Source of the DNA: Gnetum montanum
Lineage: Eukaryota > Plantae > Gnetophyta
Direction of reading: 5' to 3'
Assembly: GCA_015680685.1 (NCBI GenBank)
Contig: MNCI01001817.1
Coordinates: forward strand, 295,798 to 359,797
DNA length: 64,000 nucleotides
Of the stretch, positions 1 through 64,000 are shown in pieces (position 1 is the stretch's first letter; each line of letters begins with the position of its first letter). The position numbers were made by a program, and so were the translations under genes. A model generated the notes under the pieces. That model was not told the origin of the DNA and did not search any database. It saw only the letters and a list, made by a program, of their open reading frames with translations.

Positions 1-433
1 TGATAGAAATAATAAAGAGTAATAACTAGAAACATTAACTAAGGAAAAGAATAAACAATTAAGTAATTAAAAGCAAGAATAAATCTAAGTGGATGCTGCA
101 ATGATGAAAGTAATCTTGATTTTTATTGCTGGTCATGTAATGCGTCCAAGTACGTCCCACTCAAATAAGGATGCCACACAATCACTTAACATCACATTGT
201 AGGCATGCATTTGAAAGAAAACTAACAAAATTCTAACTACTTTGAAATCTATGAAAAATCTATCTAAAATCTATCTCCCAACCATGCACCCAAGTGTGGT
301 ATTTATAAGCTAGCATGGAAGGGGCAATATCGGATGCCTGACATCAAAGGTTATGCCCTGATGTCGAATACTTGACATCGTGGCTCCAATATCAGATATT
401 TGATATCTGAGCCATGCAAAACATGACTCATCA
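1..433 (-). mobile_element. Athila-type LTR, 5' portion (runs off window start)
   Basis: The reverse complement starts TGATGAGTCATG at 433, matching the LTR starts at 62886 (TGAGGAGTCATG) and 46366. RC of 90-210 aligns to 63110-63225 (gtacttggac...catgaccagcaataaa...gattact...catcattg). Minus-strand TATAAAT at 301-307. Confidence 0.8.
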
Positions 434-3400
434 ATATATTAGTTTTAATTTTTATTTTCAATGTCAAAATATTCTTTGTAAATCAATTTGAGATTTTATT
501 AGTTTGAAAAACATAAAAGATTCTCTCAAGTAAAATGATTACAAAAGGAAAATAATAATAATAAAATTTATTTGATAAGAATAACATGTTTTATTATTCA
601 ATAAAAGGATTTCACTTTAAGTTATAGTCAATTACAAGACTCAACAAACTCAACTCATTTCCTCAGTTTTCTCACTTATTCACTCTTTTGATCTTCATGG
701 CAATAAATGACAAGATTTTACCTAAGCTAGACTCCAAATCATCTCTATTCCCATCATTAAACATGTATCTATATAAAATATTTACACACTTCATTGGTAG
801 GGCCTTGTCAACAAACCCAAATTTTTGTAGGCTTATGGCAACACTTTTTACTAGAATGCAGTTTTAGCCTCTCATTACCAAAACTTCCAAATTGAAATCA
901 AAAGACTTTAAGTAATAAAATTGAATAAACAACATACATCCAAAACTCAATCATCTCACCCAAGGCTTTTCTATAATTATAACTAGATAAAGATCTTGAA
1001 ACTAAGCTTTTATTTATTCTTTTTATGTATTTTAATCCGTATCTTCCTTTGGTTTCTTTTCCCTATTAATTTTCCTAAATTGGACATCTTGAGTTCAATC
1101 CCTTGCTTTAACACCCCTTCCACATTGCTTATATTCACTTATTTTCCTTTAGGATTTTTTTCTTATTGGTTTTCTTGAATCATAGTTCTTAAATTTAATT
1201 CCTTGGTTTGATATCTCTTCCACCTTACTTACATTCCCTATCTTAAGTTTAATAGTGCATAACAATGTTAGAATAGATTTCTAATTTTTTTTATTTTTTA
1301 TAAATTATTAGGTGTTATGTGCTTGCTAAGTATATTTAAATTATGTATTTATCTTAATTTTTTGGGTTTTATTCTTATTTTTCTAACATTTGCATACTTC
1401 ATCTTTTCTTACTAGCATGATCTTATTTTATTTTCAATTCAAAAGATTATTTTATCATAAGATTTCTAATTTCATGCTATGCATTGATTTCTTTGATTTC
1501 ATGTGAAGAAGATCTTGAATTGGATACTTGATGTGGTAGCCATTTTTTTTATTTACTCTTACTTGGGTTTGAACTTAAGACTACATAAAAACTAATTGGA
1601 TGTTTTATTGTTTACATTTATTTTCAGTGGGCATGTTAATTTATATTTTTTATCTTTGGATTATTTCATCTTAATGCATGATTAGATATTTTACTTCTTT
1701 TTAGGTTTTGTTCTATCTCTTTCCCCCAAACTTAGGGTATCTCTTTTTCTAACACTAATGCATCTAAGTCTTGGAAGTTATAGGAGATGATCTGATTTGA
1801 GGTTTCGATACCAAAGATTTTACCTTATGCCCTTTCAAAGTGGAGATCTAGCCAAAATTATATCAAAAGAAGAGAGATCCATTACCTTAGAATTTATTTG
1901 GTGATTTTTTGATAGGGGTTTTAAAGCATCATTTGAATTGGTTTGTACAAGCATTGATTCTCTATTATTTTCCTTTGTATTATTTCTACATTTTATAGAT
2001 CTAAATCTTTAGGCTAATACACTAAATGTAATTTTCTCATATATTGGTTTTTTCTCTTTATGTGATATTGGCATGAATTAAATAATTAGTTCTAATTATA
2101 TTTTCATGAAAATCTAAGTTAGAGGATATTTTTTTAACTTATAATCTATCATGATGTGCTCATAAATCTAAATTTTCATGCTACTGGACAATAATTTCAT
2201 GGTTACCTCTCATTACTATTATTACTTTGCATAAATTAATCTTTTTCCTAAGGTTGATGGTACCATTTGAATTAATTATTTAAACCTCCTATTTAGGGTT
2301 CCTGATTTTAATAGAGTGAAACTTTAGGTTAAAACATCCAAACCACTAAGTTTTAGATCAAAACTCTGCACTTTTGGCAATGTACATGTAGGTGGTGAAG
2401 CTACTTTTCCTCTTATCATTTTGGAAGAACTCAAGTGATAATCAAAACAGTTTCATAACTCTCTTGTTTATCAATATTTTTAGTTTTTTTTTTTCTTTTT
2501 GAGGATTCATATTATTAGGAACATATAAAATTTTAGAATTATAATCCTAGTATTCGAGGAGTCATGTTTAGGGGAATTTAGGTAACAAAATTTGTTGGAT
2601 TTTTGATAGCTTAAAAAGATCTAGACATAACTTCAATTTTTGAATAGTTTTGAGTTAAATTTATATATTTAAAACATATTTACCAACTCCTTGTAGATTG
2701 TGAGACATATTTGTTTTTTATAAGACTTCCTAAAGTGTCATTTTTTCATTAATTATCCCTATCAACTTAAATGTAGAATGTTAATCAATTTTCCAAGGGC
2801 ATATCCAACATGCAAATCAATAATCATGATATTTATACATGTTGAACCTTGTATGAAAATATTGAACATTAAAATATAATGTTTGATGCTTACCAACCTA
2901 AAGGAGGAAGTGTTAAGGTTCATATCAACTTAGTGAATGGGGAAGAAAACACTGATGAATATAAGTTGATAAATTGTCAATCATATTTGAGTATGGCATA
3001 AATGTTAAACTAAAGAAAATATGTGGGCTATTTTTTGTTCATGCTTGTGTTTTTTGCTCCACCTTATGCCAACTTATAAAAGCAATCTAAAGATGAATCA
3101 CCAGTAATACATTGATTTACGAATAATTTACTATCATTGTTTATTATCTGATACTAACCTTCTTGTGTAGTCTTAACTAATCTCATCCCACAACTATTGA
3201 TTATTGCAATCATAGTAAAGCATATCATGAGCTTACAAATTCATTGTGGATAGGAAAAAAGCACTTTACAAATATGTCATATATAGGCAATGGATTGGGT
3301 ACTTCTTATATCTATGTATTTGCCATAGATATGTAGTAGGTCATTACATATAAGTTTCTTAAGTTTGCAGATTTATCATACTAAGCAGTGAGCTAGTTAT

Positions 3401-4306
3401 CTCATCATTCTATATCATGTGGTTTTCATTTGACTAACAATTTTTTGCCAACTATGTGTTCTTATCTATATAAAAATAGTAGTAGTAGTAGTAATGCTAT
3501 TTGATTATTCTTTTTAGAATAATTTTGATGTGCTAAGATCCTTTTGGTTCTAATGTTAGTATCATAACTTAGACCTAGTGCCACACCAAGATTTATCAGA
3601 GAATTTATGCTTCCATAGATCATGATGTTTTTACCCTACTTGTTGTGGATTGACCTCTTGTACCTTGTGTGTAGAGTGCATAGAATAAGCAAATGATAGT
3701 TAGAGTAGCATTTGGTTATGTGTTTAAGTAGGATTGATTTTTCATTCATTCTTCTAGAATTTATATTTTATTTTATTTATTCTTCCTCATTTGACAAGGC
3801 AACTGACATGCTTTAATTTTAACATTATGTTTTGTATTGGAAAAACATAAGTTGATGATTTACATTTAAAACTTGCGCTTATTTAGTTGAAATTTAATTC
3901 TGGTGATCTTAATTTGTTAGTAAGGATATTTGATATTGGACTTTTATCATTTCACATTTATATTATTCACACTTTATTTTTTGTTGAAATTTTTGAATCC
4001 TAACTAATTAAAGTATCATTGATGTTTTTGTTAAATTAATACCATATTTATCAGTTAAAATATGATTATGAGTTGTCTTCATAGCTATACTCCTAGTGGT
4101 TCTTAATATGTACAGTTAAGAATACTCAAGGCACATGATGATGTTGTTATGCCTAAATATAAACAAATTAATTAATTTATCTAGTTAACAAGAAATGAAA
4201 ATCCTACCTTAGTTTAAGCGATGAGTGTCAAATCTTTAATTGGCTATTTACAATCTAAACTAGTGTATTTGTTACTATAATTATCAAGCAATATTCTATT
4301 GGGTGT

Positions 4307-6560
4307 TGTAACATTCTCCCTTATACCCTTGGGTTAGAAAGAATTATGTTGGGTATAGAAACCCTAACAAATGATTGGTGATGGGAGAGAAATTGAAAAT
4401 CGAAATGAATTAACACAACAATAAAGAAATGAAAGGAAACTTATGGTAAAGCCATGATCGAAAGGAGAAAGAAGAGACTATAATAGTGAAAGAAAAAGAA
4501 ATATAATTAATTAATAAAAATATATATACATATAAATATAAGGCTAGAAGCTGAAATTAACTAAAAATAGATAAAATATCATGAATATGAAAATTTAAAA
4601 GTACTTATTAAAATTTAGAGATACTAGAATATGTTTAGCCAAATATAAATCCATAATCCAAATACATGAGACATGAAATAAGGAATAATCTGATACATGT
4701 CTAGCATGTCTTAAATATGTTATAGGATAAAAGACTAAATCTATAAAATGAAATATGAAATCCAATTAGTAATAAACATCCAAGTATCCTCCATCTAGTG
4801 TTCATGACTTGTAAGGAGGGGGAGGGGGTGTTTGTGTTGGGGTGGGTTGTGGGGGAGTGGGCAGGTAGTGGGTTGTGGAGGAGGTGGGGATTTGTATAAA
4901 CTAAGTGAGAAACTTTGGTACCTTCTTTGGCTATATTGAGAATAAGTCTCATGGTGGTTAGGTGAATGCATGTAGACTTGCAAAACATGTTAATGTGCAC
5001 AACAATATAAACATCCAAGAGCACACATCATACATTAATTTAAACACCAAAAAATCTAATTAAACTAAACCATCCACCCTACTAATCAACTTGCAAATAA
5101 GAAGGCTAGCATGCATCACCCTCAATTTCAAATGTGCAAATTTGTTATCATGTATACTTGTCCAAATTCACAAATGCTACATGCTAAACCAAGTGTCAAA
5201 CTATCATGCATATGAATTTAATTATTAGTCTCAAATCAAATTACTAGTGCTAGAGACATTACCTAGGACTCACCTTTAACATTTTAAAGACATTAAATAA
5301 AAAGGAAAAATAAATGATGGATCACCTTCTTTTGTATGATGAGACCTATAATGAAAGTGATATTGATGCATCTTGGGAGGGGGGGTGGTGTGTGCGGGGG
5401 GTGGTCCAATATCAAAAATTTCCAGGAAGTTCATCTTCAACATGCAATATAACTTAGTGTTAGCTCCTAACAACCAACATTCATATAGGTATCCAAATAA
5501 GGCAAACCAAACATTGATGGTGGAGGAATTCAAATAGCATCCACCTTGTACAAATTATCCACAAGGATCATTAATTAACTAAGCCCAAGTCTAACAAACT
5601 GAGTTAAATGAGGGATAAAAGATGACAAACTAAGCTTTGGTGGTAGGAGGGATTAAGAATGGAAAAATTGAGATACCTTGACCTAACCACAACTTCGCCT
5701 AATTTGTGATGGCTAACTATGACTCAACCATGACTTGCACATGACTCATGATATTTATAGAATATCCACTAGCAAAAGTTATGATAAAACTCATTGACCA
5801 TGATCTAGCCATGATCCATGGTGGATAGATCACAAATTGACCATCATTTGTGGTAGCGCAGAAAGATAAAAAGTGATGCTAGATAGAAAAATGGTGAAGG
5901 TAAAGTACAACATGACCTCATAACAATTTGTTCTTGATAGAAAAACTTGAAAAATAGTGTAGATTATTGAAAATAATAAGAAAGAATCGATCATGACATC
6001 ATCATTACTCATGATAAATGATCATGACTTGACTATGACATGTGGTATTATAGGTTTATAAAATAGAAATTTTAAAAATGCATAGACTAGCTAAAGATCA
6101 ACCATAATCATACCATGAGTTGTGATAAATGATCATGACTTGACCAAGACTTCTTGTTAATGCTAACAACAACATCACAACTTGTTGTTATGATACAAAT
6201 TTTAGAATAAGGGTCAAAACAACAAAATGAAATTAGCAAACATTCAACAATCATCAAGGGACACTAATGACATAGATGACAAGATCTAGCAAGCTTAATT
6301 AACTTAGAAAAATGGGGGAAAATTTGCCAATGAGATAATGATATGAAGATGGGGTTCAAACCCTTAGAAAATTGCTAAAAATTCACAAAACCTTGAAGAC
6401 TTGAAATCTTACAAAATGGCTAAAACCCAATAACCTAAAATGTATGTGGTAGTATCAGAACATTAGATGAATGAGTAATATCCATGTCCTAATCACTTGC
6501 TTGAATAATTCTTATGGAACCCTTGAAATTTAAAATTGACAAATTACATATAATGATGAA
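4307..6560 (-). mobile_element. Tekay/Del-like Ty3 LTR, truncated copy
   Basis: Begins TGTAACATTC. Colinear with 15860-16220 plus 27553-29390 and with 34298-35660 (shared blocks such as ttatcatgtatacttgtccaa and aaactatcatg). Confidence 0.75.
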
Positions 6561-6649
6561 ATTGAAAAGAAAAGAAACTTTGAATAAAAAGAAGGAGAAA
6601 TGAGAGAAGAGGTGATGGAAAGAAAAATGTACTTTCAAGATTATTAGTC

Positions 6650-7750
6650 ATATAAATTAGTATGTTTACTATCAAAATTGATCTCATAGTTACTCACATC
6701 AAGATAAAACTAGTGGTTGAACCTTCGCTTATGCAAAATTTTCTCATGTTCAACCTATGGCCTAGATCATTTGACTTCTCATAATGTTGTAGTCTAAGAT
6801 AATCCCTTACTCATCACTACCCATGGCCATGAAGGCCTAGAAGTCTCTTTTTTCATAAATCTTGGTAATGCTAATTACTCCTTCAAACCACATCTATAAT
6901 CATTTGTTCTACGAGTTAGCAATCTTCATCCTTCATCCAAGCACTAACTAGATTCAAACTTAAAAATTCCTATCTTAATAATCATGGCATTGTGCTCTTG
7001 TGGGGATGTTGATTCTGTTAGAATAACTAACGAGATCATGAGAGGTTTTTTATAGAGAAAAATTTAGGGAGCCTACCATGCATACATGCATGAATGTTGG
7101 AAAGCTAAACCAAAATCTTAACTTCTAGATGTTCAATGATACATTATCTTGGTTTGTTCTACATCAATGGTTAGACTATAGAATAATCAAGGCTAGATGA
7201 TGCTGAATGTGGTTGGTGTGATTTGGCACTTGGAAGGGAGATTTGAAGATCAATCCCTATTTTATGTATGAGTAGAAATTAAAAGATTCTACAATGGATC
7301 TCTTGTGGAGTGTAGGATATACTCATGTGCTTCATGAGAAAATTAAATGGTTGGCTAGGGATCAAGTGATATTACACTCTCATCCTCTCTCTCTCACATC
7401 CTTTAGTCATTCTCCATATCCTCTATTCCATTTTTTCATTATTGTATGTATTAGGAGGTCAATAAAGTAAAGAAAAGGATGAGATTTAATCATCTAAGGG
7501 TATGGACTCATGTTTAATACTAATTTCTTACTGGTTGTTAGGAATCCACATGTGTATCAACAACAGATGTCAAAAGGACTATGAAGGTAAATGCCTACTC
7601 TGGGAAGGATCCACTTATGAATCCTTGGTATCTTGACATCATATGTAAGTGAGCTAATGCTTATCTCATAGTGATGGTAAGAGTTACATTCCATATAATA
7701 CTTGAATGATCTTCTACTTATGTGAACTTCGAATCTTTAAGCTTTAAGGT
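6650..7750 (+). pseudogene. Degenerate ORF of unknown function (ORF-X), about 350 codons
   Basis: Peptides conserved with the second copy: NVVV*DNPLLITTHGHEGLEVSFFINLGN vs NVIVQDNLLLIPTDGHEDLEVSFLVNFGN; MRGFL*RKI*GAYHAYMH vs MRGFL*RNIWGAYYAYIH; HEKIKWLARDQVILH vs HELIEWLARDLVMLH; AYSGKDPLMNPWYL vs AYYGKDQLVNLWWL. Boundaries approximate. Confidence 0.6.
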
Positions 7751-8158
7751 TTGACCATCATAAACTCTATTAATTCACATTAATTGTGGATATATTTCAT
7801 TATTTTTGATGCTATAATCATTCTCCTATTACTCTAATCCCTATTTTCTAGTTTTGGATTCATGGAAATGAATATATTGATCCATTGACTCATTTCCCTT
7901 GACTTGTGATAATTCAACATATGTTTATAAAGCTTTTGTTATCTTGCTTCTTGTCCACCTAGTAAGTTCAATTCATGGTGATTTTGGTGAGTGGTGGACC
8001 TTGTACCATACTTTAACAGTCACAAAAGGTAAGTTAAAGACATTGTGGATGAATTTGAACATTCATCCCTTATTTAGAAAGGTGCATTTACATACCCCTA
8101 CATTAGCACAAGGACATTGATGCCCTTGATCATTGCACTCACCTATGCTAGTGATCCA

Positions 8159-8167
8159 CTATATAAG
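8159..8167 (+). promoter_or_regulatory. Putative TATA box for the downstream accessory ORF
   Basis: CTATATAAG about 500 bp upstream of the ORF at ~8660, with a TTGTAG acceptor-like site at 8635-8640. Same layout as 55005/55464. Confidence 0.35.
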
Positions 8168-8659
8168 ATGGGGAGGGAGGGCTCCCAAACACTTATCCTA
8201 TTTCGTCATTTTGTTTTTTCTTTCTTTTCTTACCTTCGTTGATATAAACAAGTGAAAATCTATCATATTTTTCACCTTATGGACAAATTGGTAGTATTTT
8301 TACATGCATTCTTCTTGCATCTTCCTGTCCTTGGTATCTTAGCTATGGTTCAATCTTAGTATCTTGTAACTTAGTCATGAGGAAGAGACACCACTTGGAT
8401 ATATACCTTTAATGTATTTGGCAGTTATTTAGATATTTCTACCTTATTCATACTTACCCATGCATACCATAATTCAATAGTTATGATGATGTTTTTTCAA
8501 GTATTTTCCAGGAGTTGTATTTATTATTATTTTTATGCATAATTTTTGTAATGATAGTATGATGCCTAGGAAAAATCACTTGAGTGTTTGCAGATTTTAT
8601 AGCTAATCATGTTGGGATGATTGTGATCTAAGCTTTGTAGTCCAAGGAGGACCGAGGTT

Positions 8660-11150
8660 GAAAAATGTTAGGTCTTTGTTTGTGAACCTTTGTGTGAACT
8701 ACTAGTTCTTGAGAAGGAAGAGGGGAAAGAACTTAGATATTCCAATCTAGAGCCTAAAGGTCCTATCTTAGAAAGGCCTCCACTCAGATGAATATTAGGA
8801 AGTAAGCAGTCATGTTCTTGATCTTTGAGTGAAGCACATGTACAACAACAAGCAATTGAACAAGTATTAGAGGAGATGGCAAAAAATGATGAAGAGGATG
8901 CTAATGACATCCAAGAGGGTATGAATTCTTATGATGTATGGTAGTGATTTATTCATGAAGATAAAAACTATCATAAGTTCTTAGAGCTTAGTTCTATTGA
9001 GCTCAAGGAGTCTCTATAGTAAATAGGCTTCTATGATTATACCATCTAATCCTTCATATGATACTACTATGAGGTAGCAGAATTCTACCAGAATCTTGCT
9101 ATTGATTGTTCCATGAATTTGGTTGGTGGAGTTCTTGTGTTGATTTCTATATCAAAAATCTAAAGGGCTATAGGATTTCCAAATGAACTAGCAAATAATT
9201 AGTGGCCATGGACCTAAAAGATTGAGCCCAAGCTCAAGTTGAAGGCTATGCTAGAGGCCTTTGATATGGAAAAGGATAAGGTTTATAAGGTTCCCATGGT
9301 TTAAAATTCCATGCGCAAAATCATCACCTACAAATTTATGCCCACCAAATGATCATTGGATATATCTACTTTGGTAAATAAGGCTATGGGCATGATGAGA
9401 AAGAAGGGTGCCATTAATATCTTATATTTTCTCTACAAGGCTCTAATAAAAAAAATTAAGATATGTCTAGAAGAGAGGAAGGTCTAATCCTTTTCAAGGT
9501 TAATTTGAAAACTCTACAAAATGGCAGGCATAGTTAACCATGTGAGAAGACATCCCACATTAGTAGAAATGCTAACTAGGAAAATGTGATGATGGTTGCT
9601 CCATGATAATGTCTTGAGGTCATTGGAACTATACCTAACTTAGAGGATGAGATGCCCTCCATAGAGGTGTCTCCTATCCAAGCTTCAGGCTAACTCCACT
9701 AGTTCTAATTAAAAGTCCTAAATACATCTCAATTATATCAAAGAACATAAGTGCAATGGCCTAGCAAATCCATTACCCGACCTCCTAGTTTCAGTGTTAG
9801 ATAAAGCTAGGAACCTATTCTTGGTGATGATTCTTGGCCTATAATGTACAAAAAAGTTGAGTGGAAAGCTTCCATAATGAACATTTAAGGTTCACAAGAC
9901 CTTGGTAACAATTTCTTTCAAATGATGGAGGCCATTGTGGATGGCAAAGTAATAAATAAGAACATCTTCTAGTTCCCTCATCCATTACTAGATGATCCAT
10001 CCATGACACATTTTTATGTCCATTTTTAGTATTATGCTCATCCACCTTCATGGATTATTTTCTCATTACATGAATCAAGGAGTAGCATGCATAACATCTA
10101 GCATGTGACTAAAGTCCTCTAGGAACCTACTAATCAACCTAGGACTAGCTATTGGATGGAGGAGAAATAGAGAGTTGATCTTAGTATTGAGTTAATATTG
10201 AGAAATATTAATAGTATAATTAAGACTAAACTTTTTAAGGTACAAGCTAAGTTGGAAATCGCTAATGCTGCTAGAACATTCTATTTGTAGGAGTAGTAGA
10301 GAAGCCAAGCCAAGGTATGATGGTTGGATGAATAATTGGAACATCTCATACCATTAGTACATGCACCTTGGAGGCGTGGATTAAACACCTATAGGCTAAA
10401 CTATACTAGATACACTTGGTTGGTGAAAAAGCTATGTTTATGAAAGATGGCTTGGAGTAGCAAATTAGAATGTTAAAGCATTAGTCCTAAGAATGAGAAA
10501 GGATGAGCCAAGAAAATGAGAAGCAAGTACTTTTTCCTTTTCTTCAAGAGTGAAGGTTACAGGATAAAAGTAAAATCATGATCTAATTTTAGAACAAGTA
10601 CCTTCACACTGAAAAGGTGCTGGAACTTATGGAAAGAGTTGGTAAATAGGATGATAAAAAAAACCAATGAGATTAGAAATATTCATATGATTAAGTAGTA
10701 AACATAGGATGTCAAGGTACATAGGCTACAAAAACTTGGAGCTTTGTTGAATAAATGAATAATTGAGAAGAGGAATGAGATGGAGAAATTTGACACCTTG
10801 CATACCAAACTCTAGAAAATGATAGAAAGTGAATTAATACTATAGGAGAAAATGAATCTTTTGGAAAAAAAAGTACATTTTCACCACAAAGTAGCTATCA
10901 TTGTCCTTAAGAAAAGATTCAAGTAATTTGAAGAGAACATGCAAGAGAAATGAAGGAGGTATCTTTATATGATCAAAACTTCTATAGGTCAACCATACAT
11001 AAAGTTAGAAGAGAAACTCCATTAAGTAGCAGTCAAACTAGACATAGTCTAGTGTGAGCTCTTGGAAGAGAAAAGGAGTCATGAATAGTTCTAGGCTAAT
11101 GCTAAGGAATGATAACACACTCCTACTAGAGTAGGAACTAATGCATGAAT
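8660..11150 (+). pseudogene. Athila env-like / putative plant transposon protein (PF20167-like) + coiled-coil, degenerate
   Basis: Motifs YYEVAEFYQNL (~9065), I*RAIGFPN (~9160) and PFSRLI*KLYKMAGI (~9490), which match the EFY.NL / ALGLP / LPFPSLIT.LC..AGV pattern, followed by a long E/K-rich heptad-like stretch. Confidence 0.6.
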
Positions 11151-12700
11151 AAAACTGACAACTTCGAGCAAGGGTGATAGACTTGAAAGTACAATTGTAA
11201 AGATTTCATGTGTTTGCATCTTACTCTAATTTCTTTTCATTCCAAGTAGGCACATTGGGGGGATCTTTCTCTCAACCACCACCCCCTTACACCTCTTAAT
11301 GATGTGGCTTGTACTCTATTGAAATGTAGTCATTGTTTGTCCATCTATTTGGTTGTATTCCTTTGCATTGATCCTATTATATTTCTAGTTATAATCTTGT
11401 ATTTTTGGCATTAAAGTTATGAAACTAGATTTATTTAGTCATGTAGGTATGATGATTTATCCAGTGACATTTTGTAAGTTAACTGTAAATCCTAGATTTG
11501 AGATTTGCGTCAGGTACCCTATGTTTATTATTTTTGCACATATGGTTGAGATTTCTTTCTTCAAGGTTTTCTTCCTAGCCTTTTACTTCATACTTGTAGG
11601 TTTGGTATATATTTTGGGCTTTTTGAGAAGTTTTTAACATTGTTTGGAGACCCTCAAAAGGTGTTGACATGTTCCTTGACATCCTAGCTTTCATCCAAGA
11701 AAAAGAAGACAAAGTATTGGGGACAAGAATATGCTAACTTGATAGCACTAGTACATCCCTTGTGTTAGTGCAAGGGTACTTACACATCCCTCTTAATACC
11801 CTAGTCTCACTATCTTTTTTTCTCATCCATTTCTAGTATGTAATAGGAAGTATCAACTACATTAATAGGCCTTAGTTGGTGCCAGGATGTTAGCAAATCC
11901 TTGTCATTATGTTGCAAAACTATAAATATCTGGGGTGAGCTTTATATGAAACAAAGTTGATTCCAAGTATTTTTCTTTGGTTTTTGCATTCAGTTTCATG
12001 TGAAAATATCTTCCTCCCTTGAGTAAATGATTACCTCCCTATTTTGTCAATGTTTTAAGTCATCACTTTCATATGTGTGGTTAGATTCTATTATAGTACT
12101 ACCTTGCTTACATAGCTCAAAACTATTTGGTCGATGTGGACTTTAGTATTTGTGCAATGAATAAAGCTTATGATATTATCTCATTTTTTACACCATTAAT
12201 GCCTTAAATACTAAAATACCAAAAACATTATAAAACATTAAAATCATAAAAAATGTTTATTTATTTCTCATTTTCATAAGCTATGAGTATTCAACCTTAA
12301 CTAAGAAGGTTATAACTATATGGCATGTTGTTAGTCCATTGAGGTTATGACTAAGAGCTATCTTATTTACATTTGTGTATTTGTATGTAGTATTGTACAT
12401 ATCCCCTTCAGGGATTACAACAAAAGCATTGCCCTTATTCATAGGTGTGATTGAAATACATGTGTTTATTACTTATTTTCTTAAAGATAAAATCCATAAA
12501 AATATAAAACATAAAATTATAAATATTTCATTAATCTCTTATGGTGGCAACATAGATTATAATTGTACCATATGTATCATATGTAGTATAGTAGCTTTTA
12601 TATTTTTTGAAAATAACGATATATGTAAGTATTCTTTGTAATTCACTCAACATCATCCTCCAATTTTATGTCCAAATTACACTACAATTTATATGTTAAA

Positions 12701-13804
12701 TGTTAACTTTTTGGTATGTCAAAACATTGAAAATGAAGAATGTATTAAATTGTCTCATGAGATCTTGCAAGCCTAAGGAAGCTAAGTTTGAAACATTATT
12801 GAGACCAAAAAAAGAGCAATAATGGATAATTTGAAATGATGGAGTTTAGCAGAAGATATAAAGAATCAAAGAAAGATCATGAGAATAGGAAACATCCCAA
12901 GGCAAGGGAAAATATCTTGTACGATATCAAGATGTCTCTTGCTCCTAGAAGACATCTTAATTGAGAAGGTTTGATTTTGGAAAAGATGTCTCCCTAAAAT
13001 AGGAGTTTTTTCCATTAGAGATAAGATATCTTGTCCTAAGACAAACATCTCTCACAAGATGTCTTGTGTTTCCAAAATACATCTCCTCTAAGACATTTTG
13101 AATTCCAAAAATATGTCTCCTCTAAAATATGTCTCCTCTAAGATGTCTTACACTAACATAATATGTCTCCCCTACAAGGTATCAATAACTATGAGATATC
13201 TCAGGCCTCACAAAATATGAATCAATTAGCTGTTTCTAGTTGTTGTAGGCATGCCAACAAGCAAATGGAGGAGAAAAAAGCTATAAAAGAAAGATAATCT
13301 TAAAGGGAAATTTTAAGTCTTTGACAAGAAATTAAGAAAGAAAATGTATACATCTTTTTGTGAGTTTAAAAACCTTAATTCTCTATCATTTGTTGTATTT
13401 TTTTGTGTGCCTTAATGTAAGGAATCTAAAGTTTTGTTCATTTTTTCCTTGATTTTCTTTTTCTTATTGTAAGCATTGAGGGGTTGGATGTTGATTGCCC
13501 TATGGGATTGATGTGCATCTTACGCAAAGACATCAATTGTAAAGGCTTATAACTTATTGGGACCTTGAGGGGTTGGATGTGTTTTTGAGAGAGAACATCC
13601 CTTATAGAACTATAGAGCTTTCCTTGTAAAGGTTATGGTCCTATTAAAATCACATTTTTAAAGATCAAAGTCTAGAGGTATGCAAGGATTGTACCCTCTA
13701 AGTGTGGATGTACCTAAGTTAGGGAACCATGTAAATTAGCTATGTAAGAATTGGGTATTATTGTCTTGAACTTATTCAACTCCCCTCTAATTTTTCAATT
13801 TTTA
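12701..13804 (+). mobile_element. SIRE-like Ty1/copia solo LTR
   Basis: Starts TGTTAACTTTTTGGTATGTCAAAAC like 16221/38485/41427. Has the AGATGTCT/AGACATCT array and aligns at its 3' end to the end at 27547. Flanks TTAAA/ATAAA (4/5 TSD). Confidence 0.8.
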
Positions 13805-13849
13805 ATAAATTCCATTGGCTCAAAACCAACACGATCCATATTAGAGCTT

Positions 13850-15400
13850 CTCTTAACTCATTGAATAAATTATCTATGCAAGATAAAGAGGTACTTATTA
13901 TTCATAGTAATCTAATGTAGTTATTGATAGTAAATGCATAATATTATGCTAGAATTTTTCCTCTTAATGAAGAGACCATGAGCATGTCAAAGAAATACAC
14001 TTGGATGAATTAGAACCTCATCTAGTAGCTCTTGAAGTTAAATCTTTGGTTTAGACAACTTGAAATGAGACATCTTATGAATAACCTTAGAGATAAGTTC
14101 AACACTAGATTTGAGAGTAATTTTAAACTCAACATCACATCTTAAAGATAAAACAATTAACTCCTAATAAAAAAGATTAAAAAGCTCATGAAGAATAGGA
14201 ATTTTATTGATTCCAAGTGAAGAGGAAAATTCATTGATTAAAAATGGAAAATAGAAATGACCATTGTAAAATAGATGGTATAAAGATCTTGAAGAGATAA
14301 GATTCACATTAATCTATGTTGAGATACTTGAACACCAATATCTATCACTAGGAAAAATATCTTAGGATAACTACCTATGCTCCCCTAATAGCATGATAAT
14401 AAATCCATGTCCAAGATGATGTTAGATTGTCTTAGATTCATGACATAGATATCATTGATCTAGAAGACATCCTAAATCATCAAAGGTACAACTTCATAGA
14501 CTTAATCCACAATAACCACATTACTACTAATAGTGCTAACAAAAATCCCTTGAGCAAGAGAAAAACTCTATGAATCCAAACGTCTAATTACTCATATGTC
14601 AAACAAGTCATGAATAGTATTAGGATAAAAAATAATTAGAATGGTAAAATCTAAAAGTATATCTCTAAACTTCATCATAGTATTGGATTAAACATCCACA
14701 AGTTGATTTATCAAAGCATACACACAAGCATGCATCATAGTGCCAACTTGATTATCTATAGTTTTGCTAACTTATTGAGAATATTCATTGTGTGAATGCT
14801 TTGAATAGTTAAAATTATTGTGACCTAGCTACCCACAGTTGTGACAATTAAAAAAATTCTAATAGATGTGCCTAATCTTTTTGCAAGCATGGTAAGCAAT
14901 GGGCCCATGAGTGCCCTTACCACCTACAAACGACGACTACTACTACATACTAGATTCATAACATAAGGAATACTTGTATCCATCATATTTTTGATAAGAG
15001 TTTTAACTCCTCTTGTAATAATGATCATGATATGATTCCTTCACTTGCTAACTATGCTCCAAGTCCATTACATAAACATGTGTATCCTCATATGTATGAA
15101 GATGAAGAGGAAGAAATTGGTCCTTAATGGATACATGGAGATAATTAATGAAACTATTTACTTTGGCTCTCACATTGGAATATATATGAGGCACATACTT
15201 ACTCAACTCTAAAAACTAATAGTCATACTTGATCATGATGTAGTTACCATGGTAGAGGTGATAAAACTTATCTACTTTTACTACCATGTACTTTAAAGGA
15301 GAACATCACAATCCTACCAATGATGTGCCTTCTCTTGGAATTAGTAGGGGAACCTTTGAATTAGTAGGTTGCTATTTGAGTTTGATGCACATGAGTATAA
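13850..15400 (+). other. Highly decayed coding-like repeat, weakly similar to RC of 44000-44800
   Basis: Patchy similarity only (e.g. cttatctacttttactaccatgtactttaaagg vs ctcatctctttcttcaccatcatccttaaag). No recognisable domain. Confidence 0.25.
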
Positions 15401-15409
15401 CCCATTAAC

Positions 15410-15856
15410 TTAAAGATCTTAAAGATCTTCTACAACCATTTTGTAGAAGTAGTAAAGTCCTTCAATCTAGAAGGTAGGTTTCTTAGATTATGGAATTACT
15501 CGATGAGCTTATGCTCCATTAATTATTTTCCATCATCATCATTATTCTTTAAAGTAATGAGCATTGATCATGAGTTCTTCTATGTATGTTGAAGAGGAAA
15601 TGAGAATAGGTAGTGATTAATGTTTGCTTGAATAATCTTCTTATTCAGGGTAGAAGTAAGAGTAGTAGTAAAAGGCTTCACTTAGGGATCTACCATGAGA
15701 TCCTTCATTAAATTAAAAATAAGATCTAGTATTGAAATTTGGTTGCTAGGACTTATGTTCATTCTTCTACTATGAACACATTCATTTTTAACATTTGACA
15801 TCGTTGGACATAACAACATGAAATGAAAAAAATTATCAAATCTTACTTTAACATCA
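15410..15856 (-). pseudogene. Degenerate PBS(Met) and N-terminal gag fragment of the Tekay-like element
   Basis: actttaacatca (15845-15856) differs from gctctgatacca only by transitions and lies 3 nt from the LTR end at 15860. Minus-strand PSRLKDFTTSTKWL*KIFKI resembles the gag P.F.G......WL..IEKI motif. Confidence 0.45.
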
Positions 15857-16684
15857 TCTTGTAATACCCTCCTTCTTAGTTTTAGGTTGAACAACATTAC
15901 ATCTGATATAAAACCCCTAATGAAGGATTGTTTATATCAAGGAAATTTAAAATTAAAACAAACTAAGACTATGATAAGAAAGCAAAGAAAAAGTATAGTG
16001 AACTTATGACTAAAAGGAAAAACAAGAGATTATAACAATGGAAGAAAAAAAATATAATTAATTAATAAAAATACATACATACATACATACATACAAGAGT
16101 GAAAACTAAAATTAACTAAAAAGAGATAAAATTCAACAATACTAAAATATGTTTAGCCAAAAATAAAATTATAATCTAAGCACATGAGACATGAGATAAG
16201 GAATAATCTTATACATGTCTTGTTGACCTTTTGATATGTCAAAACCTTAAAGAAAATGAAGAATGTGGAAATGTATTTATAATCTTGTAGGAATAATAAG
16301 AAAATGTGACAATATGTTTGAATGAGAGCTACGTTGAAGATGTCAAAACAAGAGTTGAAATAAAAAAATGAGAGCTAGGATGCAAATGGGATCAATGAGC
16401 TAAATGAAGATGTTCTGAAAACTATCAAGATGCCAGAATGATAAAGAAATGCTTCAAATTTCAAAGTGATCTTGTAGGATAGACATCTTCAATTGATAGT
16501 AGACATATCACTCCTAGTAGAGACATCTTAGCGTAGATGTATCAAGATAGACATCTCAATTTTCAAATAGACATCTTTCTAGAATTGGAGTTGATTTCAA
16601 TTAAACATCTCAACTTTGAGACAGACGTCTTAATTAGCCATTTCCTAGGCATTGCAAAAATTCTGAGTTTTTAAAAATTCAAAG

Positions 16685-17166
16685 TGTGACATCCAATTCC
16701 TGGATGTCATAAAAACATGCTTGTTCATTGCTTAATTCATCGCATTATAATGGAATTACCATAAAATACTTGATAAATGAATAACTGGTGCATGGAATAG
16801 GAAAGAAAAATAGAGAAAACTTTTATTAATAAGAGTGGTATACTGTAATGCCCTCTAGGTTATATTCCCATGCTACTTAAGCCTTAGAGGCAATTTGGCA
16901 CTACCACGATGGTTAGGCTGTCCAATCGAAGGGGTGATTAATCCCTTCTTTACTTGCTTTACCCATCTCCTGTCACTTGCCTTTTCCAGGCTCCACAACT
17001 CCATGCCAGCATGACTCTAAACTTGACTTTAAATGGTATAGGTTAAACCCATTTCTAAGGGATACATGAATAATCATAACTCCTCATAATGAGTCAGTCC
17101 TTCATGTAAAGGTTAATTACATTTTTACAATACTTTTCTACTCTTAACAAGGGATGGAAAATTACA
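16685..17166 (-). repeat. 3' LTR of chromovirus (482 bp)
   Basis: TGTGACAT...ATTACA, colinear with 26452-26934 and adjacent to the PPT (RC aagggggtagat). Confidence 0.9.
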
Positions 17167-17369
17167 ATCTACCCCCCTTAAGAATCTAGCTTGACCTCGA
17201 GCACTTCTTTTATGTCCAACTGCTTAGTTGCTGCTTATTCATTATGTTCCTTAGCTTTAGCTTATTTATTATCCTCATTATCATCTATACAAAAAGACTA
17301 GAAATTATAAAATATAATTTATTACATCAATAATAAATACAATTTATCATTCAATATCATGATGATCAA

Positions 17370-20300
17370 AAAGTTGGGGGTAAGTATTAAGAATAAAATC
17401 CCTATTTTCTAAAGTCTAATGATTACAATTTGACCATTGAACAAGTACTTCATTAATAGTTTTATTTCATAACTTCTTGGTTTGATGCTTTTTAATGGCA
17501 ATGGGTTTAACTTCAAAGCTAGTGTTGGATCACAAGGGTAAAGTATTTTGGTCTAGCACATATTGCACATCATTTGTATGAAATTTCTTATGCAAACTTA
17601 CAATGAAAATTGGGTGAATTTTTAAAGTTGTTGGAAGATTTAACCAATATGCGACTTTGCCTATTCTTTTACAGATTTCAAAGGGTCCATAATATTTGGG
17701 ATGCTAATTTAGTATATTTTCCAAGTTTAAGAGAACTTTTGGTAGGTTTTACTCTCATTAGTACTTGATCTCCCACTTGGACTTCTTTCTTAAGTTGATG
17801 TTGATCTGCATATCCATTATATTTATCTTGGGTAGCTTGTAAATTTTGTTTAACTCTTGTGTCAATATTTTCCATTATTTTCATTTCTTCTTCCTTCAAT
17901 TCTATTCTTAAAGTTTGGTTTGCCCAAGTTAGTGATGTATGACAATTATGTTCATATATTACTTTAAATGGTGTTCGATGTATGGAATCTTGATAATTAT
18001 TATTATAGGTGAATTTTTTCAAATGCTAGTAATTCTCCCATGTTTTTTTATCTACTTCCAACATAGCTTTGTAGAATATCTTCTAATATTCTATTCACAC
18101 ATTTGGTTTATCCATTTATCTTTGAGTGGTAAGTTGTGCTAAATTTTAGTTGGGTTCCAAGATTTTTGAAGAAATTTTGTGAAAATTCAGATATGAACTT
18201 GGGATCTTGATTCAAAGTGTTAGATTTTGGACATCCATGCAACTGAAAAAATTCTTGTGTGATTTTTTGGGCTACTTCTTTAGTTGTGTTTGCAAATTTC
18301 AAAGCTATAAAATGTGCCACATTTGATAGATGATCAACCACTTAAAAAATTGAGTTATTTCCTTTTTGGTTATTGGTAATCCCACAATGAAATCCATGGT
18401 AACATCTTCCCATTTCTAGGTTGGGACTTCTAAAGGCTATAATAACCCACTAGATTTCCTTTGTTCAACTTTTATTATTTGGTAGGTTGAATAGTTTTTA
18501 ATGCATGAGGACACATCATTTTTCATTCTAGGCTAGAAATAAGATTTGTATAAATCATATAAGTCTTAATGTAACCTAGGTGTCATACATATGGTACTTC
18601 ATAGGCTTTACACAATAACCTTGGTCTCCAATTTCCTTTTGGTATACATACTCTTTGTTCTTTCATCAATAGACCATTAGAAGTAAGTTGATATTGAGGC
18701 TCAGAGGAAATGTTGGTTGGAATCTCCTTGAAATAAGAATCTTCTTTTATCCATTTCTTAATTTCTTCTTCCATATGGGGTCATTACCACACCTATCATC
18801 AAGTTCCACATTTTACTAAGGGCATCAGCTACTACATATTGTTTCCTAGGAACATATTTGATTTCAAAATCATATTCAACTAATAATTAGACCTATCATT
18901 GTTGTTGAGTATTTAAAATAGCTTATCTCTACAAATACTCTAAACTTTTATGATCAATTTTTAGCACAAATATTTTTCCATAAAGATAATGTCTCCAAAC
19001 TTTCAAAGCATGAACAATTGCTAGTAATTCTAAATCATGGGTCAAGTAATTTACCTTAACTCCTTTCAATTTACAAGATTTATAACATACCACTTTATCT
19101 TCTTGTGAAAGAACTACATTGATTCCTATTCCATGGGCATTTGTAAATACTTTAAATGATATTTATCAATCCAAAATTCTCAGAATAGATGCTATTGTGA
19201 GTAGCATCTTTAGTATGAGGAAAGCTTCTCTTCATTTTTCATCAAACTTAAACACACATTAGTCAAGGGGGCTACCAAAGTAGAATAATCTTTAATAAAA
19301 TGTTAGTAAAAACCTATTAAACCTAAGAAACTACGAACCATTGTATCATCTTTTAGTTGAGGACCATCCCAAATTGCACAAAATTTTTGCAATCCTTTCT
19401 TAGAAAGTATATGGTCCAAATAAGAGACTTCTTATTTAAAGAGTTCATATTTACTTAATTTTTCATGTGAGTAATGTTCTTTAAGAACTTCCATTGTAAT
19501 TTCCAAATGTTTGACATATTCTTCTCTTGACTTAGAGTAAACAAGTATATCATCCATAAATACTATAACAAATTGATTAAGATATTCATGAAAAATATTA
19601 TTCATTAATTTTATGAATGTTGCAAGTGCATTAGTTAATCCAAATGGCATTAGAACAAATTTGTATAATCCATACCTAGTTCTGAAAGTAGTTTTCTCAA
19701 TATCTTTCTCCTTAATCCTTATTTGGTGAGAACCAAATTTTAAATTAATCTTTGAAAAATAACATGCACTTGTAAGTTAATCAAACAAGTCATTGATCCT
19801 AGAAAAAGGATAAGTATTTTTAATTATCACTTTATTCAATGCCCTATAATTGATGCATAATCTTAATGTACATCTTTCTTTTTAATGAATAAGACTAATG
19901 TACCTCAAGGTAATACACTAGATCAAATTTTTCCTTCTTCCAATAGTTGATCTAATTGTCCTTTCAATTCTCTTAATTCAAAAGTGGAAAATCTATAAGG
20001 GTCTTTTGAGATAGGTTGTGTACCAAGAAAAATATCAAGTAGCATGTTCAATAAAACTTTTTGGAGGTAGTTCCCTAGTTTCACCAAATATTGAATATTT
20101 GTATTCCTCAAGTTCTTTTGGAATCTCAATACCTAAAGATTTCTAAGGTTGAGTTACTTTTACAACCAACATCATAACACCTTTCTTAACTAATCTTTTG
20201 GCTTGCTTAATGGTTATCATGTGGATTTGCTTTATTGTTCCTACCCCCCTTAGAACCCTAACTTTGTCAATGGTTGAGACTTTTAAAATATGAGTTACAA

Positions 20301-21820
20301 AGTGGGTAGTAATATCAAATTTTTGTAGGAAAGACATCCCTAAAATCTTACTGACATCACCTAGTTCAAATTCAAAGACATCAATGAAAGGCATGTCTTT
20401 CAAAGTGAAGGTAATTTCTTCGTACCTAGTATGCTTGCTCATGGTCGTTCCATCTACAAGTTCTATCTTAATAATTTTCTTGAAAGGTAAACTTGATTCT
20501 AATAACTTAATTAACTTTGAAGAAATAAAGTTATCACTAGTGCCACAATCAGTTAATTAATTGTTTTACCTTTTATTGAACCTTCAAAAATCAGTAAAGA
20601 AAATTAACTTAGTTGATGTAGAAATCTTCTTCAAGGCTATGGTGGTGGTTTGGAGTTTTCCTTTATTTATGTTTGGGTTGGATTTTTGATTTTTGGTTTG
20701 ATTGGTCCATTGTACCTTTGCTCATAATTTTGGATAATTTTGTTTGAAATTATCTTTGCAACAAATAAAACATCTTGATCTCGATCAAGCTCTCTTGGTT
20801 TGTGTTTCTTCGACCAATGCTTGTTGAATGGTAGTTCGTACTTGATTCGATTCTTCATAATCCTTAGTAATTCTTTATGCTTCATCAACTATTTGAGGAT
20901 TATGTGCTTATGTCTAGGAATGATATTGTGCCTATAGTTCACCAATAAATTTTGAAGCTAAATCTTCCTCATCTCAATGGCTTACAAATCAAGAGAGACC
21001 ATAGAATTACTTGTAGTAATCTTCTACAGATTACCTTCCCAATTTTAAGCAATCAAATCTCATCTTGCACTCTTTGAAAAAAGAATTTGATACAAATTTC
21101 TCTTCATAATCTCGAAAAAAGTTGAGCCAATTTATAATCAAACCTTAAGATCTCAGTCCATTCCACCATGTTGCCACAAGTCCTCCTAAATATAGGGAGA
21201 GGACTTCTAAACATTCTTGACTTGACAAATTCAACATATCAAAGTAATTTTCATTGTATCAAGCTCATCTTTTTCTTTGGCACCAAATCCAATGACTCCA
21301 TCATAATGATATAATTTTACTTTCTTGGCATGAACTTATGTTAGTGATTCTTGTGTTGCATTTTACCAGTTTTAGTATCCCTCACCTTCAATTTCTATTC
21401 TTTTATCTAATGAAGAGATATTGACATCCTAATGTCAAGTAGGTGGGGGTTGGTTTTAGTGTGGATCCCTAGGAAAAAGTTGATCTTAATCATGGTGTTG
21501 ATCCCTAGGTGGAACTAGGATTTGAAGGTTGAGTGAGATGGTTAGTTAATTGCTTGATGGAGTTTGAAAAGGAATCCATATTTTTTTTACACATTTGATC
21601 ATTTATCCTCTAACTTTATGATAATTTGCTAATTTCTTTGAACATATTCTGCATATCTATCCTAAACCCTTGATTTGACTGACAAAGCTCTTCTTGAATA
21701 CCCATAATCTAATTAATTTTATCCTCAAGAGCATTCATCTGATCATTGACTCAGGTCTCCATCGCTCTGCAATGTACTCTTTGGGTTCCAGACATCGGTA
21801 AATTGATGAAATCAGGCATG
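17370..21820 (-). pseudogene. gag-pol pseudogene with chromodomain
   Basis: Gag coiled-coil and CCHC remnant (~20730-20775); protease LTDCGTSDNFIS (~20530); RT MPFGLTNA...FVIVFMDDILVYS (19432-19650); RNase H; integrase VDHLSNVAHFI / YNNNYQDSIHRTPFKVIY; chromodomain INEVLVQWS...ENRDFILNTYPNF (~17370-17460). Confidence 0.9.
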
Positions 21821-22639
21821 TTGGCAATCCTTGGCCTCTATGGCCCTTTTTGTAGGTCTTGAGATAGTTAATTGGTTACAGAAAAGGTTGAACTATCATG
21901 GATTTCTACACGACCACAGAATCTTAATTATTTTAGCACCTTAAATAATGAATTAAAAGGTAATTTTTTATTATCTAAAGTCTAAATATGATCATTCCAT
22001 TATGTCTAGAGGGTTTAATTCTATTGAAATCAGTTTTTCTTTGGTTGAAAATGGACTTCAAAATCAAAAGTTATGGTTGTTTTAAGTTGCAAAAATTTAC
22101 ATGATTTTCAAAACTTCTTGAGAGGTCATCCAACCCAATTCTACACTAGGACAAGCATGCTTAATTATGGAATTTTTATCCCTATTGCTACCAAAGTGTC
22201 ATTATTTAATTTTTAATATTATTTGTGTGCATTCTTAATTTAAACTAATGGTTTGATTATAGTAATTTCAAATTTTCTGTCAATTGATGGGAATTTTGAA
22301 TTTTCTATTAGTTGATGGAAAATTCAAATCTTTCATCCATTGATGATGAATTTTTCCATCTCGCATAAAGTCAAGATGGTGGCAACAATGGCCATAGTGG
22401 CATGGTGGTGGTGGTGGTGGCATCCTAAGTAGAGATGATGGTGTTGGGTGTAGATTGGTAATAGTGAAAATGATGATGTGCTTGTGGGTAGATGGTAGCC
22501 TTTCCTGCCATGGGACGATGACTTGGAAGCATGCATTTGCAATGACTTTTGCTTTTTCTTTCTTACTGCACTCCTTAGAGGACTAGCACAACATGGGTGC
22601 ATTTGTGCATCTTTCATGGGGAGGGGGAAGGCTTGCATA

Positions 22640-23610
22640 GCTCGCACAAGGGCAACATAGCTTGCATGAAGCTAACAAGGCTAGCATAGGGCTAGCATAG
22701 CCTACACAAAGTTACCATGGCCTTGCAAGGGTTTGGGTGACCATTGTTGGGGCTCACATGCCCTATGTTGGGGTCCACACGACCCATGTTTGGGCCTATG
22801 TTGATCCAAGCAGGGCCTACATGGCCCTAGCAGGGCCAGTGTGACCTGCGGTACTCTTTTGGCTCACATGGTAAGGGTTTCTAGTGCTAGGTGGTGCTAG
22901 AAGTAGTTGTTATCATCAGTGTTAGAGGTTTTAGAGATGCCCTTTATGGGAGGCACTATCGTTATCATCAGTGTTAGAGGCACTAGAGATGCCCTTTATG
23001 GGAGGCATTATTGTTATCATTAGCATTAAAGGCGTTGGAGGTGCCCTTTATGGGAGGCACTATTGATGCTAGCAGGACACCAAAGGTGTCCTTTATGAAC
23101 ACCACCATCGATGCTCATAGAGCACTAGGGGACCCCCTTATGAATAGCACTGTTGGTGGCCATGTAGTATTGGGCGAGCCCTTTATGGATGATGTTGTCG
23201 GTTCTTGCAGAGCTCCAAGGAGCCCTTTTTGGGTAGTGCCATATATGCCCATTGGCACTATCAGTGCATGGTTGCAACAAGCATTGGAATGTGGCACATG
23301 GTAGTAGCAGAGTGGCAAGATGCAGCATGTAGTAGCAGTAAAGTGGTAGCTAGTAGCGAAGTTGTGGGAAGCAATGAGGCAAGGTAGTGCATGGTAGCAA
23401 CAGGGTCGAACTAGGAGGATGGTGCATGGTTATTAAAGGATAGTGACCCTCAAAATAAGGGCTATGCTATCCTCCTTACAGGGCCAACATGGTCCTTGTA
23501 GGGCCCACATAGCCTGTAGGCTAGCATGGCCCATGCAAGGCTTGCGTGGCCACTGTAGGGCTAACATGGCCTCCTACAGGGCCTACGTATCCTCTACTGG
23601 CTAGTGGTCC
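22640..23610. repeat. GC-rich composite tandem-repeat block
   Basis: Three 52-bp units (starts 22909, 22961, 23013) then four 45-bp units (23065, 23110, 23155, 23200) sharing GCCCTTTATGG. Flanked on both sides (22650-22870, 23470-23600) by degenerate ~20-22-bp units like CAGGGCCTACATGGCC. Confidence 0.85.
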
Positions 23611-23970
23611 TTGATTTTTTTAAAAGAACATTTGAGGCTTGGGGTCAAATTCGTAACCTCTTACTTTTTTGAGCTTTTTATTTTTTTAAACAAAAAATTT
23701 AAAAATTAAGTTAAAAATTTTTAAAAGTACTTTTTTTAAAACTACATGTAACCTAAGAAACATCGTATCTCCCAAACCATAAATCAGATTTTGACAAAAT
23801 TGGTAATGTTGAAATTGTCTTGTGGAACACTACATGTTGAGCTAAAGATAACACCATTTTGGTTGACCTATCAATCACAAAATTATGAAAAGTAAGCGTT
23901 AGCTTTATTAAATCATTAATTAACTTAAGTTGATACTTCTACATTTTCTCCCAAGGTTTTTGTTGTTCTT

Positions 23971-23978
23971 TATAAATA
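23971..23978 (+). promoter_or_regulatory. TATA box of the antisense accessory gene
   Basis: TATAAATA, followed ~25 nt later by a CA-rich initiator-like stretch and by ATG at 24096. Confidence 0.55.
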
Positions 23979-24095
23979 TGTGAAGAAAAGAAGTCTCTAC
24001 CCATCACAACACAACATTAGCAAAAGATTAAAGGATTCCTCTCAAAGATTGCAAGCAACATCAAGGATTTCAACCATTGACATCATGACCTCAAT

Positions 24096-26280
24096 ATGTC
24101 TTAGGCTTTTTCTAAAGATCCTTCTTCTCCTTCAAGTAGTTCTAGAACAATGTTATTACTACTTCCAATTGTGTGTGTAGTTTACTTGGGAAGGAGGAGT
24201 TTTAGTACCTTATAGCTTCAAGTTTATCTGAATTACTTATCTTTTCTATTTTTAAGCCACCATATTGCACAAGTTTACTAATGGAATGGTGTGATTAGTA
24301 TAATAAAAGTAAAAGTTTCGCTTCACAATTAATTTTTGGAGAATTAACAGTTATTCCCATTGACATTTGCATAGCCTTAGGTTTTCATCAATGGGGGGAT
24401 CCTTTTATTCCATTGATTTTCTCTTCTAAAGTTTGATTATTTTTCCAAAAAGAATTATCTGATTATGTTTGTGATGGCACTGTCCAAAATAGTCAATTCC
24501 TTCATAATGATTTCATTAATGAAATTCAATTTGAATTGTGCCAGTTAATCCATAGTAAGGTCTTATGGCATCAACACCAAACTTATGTTAGCATCCATTC
24601 TATTTATATACTTCATGATGTCATAATTGGTAGAGTTTATGATTGGTCACTGTTTTGTTTTACTGCTTTATATAATTTCATGAATGGAGTTGTTGCTACC
24701 CTACAAAATCCCAATAAACCTTATACCATATGCTAGGTACCCTTGATCATGTGTTTAATCCTAAGTTACAATCCTTCATCCAAACTCTTTAGTCATTACA
24801 ATCAAAGATAATGTCTTGAATTTCTTCAAGAGGATAGAATTTTAAAGAGAAGATTGAGGGTGGCAAGAAGGGTCAAATGGCTTTGCAACAGACTCAACAT
24901 TAGGAGCGATTATATATATTTCATTTTTTCACTTATGTTTCTTCATGTATTTGGTAGTGCATTTTGGGATGTAGAATGAACCAATCCATATTGCACAAAT
25001 TAGAGCTACGTAGTCTAAAGCTATTTAAGGTGCACAGATTGAAGACGTTCTAGGTGCTTCATCCTTTGGAAGGGTTGAATCTAGAACATAAATCAAACTT
25101 ATCACTTCAAGGTTTGTGTGTGTATATATATATATAATAGCCTACTTTATTATTTTACTTTGTATATTTGCTTTTCTAATGAAAAATTTCTTTTTATAGA
25201 GGCAACATACTAGGAAAGGTTCTAGTAGCCCAATAATTTTAAGTTCCAGAAAGAAAGAAAAAACTTGACAACAAAAAGGTACAAGAAAAGATAAAGGCAA
25301 GGAACTAGAGGTAAAATTAATTCTAAAGTTTGAATACTTTCCTTTTTCTTCCTTCTTCTTGTGTGATGTTCTCTTTTTATATTGCAGATCTCTATGGGTT
25401 AGGGCTACTTTATTTGGAAAATGGAGAGAGATGATACTACAGGTACAATTTCTAAATAAACTTTGATTCCTTCATCTCCCATTCCATCATCTAGATCACC
25501 TCATGTGCCATCTATTCATATGAAACCTATAAGAGATTCCTTACCACAAGTGGTGCTAACACTAGCTCTTGGGTGTGTTCTAATAATTTCTTCTTTTCCT
25601 ATCTTAGGTTTTTCCTATTCACTAGGATAGATGGTGGTGGCTACTGAAGAAGAACTCATGCTTCTTCAGAATCTTGGTTAACAAATTTTTGGAAACAAAC
25701 TCTACTATGTTCCTGAGGATATTTACCACATGCGAGAGTCCCAATCATGCAACTTCAAGGAAGACTATGAATTAGTACAAGCCAATGATCCATCATCTTT
25801 TCATCTAATTCCCAAGGATGCTCTAAAAGTTGTCAAAGATCTTGAGCAACTCTTAGGAGAATTGAAGTGCTACATGTTTGGATTTTCATCTGTAGACCTA
25901 TGGATAGTTTCTTTAAATTAATAATGATCGTCTTCAGGTGAGTAGCTCTTATTCTTTTCTCTTTCCTTTTTTTCTTTTTATTAGATTTTTTTGTTCATAA
26001 CTCATAATTTTAATTTTGTCTTGTGTAGAGGAAATAGAAAGAATGACAAAAAGACATGAATAATTGATCAATTTAGATGGAGATGCTAGATGTTCAACTT
26101 AAGAGAAGGGAGAAATCATCGGTTGCAACAAAAAGTGCCACTAAGTACATCAAGAAATTTTTTGATGGGTTGGTGGGATGCAAGGTAATGCTCAGCAAAA
26201 AGGATATGACTGATGAAGAATGAGAAGCATAATGAAATATAGTTTCAGATCTTCTCAACTCATTTCATGAAAACAAATGA
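24096..26280 (+). pseudogene. Antisense, spliced accessory gene inside the chromovirus leader (plant-mobile-domain/PF20167-like + basic + coiled-coil)
   Basis: One frame of about 250 codons (24149-24900), interrupted only by 5 stops that are each one C>T away from Q/R: ...KPPYCTSLLMEWCD*YN...GELTVIPIDICIALGF...TYVSIHSIYILHDVIIGRVYDWSLFCFTAL. GT-AG introns with pyrimidine tracts at 25112-25199, 25311-25387 and 25938-26028. Exon motif RKDKGKELE. The last exon is coiled-coil-like and ends TGA at 26280. AATAAA at 26392. Confidence 0.75.
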
Positions 26281-26451
26281 TCACTGTTGTGTTTCCTTAT
26301 TCTTTTTATTCCACATCTTCTCTATTCTTGTGTTCTACTTCTTCTTTTACATGTATTCTACTTGGATGTACTTTTGTTTTATTATAATAATAATAAAATA
26401 ATATTTTTCTTCTACTTTGGCTCTTGAATTATGGTTTTCTCAAATACCAAA

Positions 26452-26934
26452 TGTGACATTCTATTTCCAAATGCCATAAAAACATGTTTTTTTGTGGCTT
26501 AATTCATTGCATTATAACGGAAATACCATAAAATACTTGATAAATGAATAAATGATACATAGAATCAGAAAGAAAAATAGAGAAAAATTTTATTAATAAG
26601 AGTGATATACTGTAACACCCTTTGGGTTATCTTCCCATGCCACTTAAGACTTAGAGGCAATCCAACACTACCACCAAAATTATGATATCTAGCTGAAGGG
26701 GTGATTAGTCCCTTCTTTTCTTACTTCACCTAGCTCTCATCACTTGCCCTTTTCAAGCTTTGTAATTCCATGCTGACACAACCTCTAAACCTAGCCTTAA
26801 ATGGCATAGTTCAAACTCATTCCCAAGGGATACATAAATAATAATAACTCCTAATAATGAGACATCTCTTCATTTGAAGGTTAATTACATTTTTACAATA
26901 CATTTCTACCCTTAACAAGGGATGGGATGTTATA
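26452..26934 (-). repeat. 5' LTR of chromovirus (483 bp)
   Basis: TGTGACAT...GTTATA, adjacent to the PBS remnant and followed by TSD CAAAG. Confidence 0.9.
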
Positions 26935-29852
26935 CAAAGGGTATAAGATAAAGTGGAATTCTTGGGAAATGGGAAAGCATTGTTCAATGGATATAATTCA
27001 TTGTCTACATTAAAGTGATTTAGCTTTATTTTGTATTATTCTTATCTTTTGTATTTTTTTGTGTGAATTGAGAGCTTTATAGTAAGGAATTTGTAAATGA
27101 AGTTACTTTCTCTCCTTGATTTTTTTCTTTCTTTATTACCTTGTGGGGTTGATGTGCTTCTTGTGAGAAGACATCTTATGAGCTTGTTAGGATTTTACAG
27201 GATTGAGTGTGTTCATAGTGATGAAACACTCAAGTGTAGAGGTCATGTTTTACAAAGGTTGTGAGATCCTTGAAACTAGATTTTGAGCTTATTGGGGCCT
27301 TGTTTGGTTGAGTGTGTTCACAATGTCAAAATACTCTAGAGTAGAGCTCAAAATTTGTAAAGGTTGTGATGCCATCTAAACCACATTTTTCTAAGGAACA
27401 AAGTCTAGAGCTATGAAAGGATTCTACCCTCCAAGTGTGGAGGTAAGAAAGTTGGGAAACCATGTAAAAATCATGTGTGAATTTTATGGCTTTATTTGTT
27501 TTAATTGGGGAACTTATTCAACTCTCCTTCTAAGTTCTCAATCATCATGTCTAACATGTCTTAAATATGTCATAGCATAAAATACTAAAGCTAAAAAATA
27601 TAAAGTATTCATGAAATCTAATTAGTAACAAACACCCAAGGATCTTCTTATTCCACCTAGTACTATTAGTTTGCAAATAGAAAAGGGGGAAGTAGGGTGG
27701 TGGGGAAGGAGGAAGGGTGGTAGGGAATGGTATTATATAGTAAGTGAGGAACCTTTGCATCTCATCTAGTTATATCAAGAGCAAGTATCATGGCGGTTAG
27801 ATGAAGGTATGCTAACCTATAAAGTATTTTAGTATGCATAACCAACTAAACATCCAAGAGCACACATCAAGCATCAATCAAAACATCATATAATTTAACA
27901 AAATTGAACTACCTACTTCATTTACCAATCTATAAACAAGGAGAGCATGCACCATCCTTAATTTTGATATGTGTGAATTTGTTGTCATGTATACTTGTCC
28001 AAGTTTTTAAATTCCAAATGACAAACCAAATGCCAAACTATCATGTACATGGATTTAGTTATTAGTCTTAAAGTAAACTACTATTTCTAGAGGCACCACC
28101 TAGGAATAATATCTAATGTTTTGGAGACATCTAATAAAAAGGGCTAATGATCTATGGATCATCCTCTCCTATAAGATGGATTCTATAATGAAATTCATAC
28201 TAATACATCATAGTGAGAGTTAACTATCAAATAGCTTTAAGGGGTCCATCTCAAATCGACCACATAAATTGGTGCTAGCTCATGAGAATTAACATCCATA
28301 CAAGTATTCAAATATGAAAAATCAACCATTGATGATGGAGGGACTCAAGTAACATCCAATATGTACAAATGATTTGCAAGGTCCAACACTTAACTCTAAT
28401 TGAAATTGACATGTTAATCAAGCCCAAGTTTAACAAACTAAGTCAAATGAAGTTTGAAGATATCAAATTAAGCTCTAACAACAAAGAAGGACCAAGAAAA
28501 ATAAAATTGAAATATCTTAACCTAAACATCACTTTACCATGACTAGTGGTGAATGATCACAACTTAACCATGACTTGATCACTACTTGTGCTATTCATAG
28601 AATAATAATTAATAGAAATTATGATGAAAATCCTTGAGCATGGATAGACCACAACCTATCCATGACTTATGGTGGATGGACCATAACTTCATCACAACCT
28701 ATGGTTAAGAAGAATGAGTAAAAAGAACACAAGATGGAAAAAATGGTAAAGGTGAAGTATATCATGATCTTACCATGACTTTTGGTTGATATAAAAACTT
28801 GCATAATAATGATGATTGGCAAAAAATACAAGAAATACTTCACAAATTGTGGTGACTAAGTACAAATAGACAACAACTCATTATACTATAGGTTTTGTAA
28901 TATAAAAATAGAAAAATGCATAGGATAGCTGAAGATTGATTATGACCTTACCATAACCCATGGTAAATGACCACAACCTAATCATGACTTGTGATCAATG
29001 AAAATAGTCATACCATGATGGATTCTAGAAGAAGAATTGAAAAAAAAAAAAAAAGAGACAAGTAAACACTAAATAATCATCAATGAACAGTAGGGGCATA
29101 AAGGAAAATTCATAGCAATTATAATTGACTTAGAAAATGTGGGAAAAGTAATCAATAAAGTTAACGATACTAGGATGAAATCCAAACCCTTATAAAATTT
29201 TTAAAAACTCATAAAATTTTAAATATTTAGGCTCTTATAAAATTATTAAAACCCAATAGAACTTATGATGAAATGACCATGATGATATTAAAACATTGGA
29301 TAATGAGTATTACTTATGTCCTAGTTAGTTGGTGATTAATTCTCACAAAATGCTTAGAACCTAAAATTGATGAATTACATAAAATTATAGTTGAAAGGAA
29401 CAACAAAATAGAATATAAAAAATCTCACAATACTACACAAGTAAAGAAAAACTAAATTCTTGATCAAAATTTACATAAATCTGGATAAAATTCAACAAAA
29501 CCCAACCCATGCTAAATATGCATGAAATCCTATGAGTTGAAATGAATAAAAAAATGCCAAGATTATTCACCTAGAAAATCAAAGTACAACTCCACAACAA
29601 CACATAAAACCTAGCCACAAATTCTCATGGTGCCATGCTCATGAATCTTCAAAGCTCCACATACCTACATAAGTCTTCAATCTTGCAACAGCTCCAAATG
29701 CAAGAAATTGGATGCCAAAGTATCTAATTAAATGAAGTATGGAGTTTTCTGGAAAACATCCATAAAATCCATCATAAGATAACTAGATAGTTTCTTAAAA
29801 CTAAAACATAATTAAAGAAATATATCAAGAAATATCATGTAACATATGTTAC

Positions 29853-32800
29853 TGTTGGCGACCATTTGGGACGCTACCGCCAACGAGTGTCCTCGAATAG
29901 GATTTAGGTGCTTGCTGGTCTTTTGGAAACACCAAGGCCCAGATACCTCCAAATAGACTCAGTAGTTAATGTGAGTATTGTGTGTGTTGTTGCAGTGTGC
30001 TGTTGTGAAAAATGAAATGATTGGGTTGTGTGTAAACTATAAATGACTTATCTTAAAGAGATTTAGCCAACTTTGCCAAGTACTGTGAGTTGTTGAGAGT
30101 TTCTATTTTGTTCAATTGCCTAGTCTATGCAGTCCTTATAATACCTACTTGTAACAAATAAAGTTTTGCAAAAGCATTTGAGCACAACTCTATGAATCTA
30201 CTTCTAATTTTCCCTAGAGAAAGAGATAGTTCCACAAGAAAACTAGAAATAGAGTGAGATTCAATGGAAATAGAAAGAAGAGAAAAAGAAAGAAGATTTG
30301 TGTAAAGATCTCAAATGTTTAAACAAGATAAAATGATACGAGTAAACACTTCACAATAAAGCTATCCCAAATTCAATAACTACGAATTGTTCAAACTTCC
30401 AAGGCTCAAATAAGCAATTTCTTCAAGACAATCCTACTATGCTACCCAAAAAAATTGCTGCGTAAACTATCACGTACAAGACTCCATTTTGGCTAGATAA
30501 TGGATGTCAACAATTGCATTTAATAGAACCATCAAAATACTTGACAATTTCTAATTGAAATACCAAGGAGATTCACTTTAAAGATAAAAGAAGCTATTCT
30601 GGTCCTATCAAAATACCAAATATTTTCTGAACTCTCTTGACTATTGAATTGTTGAACGGCTTGACTACATGCAGAGGTTCTCTTACAACAATCTTAATAG
30701 CAGTTCTTATACATTGCACAATAATAAAATTCACTACTAAAACGCTCTTAAGGCTTTCAAACACAAGCTCTTCTATGGAAAAATTTTAATAGAAATTTTC
30801 TATCATGCAACAAGAACAATAAGAGCAATCTAAAAATCCCAAAATTATTTTCCAAGCATGATACTATCTAAACTACTAGCTAAACAATTTAAAAAAAATA
30901 AAAAATAAACATAACTCACAAGACTATAACAAAGAGGCTGAAATATTGTCTTTAGCAAGTCATCTTACAAGCAATCTATCACAATGTCTTCTTTTCAATC
31001 TTCCTCCAAGATCCCAAGTGAGTGATCCAAAGTGAGACCCCAAGTGTGTGACCCCCCTTCCTTCCTACCCTTGAAGCCCTTTTATAGGGTCTCATAGGTA
31101 GTTAGGTAAGTTACAAAATATCTTGGCTAACTTCTCTCCCAAGTAAGGAAGTTATAACTTGCCCAACAAGTTAGGAGATATTACTTGCCCAACAAGTTAG
31201 GAAGTTGTAACTTATACATAAAGTTAGGAGAAAATCATGCTAACATTGGCATGTGTAAATATTACAAATATTTCTTTTATAAGCAATAACCTATATAAAA
31301 AATAAATCCAAGATCTCCTAAGAGCTTCATACAATTATCATATTTTATCTAGGATTTTAATTACAAACTGTGTATAAAGCCTTAGTAATTCATTTGAGAT
31401 GATTAAATTAATACAATTGTTGCATGTAAGAAAAATTTGCTGGAATTATTTTTAGCCATCGGACCATATGAAATTGTAATTTTATTTTGTGACTTTAATT
31501 CCGTGCATTTGGGTTTTGTATTTGTCTTCAGCGATGACAGTTTCTTCTGAATAAACTGTAACTCTAATTTATTGGCATCGGCTAAAACATCTCCTGGTTC
31601 TACTGATTCAGTTGTGCACCCGTCTTGCTGTGTCTTCATGTCTCTATGACCACACTTGATGGATTGGTAATGGCGAAGACGAATGAGTTGGCGTAGGGCA
31701 CTGCAACTAATTTTGGTAATTTCTGATTGCAGGTTCGAGGAGCAAATGATAATTGTGGTTTACATTTCTAATCGCCTGAAATCTTTGAAATGAGTTCCTA
31801 GCAGCGATGCCATTTCTATTTTCGTCATTATTGCGGCAATGAACTTCGTCCGTTTCTACCTGTATTGCTCAAGGCACTCCTGGCCGTGGTGAAGCCCCGG
31901 GCATGCAACCACGAAATTCGCTAAGTTATGTGATACAGTGTAGAGGTTGGTAGGGTTTGGTAGCGCAATGATGTGATCACGCCTCAGCCGTATGGTGTGG
32001 ACCTCCATGTAGAACAAGAGCTCACTGATGCAGCGGCAGTGGTGGTCGTCGCTGCTCATGACCTGCTGCCGGGGATACTACAGATTCAAACCTCCACTGA
32101 CGAGCGCCAGGATGTTGTACTAGGAAAGAATTTCTAGACGCTGATGCCTCCACTGCCTCCATTGCTAGGATTTCTAAAGGTGCGACAGAACGTTTCAGTG
32201 AGCGGAATTTTTCTATCACTACCATTGCCGCTGCCACCATGGTTGCCGAAGAAGCTTCTTGTGCTTCAAAATTTTTCTACAATTTCGTTTCAGCTTTTCA
32301 CCTCTACGTGCTTGTATCTCTTACATTAATTTCCTATTTGATTAGTTCAGATATAAACTTGATGGCTATGTGAGCATGGAATTCTATTACAGACAAAAAT
32401 TTCATGCTTAGCCACAAAATTTTAGATGATATATTCCTGAATTTCATAGGAGAAATAACTTCAACCTGCACCGGACTGCTGGATTTGCATTGCTGCAGAG
32501 ATATGCTTTCCCAAAATGAAATTGATACAAAACCAATTTGACTTGAGATGCTCTTTGATTTGGTATAGATTCATATCATATAAATGATGCATATAGAAAT
32601 TGAACTTCCTTCATGATCCCACTAGACTTTGATTAGTTGTGATAGAGATGAAAAGCAGGTATTGAGATTATCAGGATATTCATCAATAAAGCCTAGTGGA
32701 TCATAATATATATATATATATATCCATATTTTTGCCCTGTGAAATGCAATGCTGATAATTATAGAGGGAGAACAACACGTTAGTCATCATGTACTCATCA

Positions 32801-33006
32801 ATGGAGACTTGTAAGCTTGATATAGGAACGGTGCTCATATATATATTTTTAAAATAAAGGAATGTTGTGTTAACTGCATTTTAACTCTTATTCTTTTTCT
32901 CTACAAACTGAAATTCTTGCCACTTCTCCAACTATCAAACTGCAAAAACCTTTAACCAATTAAATCATGCCAACCTGTTCCATGAAATGGCCAAAATGTG
33001 CCAACA
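29853..33006 (-). mobile_element. 3154-bp solo LTR (long-LTR Ty3, Tat/Ogre-like)
   Basis: TGTTGGC...GCCAACA inverted ends with perfect TSD GTTAC (29848-52 / 33007-11). Minus-strand CTATAAAAG at 31079-31087 preceded by ACTTGCCCAACAAGTTAGGA repeats (31127-31230). No gag/pol inside. Confidence 0.8.
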
Positions 33007-33499
33007 GTTACATTCCATAGCAAAAAAAGCATGCTAAAACTGTAACATAAAAAAATCATATACCATAAAAATTTAATTAATACAAAATAAAACAGCAAGC
33101 TCATACAAGATCAACCATGCCATCAAATGTTCCTGCCATGTACATACTATAACCTTCATAAGAATATGCCATAATTAATTCATTGAGTTAGTGCACATCA
33201 GCCAATGCTCATAATAATAACTAAAATAATACATAAATTATAATACAAATAAATATAAAATACACATCTATGTAATCAAACTAACAAATAACATAACCAA
33301 AGATATTATAACATTTAAACACCATAAGCACAAGACACAAGGAGAAAGGTACTAACTATAACATCCGAGAACATGGGTTGTTACAAGCATACAAAGCAAT
33401 ATTATTGATGCAATTACCAAATGAATATACATTATACTCAAAATTGGGATGTCATTATTTCATCAATTATATTAATGTGAGATGAAATATAACAATTAT

Positions 33500-33860
33500 T
33501 CTAATTTGCAATGGAAATTAAATAACATAGAAAACTAAAATTAATATAAAATTAGAGTGTTGTAATGGAAGGAAATTAATCTTGATCTTTATTGTTAATT
33601 ATGTAACATGCCTAAGTACATTTCCCTCAAATGAAGAGAACATACAATTAACTTGAAACCATGCTTTAAGCACTTGCTGATTGTTAAAGGAATTGAAAAA
33701 TAAAACTGTAAGAATGTAGCTATCTATTGACCAAATTTTGTCATAAATTTAATGGATGAACCATATTTATAAACATTTATTATTATTTCTACATTACATC
33801 TATGATATAACATCATAGCATTTGTGATATCACAACTGGTTGAAGTTGTTTTATTCATGA
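33500..33860 (-). mobile_element. Decayed Athila-type LTR fragment
   Basis: 33555-33670 (aatcttgatctttattgttaattatgtaacatgcctaagtaca...) aligns with 95-200. Ends uncertain. Confidence 0.55.
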
Positions 33861-34297
33861 GTGATGAGCATCGTAAAAAAATTTCCTACCTAATTGATAG
33901 CATTATTAATAGAAATCCTTGCATGGTTAAGATCTCCTAAACAAGGTCTAAATCCTAAGGGGATATAAAGATCAATGATAAAATCTAAACTAGATCTATA
34001 AAGGAAAGCACTTATGCTTATTTGGAAATCTTATGTAGCTTTTTACTATAACTTCACTCATGTTTAAAATGATATCCCTCTTTGATTCTCTCTTTCAAAT
34101 GTCAATGAAACAAATAGATAAATTCTAATAAAAAGGATAAATTCAAAAAGCATGCTAGGAAAAATAATTAGTTAAACTGTAATAATCCTAATTAGTTAAT
34201 CGGGAGAAACTAAAATAAAAAGGAGATATAGTTAATCCTAAATTTCTAAAATTAAAACTACATAGCACCTCTAAAAAGGGTTTGTACTCAATGTTGG

Positions 34298-35661
34298 TGT
34301 AGCATCCTCTTTCCTAGCCTTAGGTTAGAAAGAATTATGTTGGGTATAGGACCCCTAAATAAATGATTAGACATGTTAAGGGAAAATTGAAAATTAATAC
34401 AATTTAACATAGTGATAAGGAAGTGAAAGGTAGCATAGTGATACAATGATCAAAAGAAAATGAAAGAAATTAATAGCAGAAGATTATATGATATAACTAG
34501 ATAATATAAAAATAATAAAAAATTGAAAACTATAATTAAACTAAAATTAACAATGTAACATATAAGTCTAAAAATAATACATATTCATAAATATCCAGTA
34601 TCATCAACTATGTTTAATGGTACATAAAATATCCATGATTTAAATACATAATGCATGATAACAATGTAAACTATTATATATCTAGAAATATCATCATATG
34701 TAAAAGAAATAGTAGTCTAAATGAAAAAAAGTAAACATGCATAATATTCAAAAATAAAAAGAAAATATGAAGAGATATCCTTACTCTACCTAGCCTTGGT
34801 AACTTAAAAATAGAAGAAGAGGGTGGTACAAATTGAGTGAAAAACCTTGATACCTTCTCTAGTTGATTTGAGGTTAAGTCTCATGGTGGGTTAGACAAAG
34901 TCATGCTGATCTGCAAACACATGTTTGTGGAGCACAAATATAATGAATATAATGGATCACATAATAAACATAAATCTAGTTACCAAATGAATAAATAACT
35001 AAACCAAATTATTTAATCCAACTTATCAACCTACAAACAAGAAGGTTAGCATGCATTGCACTTAGTTTAAAATGTATGATTTTTTATCATGTGTACTTAG
35101 CCAAATCAAACTGTCAAAACAAACTAAATGTCTAACCATCATGCATATGATTTATTAATTAGTCTTAAACCAAATTATTAGTAGTAGAGAAATTACCTAG
35201 GAATCACCTATAATAATCTAGAGATATTTAAAAAAAGGATGAATGAGTCATGGATCACCCTCTTCTAGAAGATTGCATCTACAACAGAAGCTACACCAAT
35301 GCATCCAAATGTGGCTCAAATATCAATAATCTCTAGATAGCTCATCTTCAACTCCACATAACTCAATGCTAGCTCTTGTTAAAAAATAAACATTCTTGAT
35401 TCTAAACTTGTACAAATGAATATTTATGATTAAAAGATATAAAAAATAGACCAACTAATTCAAGTAACCGAAAACTTCATCATGATCCAACAATCAACTT
35501 CAAGATTAAATTCATCAATCTATAATATTTTAGGCCAACCAAAGAATATCAAACAACATCAAAGATGTCAAAATATGTTAAATTAAGCTTCAATGGCTAG
35601 AAAGATTTAAATTAAAAATACCATAAAACTACAACATTACCATGATCTTACCTTGGCTTGT
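34298..35661 (-). mobile_element. Tekay/Del-like LTR, third partial copy
   Basis: Starts TGTAGCATCC...ggttagaaagaattatgttgggtatag as at 4307. Colinear until cut by the element starting at 35662. Confidence 0.75.
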
Positions 35662-38484
35662 TGATAAGGGTCTGTCTAGTTTTGGACTAATAGAATATAT
35701 CATACAAATCACAATGCAATCTAGCCCTAAGCTTCAAAGACGATGTTAAGTGAATTACCAAGAACACTTTTGTATGCTCTTACATTCAATAAATATAAAA
35801 AATATTATAACACATGATACAAATGAAAACCTAGCTTACCACAATGAGGAAGCTGAGAGAATATTTATAATTTTATATTTTAAAATTTTTTATGGATATT
35901 CTTATCATAAATAACAAAATAAACATAAAATATAAATTCATCACAATCTCTTGTGTGAATAGGTACAATGCTTATGTTGCAATCCCTCTTTGGAATAAGT
36001 GTAATACGACACATGAAATGTAATTAAAATGGTTCTTAGTCATAGCCTTGATGGTCCAACACCATACCATATAGTTCTAAGTTTTTTGGGTAAGGAATGA
36101 ATCATTGAAGCTCAATGAAATAGAAGTTAAATAGATTATTTTATTTTTATGTTTAAATTATTAATGGTGAAACAAAGAAAAAACATGAGCTTTATTCACC
36201 ATGATGGACTTTGCATAAACCAAATGGTTTAAGGATTTATAAGCAAGGTAGCACTTTGACAAAGTCTAGTTATACTTATAAAAGTGATGTCTCAAAACAC
36301 ACATGAGACAAGGAAAGGAATTAACTTACATAAAAAAGAAAGAGTTCATCACACAAATTAGATGCCAAAAATCCAAATAAAATCCAAATTAAGACGAATA
36401 TATGACTAAGTTATGTATGAGAGCTCATTATAATTATTTATAATTTTTACAATGTAATTGTAAAAGTTCACTAATGCCTAAGTATTAAGAAAGATCCATT
36501 ATCCCAACCTTGACCAGTTAAAATACACCTTTTAGCACTTTGGCCTGAAATTAGGCAAGTAGAGGGTGTGCTGATGGGGATGCATTCATACCCCTTCATT
36601 CATGTTCCTACACTAACACAATGTAGTTAATGCACCTCCCTAAAGTCACACATTATATAAGGGATCCTTCGTCAAAGTTGGAACTTAAGGGAACATGTTG
36701 GGGAAACCATAGGACATTCAAATAAATCTAGAATCATCATAAGGATCTTAGTATCATGCATATAATCTCAAAATATGATAGAGGTACTAGGGTGCATCTT
36801 GGGAGATAAAGAACCTTAATTGAACATGCTATAATACAAATATAGGGCATGTGAAACACTTTCCAAATCCAGGGCTTACAGTCAAAATACAAATTGCCAC
36901 TAGATATCTCATCATTTCCCTAGGACTTAGTAAAGGTAGTCCCATAGCTTTAAAACCTAAGAGATAAAAATAAGGACTAGAAACATGACAAGATCAATGT
37001 AGAGGAATTAAAGATATACAATATAGACCATGAATACATTACAATACAAGCCACCTCACTAAGAAGAACTAGGGGATGGTGGTAGAGAAGAAAATTACCC
37101 TAGCAAGCTTGCGTGGAAGATGAAGAAGCTAGAAGGATAGGTCTTTGTAGCACATCATTTTCATCTACATCTTCTTTCATGTCATCCATCTACAAATCAT
37201 CTCTTGCCAGTTCCTCTAACACTCAATTAGAAGATCTTGAAAGGACATGTGCTCAAAATAAAAGATTAGAGCATGCAACTTTACCTCTAGATCTCTCTCT
37301 CAAGGATAATCTCTCATGTAAAAGCATTGGATCAAGTGATTGATGTTGTTCTTTCTATTCTTTTAGGATTGGTGATTCTTTTTCAAGATCATAAATTGAG
37401 TACTGAGATCTCTCAATCTCTTTCCAAGTAGGTCTATAGAATCTTAAGTGTAATTAACTAAATATGATGAGCTATGAAAATGCTAAAAATTAAGGTGAGA
37501 TCCCCAAGTCATTATACTATCATTGCAAAAAATTACCATAGGAACAATGATAAGTATAATTATTGGGGGCATAAGAGAAACATAATCATAACTATGAAAT
37601 CAAGGCATGCATGGGTAAGTAAAAATAGTATGAAAATAATTTAAATAACCATCAAAATTATAAATTACATACCTAAATTGATGCCTCTCCTCCATAACTA
37701 AGTTACAAGATACTTTTCTTGAACCACATGAACAATGCAAATGGAAAGAACAAGAAGAAAAAAGGCTTATGAAATTCCAAAGAATCCAACCAAGGATCAA
37801 ATCAAACAAGCTACAAAAGAGAGAAAGGAAACAGAAACATTAAAATATTATCTTGGATGACATTAAAACTTATGAAATTAGAAAAGTTAGAAATAAATAG
37901 AGTACCCCAAGGTCAAAAAAATAGGTACAAGTGAGGTACGGTGGAAAAGGAGTGTCATGATCAAATTGTGAAGCTCATAGAGTCAAAACTTAGAAAAGTG
38001 AGAGAACAATCAAGTGATTTATGCTATGTAAGCACTACCATTACTAGGAGATAAGCTTGAGCTTACTTTCTTACAATGCTAAGCCACCAAAGATTTACAA
38101 GTTGATCCTTCCCATAGTAGGCACCTATCTTTCTTTTCCTTGTAACATTTATGGGACACTCATGGATTCCCAATAGCTAGTGAGACCTTAACATAAAATA
38201 TAATTACATCCCTTTGAATGACCAAATCTCATCCTCTACTTTGCCTGATTGACTTCATGTCATACATAGTGATGCATAGAATGGAAAAAAATGCAGAATG
38301 AATGATGAAAAAGAAAGAAGGTGAAAGTGCAACATCACCAAATCCCTAGCCAACCACTCAATTAGCTCATGGAGGTGAGCACATCCTAAACCCTTTAAAA
38401 GATCCACTTTTTTTCCTTCACTACTACTTATCCATATCATAGGGATAGACCTCAAAGTGCTATTTTTTAAGTGCAAGAACATAT

Positions 38485-41400
38485 TCTTGACCTTTTGGTA
38501 TGCCAAAACCTTAAGAAAAATGGAAAACAAGGATGCTTGTATGGTTGTTGTGTTTGTAGGGTAATAGCTTGGATTTGGACAAAAGGAGAGCTCAAGGACA
38601 TCTACAAGATATCAAGAAAGCTGGCAAAAGTTCAAAGTGGATGGACAAGGAACAATGACCTCAAAGCTCAACTCCATTAATTAAAGGAAATCCTTATTAT
38701 TGAGGAACTCATTGCAAAAAGACATCTCCAAGAAATAGTAGATGTCTTTCATCAAGCAAAGATGTCTCTTTGATGATGAAGATGTCTTGGATAATTTGAA
38801 GGCTACTTAGAAGAAGATGTCTTTCACAAACAGTTGACATCTTCCTTGTGGAGAAGATGTCTCTCCCAAATGGAAGTTTGATATAGAAAGACATCTCTAT
38901 CTCGAAGAAGACATCTCTCCCAAATGGAAGTATGATACAAAAAGATGTCTTTATCTCTAAGAAGACATCTCTAGTAACCATTAAATAGTCATTTCATAGA
39001 TTCCAAGGTGATTTTTGAGACATTTCGGCTATAAGAAGACTTCATTCTCTTGGGAAATGTGAAAGGATTGGGAACTATCAAGTGTCAACATCAAGAAATC
39101 ATTATATACATCATTCTATTGCTCTTGTACCTCATTGTACTATCTTTTGTACTATTGTAAGTGGTCAAAGTATGTTGTACCTCAAAGTACAAGGATCAAA
39201 AAAATTAGTTGCATCCTTTCCTTGTAATTTTTGTTTCTCTCTTGTTTACTTACAAGGTTGATGTGCTTCTCTAGGAAAGGCATCATCTTTGAGCTTGTTG
39301 GGATCCTACAGGATTGAGTGTTGGTGTAGCACCACAACATTCCAAAGTAGAGCTCAAGTTGTAAAGGTTGTGGGATCTTGGAAACCATATTTTAATCTTG
39401 TTGAGACTTTGTGAGTTTGAGTGGATTTGTGGTGTCAAATCACTCCTGAGTGAAGCTTAGAGCTTGTATAGGGTGTGGTACCCTTCAAATCGCATTTTGA
39501 GATAACAAAGTCTAGAGGTATGCTAGAGAACTATCCTTTGAGTGTGGACTACCCAAGTTGGGGAACCACAGTAAATTTGATGTGTGCTTTTACTGATTAA
39601 TTTTTAATTAGGGGACCTATTCATTCTTGCCCACCCCCCTCCCCCCACACGCACCCCTATTTCTAAGTTCAATGATCCTCAAGTGGTATTAGAGCCTAGT
39701 ACTCTTTTTCATCATTAACTTCAAGAGTGAACAATGAAGGGAACATATTATACAAAGGCACCCATCTTCAAAGGATTCGAATTTGTCTATTGGAAAGCTA
39801 GAATGCAACGATTCTTCAAATATATGGAGTTCAAAGTTTGGGAGTCCATCTTGGAAGATTACACAATGCTCACTGATAGGTTCATTAGAATCATAAAGCC
39901 CTGCAAAAAATGGAATCAAGAAGAAAAAGATAAGTTTATGTTTGAATCAAAAGCAAAGAATTGTTTATAGTGTGCTTTAAATAAATTTGAGTTTCATAGG
40001 GTAGTTGGAGGCAAAATGGTCAAATAAATCTGGCAAATACTAGAGGCTACATATGAAGCAACCTCAATAGTTAAACAATATTGTTATTTTTACAAAGTGA
40101 GTATGATAGGGTAAAAATTAGAGAAGGAGGAAAAATAAAGGATTACTTTTCTATAGCCAATGATCTTGTTGTGACCATCAGAGGTACTAGCAAAGATCTA
40201 CTAGAGCGTGAAGTGATTATTAAAATGATTAGAACACTCTAACAAGAGTTTAGGCCAAAGGTCATAGCCATGGAGGATATCAAAGATTTTTCAACTTTGA
40301 AATTTGAAGAACTTCAAAGGCCTCTCATTGCATATGAAATCAACCTCAGAAGTGAAGGAGCTATTTAAGAAAAACCCATCACTCTAAAGACTACCTCTAA
40401 GGAGAAGGAGATCAATGAGCATGATGAGGGTAGTGAAGATGAGATAACTTTCCTTTCTAGAAAGCTATGACTATTGATAGAAAGAAGAAGCAAGGGCTCA
40501 AATAAAAAAAGATAAAATCCCTTCAAAGGTAAAGAGAAAGGAAAATTTTTTTCAAATTTTGATTCTTTTTCTATAGAATGTTGGGTTTGTTGTGAAAGAG
40601 GTCATATGGCCTTTGAATGTCATAGAAATAGAAGGTTGTATCAAAAGAACAAATCAAATGAAGAGATGCATAAGACCAACTTTTACACTTGTTGGGAAGA
40701 TGGGGAGTAGAGTGAAGAGGAGGTGGAGGATGATATGAAAAATTCTCATCTCATTTGCATGGCCCTTATTTTTGATGACACTGAATCATTAGATAATGAT
40801 CTTAATGAGAAAGAAAGGTTTGATCTATTATGTAATGAGCTTTTTTCTTTTCAAAATCTTTGCAATAAGTTAAATAAAAAAGTCAAAAATAAGGATTAGG
40901 AAATCTTCTTGTTGAATCTAACTATTTGTGATCTTACTAAGAAAATATCAGACCTAAGGGTTGAGAATGAAAAGATAAACTTGTCTTATGAACAGGCCAA
41001 AAAATAGAAATTGTAGATGTTAAATCAATGAATCAAATGCTAGTAAAGGGAAAGGAATCCCTTTAGATAGTACTAGGAAAAGGAATAAGTCCACATGATA
41101 AGAGTGGACTGGGATGTTGTACATAAGAGAAACCACCTTCAAAAAACCCATCATAATCATATGATCCTCCATAGGATAATGCTACCACATCAAAATTAGT
41201 ATGGAAAATTGATTATGTATAGATTGATGGTGTTTCTTTAGTTATCTCTATGCTCCTTGTTTTTTTTTATTTTTACATTGTCTCCCACATACCAAATTTC
41301 CTTGAATCTTAGTGCTTTTATCCTAGTCCTTGGATGCCATAGGAATTTATATTTCTTAATATTTTTCTTTATTATTTTAAGTCATCCATTTTCTTAAGTT

Positions 41401-42559
41401 TTAGACATCACCAAAAAAGGGGAGATTTTTGACCTTTTGGTATGTCAAAACCTTAAGAAAAATGGATAACAAGGATGCTTTTGTAGTTGTGTTTGTAGGG
41501 CAAGAACTTGGATTTGGATAAAAGAAGAGCTCAAGGACATTTACAAGATCTCAAGAAAGCATGCGAGAGGTCAAAGTGAATGGACAAGGAACAAATACCT
41601 CAAAGATTAAGTCTAGTGATAAAAGGGAATGCTCATTATTGAAGAACTTATTATAGAAAGACATCTCCAAGAAACAACAAATGTCTTCCATCAAGCAAAG
41701 ACGTATGCCTGATGATGAAGACATCTTGGCCAAGTTGAAGGTTGCTTAGAAGAAGACATCTTTCAGAAATAGTAGACGTCTGCCTTATAAAGAAGATGTC
41801 TTCCTTGTGGAGAATATGTCTCTCCTAAATGGAAGTATAATATAGAAAGATGTTTCTCTCTTGAAGAAGATGTATTTAGTGACCATTGGATAGCTATTAC
41901 ATGAATTCCAAGGTAATTTTGAAAACATTTAGGCTATAAGAAGACTTCATTCTCTTGAAAACTATGAAAGGATCGGGAACTATCAAGTGTCAACATTAAG
42001 CAATCATTGTATACATCATTCTATTATTCTTGTACCTCATTATACTATCTTTTGGACTATTATAAGTGATCAAAGTGTGCTATACCTCAAAGTACAAGAA
42101 TCAACAAAATTAGTTGCATCCTTTCCTTGTAATTTTTGTTTGCCTTTTGTTGCCCTATGGGGTTAATGTGCTTCTTGTGGGTAGGCATCATCCTTGATCT
42201 TATTAGGATCCTGCAAGATTGAGTGTAGGTGTAGCACCACAACACTTTGAAGTGGAGCTCAAGTTGTAAAGGTTGTGAAATCCTAGAAATCACATTCTAA
42301 GTGAGTTAAGACATTGTGAGGTTGAGTGGATTTGTGATATCAAATCACTTTGAAGTAGAGCTTAGAGCTTGTACAACATGTGGTACCCTTCAAACCACAT
42401 TTTTGGAGAAAAAAAGTCAGGAGGTGTGCTAGTGAATTACCCTCTAAGTATGGACTACCCAAATTGGGAAACCATGTTAAATTTGATGTGTGATTTGGCT
42501 AATTAATTTTTAATTAGGGGAACTTATTCATCCCTCGCTTCTAATTTTAATGATCCTCA
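38485..42559 (+). mobile_element. Gag-only SIRE/Maximus-like copia element (TR-GAG-like)
   Basis: LTRs 38485-39681 and 41427-42559, TSD CATAT/CATAC, PBS-Met TGGTATTAGAGC at 39684, SIRE-type PPT AAAAAAGGGGAGAT at 41413-41426. No PR/INT/RT. Confidence 0.88.
39734..41220 (+). pseudogene. copia gag pseudogene
   Basis: APIFKGFEFVYWKARMQRF (DUF4219-like), ESKAKNCL..ALNKFEFHRV (UBN2-like), zinc knuckle CWVCCERGHMAFEC (~40580), coiled coil, DKSGLG (~41098). Confidence 0.85.
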
Positions 42560-44864
42560 CATACCTATCACTAAGAGTGTCATTTAGCCTTGATTTTTGT
42601 GGTCTAACCATTGGTAAAATTGAACTAGGACAACATGTTGCAAATAATTTATAAGTCAACATTCTAGTTTGGTTTTTGTTCATTTATGAATGTATGCATA
42701 ATAGGCTCCCCAAATGTTTCTTTACAAGAAACCTCTCATCAATTCCTTTGATTATGCTAATCAATTCTAATCCCAATAGAAATTACAAATAAGAACAAAT
42801 GAATTTAGGAATTCAATTGAAGAAACATTTGATGTTACCAAAGTTTACTAAGAAAGATACTTCTAGGTCTTCATGGCCATCAGTAGGAATGAGCAAGAGA
42901 TTATCTTGGACTATTACATTTGAAGATGAAGTGATCTAGGTAATAGGTCCAATATGAGAAAGGCTTACATGAGTATTTGTTCAATCACTCATTTTGGTCT
43001 TAATTTGAGCAATCATAAGATTAGTTAAGGATGATAGGGATACCAACTTGCATAGATCAATAATCTTAGAGTTACATTGCTCTTTCCATCATCTCTTCTA
43101 CTTCATTTCTTCTTCTTCTTCTTTTCATGATGTTTACTCTTTTATTTTTTATTTTCCTTTTCTTTTTCATTTTTCACTCATTTTATTTTTATCTTTTCTT
43201 TTCTATAATTTTTCTTCATTTTTTCATTACATGTTTTTCATCTTTACATTTTCTTTCATAAGAAGAAAGCTTTTGAATGATGCATGATAATCATGGAAAT
43301 GACTATAGTACTAGATTACAAATTCAAGTCTTTGACTTGCACAATCATGAGAATTCATTCCTCACTACATGACATGTATAGGTTCATGAGATCATGATCC
43401 CCATTTGACCAAGGATGGTCATGCATGGCAAGCATATGCACCTTGGTCCAATCACACTAGTTAGACCTATCCAATGGTCATAAGGATTCTTGATGATACA
43501 CCATTTTCTTGCTAGTGATCAAAAAATATTTTAGGATTCTAGAGCTCACATCTTAAGATGTGGATCCATAACCTACACATGATTCCAATAGTAGTAGCTT
43601 CAACAACTCATAGTGCAAGTTCCACCTTCTTGTTGAATTTGATCCTAGTTCACTAGTGATTGATAGAGGAAAAGTGGGTGAATGAATTTTGTTGCATAGA
43701 AATTTCATCACTCAAGGATCCACTTTGGACCCATTTAGCACTCTTGCATCATCATCACATCTATAAATCATCCATCCACCATTGGCTTATTAGATGAGTA
43801 TTCATAAATCACATTAATTAATTTTCCCTATACACACATAAGCATACTTAAAAAGAAGTATTAAATTAAAAGAATAAGAGAGTGAGAAAATGATATATCA
43901 TTAATTTCAAAAAATAAAAAAATGCTCTTCAAATAAATGGAAAATTAAAAATACACATCAAATCAAACACCATGTAGAAAAAAATAAACAAACCATACTA
44001 TACCACTAAAGCTATTATGTGAAGTGCTCTTCCCTCATCACTAAGTTCAAGGCTAGTACTTGATAAGCTCCTTGCCTAGCTATCGTTTAGAAGCATATCC
44101 TCAATATTATTTCTTTAAGGATGATGGTGAAGAAAGAGATGAGCATGAATCCTAATAGATTGTTATGTTCTTCTTTCTTTTACAAAAATTATTTCATTTG
44201 TAAGGTGATGAATTTCTTTCCATGGAAGGAACATAATGGTTATGGTACTACATAGTAATATATGATGTTGGAAAATATGGGTAGTACCTAGCATAAAGGA
44301 ACTAGACATGTTTCCACTATGGCTGATTTGAAATTCCCTTCTATAATGATATAGAAGGCCATGATAAACATTTTTTTGATGTGTGGACACTATGATAGTT
44401 ATGGTGGATATGGGCAATATTGGTGGGGTATTACATGAGATATGTGGTTTATAGCCTACTGGATTTCATGGTAGGAAGAAGGATGTCATAAGAAAGATTG
44501 TTGTGATGTAATGGGAGCACTACATGGATCAAGTTCCATCCCTTGTGGAAGTTGTGATTGGAAAAATGACTCACAAAGATAAGAAATTTGATCATGGTAA
44601 GACCTCTTATTCCTTGTTTTAACTTTGCTAGCTGCTACAATGCCTTTGTTATTCAAATCCTTGAAAACTAAATCCATATTTTGATTTAGCACATGCTAAA
44701 CCTTATCAACAACTTTAGCAAGATCTTCCAAGTATTTTTCATTCTTATGATTTTTTGAAAAATGACTTCTAAGATATTAGAAGGTTGAATCTTGCATTCA
44801 ACATTTTTGATATCCTTCTATGCTGTAGGAATATCACTTTTTATATTTTTTTTTCTTGCATTTA

Positions 44865-45803
44865 TGTTTAAAGTTTTAGTCATGATGAAGATATCTTGGA
44901 GGGTAAGAAGGCATCTTAGCTAAGGCTTGGAGCTAATAGAAGATGGCTTAAGATTAGAGAAGATGTCTTATTAGGAGTGTAGTCTTCTACGAGAAGATGT
45001 CTTACTGTAGAAAATATGTCTTATGTAAGATGTCTCTTGCTAGGAGGAGATGTATTATCCCAGAAGTAGATATCTTGCCTACATAGGAGATGTCTCCCTT
45101 GTAAGGTAGTAATTAATAGAAGATGTTTTTCCAAGGGTAAAGATGATTGGTATGGTAGGGGAAACTTCCAAAATCTTCCATCCTAGTTTAGAAAACAAGC
45201 AAAATAAGTTAAAAATTGATGAAAACAACCCAAGAAAAGGTGAGAAGACTATGGAAACAAATAAATAATCTCAAGTTAAGCTGAGGGAAGATTTCAAGAT
45301 TTCTTGTCTCCTTGTTATTCATAAATATTGACGTAATTCACAATTTTTCATACCATAAGTGAGAGAGAGAGCTCTTAAGTATAGAGGGGTTAGCAAGAGA
45401 GGGTGTGAGAGCACATGTAGTAAGAACAATGGATGATTACAACTTCAAGGTTAATTGTGTGGTATGTTAGCCTATGTGTTCTAGTCTCTTATATCTTACT
45501 TGTGAGTTGAGAACTGATTTATAGGTTGTGGAAGATATTATATATCAGTTGTGTTTTTCATTAAGAAAAACTATTGTATGATTGTAGAACCTCATGCTCT
45601 ACAATATTCTTTGACTGATTAAGAGGTTTTTTGATGCTTTTGAGTTTTGGAAACACTATTGTAGTCTTCTAATTTAATAATTGAAGATAGAAAACTTTCT
45701 TGTTTTCTAGAAAATTAATTATCTTTTCATAACATTTGGATTTAGTAGTTGAAAGTGATTTAAAATTGGAATGAAAATTCTCCATAATTATTGGTATTTG
45801 GGC
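44865..45803 (+). repeat. Probable 5' LTR + degenerate PBS-Met of the CRM-like element
   Basis: AGATGTCT array at 44890-45130, then TGGTATTTGGGC at 45792-45803 (cf. TGGTATCAGAGC) just upstream of gag-like sequence. Left boundary unclear; no partner LTR in the window. Confidence 0.4.
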
Positions 45804-48249
45804 ATTATGTTGATCAGAGCTTTGTGTTGAGTTTTATGTTGATTATTTCTTGGAATTGGTTGAGGATTTTCTCTAGTTCAAATGACACTCAAGAAGAAAT
45901 AGGTGCAAGATCTAAATATAGATATGGAGAGCATGAAGTTTTCCTTCCAAATGATGCTTGCTCAATTAAATTAACATAAAGATAGACAGGAATGCTAGTG
46001 TTGGCCATATCCAAAAATGTGAAGGTGATGAGCACACATGTTCAGATGAAGAAGCTTAACAACACGGAAAATATAGAGGGAAAAGAGAAAGGATAATCTA
46101 GTTATGAAAGTGTAGAAAGTAATCAACAAAGGTTACCTATGGAAGGAAATCATATTTCTTAGAGAAGAATTCCAAGGGCTTCAACTATGTTAAATACTTC
46201 TTCTCTAGGTAAGCTTGATGAGGAAGATGAGGCAAAGCTTGCTAAAGCATTCAAAAATGTTGTAAGAATTCTATATGTTGAATTAAAGACTTTCAATAGT
46301 GTAGTGGAATCAATGCATTTTTTATTTGGTTGAACGCACTTGAAAAGTAGTTTTAGTTGAAAGAGTGATGAATCACGGAGTGGCTGCATTGACTAGGCCC
46401 CTTCAATGCATGATTTGATGCATTAACATGGCCCCATTAATAGTGTCTATTTTTGCCTATAAATATGTGCTAACACATCATGTTTATGGCATGTCTTATC
46501 ATAGTTGTAGCAGAGCTCCTATAGTTTTGTCATTTGGAAGTTAGAATATTTTCTAAGTGCCCATAATAGGAGTCAAGAGTATAGATCTTTATTTGAGCAT
46601 TGTTATACCTAAGCATAGCAATGTGTGTGATAATAAAGATAAGTTTTTTAATAAACCTTGCAGCACTTGGAAATAGATTAATTGTTTATTCATGTATTTA
46701 ATGTTTTATGTAATTTTCCTTAGTGCTTTAAATAATTAATTAGGCTAAACTACACTAGATTAAGTAGTGATTAATTAAGCATAGAAGTATGACCACTTCA
46801 AGCATATGCTTGGCACTTGGTAATCCCAGTAACACTTAACATTTGGTAACCTAGTAGTGCTAAATGCATTCAGGATGTGTACTACAAGTCGGAATGGATG
46901 CTTATGTTAGGATTAGTTAGGTGTAGTTAGTTAGATTAAATTAGCAATTAAATTACTTCATTCATTTAATCCTTTATTCTAATAACCCAAAACATAAAAC
47001 ATAAAAATAATAAAAAGTATATGCCTCGATTACACTTAACCATACCTTTGCATATCATAAGTGTAATTGGAAAGATAACAAATGACTATTAGGGAAAGTT
47101 CACTTCTTGGAGGCTAGTGTACCAAAAAACATAGAATCCATAGAATTCAATTGGATCACATGTAAATGCTTAGTGATTCATATGGTTGAGTGTAGGGGTA
47201 TTCATCATCCATCATTGGCACCATTGCTAGGATTTCGTTTTGTCTAAAATGTGTGCTATCTAGGTATAGTGAAAATCATTAACATTGTTGAATGAACCCT
47301 AATGTTAAAAATCATTCTAAAAATAAATATAATAATTTAAGCATGCTAATAACTTATTTTAATTGTAGAATGTATTCTTCTCACAAGTGTGATGATGCTA
47401 AACTATCAATGCCTCAAGAATGTAGGATGGTATATACTCATCTACATGAGTATGTGCCTAACGTCACCTTCATCCTGCATCAAGATGAACAACTACTGTG
47501 GTGAGATATGAAGGGAAACATTGTAATGCCTCTAGTTCAATCTATGCCTAAGATGCTCCTCCAAATTCTTAGGATGTTGGGCATCCAAGATCTTCAAGAA
47601 GAGTACATTATGCATGACCATTACTACTAGGACTACCATCCCACTAAAACATAATGTAGGAGAAACTGACACCAAGAGAAACACCATGAGGCTATGAAGG
47701 GAAAATGGTTCACTAATCCCTTGTTCCTACTTAATCAAAACATCAATGAGGATCCTTCCTCTAGGGGTTTTAAACATGAAGATTCTCCATCCCTTGATAT
47801 TGATGATGGAGGCTTGAACTCAAAGTTGCAATCCACTATCAACAACTTGGATTTAGGCAAAAGTAGGAGTCAAAGAAAGGGATCAGAAAAGCATCAAGAT
47901 GGTAAGAAATTTGATGAATGTGATAGTGAAAAGTGTAGAGGAGGTGGTAGACACCATGGTGGTGGTAATCCTCCTTCCTTCTCACCCTCTTCATTCACAT
48001 CTTCTTCTTCTTCTTCTTCTAGTTTTGATAGATGTTCCAAAAAGGACAACCATGATGAAGGTGAACAACAGGATGATAATCATCATCATGCCACTATGAA
48101 CAAAGGGGTAGTACAATAAATTATAGGTTTCATTGAAATAATGATGATGATGAGCCTTTTCTAGCAACTCAAACAATGATAAATATTGCAGAGGTAGTGA
48201 AAATTCCAACCAGGCATATGAAAGATAGTTAAATCAAGTGACTTAACAT

Positions 48250-51200
48250 GAATAATATCCCTAGATTTGAAGGGGGATATAACTCTAATCTACAAACACA
48301 TCTTCAAGCCTTTCAAGATGCATGTTTCTTAGAAAATATTGAAAATGATTGGTAGGAATTAAATCTATTTCTTAAGACATTCATCAAAGAATTTGAAAGC
48401 TAGTATCGGTCCTTGCAACTGAAATCCATCCATAGGTGGAGTACAATGCTAGAGCTATTTAATGATAAATATTAGACATATTCTTGAGTGTCTAATATAA
48501 GAAATAAGATACAAGGATGGAAGCAAGGAACACATGAACCCTTGGATGCCACCATGGGTAGATACTATTCTCTCATACATCAATGCCCTAGCCATGGTTA
48601 TTCTCAATAGGAACAACTTCGTGACATCATAGATGGACTCAAATCAGAAATGAGAAAACCTCTTGGGGGTTTATTCCTACGGAAGACTATCAAAACTTAG
48701 AGCTTATCAAATTTAAATGTTGATAAAGTAGTTAGCAAAAGAAGAAGGTGAGCTAAAAAAATGAAAAAAGTGTTGAGGAGTATGACCAGTATCCTTCCAT
48801 TAGAAAAAGGGAGGTTTGATTTTATGATAATGAGGAGGAATCACCACTTGATGCGGTGATGAATAAAAAGACCTTGATGATCCAAAAATATTTGTCTAAA
48901 ATTTTTTCCAAGGTAGATAAAATGTGGGGTTCATTGGATGAAAAATTCCAAATTTCTCTAAAGATCATAGAAGAATCAAGAGAGTAAAGTAGTGATCATA
49001 ACCATAGGAGGTAAAAAGAAGCTGAATGTACCTATGAAAGGGCTAAGGGTAAAGCTGCGATAGTAGAAGAAGTTGTGGAGATGAAATCAAATGACAATGG
49101 TGGATGTGACATCTACCAGTACAAACATCCTAAAGGATGTTGCCCTATCATGTCACAGTTGCAAGAGTCTGGGATGTACATGTTGAATCCTAGACTAGAA
49201 AAAAGGTAAGCACCCAGAAGGTTACCTTATCCTCAAGGCAACCCAAGGTAGTTCCACCAACAACAACAAGTTTATTATTCAAGTGGAGCTCCACCACAAC
49301 CATATGAGTAGTACTAGTAGTGGCAACATTCACAATCATGGGGGATGCATCCAACAAGGTAGCATTACCCTTATAGGCATCCAGATCCATATGGGTACTA
49401 TGTTCAACAATTAATGTCTTTGCATGAATCTTCTAGTCACAACATCACTACTACCCTCTATATCACAAAACTCATTCTCCATCTACTAGAGGGGAAACCT
49501 CATATCCCTATCATCCTTCACATCCTTTAGCACATGCTCCTACACCCTTCATCCAATTACCTCCTACTCCATCTATGTAGGATGAAATTCCACCATAGCC
49601 ACAACAACAAAATGCTTTTAGGGTTATCAACTTATAAGCGGCTTTCCAGTGAAATGGATCAGAAACTAGATCTCAAAAATGACCATTGTTTTGATCCAAA
49701 AATCCTTCAAATTCCTCATAGATTAATGCAATTGGCTGTCATGTCTCTCCATCATCCTCTACATCAAATCCTTTTGAGAGCCCTTCAAACCAAATCCCTT
49801 CTACGATCTACACTATAATGTTAACCCATGCTATATTTGATTGGATCAAGGTTGACAACCTTTCTAGAAAATGATCTAACCTTGGAAGTCCTCTCATCTA
49901 CTTACAGATTGCTGGACATGAGTCATCAAGGCTTTTATTGATTCAGGTTCTAGTGTCAATCTAATTTCCCATGACATGTATAAAGCATGGAACTTGTTGC
50001 CTCTCAAAAGAGTAATATTCATTTAGAATTGGTGGACTAATCAATCACTATTTCTTTGGGACTTGTGTTGGACATTGTGATCATTACTTATGGGTGGTCA
50101 TATCCTACAAATTTTCTAGTAATCAATGTCAAAAATTGCAAGGGAGACTTCCCAATTATTATGGAAAGGACATGGTTGAGCACTGTTAATGTGCAAATGG
50201 ACATCCAAGATCTTTCCTTGGAAATTTCCAAGAAGAATGAATTTGGAAAGATTGAGAACAAGAGAGTTCCATGCATCACATATAACAATACTATGTGAAA
50301 CTTTGTGTAGAAACACTGGTTTGTCAAGATCACATCCATCAAAGCATGCAGATAGTATGTCAATGAATCTGAAATCTAAAGATACTTGTACATAGTAGCC
50401 ACAAAACATGATGGCACCCAGTGGATAATAACTGATCTTAAAAGTAGCACACTTTGCATGCAACCTATTAAGAGTCTAACATATGCCTACATTGAAGCAT
50501 GGATGGACTAGAGTAAATTCATCACTAACTCTTTGATGATGCAAATGATGATACCAATTGGGGAGAGTTGGAAATCCCTAAAAATTTTAAACAAGAGCCC
50601 TTAGAGTTGAAAACTCTACCTATCATCATGGAGTATGCATTTTTCACAAATGGCAAACTAGTAATCATTAATGCTAATCTTGCTCTAGAATAAAAATAGA
50701 TGTTGTTGAGTGTGGTTAATAAATGATCAACAACCTTCGCTTGGTCATATCCTAAACTCACAGGGATTGATCCTAGGATATGCTAGCATTGTATCTACAC
50801 TAATTTGGCCATGATGCCAAAGAGGCAACCACAGTAGTGATTAAACCCAAAATTGAAGTAGATCATTAAAGGAAGTCAAACAACTTCTCAAGGTGGGGGT
50901 TATCTTTTCCATTGCAGATAGTGAGTGGGTTAGTCCACTCATGATTATGTCAAAGAAAGGTGGCAAATGGTGGGTTTGCATTGACTTCCAGTTCTTGAAT
51001 ATGGAAACATTCAAAGATCATTTTCCATTGCCATTTGTAAATCAAGTGTTATACACTATATCTGGGCATTCCTATCATAGTTTTCTATACAATTATAAAG
51101 GCTATAACTATATCCAAATTGCACTAGAGGATCAAGCCAAAACAACATTCATGAATCCCTAGGGGACTTCTGCATATTAAAATATGCCTTTTGGTCTATG

Positions 51201-53440
51201 CAATGCTCCTACAACATTCCAACACTTGGTCCTGAGCATTTTTTAGCAACAAATTGGCTATGGGATGGAAGTCTTCATGGATGAATTCTCCACCTCTAGT
51301 GCTACATTTGAGCAAGCCTTGGACCACCTTGAGCAAGTGCTTAAAATATGTGTGGAGATGAATCTTTAGCTTAATTGGTAGAAAATCCATCTAATGGGCC
51401 AAGAGGGCATTGTACTAGGACATAGAATTTCTTAGGTAGGGATTAAGGTGGACCCTGAAAAGATAAGAGTCATCTAAGGAATAACTCATCAACTGGAAAC
51501 CATTAAAGATGTTTGGTCATTCCTTCGACACACTAGTTACTACCGGAGATTCATAGAGAATTTCTCTAAGATCACAAAACCATTGGTCAAGCTGACAATG
51601 AAATATGCTCCATTCATCTGGACTAAAGAATGTAAAATTCATTCTAGAGCCTTAAGCATAAGCTCGTTGAGACTCCAATTTTATGAGAACTTAACTAGTC
51701 CAGACCATTTCATATCATGATAGATGCATCAAATTATGCCCTGAGAGCTATGCTTATGTAGTTAGATGACAAGAAATGTCTATATTACATCCATTGTGTA
51801 AGTTGAAGCATTGTGGGTGCACAGTTGAATTACACCACAACGGAAAACGAACTAATGGTGGTGGTGTAAGCTATTGAAAAGTTTAGGCACTATGTGCTTA
51901 GATACAAACTGTTCGTGTACACTGATCATAGTGTCATTCACTTCCTCATGAACAAACCAATAGTGAGACCCTATTTTATATGGTGGTTAGTGATCTTGCA
52001 GGAGTTTGATCTCACAATAGTAGATCAAGAGGGAACTGAGAATATGGTCACTGATCTCTTGTCTCAGTTATGCTGTGATAACAAAGAGAAGAGTCTACTT
52101 TATGATCAATTTCTTGATAAACTGCTCTTTATATATGCAATGATTGAAAAAGTGCTTGCTAAACCAAAATGGTATGATAGCATCCTCACTTATCTTGTCA
52201 TTCAAGAGATGCCACAAGATTTGAAATACAAGAAGAAACAACAATTTTTTCATTGGGCCAAACACTTCATGGAAATCAAAGGACATCTTTACAAGGTGTG
52301 AACCAATGGCCCAATTTGTTGGTGTGTACCTAATATTGATCAACTATACATTTTTCAAGATGCTCATGAGGGTCCTTGTAGGGATCACTATGTTGGGAGA
52401 TGCATGATCATTAAGATTCTAATGGTAGGGTATTATTGGCCAACCATCTTCAATGACATCCACTAATTTATCTACTCTTGTAATACTATCAACGAGATGG
52501 TGCAATGACTACATGAATGGAGGGACCTCAACAATGGATTTAGCCACTAGAATCCTTCGACACATGTGGCATCAACTTCATGGATTCCATCTCATCCATG
52601 TCAAATAGAAAGGCATACATAATCATCACCATTAATTACTATACAAAATGGGTAGAAGTAGTAGTCATCATCAACTTCACATTATCTACTACTGCATAGT
52701 TTGCATAACAAAGTGTTGTAAATAGGTTTGGGGTGCCATGTGCATTGATCTTTGACAATGGAACCCATTTCATAGGCATTACTTTTTGCAAACTCATGCA
52801 ACACTTGGGGGTTAGACATAAATTAATAGCACCCTATTACCCCCAAGCCAATGGTCAAGTAGAGGTTACTAATAGGGAGATTACACAGATCTTAATGAGA
52901 ACTATTAGCAAATATAGAAGGGGCTAGAGCATAAGACTCAACAATTCCCTCTAGGTCTACTGCTCAACATGGAAACTCCTATAGGCTACTCTCCTCATGA
53001 GCTAGTGTACAAGAAACTACCAACACTTCCTATTTAATCTAAGCTTCGTACACTTTCAACAGCATGTGACCTAGATCTTGACTTGAGTCTAACAAAAAGA
53101 TAAGGATTAATCAAACTTAACATGCTAGATGAAAATCAATTAGTGGTCCTATCCTTGAATGAAGTGCATAAGGCATTCAACAAAAAGTTCCATAACCTTA
53201 GAATATGAAAAGTGAAATTTCAATTGGAAGATAAGGTTCTTTACTAGAACCCCACATACATACCTCAACAAACTAAGTTCTAGACATTGTGGGAAGGGCA
53301 TTACATTGTTCATGAAACTTTTCCTTCTTGGGCCATGTTAATTTACAAACCTAAGAGGCCAAAAAAAGGTAGTTGGTCAACATGCAACAAGTCAAACCTT
53401 TCCATAAACCCAAGCAAGCCAATGAAAGCAACACCTGAAT
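48250..53440 (+). pseudogene. Athila gag-pol pseudogene
   Basis: Gag IPRFEGG...THLQAFQDAC (~48257); protease AFIDSGSSVNLI (~49930); RT SEWVSPLMIMSKKGGKWWVCIDF...DHFPLPF and MEVFMDEF; RH IDASNYA, VYTDHS; INT GYYWPTIF, IFDNGTHF, YYPQANGQVEVTNREI. No chromodomain. Confidence 0.92.
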
Positions 53441-54944
53441 GAATGGACAACCTTGCTCAATCTTCTAGATCTCCTCCTTTCAAATTAGTTGTGAGGGAGA
53501 TGGTCATCTATGCTAAACATTTAAAGTAACAACCCATTTTTTTCTAATTTTCTATTTTAGTTTGTTATTTTTCCAAATTTTTTTACAACATGGTTAGTAC
53601 ATTTTATCTTTCTTAAATGTTTTACAATTTCTTTTATATTTTTCCTTTATTTTGAAGTGAATTTTTCTTGTCTTGCTAATAAAATGCTTTATTGCTGATA
53701 CGACACAGTGGTGCTATGACTAGTTACTAATCATGGTTGTACTTAATGTTTTTGATTTCTAATGTCTAGTTTCTATTTTTGAATTTTGATGGCTAATAAC
53801 TAAGACTAGTTTCTATTTTCATGAAATAGGTAGTGAGTCCATATCGTCCACCCATCCACAAACTTTATGGTTTTTCTTATTTTGGGAATATAAGATCCCA
53901 TTTTTATTAATAAAACCTTAATGAATTTGTGATTATGGTAGTTTCCAAGCTTGGAAAAGATTCAAAATTTTGAAAAGGGTGTGGCTACAAGGGAATTCAA
54001 TACTCTTTGTACCTCTCTACCATCTTAAGTGCAAGTGTGTCTTTCGTGGATTCCTTATCATTCTTTGTTGACCAATAATAGAAAGTTGAATAATTCTTTG
54101 CATGGTGTGGTTCCCATAAAAATGACTAAAAGATAAAAAAAAATAAAAAAATGATGAAAATTCAAAGCACATCACTTAAGAAAAATAAACAAGCTACAAG
54201 CATTGGTTATGGGACTAGAAAGACATGTTACCCATGCTTGAAGGTCCCCTTTAACTAAGGCCCTTCCTTACTTCCTACGTGTCTTTTTTTCTTCAATAAG
54301 AAATGAGAGTTATCCATGGAAGCATTTGTCTGTCCTAAGGGGGTCGACTGGTCCTAGAGTGGTGATGCAAAGTTACTAAAAGTGGTTGGTTTTGATTTGG
54401 ACTATGGTTGGACTTTATCGAGTCATTTAACCATGAAACTCACAAGGGAATTCATGTGACCATGATTGGGATGTCCATTACATTCTCTATAACATCCATC
54501 AATGCTCTCCATGACTCACCTCACTACTGGTTTTCATGTTAAAATTTCTAAATAGATTCTCTGGGTTTGCCCTTAACTTTTCTTAATCATTAATCAACTA
54601 TGGGGGTCCACAAACTCCTTAGTTGAGGTTATGCAAGGGCAAAAGGGCATGTGCTACTATGGGGAGGATCACCTACACATCTCATGGTTTAGTTAGTTAA
54701 GTTCCTTCCCCTTAAACATTGTTGCAATTAAAATCTTTCATGCACTCCATCATGCATCCAACTGTGTGCTACTTAAGGCATTCTTCTTCCTATAATCTCA
54801 TTCTCTACTTATTTCTTAATTTTCCAAATATCAAAATCCTCTTCTAATAATTTCATCATGTTCTTGGCTTTTTAGGCTTTCATTTGACCCAAATTTTGTT
54901 TAAAAACTCCTTATTTTTCATTTACTTTGACAAAGGCAATGGTG

Positions 54945-55013
54945 GTCAACAGCTCCATCGACATGGCCACATCAACTAGGCCCTGTCGATCTAGCCCAAA
55001 AGTTCTATAAATA
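54945..55013 (+). promoter_or_regulatory. Internal LTR-like promoter (motif cluster + TATA) upstream of the env-like ORF
   Basis: ccatcgacatggccacatcaactaggccctgtcgat...CTATAAATA (55005-55013) mirrors the LTR U3 gcatcgactaggccccatcaa...aacatggcccc...CTATAAATA. Confidence 0.6.
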
Positions 55014-55463
55014 CCATCCAACACTTTGAAATGTTTTTTCATTTACTTCAAAATAAGAGGGAATTTTTTGAAATTTTTTAAAGTCCAAAACCTTCTAGAG
55101 CCCATAACTTTCATACTATTTTTACAAATCACTTCATTCTTCAATCCTATAGCTATTGGAAGTAAGATCTTACTTGTGGGGGCCACAAACATTAAGGTTT
55201 TTGATGAAAAATTTTCAATATTTTTCTAACTCTCCCAAAGGGTTAATAAATAAAATATATTAAACCATCAATTTCTAAGAGTTTAACCCTTCCAAAAAAC
55301 TCGTAAAATTTAAATTATTTATTAATAATAAAATAATATTAAAATAATCAACTAGACCATGATCACAACTTAGCCAAAGTGTAACTACCCTAAGATATAA
55401 GGTATTTCAAATGTTTCAAAGTTACACATTAAGTGCTAATCCTTGGTCATGTTATGATTATAG

Positions 55464-58320
55464 ATGGCACCTAGATTAAAACATCCGTAGGAAGGAGGAC
55501 CATCACAACTAAAGAATAAACAACCTAGAACAAAAGGAGGTTAGGAATAATAAGCCTAGGAGTAGGTAGTAAAAAATCATGCAATGAAACCTCTTCAAGA
55601 GGAGTGCAAAGTGGAATCTCTTTGATAGATTCCCAAAAAAGAGGCTACAATTGAACAATTCCAAAGAGAAGAGGCACCAAGGCCAATACCAAGACTTGAG
55701 GTCACATTGACACAAGTCTACCTAGATATGATCAAGCCTCATGATTTCCAATGCTAAATTCTCCAAGAACTAAACTTTGGACCATTCTTGGAACATGCTC
55801 AACTAGAAGTTGAGACACAAATGCAAAGCTCTACCATGTGGTCAATTATCACTACTAGTGGGGATTGGTACACGGGAGAGACATATCTCTTTTGGAATAG
55901 CAAAAAGGTAGGGGCCACTGTGAGAATCAAAGACATTCAAATGTATTATTTAGCAAAAGTAATTACATAGGCTCTTGGCCTGCCTAATTCTAGCATCTAT
56001 TTAGTAGAAATATCAACACAAACATACCTTGAGGTAAAAGGAAATGAACCCAATAGTGTTATGGGGTTGACTGTAAGGATTTTGGCATGCTCACACTAGT
56101 GGAGGGTATATACCTCAAGATAGTGACGTATCACCTCAATTTGATGGTAAGGCTTAGCAAGGTGATAGCCTTCTTTACTCATGCTTATGCTGCTTTAAGT
56201 GGAAACTTTCTTGTTAACCTTCCATAGCCAATCTATCTAGAGATAGAGAAGCACTTCAAGGAGAATGAACATGGAAGGAAAAACTTGGCATTTCCATGCC
56301 TTATCAAAAAACTTTGTAAAAGAGTAGGGATAGTCAACTATGCCAATGATATATTCAAGCATACTCTCATTGCCTCTTTATCTAAAATGATGAAGGATAA
56401 AACCCCTTCCTTATTAAAAGAAGAGGAGCAACTACTATCACCTTTACCACCCACTCAAGAAATAATGCTAGAGGCCTATGTAGCTATTGAGTGCCTATGT
56501 GAAATCTAAGAGCAACTCTTGCATGAGTAGGAGCAGTAAGAAGGAATAAGTGGTGGAGATCCATATGTGTATCAATGATCAATGAGTCACCTCAATGAAG
56601 TGGCTTGAATGATCAACTAGATGCAAGGAGGTGGACCAATATTCTCATCCCAAAAAATGTAGTTGCTCATGAGTTCAAATCCTAGTGCCTGAGAGGTGAC
56701 AATGTCTCTTTCAGAATAACAACAATTCCTAGAAATATTTGAAAATGCTACTACCTTTTTGATGTTCTTGGAGGAGGGTGAAGAAACAATTGTATTGGTA
56801 ATGTAGCACCAAGGGAAGGAAATAGTAGTAGAAGTGGTGGTTGATAGAATTTTTGAAGCATTAAATGAACCTATGATGTCTGTACTAGATGTTTTGGCAC
56901 TCAAAGATGTGTAGATGTCCATAGGAATTTTCATTAGAAGATTGAGTGTATCCCAACATGAAGAATTGTTGGACCAACTAATGGGAACTAGGAAATTGAT
57001 TCTTGATATCTTTGATTTTTCAGATAATATCACTACAACTCAGTTAGAGCTATTTGAAGTAAAGGGTAAGTGCATCATTGTAGAAGGGCAACTCGAAAAT
57101 CAAGAACAAAACCAATGCTTGACCACAAAGGTTGCCAAATTAAGAGCTTGTGTTGTTGATCTTGCACTCCTCAACCTTGCATTAATAAGAGATGAAGCTT
57201 TTCAACAACTTCAAGATAGGCTCGAACTATTTGAGGTAGGAATGACAATGATCATCTTTGAATTGTCTATGGCTAAGGCCAAAAAATATTCAATTTACAA
57301 GGCCTTGGTCTATATGTGCTAAGAGAATGAGATGTTGACTACAAAAAATAATTACTTGTGGAATGTTGATATGCTAAAATAAAAATTGCAAGAATTCATT
57401 CATCAACCGTAAGAGTAGCTAGCCAAGGTGAACACTAAGCTTAGGAGATTGATTGTAGAAAATCTAAATCTCTCTATGGAGGAAGTATGTACCTTACTGC
57501 AAAAATCTATGATCGAGAAGGCTACTTTGAAGAATGAGGCTTTCAAGTTTAAGAGAGTCAAGAACCACTATAGAGATCAGGTTGATCTAAAGAAAGAAGT
57601 TAAGAAAACATACATCTAGATGGGTAACGCAAAAGTTAATGAGACCCTCTAACAATTCCAGTAAGGGAAAGAAATGTGGCAATGTATCATTGATGGGATG
57701 GATGCTATAATAAAGCAAAGATCCCCATGACAGAGTTGCAGATTGAAGAGATGATTAAATACATGGAGCTTGCTAATCTCAAATATGAAAACCTGGCAAT
57801 GCTGACTGCTAAATGGGCATAGTCAAAGTTAGAGAAGAAGGTGGTTAGCTCATACTTGTTCTACAAGGTAAAGTTCAAGCATGACAAGGACACCGAGAAA
57901 AGGCTTGAGACTGCAAATACTGAACTCAAAGTTCTTAGGCAAAGATTCACTGATCAAAGATGAACTACTAAGAATCTAAATAGAAGGATGAATAACTACC
58001 AAGAACTAAAAAATGTAATTAGGGCATTCGACATCGAACGAAATTAATTTTAGTGATTTGTCAATGCTAAGGAGCTATTCCCAACAATGCCCCATCCTTG
58101 GGATATGCCCATTTTGGTTCACACTGGCAAAGATGCATTGACCATGCACAATCCCATGGGTAAGGAGGAGAAGATGAAAGCATTATTGGATGCTTTTCAT
58201 CTTCCATTGGAAGTTGTAGCAATAGCAAGATAATCATAACAACCTCAACCACCACATACACTCAAAGAAGAAGAAGGTACCTTCGAGCCTCAAGAGCCTC
58301 CATCACCTAGGACTATTTAG
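55464..58320 (+). pseudogene. Athila env-like / PF20167-like accessory ORF + long coiled coil, degenerate
   Basis: ATGGCACCT (MAP) directly after a TAG acceptor-like site. Motifs VIT*ALGLPN (~55960) and LAFPCLIKKLCKRVGI (56285), then heptad-rich ORF fragments (56915-57322, 57428-57619). Confidence 0.7.
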
Positions 58321-58623
58321 TCTTCTCCATCATATTCACACTATCAGAGGAGAATGTGTTTGTTAAATCTTATCCTACTATTTAATTTTATAGTCTTGAA
58401 TACCAAAAATTTTTGTAATGATTGTATATCCATACACTTGGGCACTTAGTGTTTGTTTGTGTTTGTTTATGTTTGTTGTATGTGTATTATCAGTTAATAA
58501 TTCCATACCTTCCCAAACTTTTGAATAACTTAAGGATGTGTTTTCATTTAGTCTTGGGGTTATTTTGAGTAATGGATTTGCTGCATCGACTAGGCCCCAT
58601 CAATGCATGATTTGATGTGTTGA

Positions 58624-58671
58624 NATTGGAAATAGATTAATTATTTATTCATGCATTTAATATTTTATTCN
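58624..58671. other. Probable assembly/gap-fill artefact
   Basis: The 46 bp between two N's is an exact copy of 58881-58926 and replaces the TATA segment seen in the 5' LTR. Confidence 0.8.
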
Positions 58672-61600
58672 TAAATACATGTTCACCTACCATGTTTAAG
58701 GCATGTCTTATTATAGTTGTAGTGGAGCTCTTGCAGTTTTTTCATTTGGAAGCTAGAATATTTTTCTAAGTGCCCATAGTAGGAGTCAAGAGTGTATAGA
58801 TCTTTATTCAAGCATTTTTGTACCTAAGCACAGTAGTGTGTGCAACAATAAAGATGAGCTTTTTGATAAACCTTGCAACAATTGGAAATAGATTAATTAT
58901 TTATTCATGCATTTAATATTTTATTCCATTAGTGCTTTAAGTAATTAAATAATTAATTAGGCTAAACTAAGCTAGATCAAGTTGCGATTAATTAATCACA
59001 TAAGTACAACCACTTCAAGCATACACTTAGCACTTGGTAATCTCAATAACGCTTAATGTTTGGTAACCTAGTAGCGTTAAACATGTTTAGGATGTGTATG
59101 GAAAGTGGGAATATATGCTTATGTTAGGATTAGTTAGGTGTAGTTAGTTATATTAAATTAGTAATTAAATTACTTCATTCCTTTCATCCTTTATTCTAAC
59201 CACCCAAAACATAAAACATAAAAATAATAAAAGTTATACAACTCAATTACACTTAACCATACCTTTACATATCACAAGTGTAATTGGCAAGACAACGAAT
59301 GATTGTTAAGGCAAGTTTACTTCCTAGAGGCCAGTGTACCAAAAAACATAGAATCTATGGAATTTGACTAGATCACATGTGAACGCTTAGTGATTTGTAT
59401 GGTTGAATGTAGGGTTATTAGCCACTCATCAAAGAGTTACCAAATAACTTGAGGGAACCTATTGCTAAATCTAAAATAGAAGGTATGACTTCTAATTAGT
59501 GGGAAAATGAGTCCCAAGGTTATGAAAGATGAAATGATCAGTCCATCACAAATTCAGATATAATGAAATATAGGTTGAAAATAAAATTTGAATAATATCA
59601 TTACAGGAAAAATAATATTATGAAGTTAAAATTTATAAGGCAAGGTAATAGGAACGTCAAATAATTTTAAGTTGAATTTTGTGATCTATTCCATCAAGCT
59701 AAGGTAAACTGGGAGGAGTATGAACACACTTTAGTCTTTTTAAGAGGTCTCAAAATAACATATGAAAATGAATTATCTTTTTATCAGATAAAAATTCTTG
59801 ATTAGGCTTATGATTTTTCACTTAAGGCTAAGAAGAAATTAAGTGGATTTGGAAAAAAAAAAAAGTAAACAAACTTGCAAGGAGAAGGAAAAGGGATCCA
59901 AATCTCAAAAATGATCCAAGTCCAAATATGAAGATAAGGATGATAACCAAGATAAGAAGACTAAAATAGGTGATGAAAAAGGAAAATTCAAGAAGGACCA
60001 AGATAAGGGAGGCAGGGGTCAAGACAATAGCTCATCAAAAATTTAGTGCTTCAAGTGTTGAGAATGGGGATACAAAGAATGGGAATGTCTACTTTACAAG
60101 GAAGCCAAGGAGAAATATGTGCAAACCATGGACTTGGAGGAGACATCAAGTCAAGGTATTTAGAGAGGTAATCCTAATTCTTTAAAAATGAAGGATGTTT
60201 CTAAATTAAATTCTTATGCATTCATCAAGAATGTGAATACAGGAAATCATCCTAATAAAAAATTGTTATTTTGGATTGTGGATAGATGTTTTCTTAGTGG
60301 GGAATGAATTCATGTTTTGATTGATGAGGAAGCTAAAGAAAATGTTATTTCTTTTAGGATAGTTGCTAGATTAAATTTGGTAACTAATCCTCATTTTAGA
60401 CAATATAAAGTGCATTGGTTATCTAAATATTTTTCCCAAGACATGAGGAAACAATGTACTTTAAGATTTTAAATTAGAGGTTTTCATGATATTATGAAGT
60501 GTGATGTACTTTAAATTGATTGTGTTGATGTAATTCTTGGTAGAAATTGGAAATTTGACAATGGTACTCAGTTTGATGAAGCAAGAAATGTATGGAGTGT
60601 AGCTAGACATGATGAAATCCATGAGTTGATTCCCATGATAGTGGAACAAATGAGGTAGAAAAGCTCACTTTATGCTTTCTTAAGCCTTTTAAAAGAGAGG
60701 TAATATATTAAGAAACATGATGAAGTAGGTTTTGGTTTTGTTGTTATGATAATAGTTGCAACTAATCATGATGATGTGTAGGTTGAACTTCCTATAGGTG
60801 TCCTAGGATTGAAGAAGAAATTTTCCAAGGTGTTCAAGGATGAATTAAATGGATTATCACCAATGAGGAATGTACAACATTAGATTGATTTCATTCCTAG
60901 TGCTACCATTTTAAATAAAAGAGCTTACCAAATGACACCAAATCAATGGGCTGAATTACAAAGGTAAGTAGAAAAATTACTTTAAAATGCCTTCATGGGG
61001 GAATCCATTTTACCTTGTGCAATTCTAGCAATTCTAGTAAGAAGGATAGCAATGAATGGAGAATATGCATTGATTCCAAGGTAGTGAAAAAGGATAATAG
61101 TGAGGTATAGGTTTTCAACTCCAAGAATAGATGATATCTGTGATATGCTTACTAATGTGGAGATTCTTAGAAAAGTTTATTTGAAGAGTGATTATCATAA
61201 AATTATAATTAAGCCTGATGATTAGTGGAAAGTAACTTTCAAGAAATCAGATAGATTTTTTAAGTTTTTGGTAATGCATTTTGGGATCATGAATTCACCT
61301 ATTGCATTCATGGATGGGATTAATGCATGATATATTAAAGGACTTGATTGGTAGGTGTTGTATTTTTATATTTTGACGATATTTTGGTATATAGCTCTAA
61401 TGATGAAGAGCACTTGGATCACTTAAGGATGATGTATCTTAAGTTGGAGGAGGCATAGTTAGTAACCAATGTGAAGAATGTCATTTCTTTAAGAGGAAAA
61501 GCACATATTTAGGGCATGGGTTTTTTTGAAAGTCAAATTTAAATGGAAGCTACCAAGGTGAAGGCTATTATGAATAGGCCAACTCCTAAGAATGTTAAGA

Positions 61601-62885
61601 AGGTAAGATCATTTCTTGGTTCATTAGGTTTTTATAGATGGTTCACGAAAAATTTTAGTTCATGGTCTATGTTTACTTTGTTAAAGAAGAATAAGGATTT
61701 TAGATGGAATAATGAAAAAAAGGGATCTTTGACTTATTAATTAAAAGAAAAAATTATTAGTGAATAGGTGCTTGCAATTCTAATTTTTAGAAACTTTTTC
61801 AGGTGGAGGTAGATGCAAGTGGAATTGCCATTGGTGGGGTACTTTCACAAGAAGGTAGACTTGTTGCTTTCTTTTTAAAAAATTTGAATGATTCAAGGAA
61901 AAAATATAGCATATATGAGAAGGAATTTTATGTTATTCTTTAAGCAGTCAAGCATTAAAGACATTACTTATTTCCCAAGGAGTTTACCTTGATGATAAAC
62001 CACAGAGCACTACAATTTCTAAACTCTCAAAAACCTTGAGTGCAAAGAATATGAAGTGGATTACAAAGTTATAGGAGTTCAATTCAGTGTTTAAGCACAA
62101 AAGTAAAAAAGTAAATGTGGTGGTTGATGCATTGTCTAGGGTGCATGTGGTTAATTTTAGCATATATCATGTGGAAGGTGTGGATGACTTTACTTATTTT
62201 TATAAGCATTATAATGATTTTGGACATGTTTGGAGGAGCCTCAAAGAGCTATTGATGAGTAGGATAGAGCAATGGAGAAACCATATTATTTAAGATGAAT
62301 TGTTATTTAAGAATGGATAGGTATGTATTCGTAATTTTGATTTTAGAAAAAATATTTTTCAAACACAATATTTTAGTACCATGGGTAAGGATAAATACTA
62401 AAAATTATGGGTTAATACTATTTTTAGCTTGGTATGGCAATTGAAGTTTCCAAATATATGAAGAAGTGTTTAACTTATCAAAAGTTCAAAGGAGATAAAT
62501 GAGTGGATGGACATAATATGTCTTTGTTAATTCTCAAGGGTCCATGAGAAAGTGTGTCTATGGGTTTTGTAAGTGCTATTCCAAAAACTAAAAGTTAGAA
62601 TGATACAATTTTTATTGTTGTTGATAGGTTCTCCAAGATGACACATTTCATTCCATGAAAAAAGGTTAATGATTTTTCTCATGTTGCAAATTTATTTTTC
62701 CAGCATATTATGAAGTTGCATGGAATTCCTTTGAAACATTGTTAGTGATAGAGAGTCAAAATTTACAAGTCACTTTTGGAGGTATCTTTGAAAAAAATTT
62801 AGGAAAAACTTAAATTTTTCTAGTGAATAACATCCATAATCTGATGGCCAAATGGAGGTGTTGAATAAATCCTTATTAAACATAC

Positions 62886-64000
62886 TGAGGAGTCATGAAT
62901 TTTCTAGCTATGATATCATAGCCATGATATATCAGCCCTATTGTATCAGTAGCTGAGATATCGCAGCGGCCATGATATCGCGTACACGATATCGCAGTGC
63001 ACCGCAATTTCTATAAATAAGAGGCAGATTTCCTAGTTTTAGGTATTAGGAGTTAGAAGTAGCGAAGCTCTAGCAGTTTGATCCCTCCAAAGTTAGATTA
63101 TTTTTTTGTGTCTGCCCATAGTGTGGTGAATGTAATTGTATAGTGTCTCTATTCGAGTGTGGTGTACTTGGACACGCACATGACCAGCAATAAAGATTGA
63201 GATTACTTCATCATTGTAGCAATCACTTTGTTATTTATTTATTTAATGTTATTTACTACTTTCTCTCTCACACTTAAACTCCTAGAACGTGGAATGAGTA
63301 CAACTTGATTTGAGCATTTAAGTGTGACTACTTGGTAGCCCAATGGCGTATCTAGGATCTACGCTTGGTAACCCAGTGGCATATCTGGGATCTACACTTG
63401 GTAATCCCAGTGGTGTACATAGGATCTACGCTTGGTAATCCTAGTGGTAGTCGTGCATGAGGTCCAAGATGTGTACAGTTGATCAAGGAATTGGTTGCTC
63501 GTCGCACTTAGGCTAGATTAGATTTTCTTACCCTTTTCCTCCTAGCTTATCTTAGTTAAATATTATTTTCCACTGCCTTCAAGAGTAGCATAGATTAGGA
63601 ACACATCATACACCTCATTTGGACTAAATCATATGTGACAATTGCAATACTAGTCCAGGTGGGAAGACAATGAACTGCGACCTAAGGATAACTATCTAGG
63701 TGCCACAACTAGTCCGTCTGCGGAGTTCGACCGGATCGAACGTGCTACGCTTGATTCGTATGGTTGAGTGTAGGGGTACCTCACCGCTCATCATTGGCAC
63801 CGTTGCCGAGGACGGTGCTAGTTATCTAGATTAGTTATATCATAGAAGGTCACTGTATAAGGACTTAACGATATATCTCTTAAAAAGAAGAAATAATTAT
63901 AAAAAGTCACATACGAATTCACACACAGTTTCACAATAATGCCTCTCCTACAAGATAATAATAATGCCACACTTAGTGAGGAAGTTCATTGGAGAACCAA
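62886..64000 (+). mobile_element. Younger Athila-like element: 5' LTR (62886-63793), PBS-Asp and start of leader
   Basis: TGAGGAGTCATG...GCTCATCA, PBS TGGCACCGTTGCCGAGGA at 63795-63812, CTATAAATA at 63011, and a 3' end (tatggttgagtgtaggggta) shared with 47181-47200. Many CpGs retained. Confidence 0.88.
63331..63450 (+). repeat. 33-34-bp tandem repeat x3.5 in the LTR
   Basis: CTTGGTA(A/G)CCCAGTGGC(A/G)TATCTAGGATCTAC-like units starting at 63331, 63364, 63397 and 63431. Confidence 0.85.

What the first reader, a model, noticed from the sequence alone, without database searches (positions are those of the whole stretch)
23971..26400. Chromovirus carrying a complete antisense, intron-containing accessory gene between PBS and gag
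Seen: within a TSD-bounded element with chromodomain integrase, about 4.6 kb separates PBS (26438) from gag (~21820). On the opposite strand this holds TATAAATA (23971), ATG (24096), a ~250-codon first exon broken only by C>T-type stops, three canonical introns (25112-25199, 25311-25387, 25938-26028; possibly a fourth at 24904-24957 with a mutated donor), a basic RKDKGKE exon, a coiled-coil last exon, TGA (26280) and AATAAA (26392) just short of the PBS. Known: extra ORFs are typical of non-chromoviruses (Athila env-like, Tat antisense ORFs, Ogre ORF1), whereas chromoviruses normally have a short leader. Inference: antisense orientation lets introns survive reverse transcription of the genomic RNA, so this looks like an element-encoded, separately transcribed gene. 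Its DI..ALGF and YDWS.F...L motifs recall plant-mobile-domain/DUF1985/PF20167 proteins, so a chromatin or anti-silencing role is a testable guess.
Basis: partly seen in the sequence, partly recalled or inferred. Interest (0 to 1): 0.88.

Follow-up and report, generated by a model that had tools for sequence, protein, structure and literature searches.

The report
Fossil spliced antisense gene in chromovirus
An old, mutation-riddled plant jumping gene carries the broken remains of an extra intron-containing gene written backwards ahead of its main genes; similar DNA recurs in many diverged copies in four related organisms, backward extra genes in this position are already known, and a role in shielding the element from silencing is only a guess.

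Summary
The element is real: 482/483-bp LTRs (81% identical), a CAAAG target-site duplication, and gag-PR-RT-RH-INT ending in a type II-like chromodomain. On the opposite strand, between PBS and gag, lies a decayed spliced gene. Three GT-AG introns check out, the long exon is stop-depleted (P=0.003), and splice phases chain. DNA runs from four organisms hold many diverged copies of the segment, and intron 3 is retained in them. The gene is not complete: ATG 24096 is out of frame with the long exon, spliced frames carry many stops, and the last exon needs a frame break. Four RNA runs gave no junction reads. No protein relative was found (Pfam, PDB, 1.84 billion representatives). One PMD motif matches 9 of 16 positions, the best in the window, but the test was post hoc. 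What may be new is several introns plus a PMD-like domain in a chromovirus. Verdict: new variant of a known kind; function inferred, not shown.

The parts
16680..16684 (.). Target-site duplication CAAAG (left)
16685..17166 (-). 3' LTR, 482 bp
17167..17179 (-). Polypurine tract
17370..17700 (-). Integrase C-terminus: SH3 plus type II-like chromodomain (decayed)
   Evidence: PF24626; own profile and tblastn; no Pfam chromo hit
17700..20649 (-). pol PR-RT-RH-INT, with stops and frame breaks
20700..21820 (-). gag (decayed); PF03732 match about 20944-21198
22372..23625 (.). GC-richer spacer with short tandem repeats (52 bp x 3.1 at 22907-23065); covered only at near single-copy level at 80% likeness
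23626..24095 (+). Repeated upstream region with TATAAATA at 23971-23978; likely promoter and 5' UTR (inferred)
   Evidence: the TATA motif alone is chance-level
24096..24257 (+). ATG and short first segment, in a different frame from the long exon; intron or frame break unresolved. Contigs in 3 of 4 runs skip 24095-24148
   Evidence: table 5
24258..24903 (+). Exon B, 215 codons with 4 stops; PMD-like motif at 24338
24904..24957 (+). Candidate intron with GA donor
24958..25111 (+). Exon C, frame uncertain
25112..25199 (+). Intron 1, GT..AG, 88 nt
25200..25310 (+). Exon D, 32% K+R; possible nuclear localisation or DNA contact (inferred)
25311..25387 (+). Intron 2, GT..AG, 77 nt
25388..25937 (+). 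Exon E: S/P-rich linker then a stretch heavily covered by diverged copies; may hide a further intron at about 25550-25607
25938..26028 (+). Intron 3, GT..AG, 91 nt, retained in diverged copies
   Evidence: table 8 records 7, 14, 22, 23, 31
26029..26280 (+). Exon F, with a frame break before TGA 26278-26280
26281..26437 (+). T-rich 3' region with AATAAA at 26392-26397
26438..26449 (-). Primer binding site, decayed tRNA-Met-like (canonical form recalled)
26452..26934 (-). 5' LTR, 483 bp
26935..26939 (.). Target-site duplication CAAAG (right)

Best explanation
This is a dead copy of a plant Ty3/gypsy chromovirus carrying the broken remains of a spliced gene antisense to gag-pol between PBS and gag, likely a standard accessory gene of its family. 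Inferred life cycle: the genomic RNA runs from the 5' LTR through the segment backwards, so the splice sites are not recognised and the introns are copied into each new insertion; a separate internal promoter would make a spliced plus-strand mRNA ending just before the PBS. The product was probably a nuclear protein with a PMD-like helical domain, a basic patch and a helical tail. My preferred function is that it would bind the element's own DNA or chromatin and counter silencing, as VANC does for VANDAL transposons. Shown: element, introns, coding imprint, repetition with intron 3 kept. Inferred: transcription, linkage to the LTR in other copies, PMD identity (about 0.5), anti-silencing role (about 0.25). 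The confidence below is for a family-borne antisense spliced gene.
For: Element anatomy. Intron composition and clustering; stop depletion of exon B, P=0.003, similar to the element's own pol. Splice phases link the best frame of D to the open frame of E and into the open start of F. At 80% likeness in DNA runs of 4 organisms, median summed contig depth over 24044-26342 is 525, 651, 140 and 1749, against 12.6, 25.7, 3.1 and 18.6 over the adjacent spacer; near-identical pieces have depth 4-9 (the tool warns depth is not copy number). Diverged contigs bridge the donor or acceptor of intron 3 in all 4 runs (records 7, 14, 22, 23, 31). One diverged contig runs from exon F to 26423, 15 nt from the PBS (record 32). 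No inverted or direct repeat of 10 nt or more bounds the block. A PMD motif pattern read from Ikeda et al. 2017 (PMC5418596, supplement rows) scores 9 of 16 at 24338 in the open frame, the best in all six frames of the window; 0.10 such hits expected in the window, 0.002 in the segment. MAIN/MAIL1 PMD resembles the VANC DUF1985 domain structurally (passages).
Against: No listed contig bridges gene and LTR or gene and gag in a diverged copy (32 of about 53,600 pieces shown). Gene-region depth is only 8-22% of gag-region depth, so part of the family may lack the segment or it diverges faster. Exon C's chain frame is its worst frame, and the start and the end need further breaks. No Pfam match for any accessory piece; none in PDB or in two word-index searches; the only hit among 1.84 billion representatives is a spurious PKD-repeat match. 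The PMD motif test was post hoc, and a second motif scored 8 of 23, chance about 0.24. Four RNA runs (about 1.9 Gb read each) gave no splice joints and 4 of 2557 laid reads at 95% likeness or more.
Confidence: 0.7

Rival explanations
1. The segment belongs to a separate repeat (a DNA transposon gene or another retroelement's accessory region) that was inserted into, or recombined with, only this copy or a small subfamily.
For: The 1.25-kb spacer between segment and gag has near single-copy cover, so continuity is not shown; gene-region depth is 8-22% of gag depth. The window is a nest of insertions. PMD-C occurs in MULEs.
Against: No TIR or direct repeat of 10 nt or more at the block edges. 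The 3' end sits about 40 nt from the PBS, and a diverged contig reaches 26423. No transposase-like Pfam hit.
Confidence: 0.15
2. A host gene captured in antisense, introns intact, that hitch-hiked through the family's amplification without function.
For: Introns point to an origin in a host or DNA-transposon gene (inference). The middle exons are less covered by diverged copies. No expression seen.
Against: The frame of exon B is as open as pol's. Promoter-side and 3' regions are repeated along with the exons. No host-gene relative was found.
Confidence: 0.1
3. Over-reading: AT-rich leader DNA that happens to look like exons and introns.
For: TATA and AATAAA are chance-level. Exon C does not fit the chain. 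No protein homolog.
Against: Stop depletion P=0.003; 3 of 8 plus-strand intron-like segments fall within 920 bp; phase chain; best PMD motif in the window lies in the open frame.
Confidence: 0.05

Closest known systems
Tekay chromoviruses with 5' extra ORFs (REXdb, PMC6317226; sunflower Tekay group 2 and Poaceae RIRE3/RIRE8/Retrosat-2/FRetro3, PMC11728184)
   Same: Chromovirus with a long leader holding an extra gene; 5-bp TSD, tRNA-Met-type PBS, size about 10 kb. REXdb lists 5' antisense eORFs in 12% and 5' sense in 33% of 782 Tekay. The sunflower 5' product is predicted nuclear with a C-terminal helix.
   Different: REXdb counted only uninterrupted ORFs of 250 codons or more, so intron-split genes like this one (longest exon 215 codons) would be missed. 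Its domain table lists no Tekay eORF, and PMD only for Ogre. The sunflower ORF is labelled (+), and that paper has no mention of introns or antisense. Clade placement of this element is unresolved.
PMD-bearing eORFs of Tat/Ogre non-chromoviruses (PMC4408406, PMC6317226, PMC5418596)
   Same: Antisense or 5' extra ORF with PMD, in some lineages followed by a coiled coil; one matching motif here.
   Different: Those are non-chromoviruses, mostly with the ORF 3' of pol. PMD membership here is unproven.
brtn of Boty/BcGypsy1 in Botrytis cinerea
   Same: Additional antisense gene in a Ty3/gypsy element (passages in PMC7264820 and PMC8365987); unchecked scan notes describe intron-containing versions in fungal chromoviruses.
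   Different: Fungal, located between pol and the 3' LTR. The original paper (Zhao et al. 2011) was seen only as a reference title.
Grande gene23 and Retand TRP28 antisense ORFs
   Same: Antisense accessory gene with its own promoter and a nuclear product.
   Different: Non-chromovirus, 3' position, different domain; the Retand survey never uses the word intron.
VANC anti-silencing proteins of VANDAL DNA transposons
   Same: Working model only: DUF1985 is structurally like PMD.
   Different: DNA transposon; no DUF1985 hit here; no functional evidence here.

Membership tests
Ty3/gypsy LTR retrotransposon | LTRs, TSD, PBS, PPT and PR-RT-RH-INT order | tested here: met
Chromovirus | Chromodomain at the integrase C-terminus | tested here: met
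   Own profile from 6 chromodomain-bearing relatives aligns through the domain, and tblastn with P0014 covers 17700-17371 at E 2.7e-7; Pfam PF00385 itself did not hit
Chromovirus | RT closest to chromovirus RTs | tested here: met
   Listed hits about 60% identical, 8 of 120 annotated with PF00385; two other pol remnants in the window match the same queries at only 29-36%
Tekay clade | RT phylogeny places it in Tekay | tested here: inconclusive
   36-row tree; the window row is a long branch in no supported set; no clade-labelled references were available
Tekay clade | tRNA-Met PBS, 5-bp TSD, type II chromodomain, size 5.6-20.7 kb | tested here: met
   10.25 kb; these features are shared with other clades
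PMD (PF10536) | Profile match above the gathering score | tested here: not met
   No hit at E up to 1 or 10 on the decayed copy
PMD (PF10536) | N-terminal GE-x-T..D..LG motif and downstream Y-x-W motif in order | tested here: inconclusive
   Motif I 9 of 16, best in window; motif II 8 of 23, chance about 0.24; post hoc
PMD (PF10536) | Fold similarity | tested here: inconclusive
   Single-sequence model, pLDDT 40.9, too poor to search
DUF1985 (PF09331) / PF20167 | Profile match | tested here: not met
Element-encoded accessory gene | Present in many copies | tested here: met
Element-encoded accessory gene | Same position in other full-length family members | tested here: inconclusive
   A diverged contig reaches within 15 nt of the PBS; no listed bridge to LTR or gag
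Element-encoded accessory gene | Purifying selection (dN/dS below 1) | not testable with these tools
   No genome held; contig sequences are not returned
Element-encoded accessory gene | Spliced antisense transcript | tested here: inconclusive
   No joints in 4 RNA runs, with 2-26% of each run read
VANC-like anti-silencing factor | Sequence-specific binding and loss of silencing at its own element | not testable with these tools
   Needs experiment

The most novel reading that the evidence does not exclude
A chromovirus lineage captured an intron-rich PMD/MAIN-like gene backwards into its leader and spread it to hundreds of copies as its own VANC-like anti-silencing factor: a chromoviral PMD, a multi-intron retrotransposon gene that ORF-based surveys cannot see, with the fast-evolving tandem-repeat spacer beside it as its binding target.
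Probability: 0.2. Interest if true: 0.72.

Novelty: new variant of a known kind. Interest (0 to 1): 0.45.

Why it matters
The main survey of extra ORFs in plant LTR elements counted only long uninterrupted frames, so spliced antisense genes are probably undercounted; a 2020 review asks for exactly such transcripts to be looked for (PMC7264820). If the domain is PMD, it extends PMD beyond the Tat/Ogre lineages into chromoviruses and bears on the open question of whether PMD moved from hosts to retrotransposons or the reverse (PMC5418596); introns would favour capture from a host or DNA-transposon gene. As a single dead copy it shows no function.

Tried and rejected
No own genome is held. No RNA holder listed in the run search. 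RNA peaks at 25955-25992 and 26372-26408 are poly-T/poly-A artefacts (tables 3 and 7). Seven and eight short stranded reads near 24489-24504 in X16 and X18 fit only partly and were given no weight. Word-index protein searches with exon B: 0 of 185 and 0 of 36 candidates. phmmer on 1.84 billion representatives: 1 hit, a bacterial PKD-repeat protein scoring by six summed short matches; rejected. PDB sequences: 1 hit at E 0.28, chance. Metagenome scans: 0 of 92 stretches confirmed for exon B and 0 matches to an LTR pattern. Viral contigs with RT: 0 of 66 in a wrong frame, my error, and 0 of 28 in the right frame. Three reads and two were also in wrong frames; chromodomain and protease were redone. 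Single-sequence AlphaFold model pLDDT 40.9; no fold search run on it. No language-model atlas result was obtained for exon B, so remote family identity stays open. RT tree unresolved; of 108 aligned hits, those under 135 aligned residues and near-duplicates above 93% were dropped, leaving 36 rows with the window. The sigma-70 scan is irrelevant for a plant. Earlier-findings look-ups by sequence, place and plant/Tekay words returned nothing. Paper searches for a spliced antisense gene in a plant chromovirus listed none; the library lacks most subscription papers, including Steinbauerova et al. 2011, which surveyed such ORFs and was seen only as a citation. REXdb supplements 1 and 3 (per-element table, sequences) were too large to read and may list intron-bearing Tekay 5' antisense ORFs.

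Full report
1. The element. The finding lies inside a 10.25-kb LTR element on the minus strand. Its LTRs are 16685-17166 and 26452-26934, with 407 of 505 aligned bases identical and K2P 0.23. CAAAG flanks both ends, the PBS is at 26438-26449 and the PPT at 17167-17179. Reading broken frames with X gives gag, protease, RT, RNase H, integrase core and SH3 in Ty3/gypsy order. Pfam misses the chromodomain, but a profile from six chromodomain-bearing relatives aligns through it, and it resembles the type II form in a Tanacetum hit. RT hits are about 60% identical plant and unnamed chromovirus-type proteins. A 36-row tree leaves the window on a long unsupported branch, so the element is a chromovirus, Tekay-like in its features, with clade unproven. 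The host is not identified; CpG depletion, contig sets of 1.6-3.6 Gb and the RT hits fit a large plant genome (inference).

2. The antisense gene. The three named introns are GT..AG, 77-91 nt, 52-59% T against 16-37% in exons B-F. A crude filter passes 8 plus-strand and 12 minus-strand segments in 64 kb, and three of them are these, within 920 bp. Exon B has 4 stops in 215 codons against 14 and 26 in the other plus frames (shuffle P=0.003), about as open as the element's own pol; 5 of 262 windows outside the element match that. Splice phases link B-C-D-E-F, landing on the best frame of D, the open frame of E and the open start of F. Against this, exon C's chain frame is its worst, ATG 24096 is out of frame with exon B, and the terminal TGA is out of frame with the start of exon F. 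Other copies differ from this one by small indels at several sites (table 4), so the original frame cannot be read from this copy alone. 'Complete' is wrong: this is a fossil. The TATA box is chance-level by itself, and the type of stop codon is uninformative.

3. Is it a family feature? No genome is held, so I laid contigs of four DNA runs from four organisms on 20700-26940 at 80% likeness. Median summed depth over the gene is 525, 651, 140 and 1749, against 12.6, 25.7, 3.1 and 18.6 over the neighbouring spacer, where only near-identical pieces lie. Depth is not copy number, but the gene and its upstream region are clearly repeated in diverged form. Diverged contigs bridge a splice site of intron 3 in all four runs (records 7, 14, 22, 23, 31). 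None of the 15 joints shown (of 753) removes a named intron. For introns 1 and 2 only near-identical pieces are listed. One diverged contig runs from exon F to 15 nt short of the PBS (record 32). No listed piece (32 of about 53,600) bridges gene to LTR or gag, and gene depth is 8-22% of gag depth, so linkage in other copies is likely but not shown. No TIR or direct repeat of 10 nt or more bounds the block.

4. Expression. Four RNA runs of the same species label, about 1.9 Gb read each (2-26% of the run), gave no joints; 4 of 2557 laid reads were 95% alike or more, and the depth peaks are poly-T artefacts. That is expected for an old silenced family and says little about its active past.

5. 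The protein. No family or relative was found: Pfam, PDB, two word-index searches, metagenomes, and 1.84 billion representatives, whose single hit is a spurious PKD repeat. A single-sequence fold was unusable. PMD sequences in the supplement of PMC5418596 (7 rows seen) share an N-terminal motif; a pattern read from them scores 9 of 16 at 24338 in exon B's open frame, the top score in all six frames, with 0.10 expected in the window and a maximum of 8 in 12 shuffles. The rows were found with terms chosen from this sequence, so the test is post hoc. A second motif lies 83 codons on but is weak (8 of 23, chance about 0.24). PMD-like is therefore a fair lead, about even odds.

6. Mechanism. Shown: the layout, coding imprint and repetition. 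Inferred: antisense orientation hides the splice sites from the genomic RNA, so introns pass through reverse transcription; an internal promoter would drive a spliced mRNA ending near the PBS, as for maize Grande gene23 (PMC7264820). The introns suggest capture from a host or DNA-transposon gene. A basic exon and a PMD-like domain point to a nuclear, DNA- or chromatin-binding product. Since PMD resembles the VANC DUF1985 domain, self-directed anti-silencing is my preferred function (about 0.25). Convergent transcription could instead regulate the element through double-stranded RNA, as the same review notes.

7. Prior art. REXdb (PMC6317226: passages, section 9, supplements 4 and 5 read) gives Tekay 5' sense eORFs in 33% and 5' antisense in 12% of 782 elements and none for the other chromovirus clades; PMD appears only for Ogre; only ORFs of 250 codons or more were counted. 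Sunflower and grass Tekay 5' ORFs are described in PMC11728184 (passages and section 9). Tat PMD plus coiled-coil eORFs are in PMC4408406 (passages). brtn is cited in PMC7264820 (parts 1-2 of 3 read) and PMC8365987 (passages). PMC11963269, PMC5418596, PMC13547354, PMC13317346 and bioRxiv 10.1101/2024.09.27.615353 were read as passages. Unchecked scan notes report many spliced antisense genes in fungal chromoviruses. Seven searches listed no paper on a spliced antisense 5' gene in a plant chromovirus, but key subscription papers and two REXdb supplements were out of reach.

8. Verdict. The several introns and the possible PMD domain are the parts that could be new. New variant of a known kind; interest 0.45.

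Noticed in passing
window 15907-16684 and 26935-29422: Three-layer nest: the chromovirus sits in a decayed copy of the ~1.1-kb repeat at 38483-39624/41425-42531, which itself interrupts a repeat that is contiguous at 4354-6593.
   Followed up: partly
window 38483-42531: Two ~1.1-kb direct repeats, 80% identical, about 2.9 kb apart, with no pol match between them: possibly a non-autonomous LTR element.
   Followed up: no
window 46369-59419: Direct repeats of ~850 bp (81%) about 12.2 kb apart enclose a plus-strand pol remnant at 50869-52921 that is distant from chromovirus queries; probably a non-chromovirus Ty3/gypsy element.
   Followed up: no
window 60758-62917 and 13891-14238: Further decayed pol (plus strand) and a protease-region fragment (minus strand).
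   Followed up: no
window 22372-23625: The GC-richer tandem-repeat spacer is covered only by near-identical contigs (26 differences in 1199 nt in run X6; 10 in 297 in X8), so this insertion is shared by related organisms and is far older than their split; the spacer seems to diverge fastest among family copies.
   Followed up: partly
window 25550-25607: Unlisted intron-like stretch (GT..CTAAT..polypyrimidine..AG, 58 nt) inside exon E.
   Followed up: partly
window 26382-26424: Contigs in run X10 show local duplications around the AATAAA region beside the PBS (table 5c).
   Followed up: no
whole window: CpG observed/expected is 0.14 (0.07 in pol), with TG and CA in excess: heavy methylation-driven decay.
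   Followed up: yes
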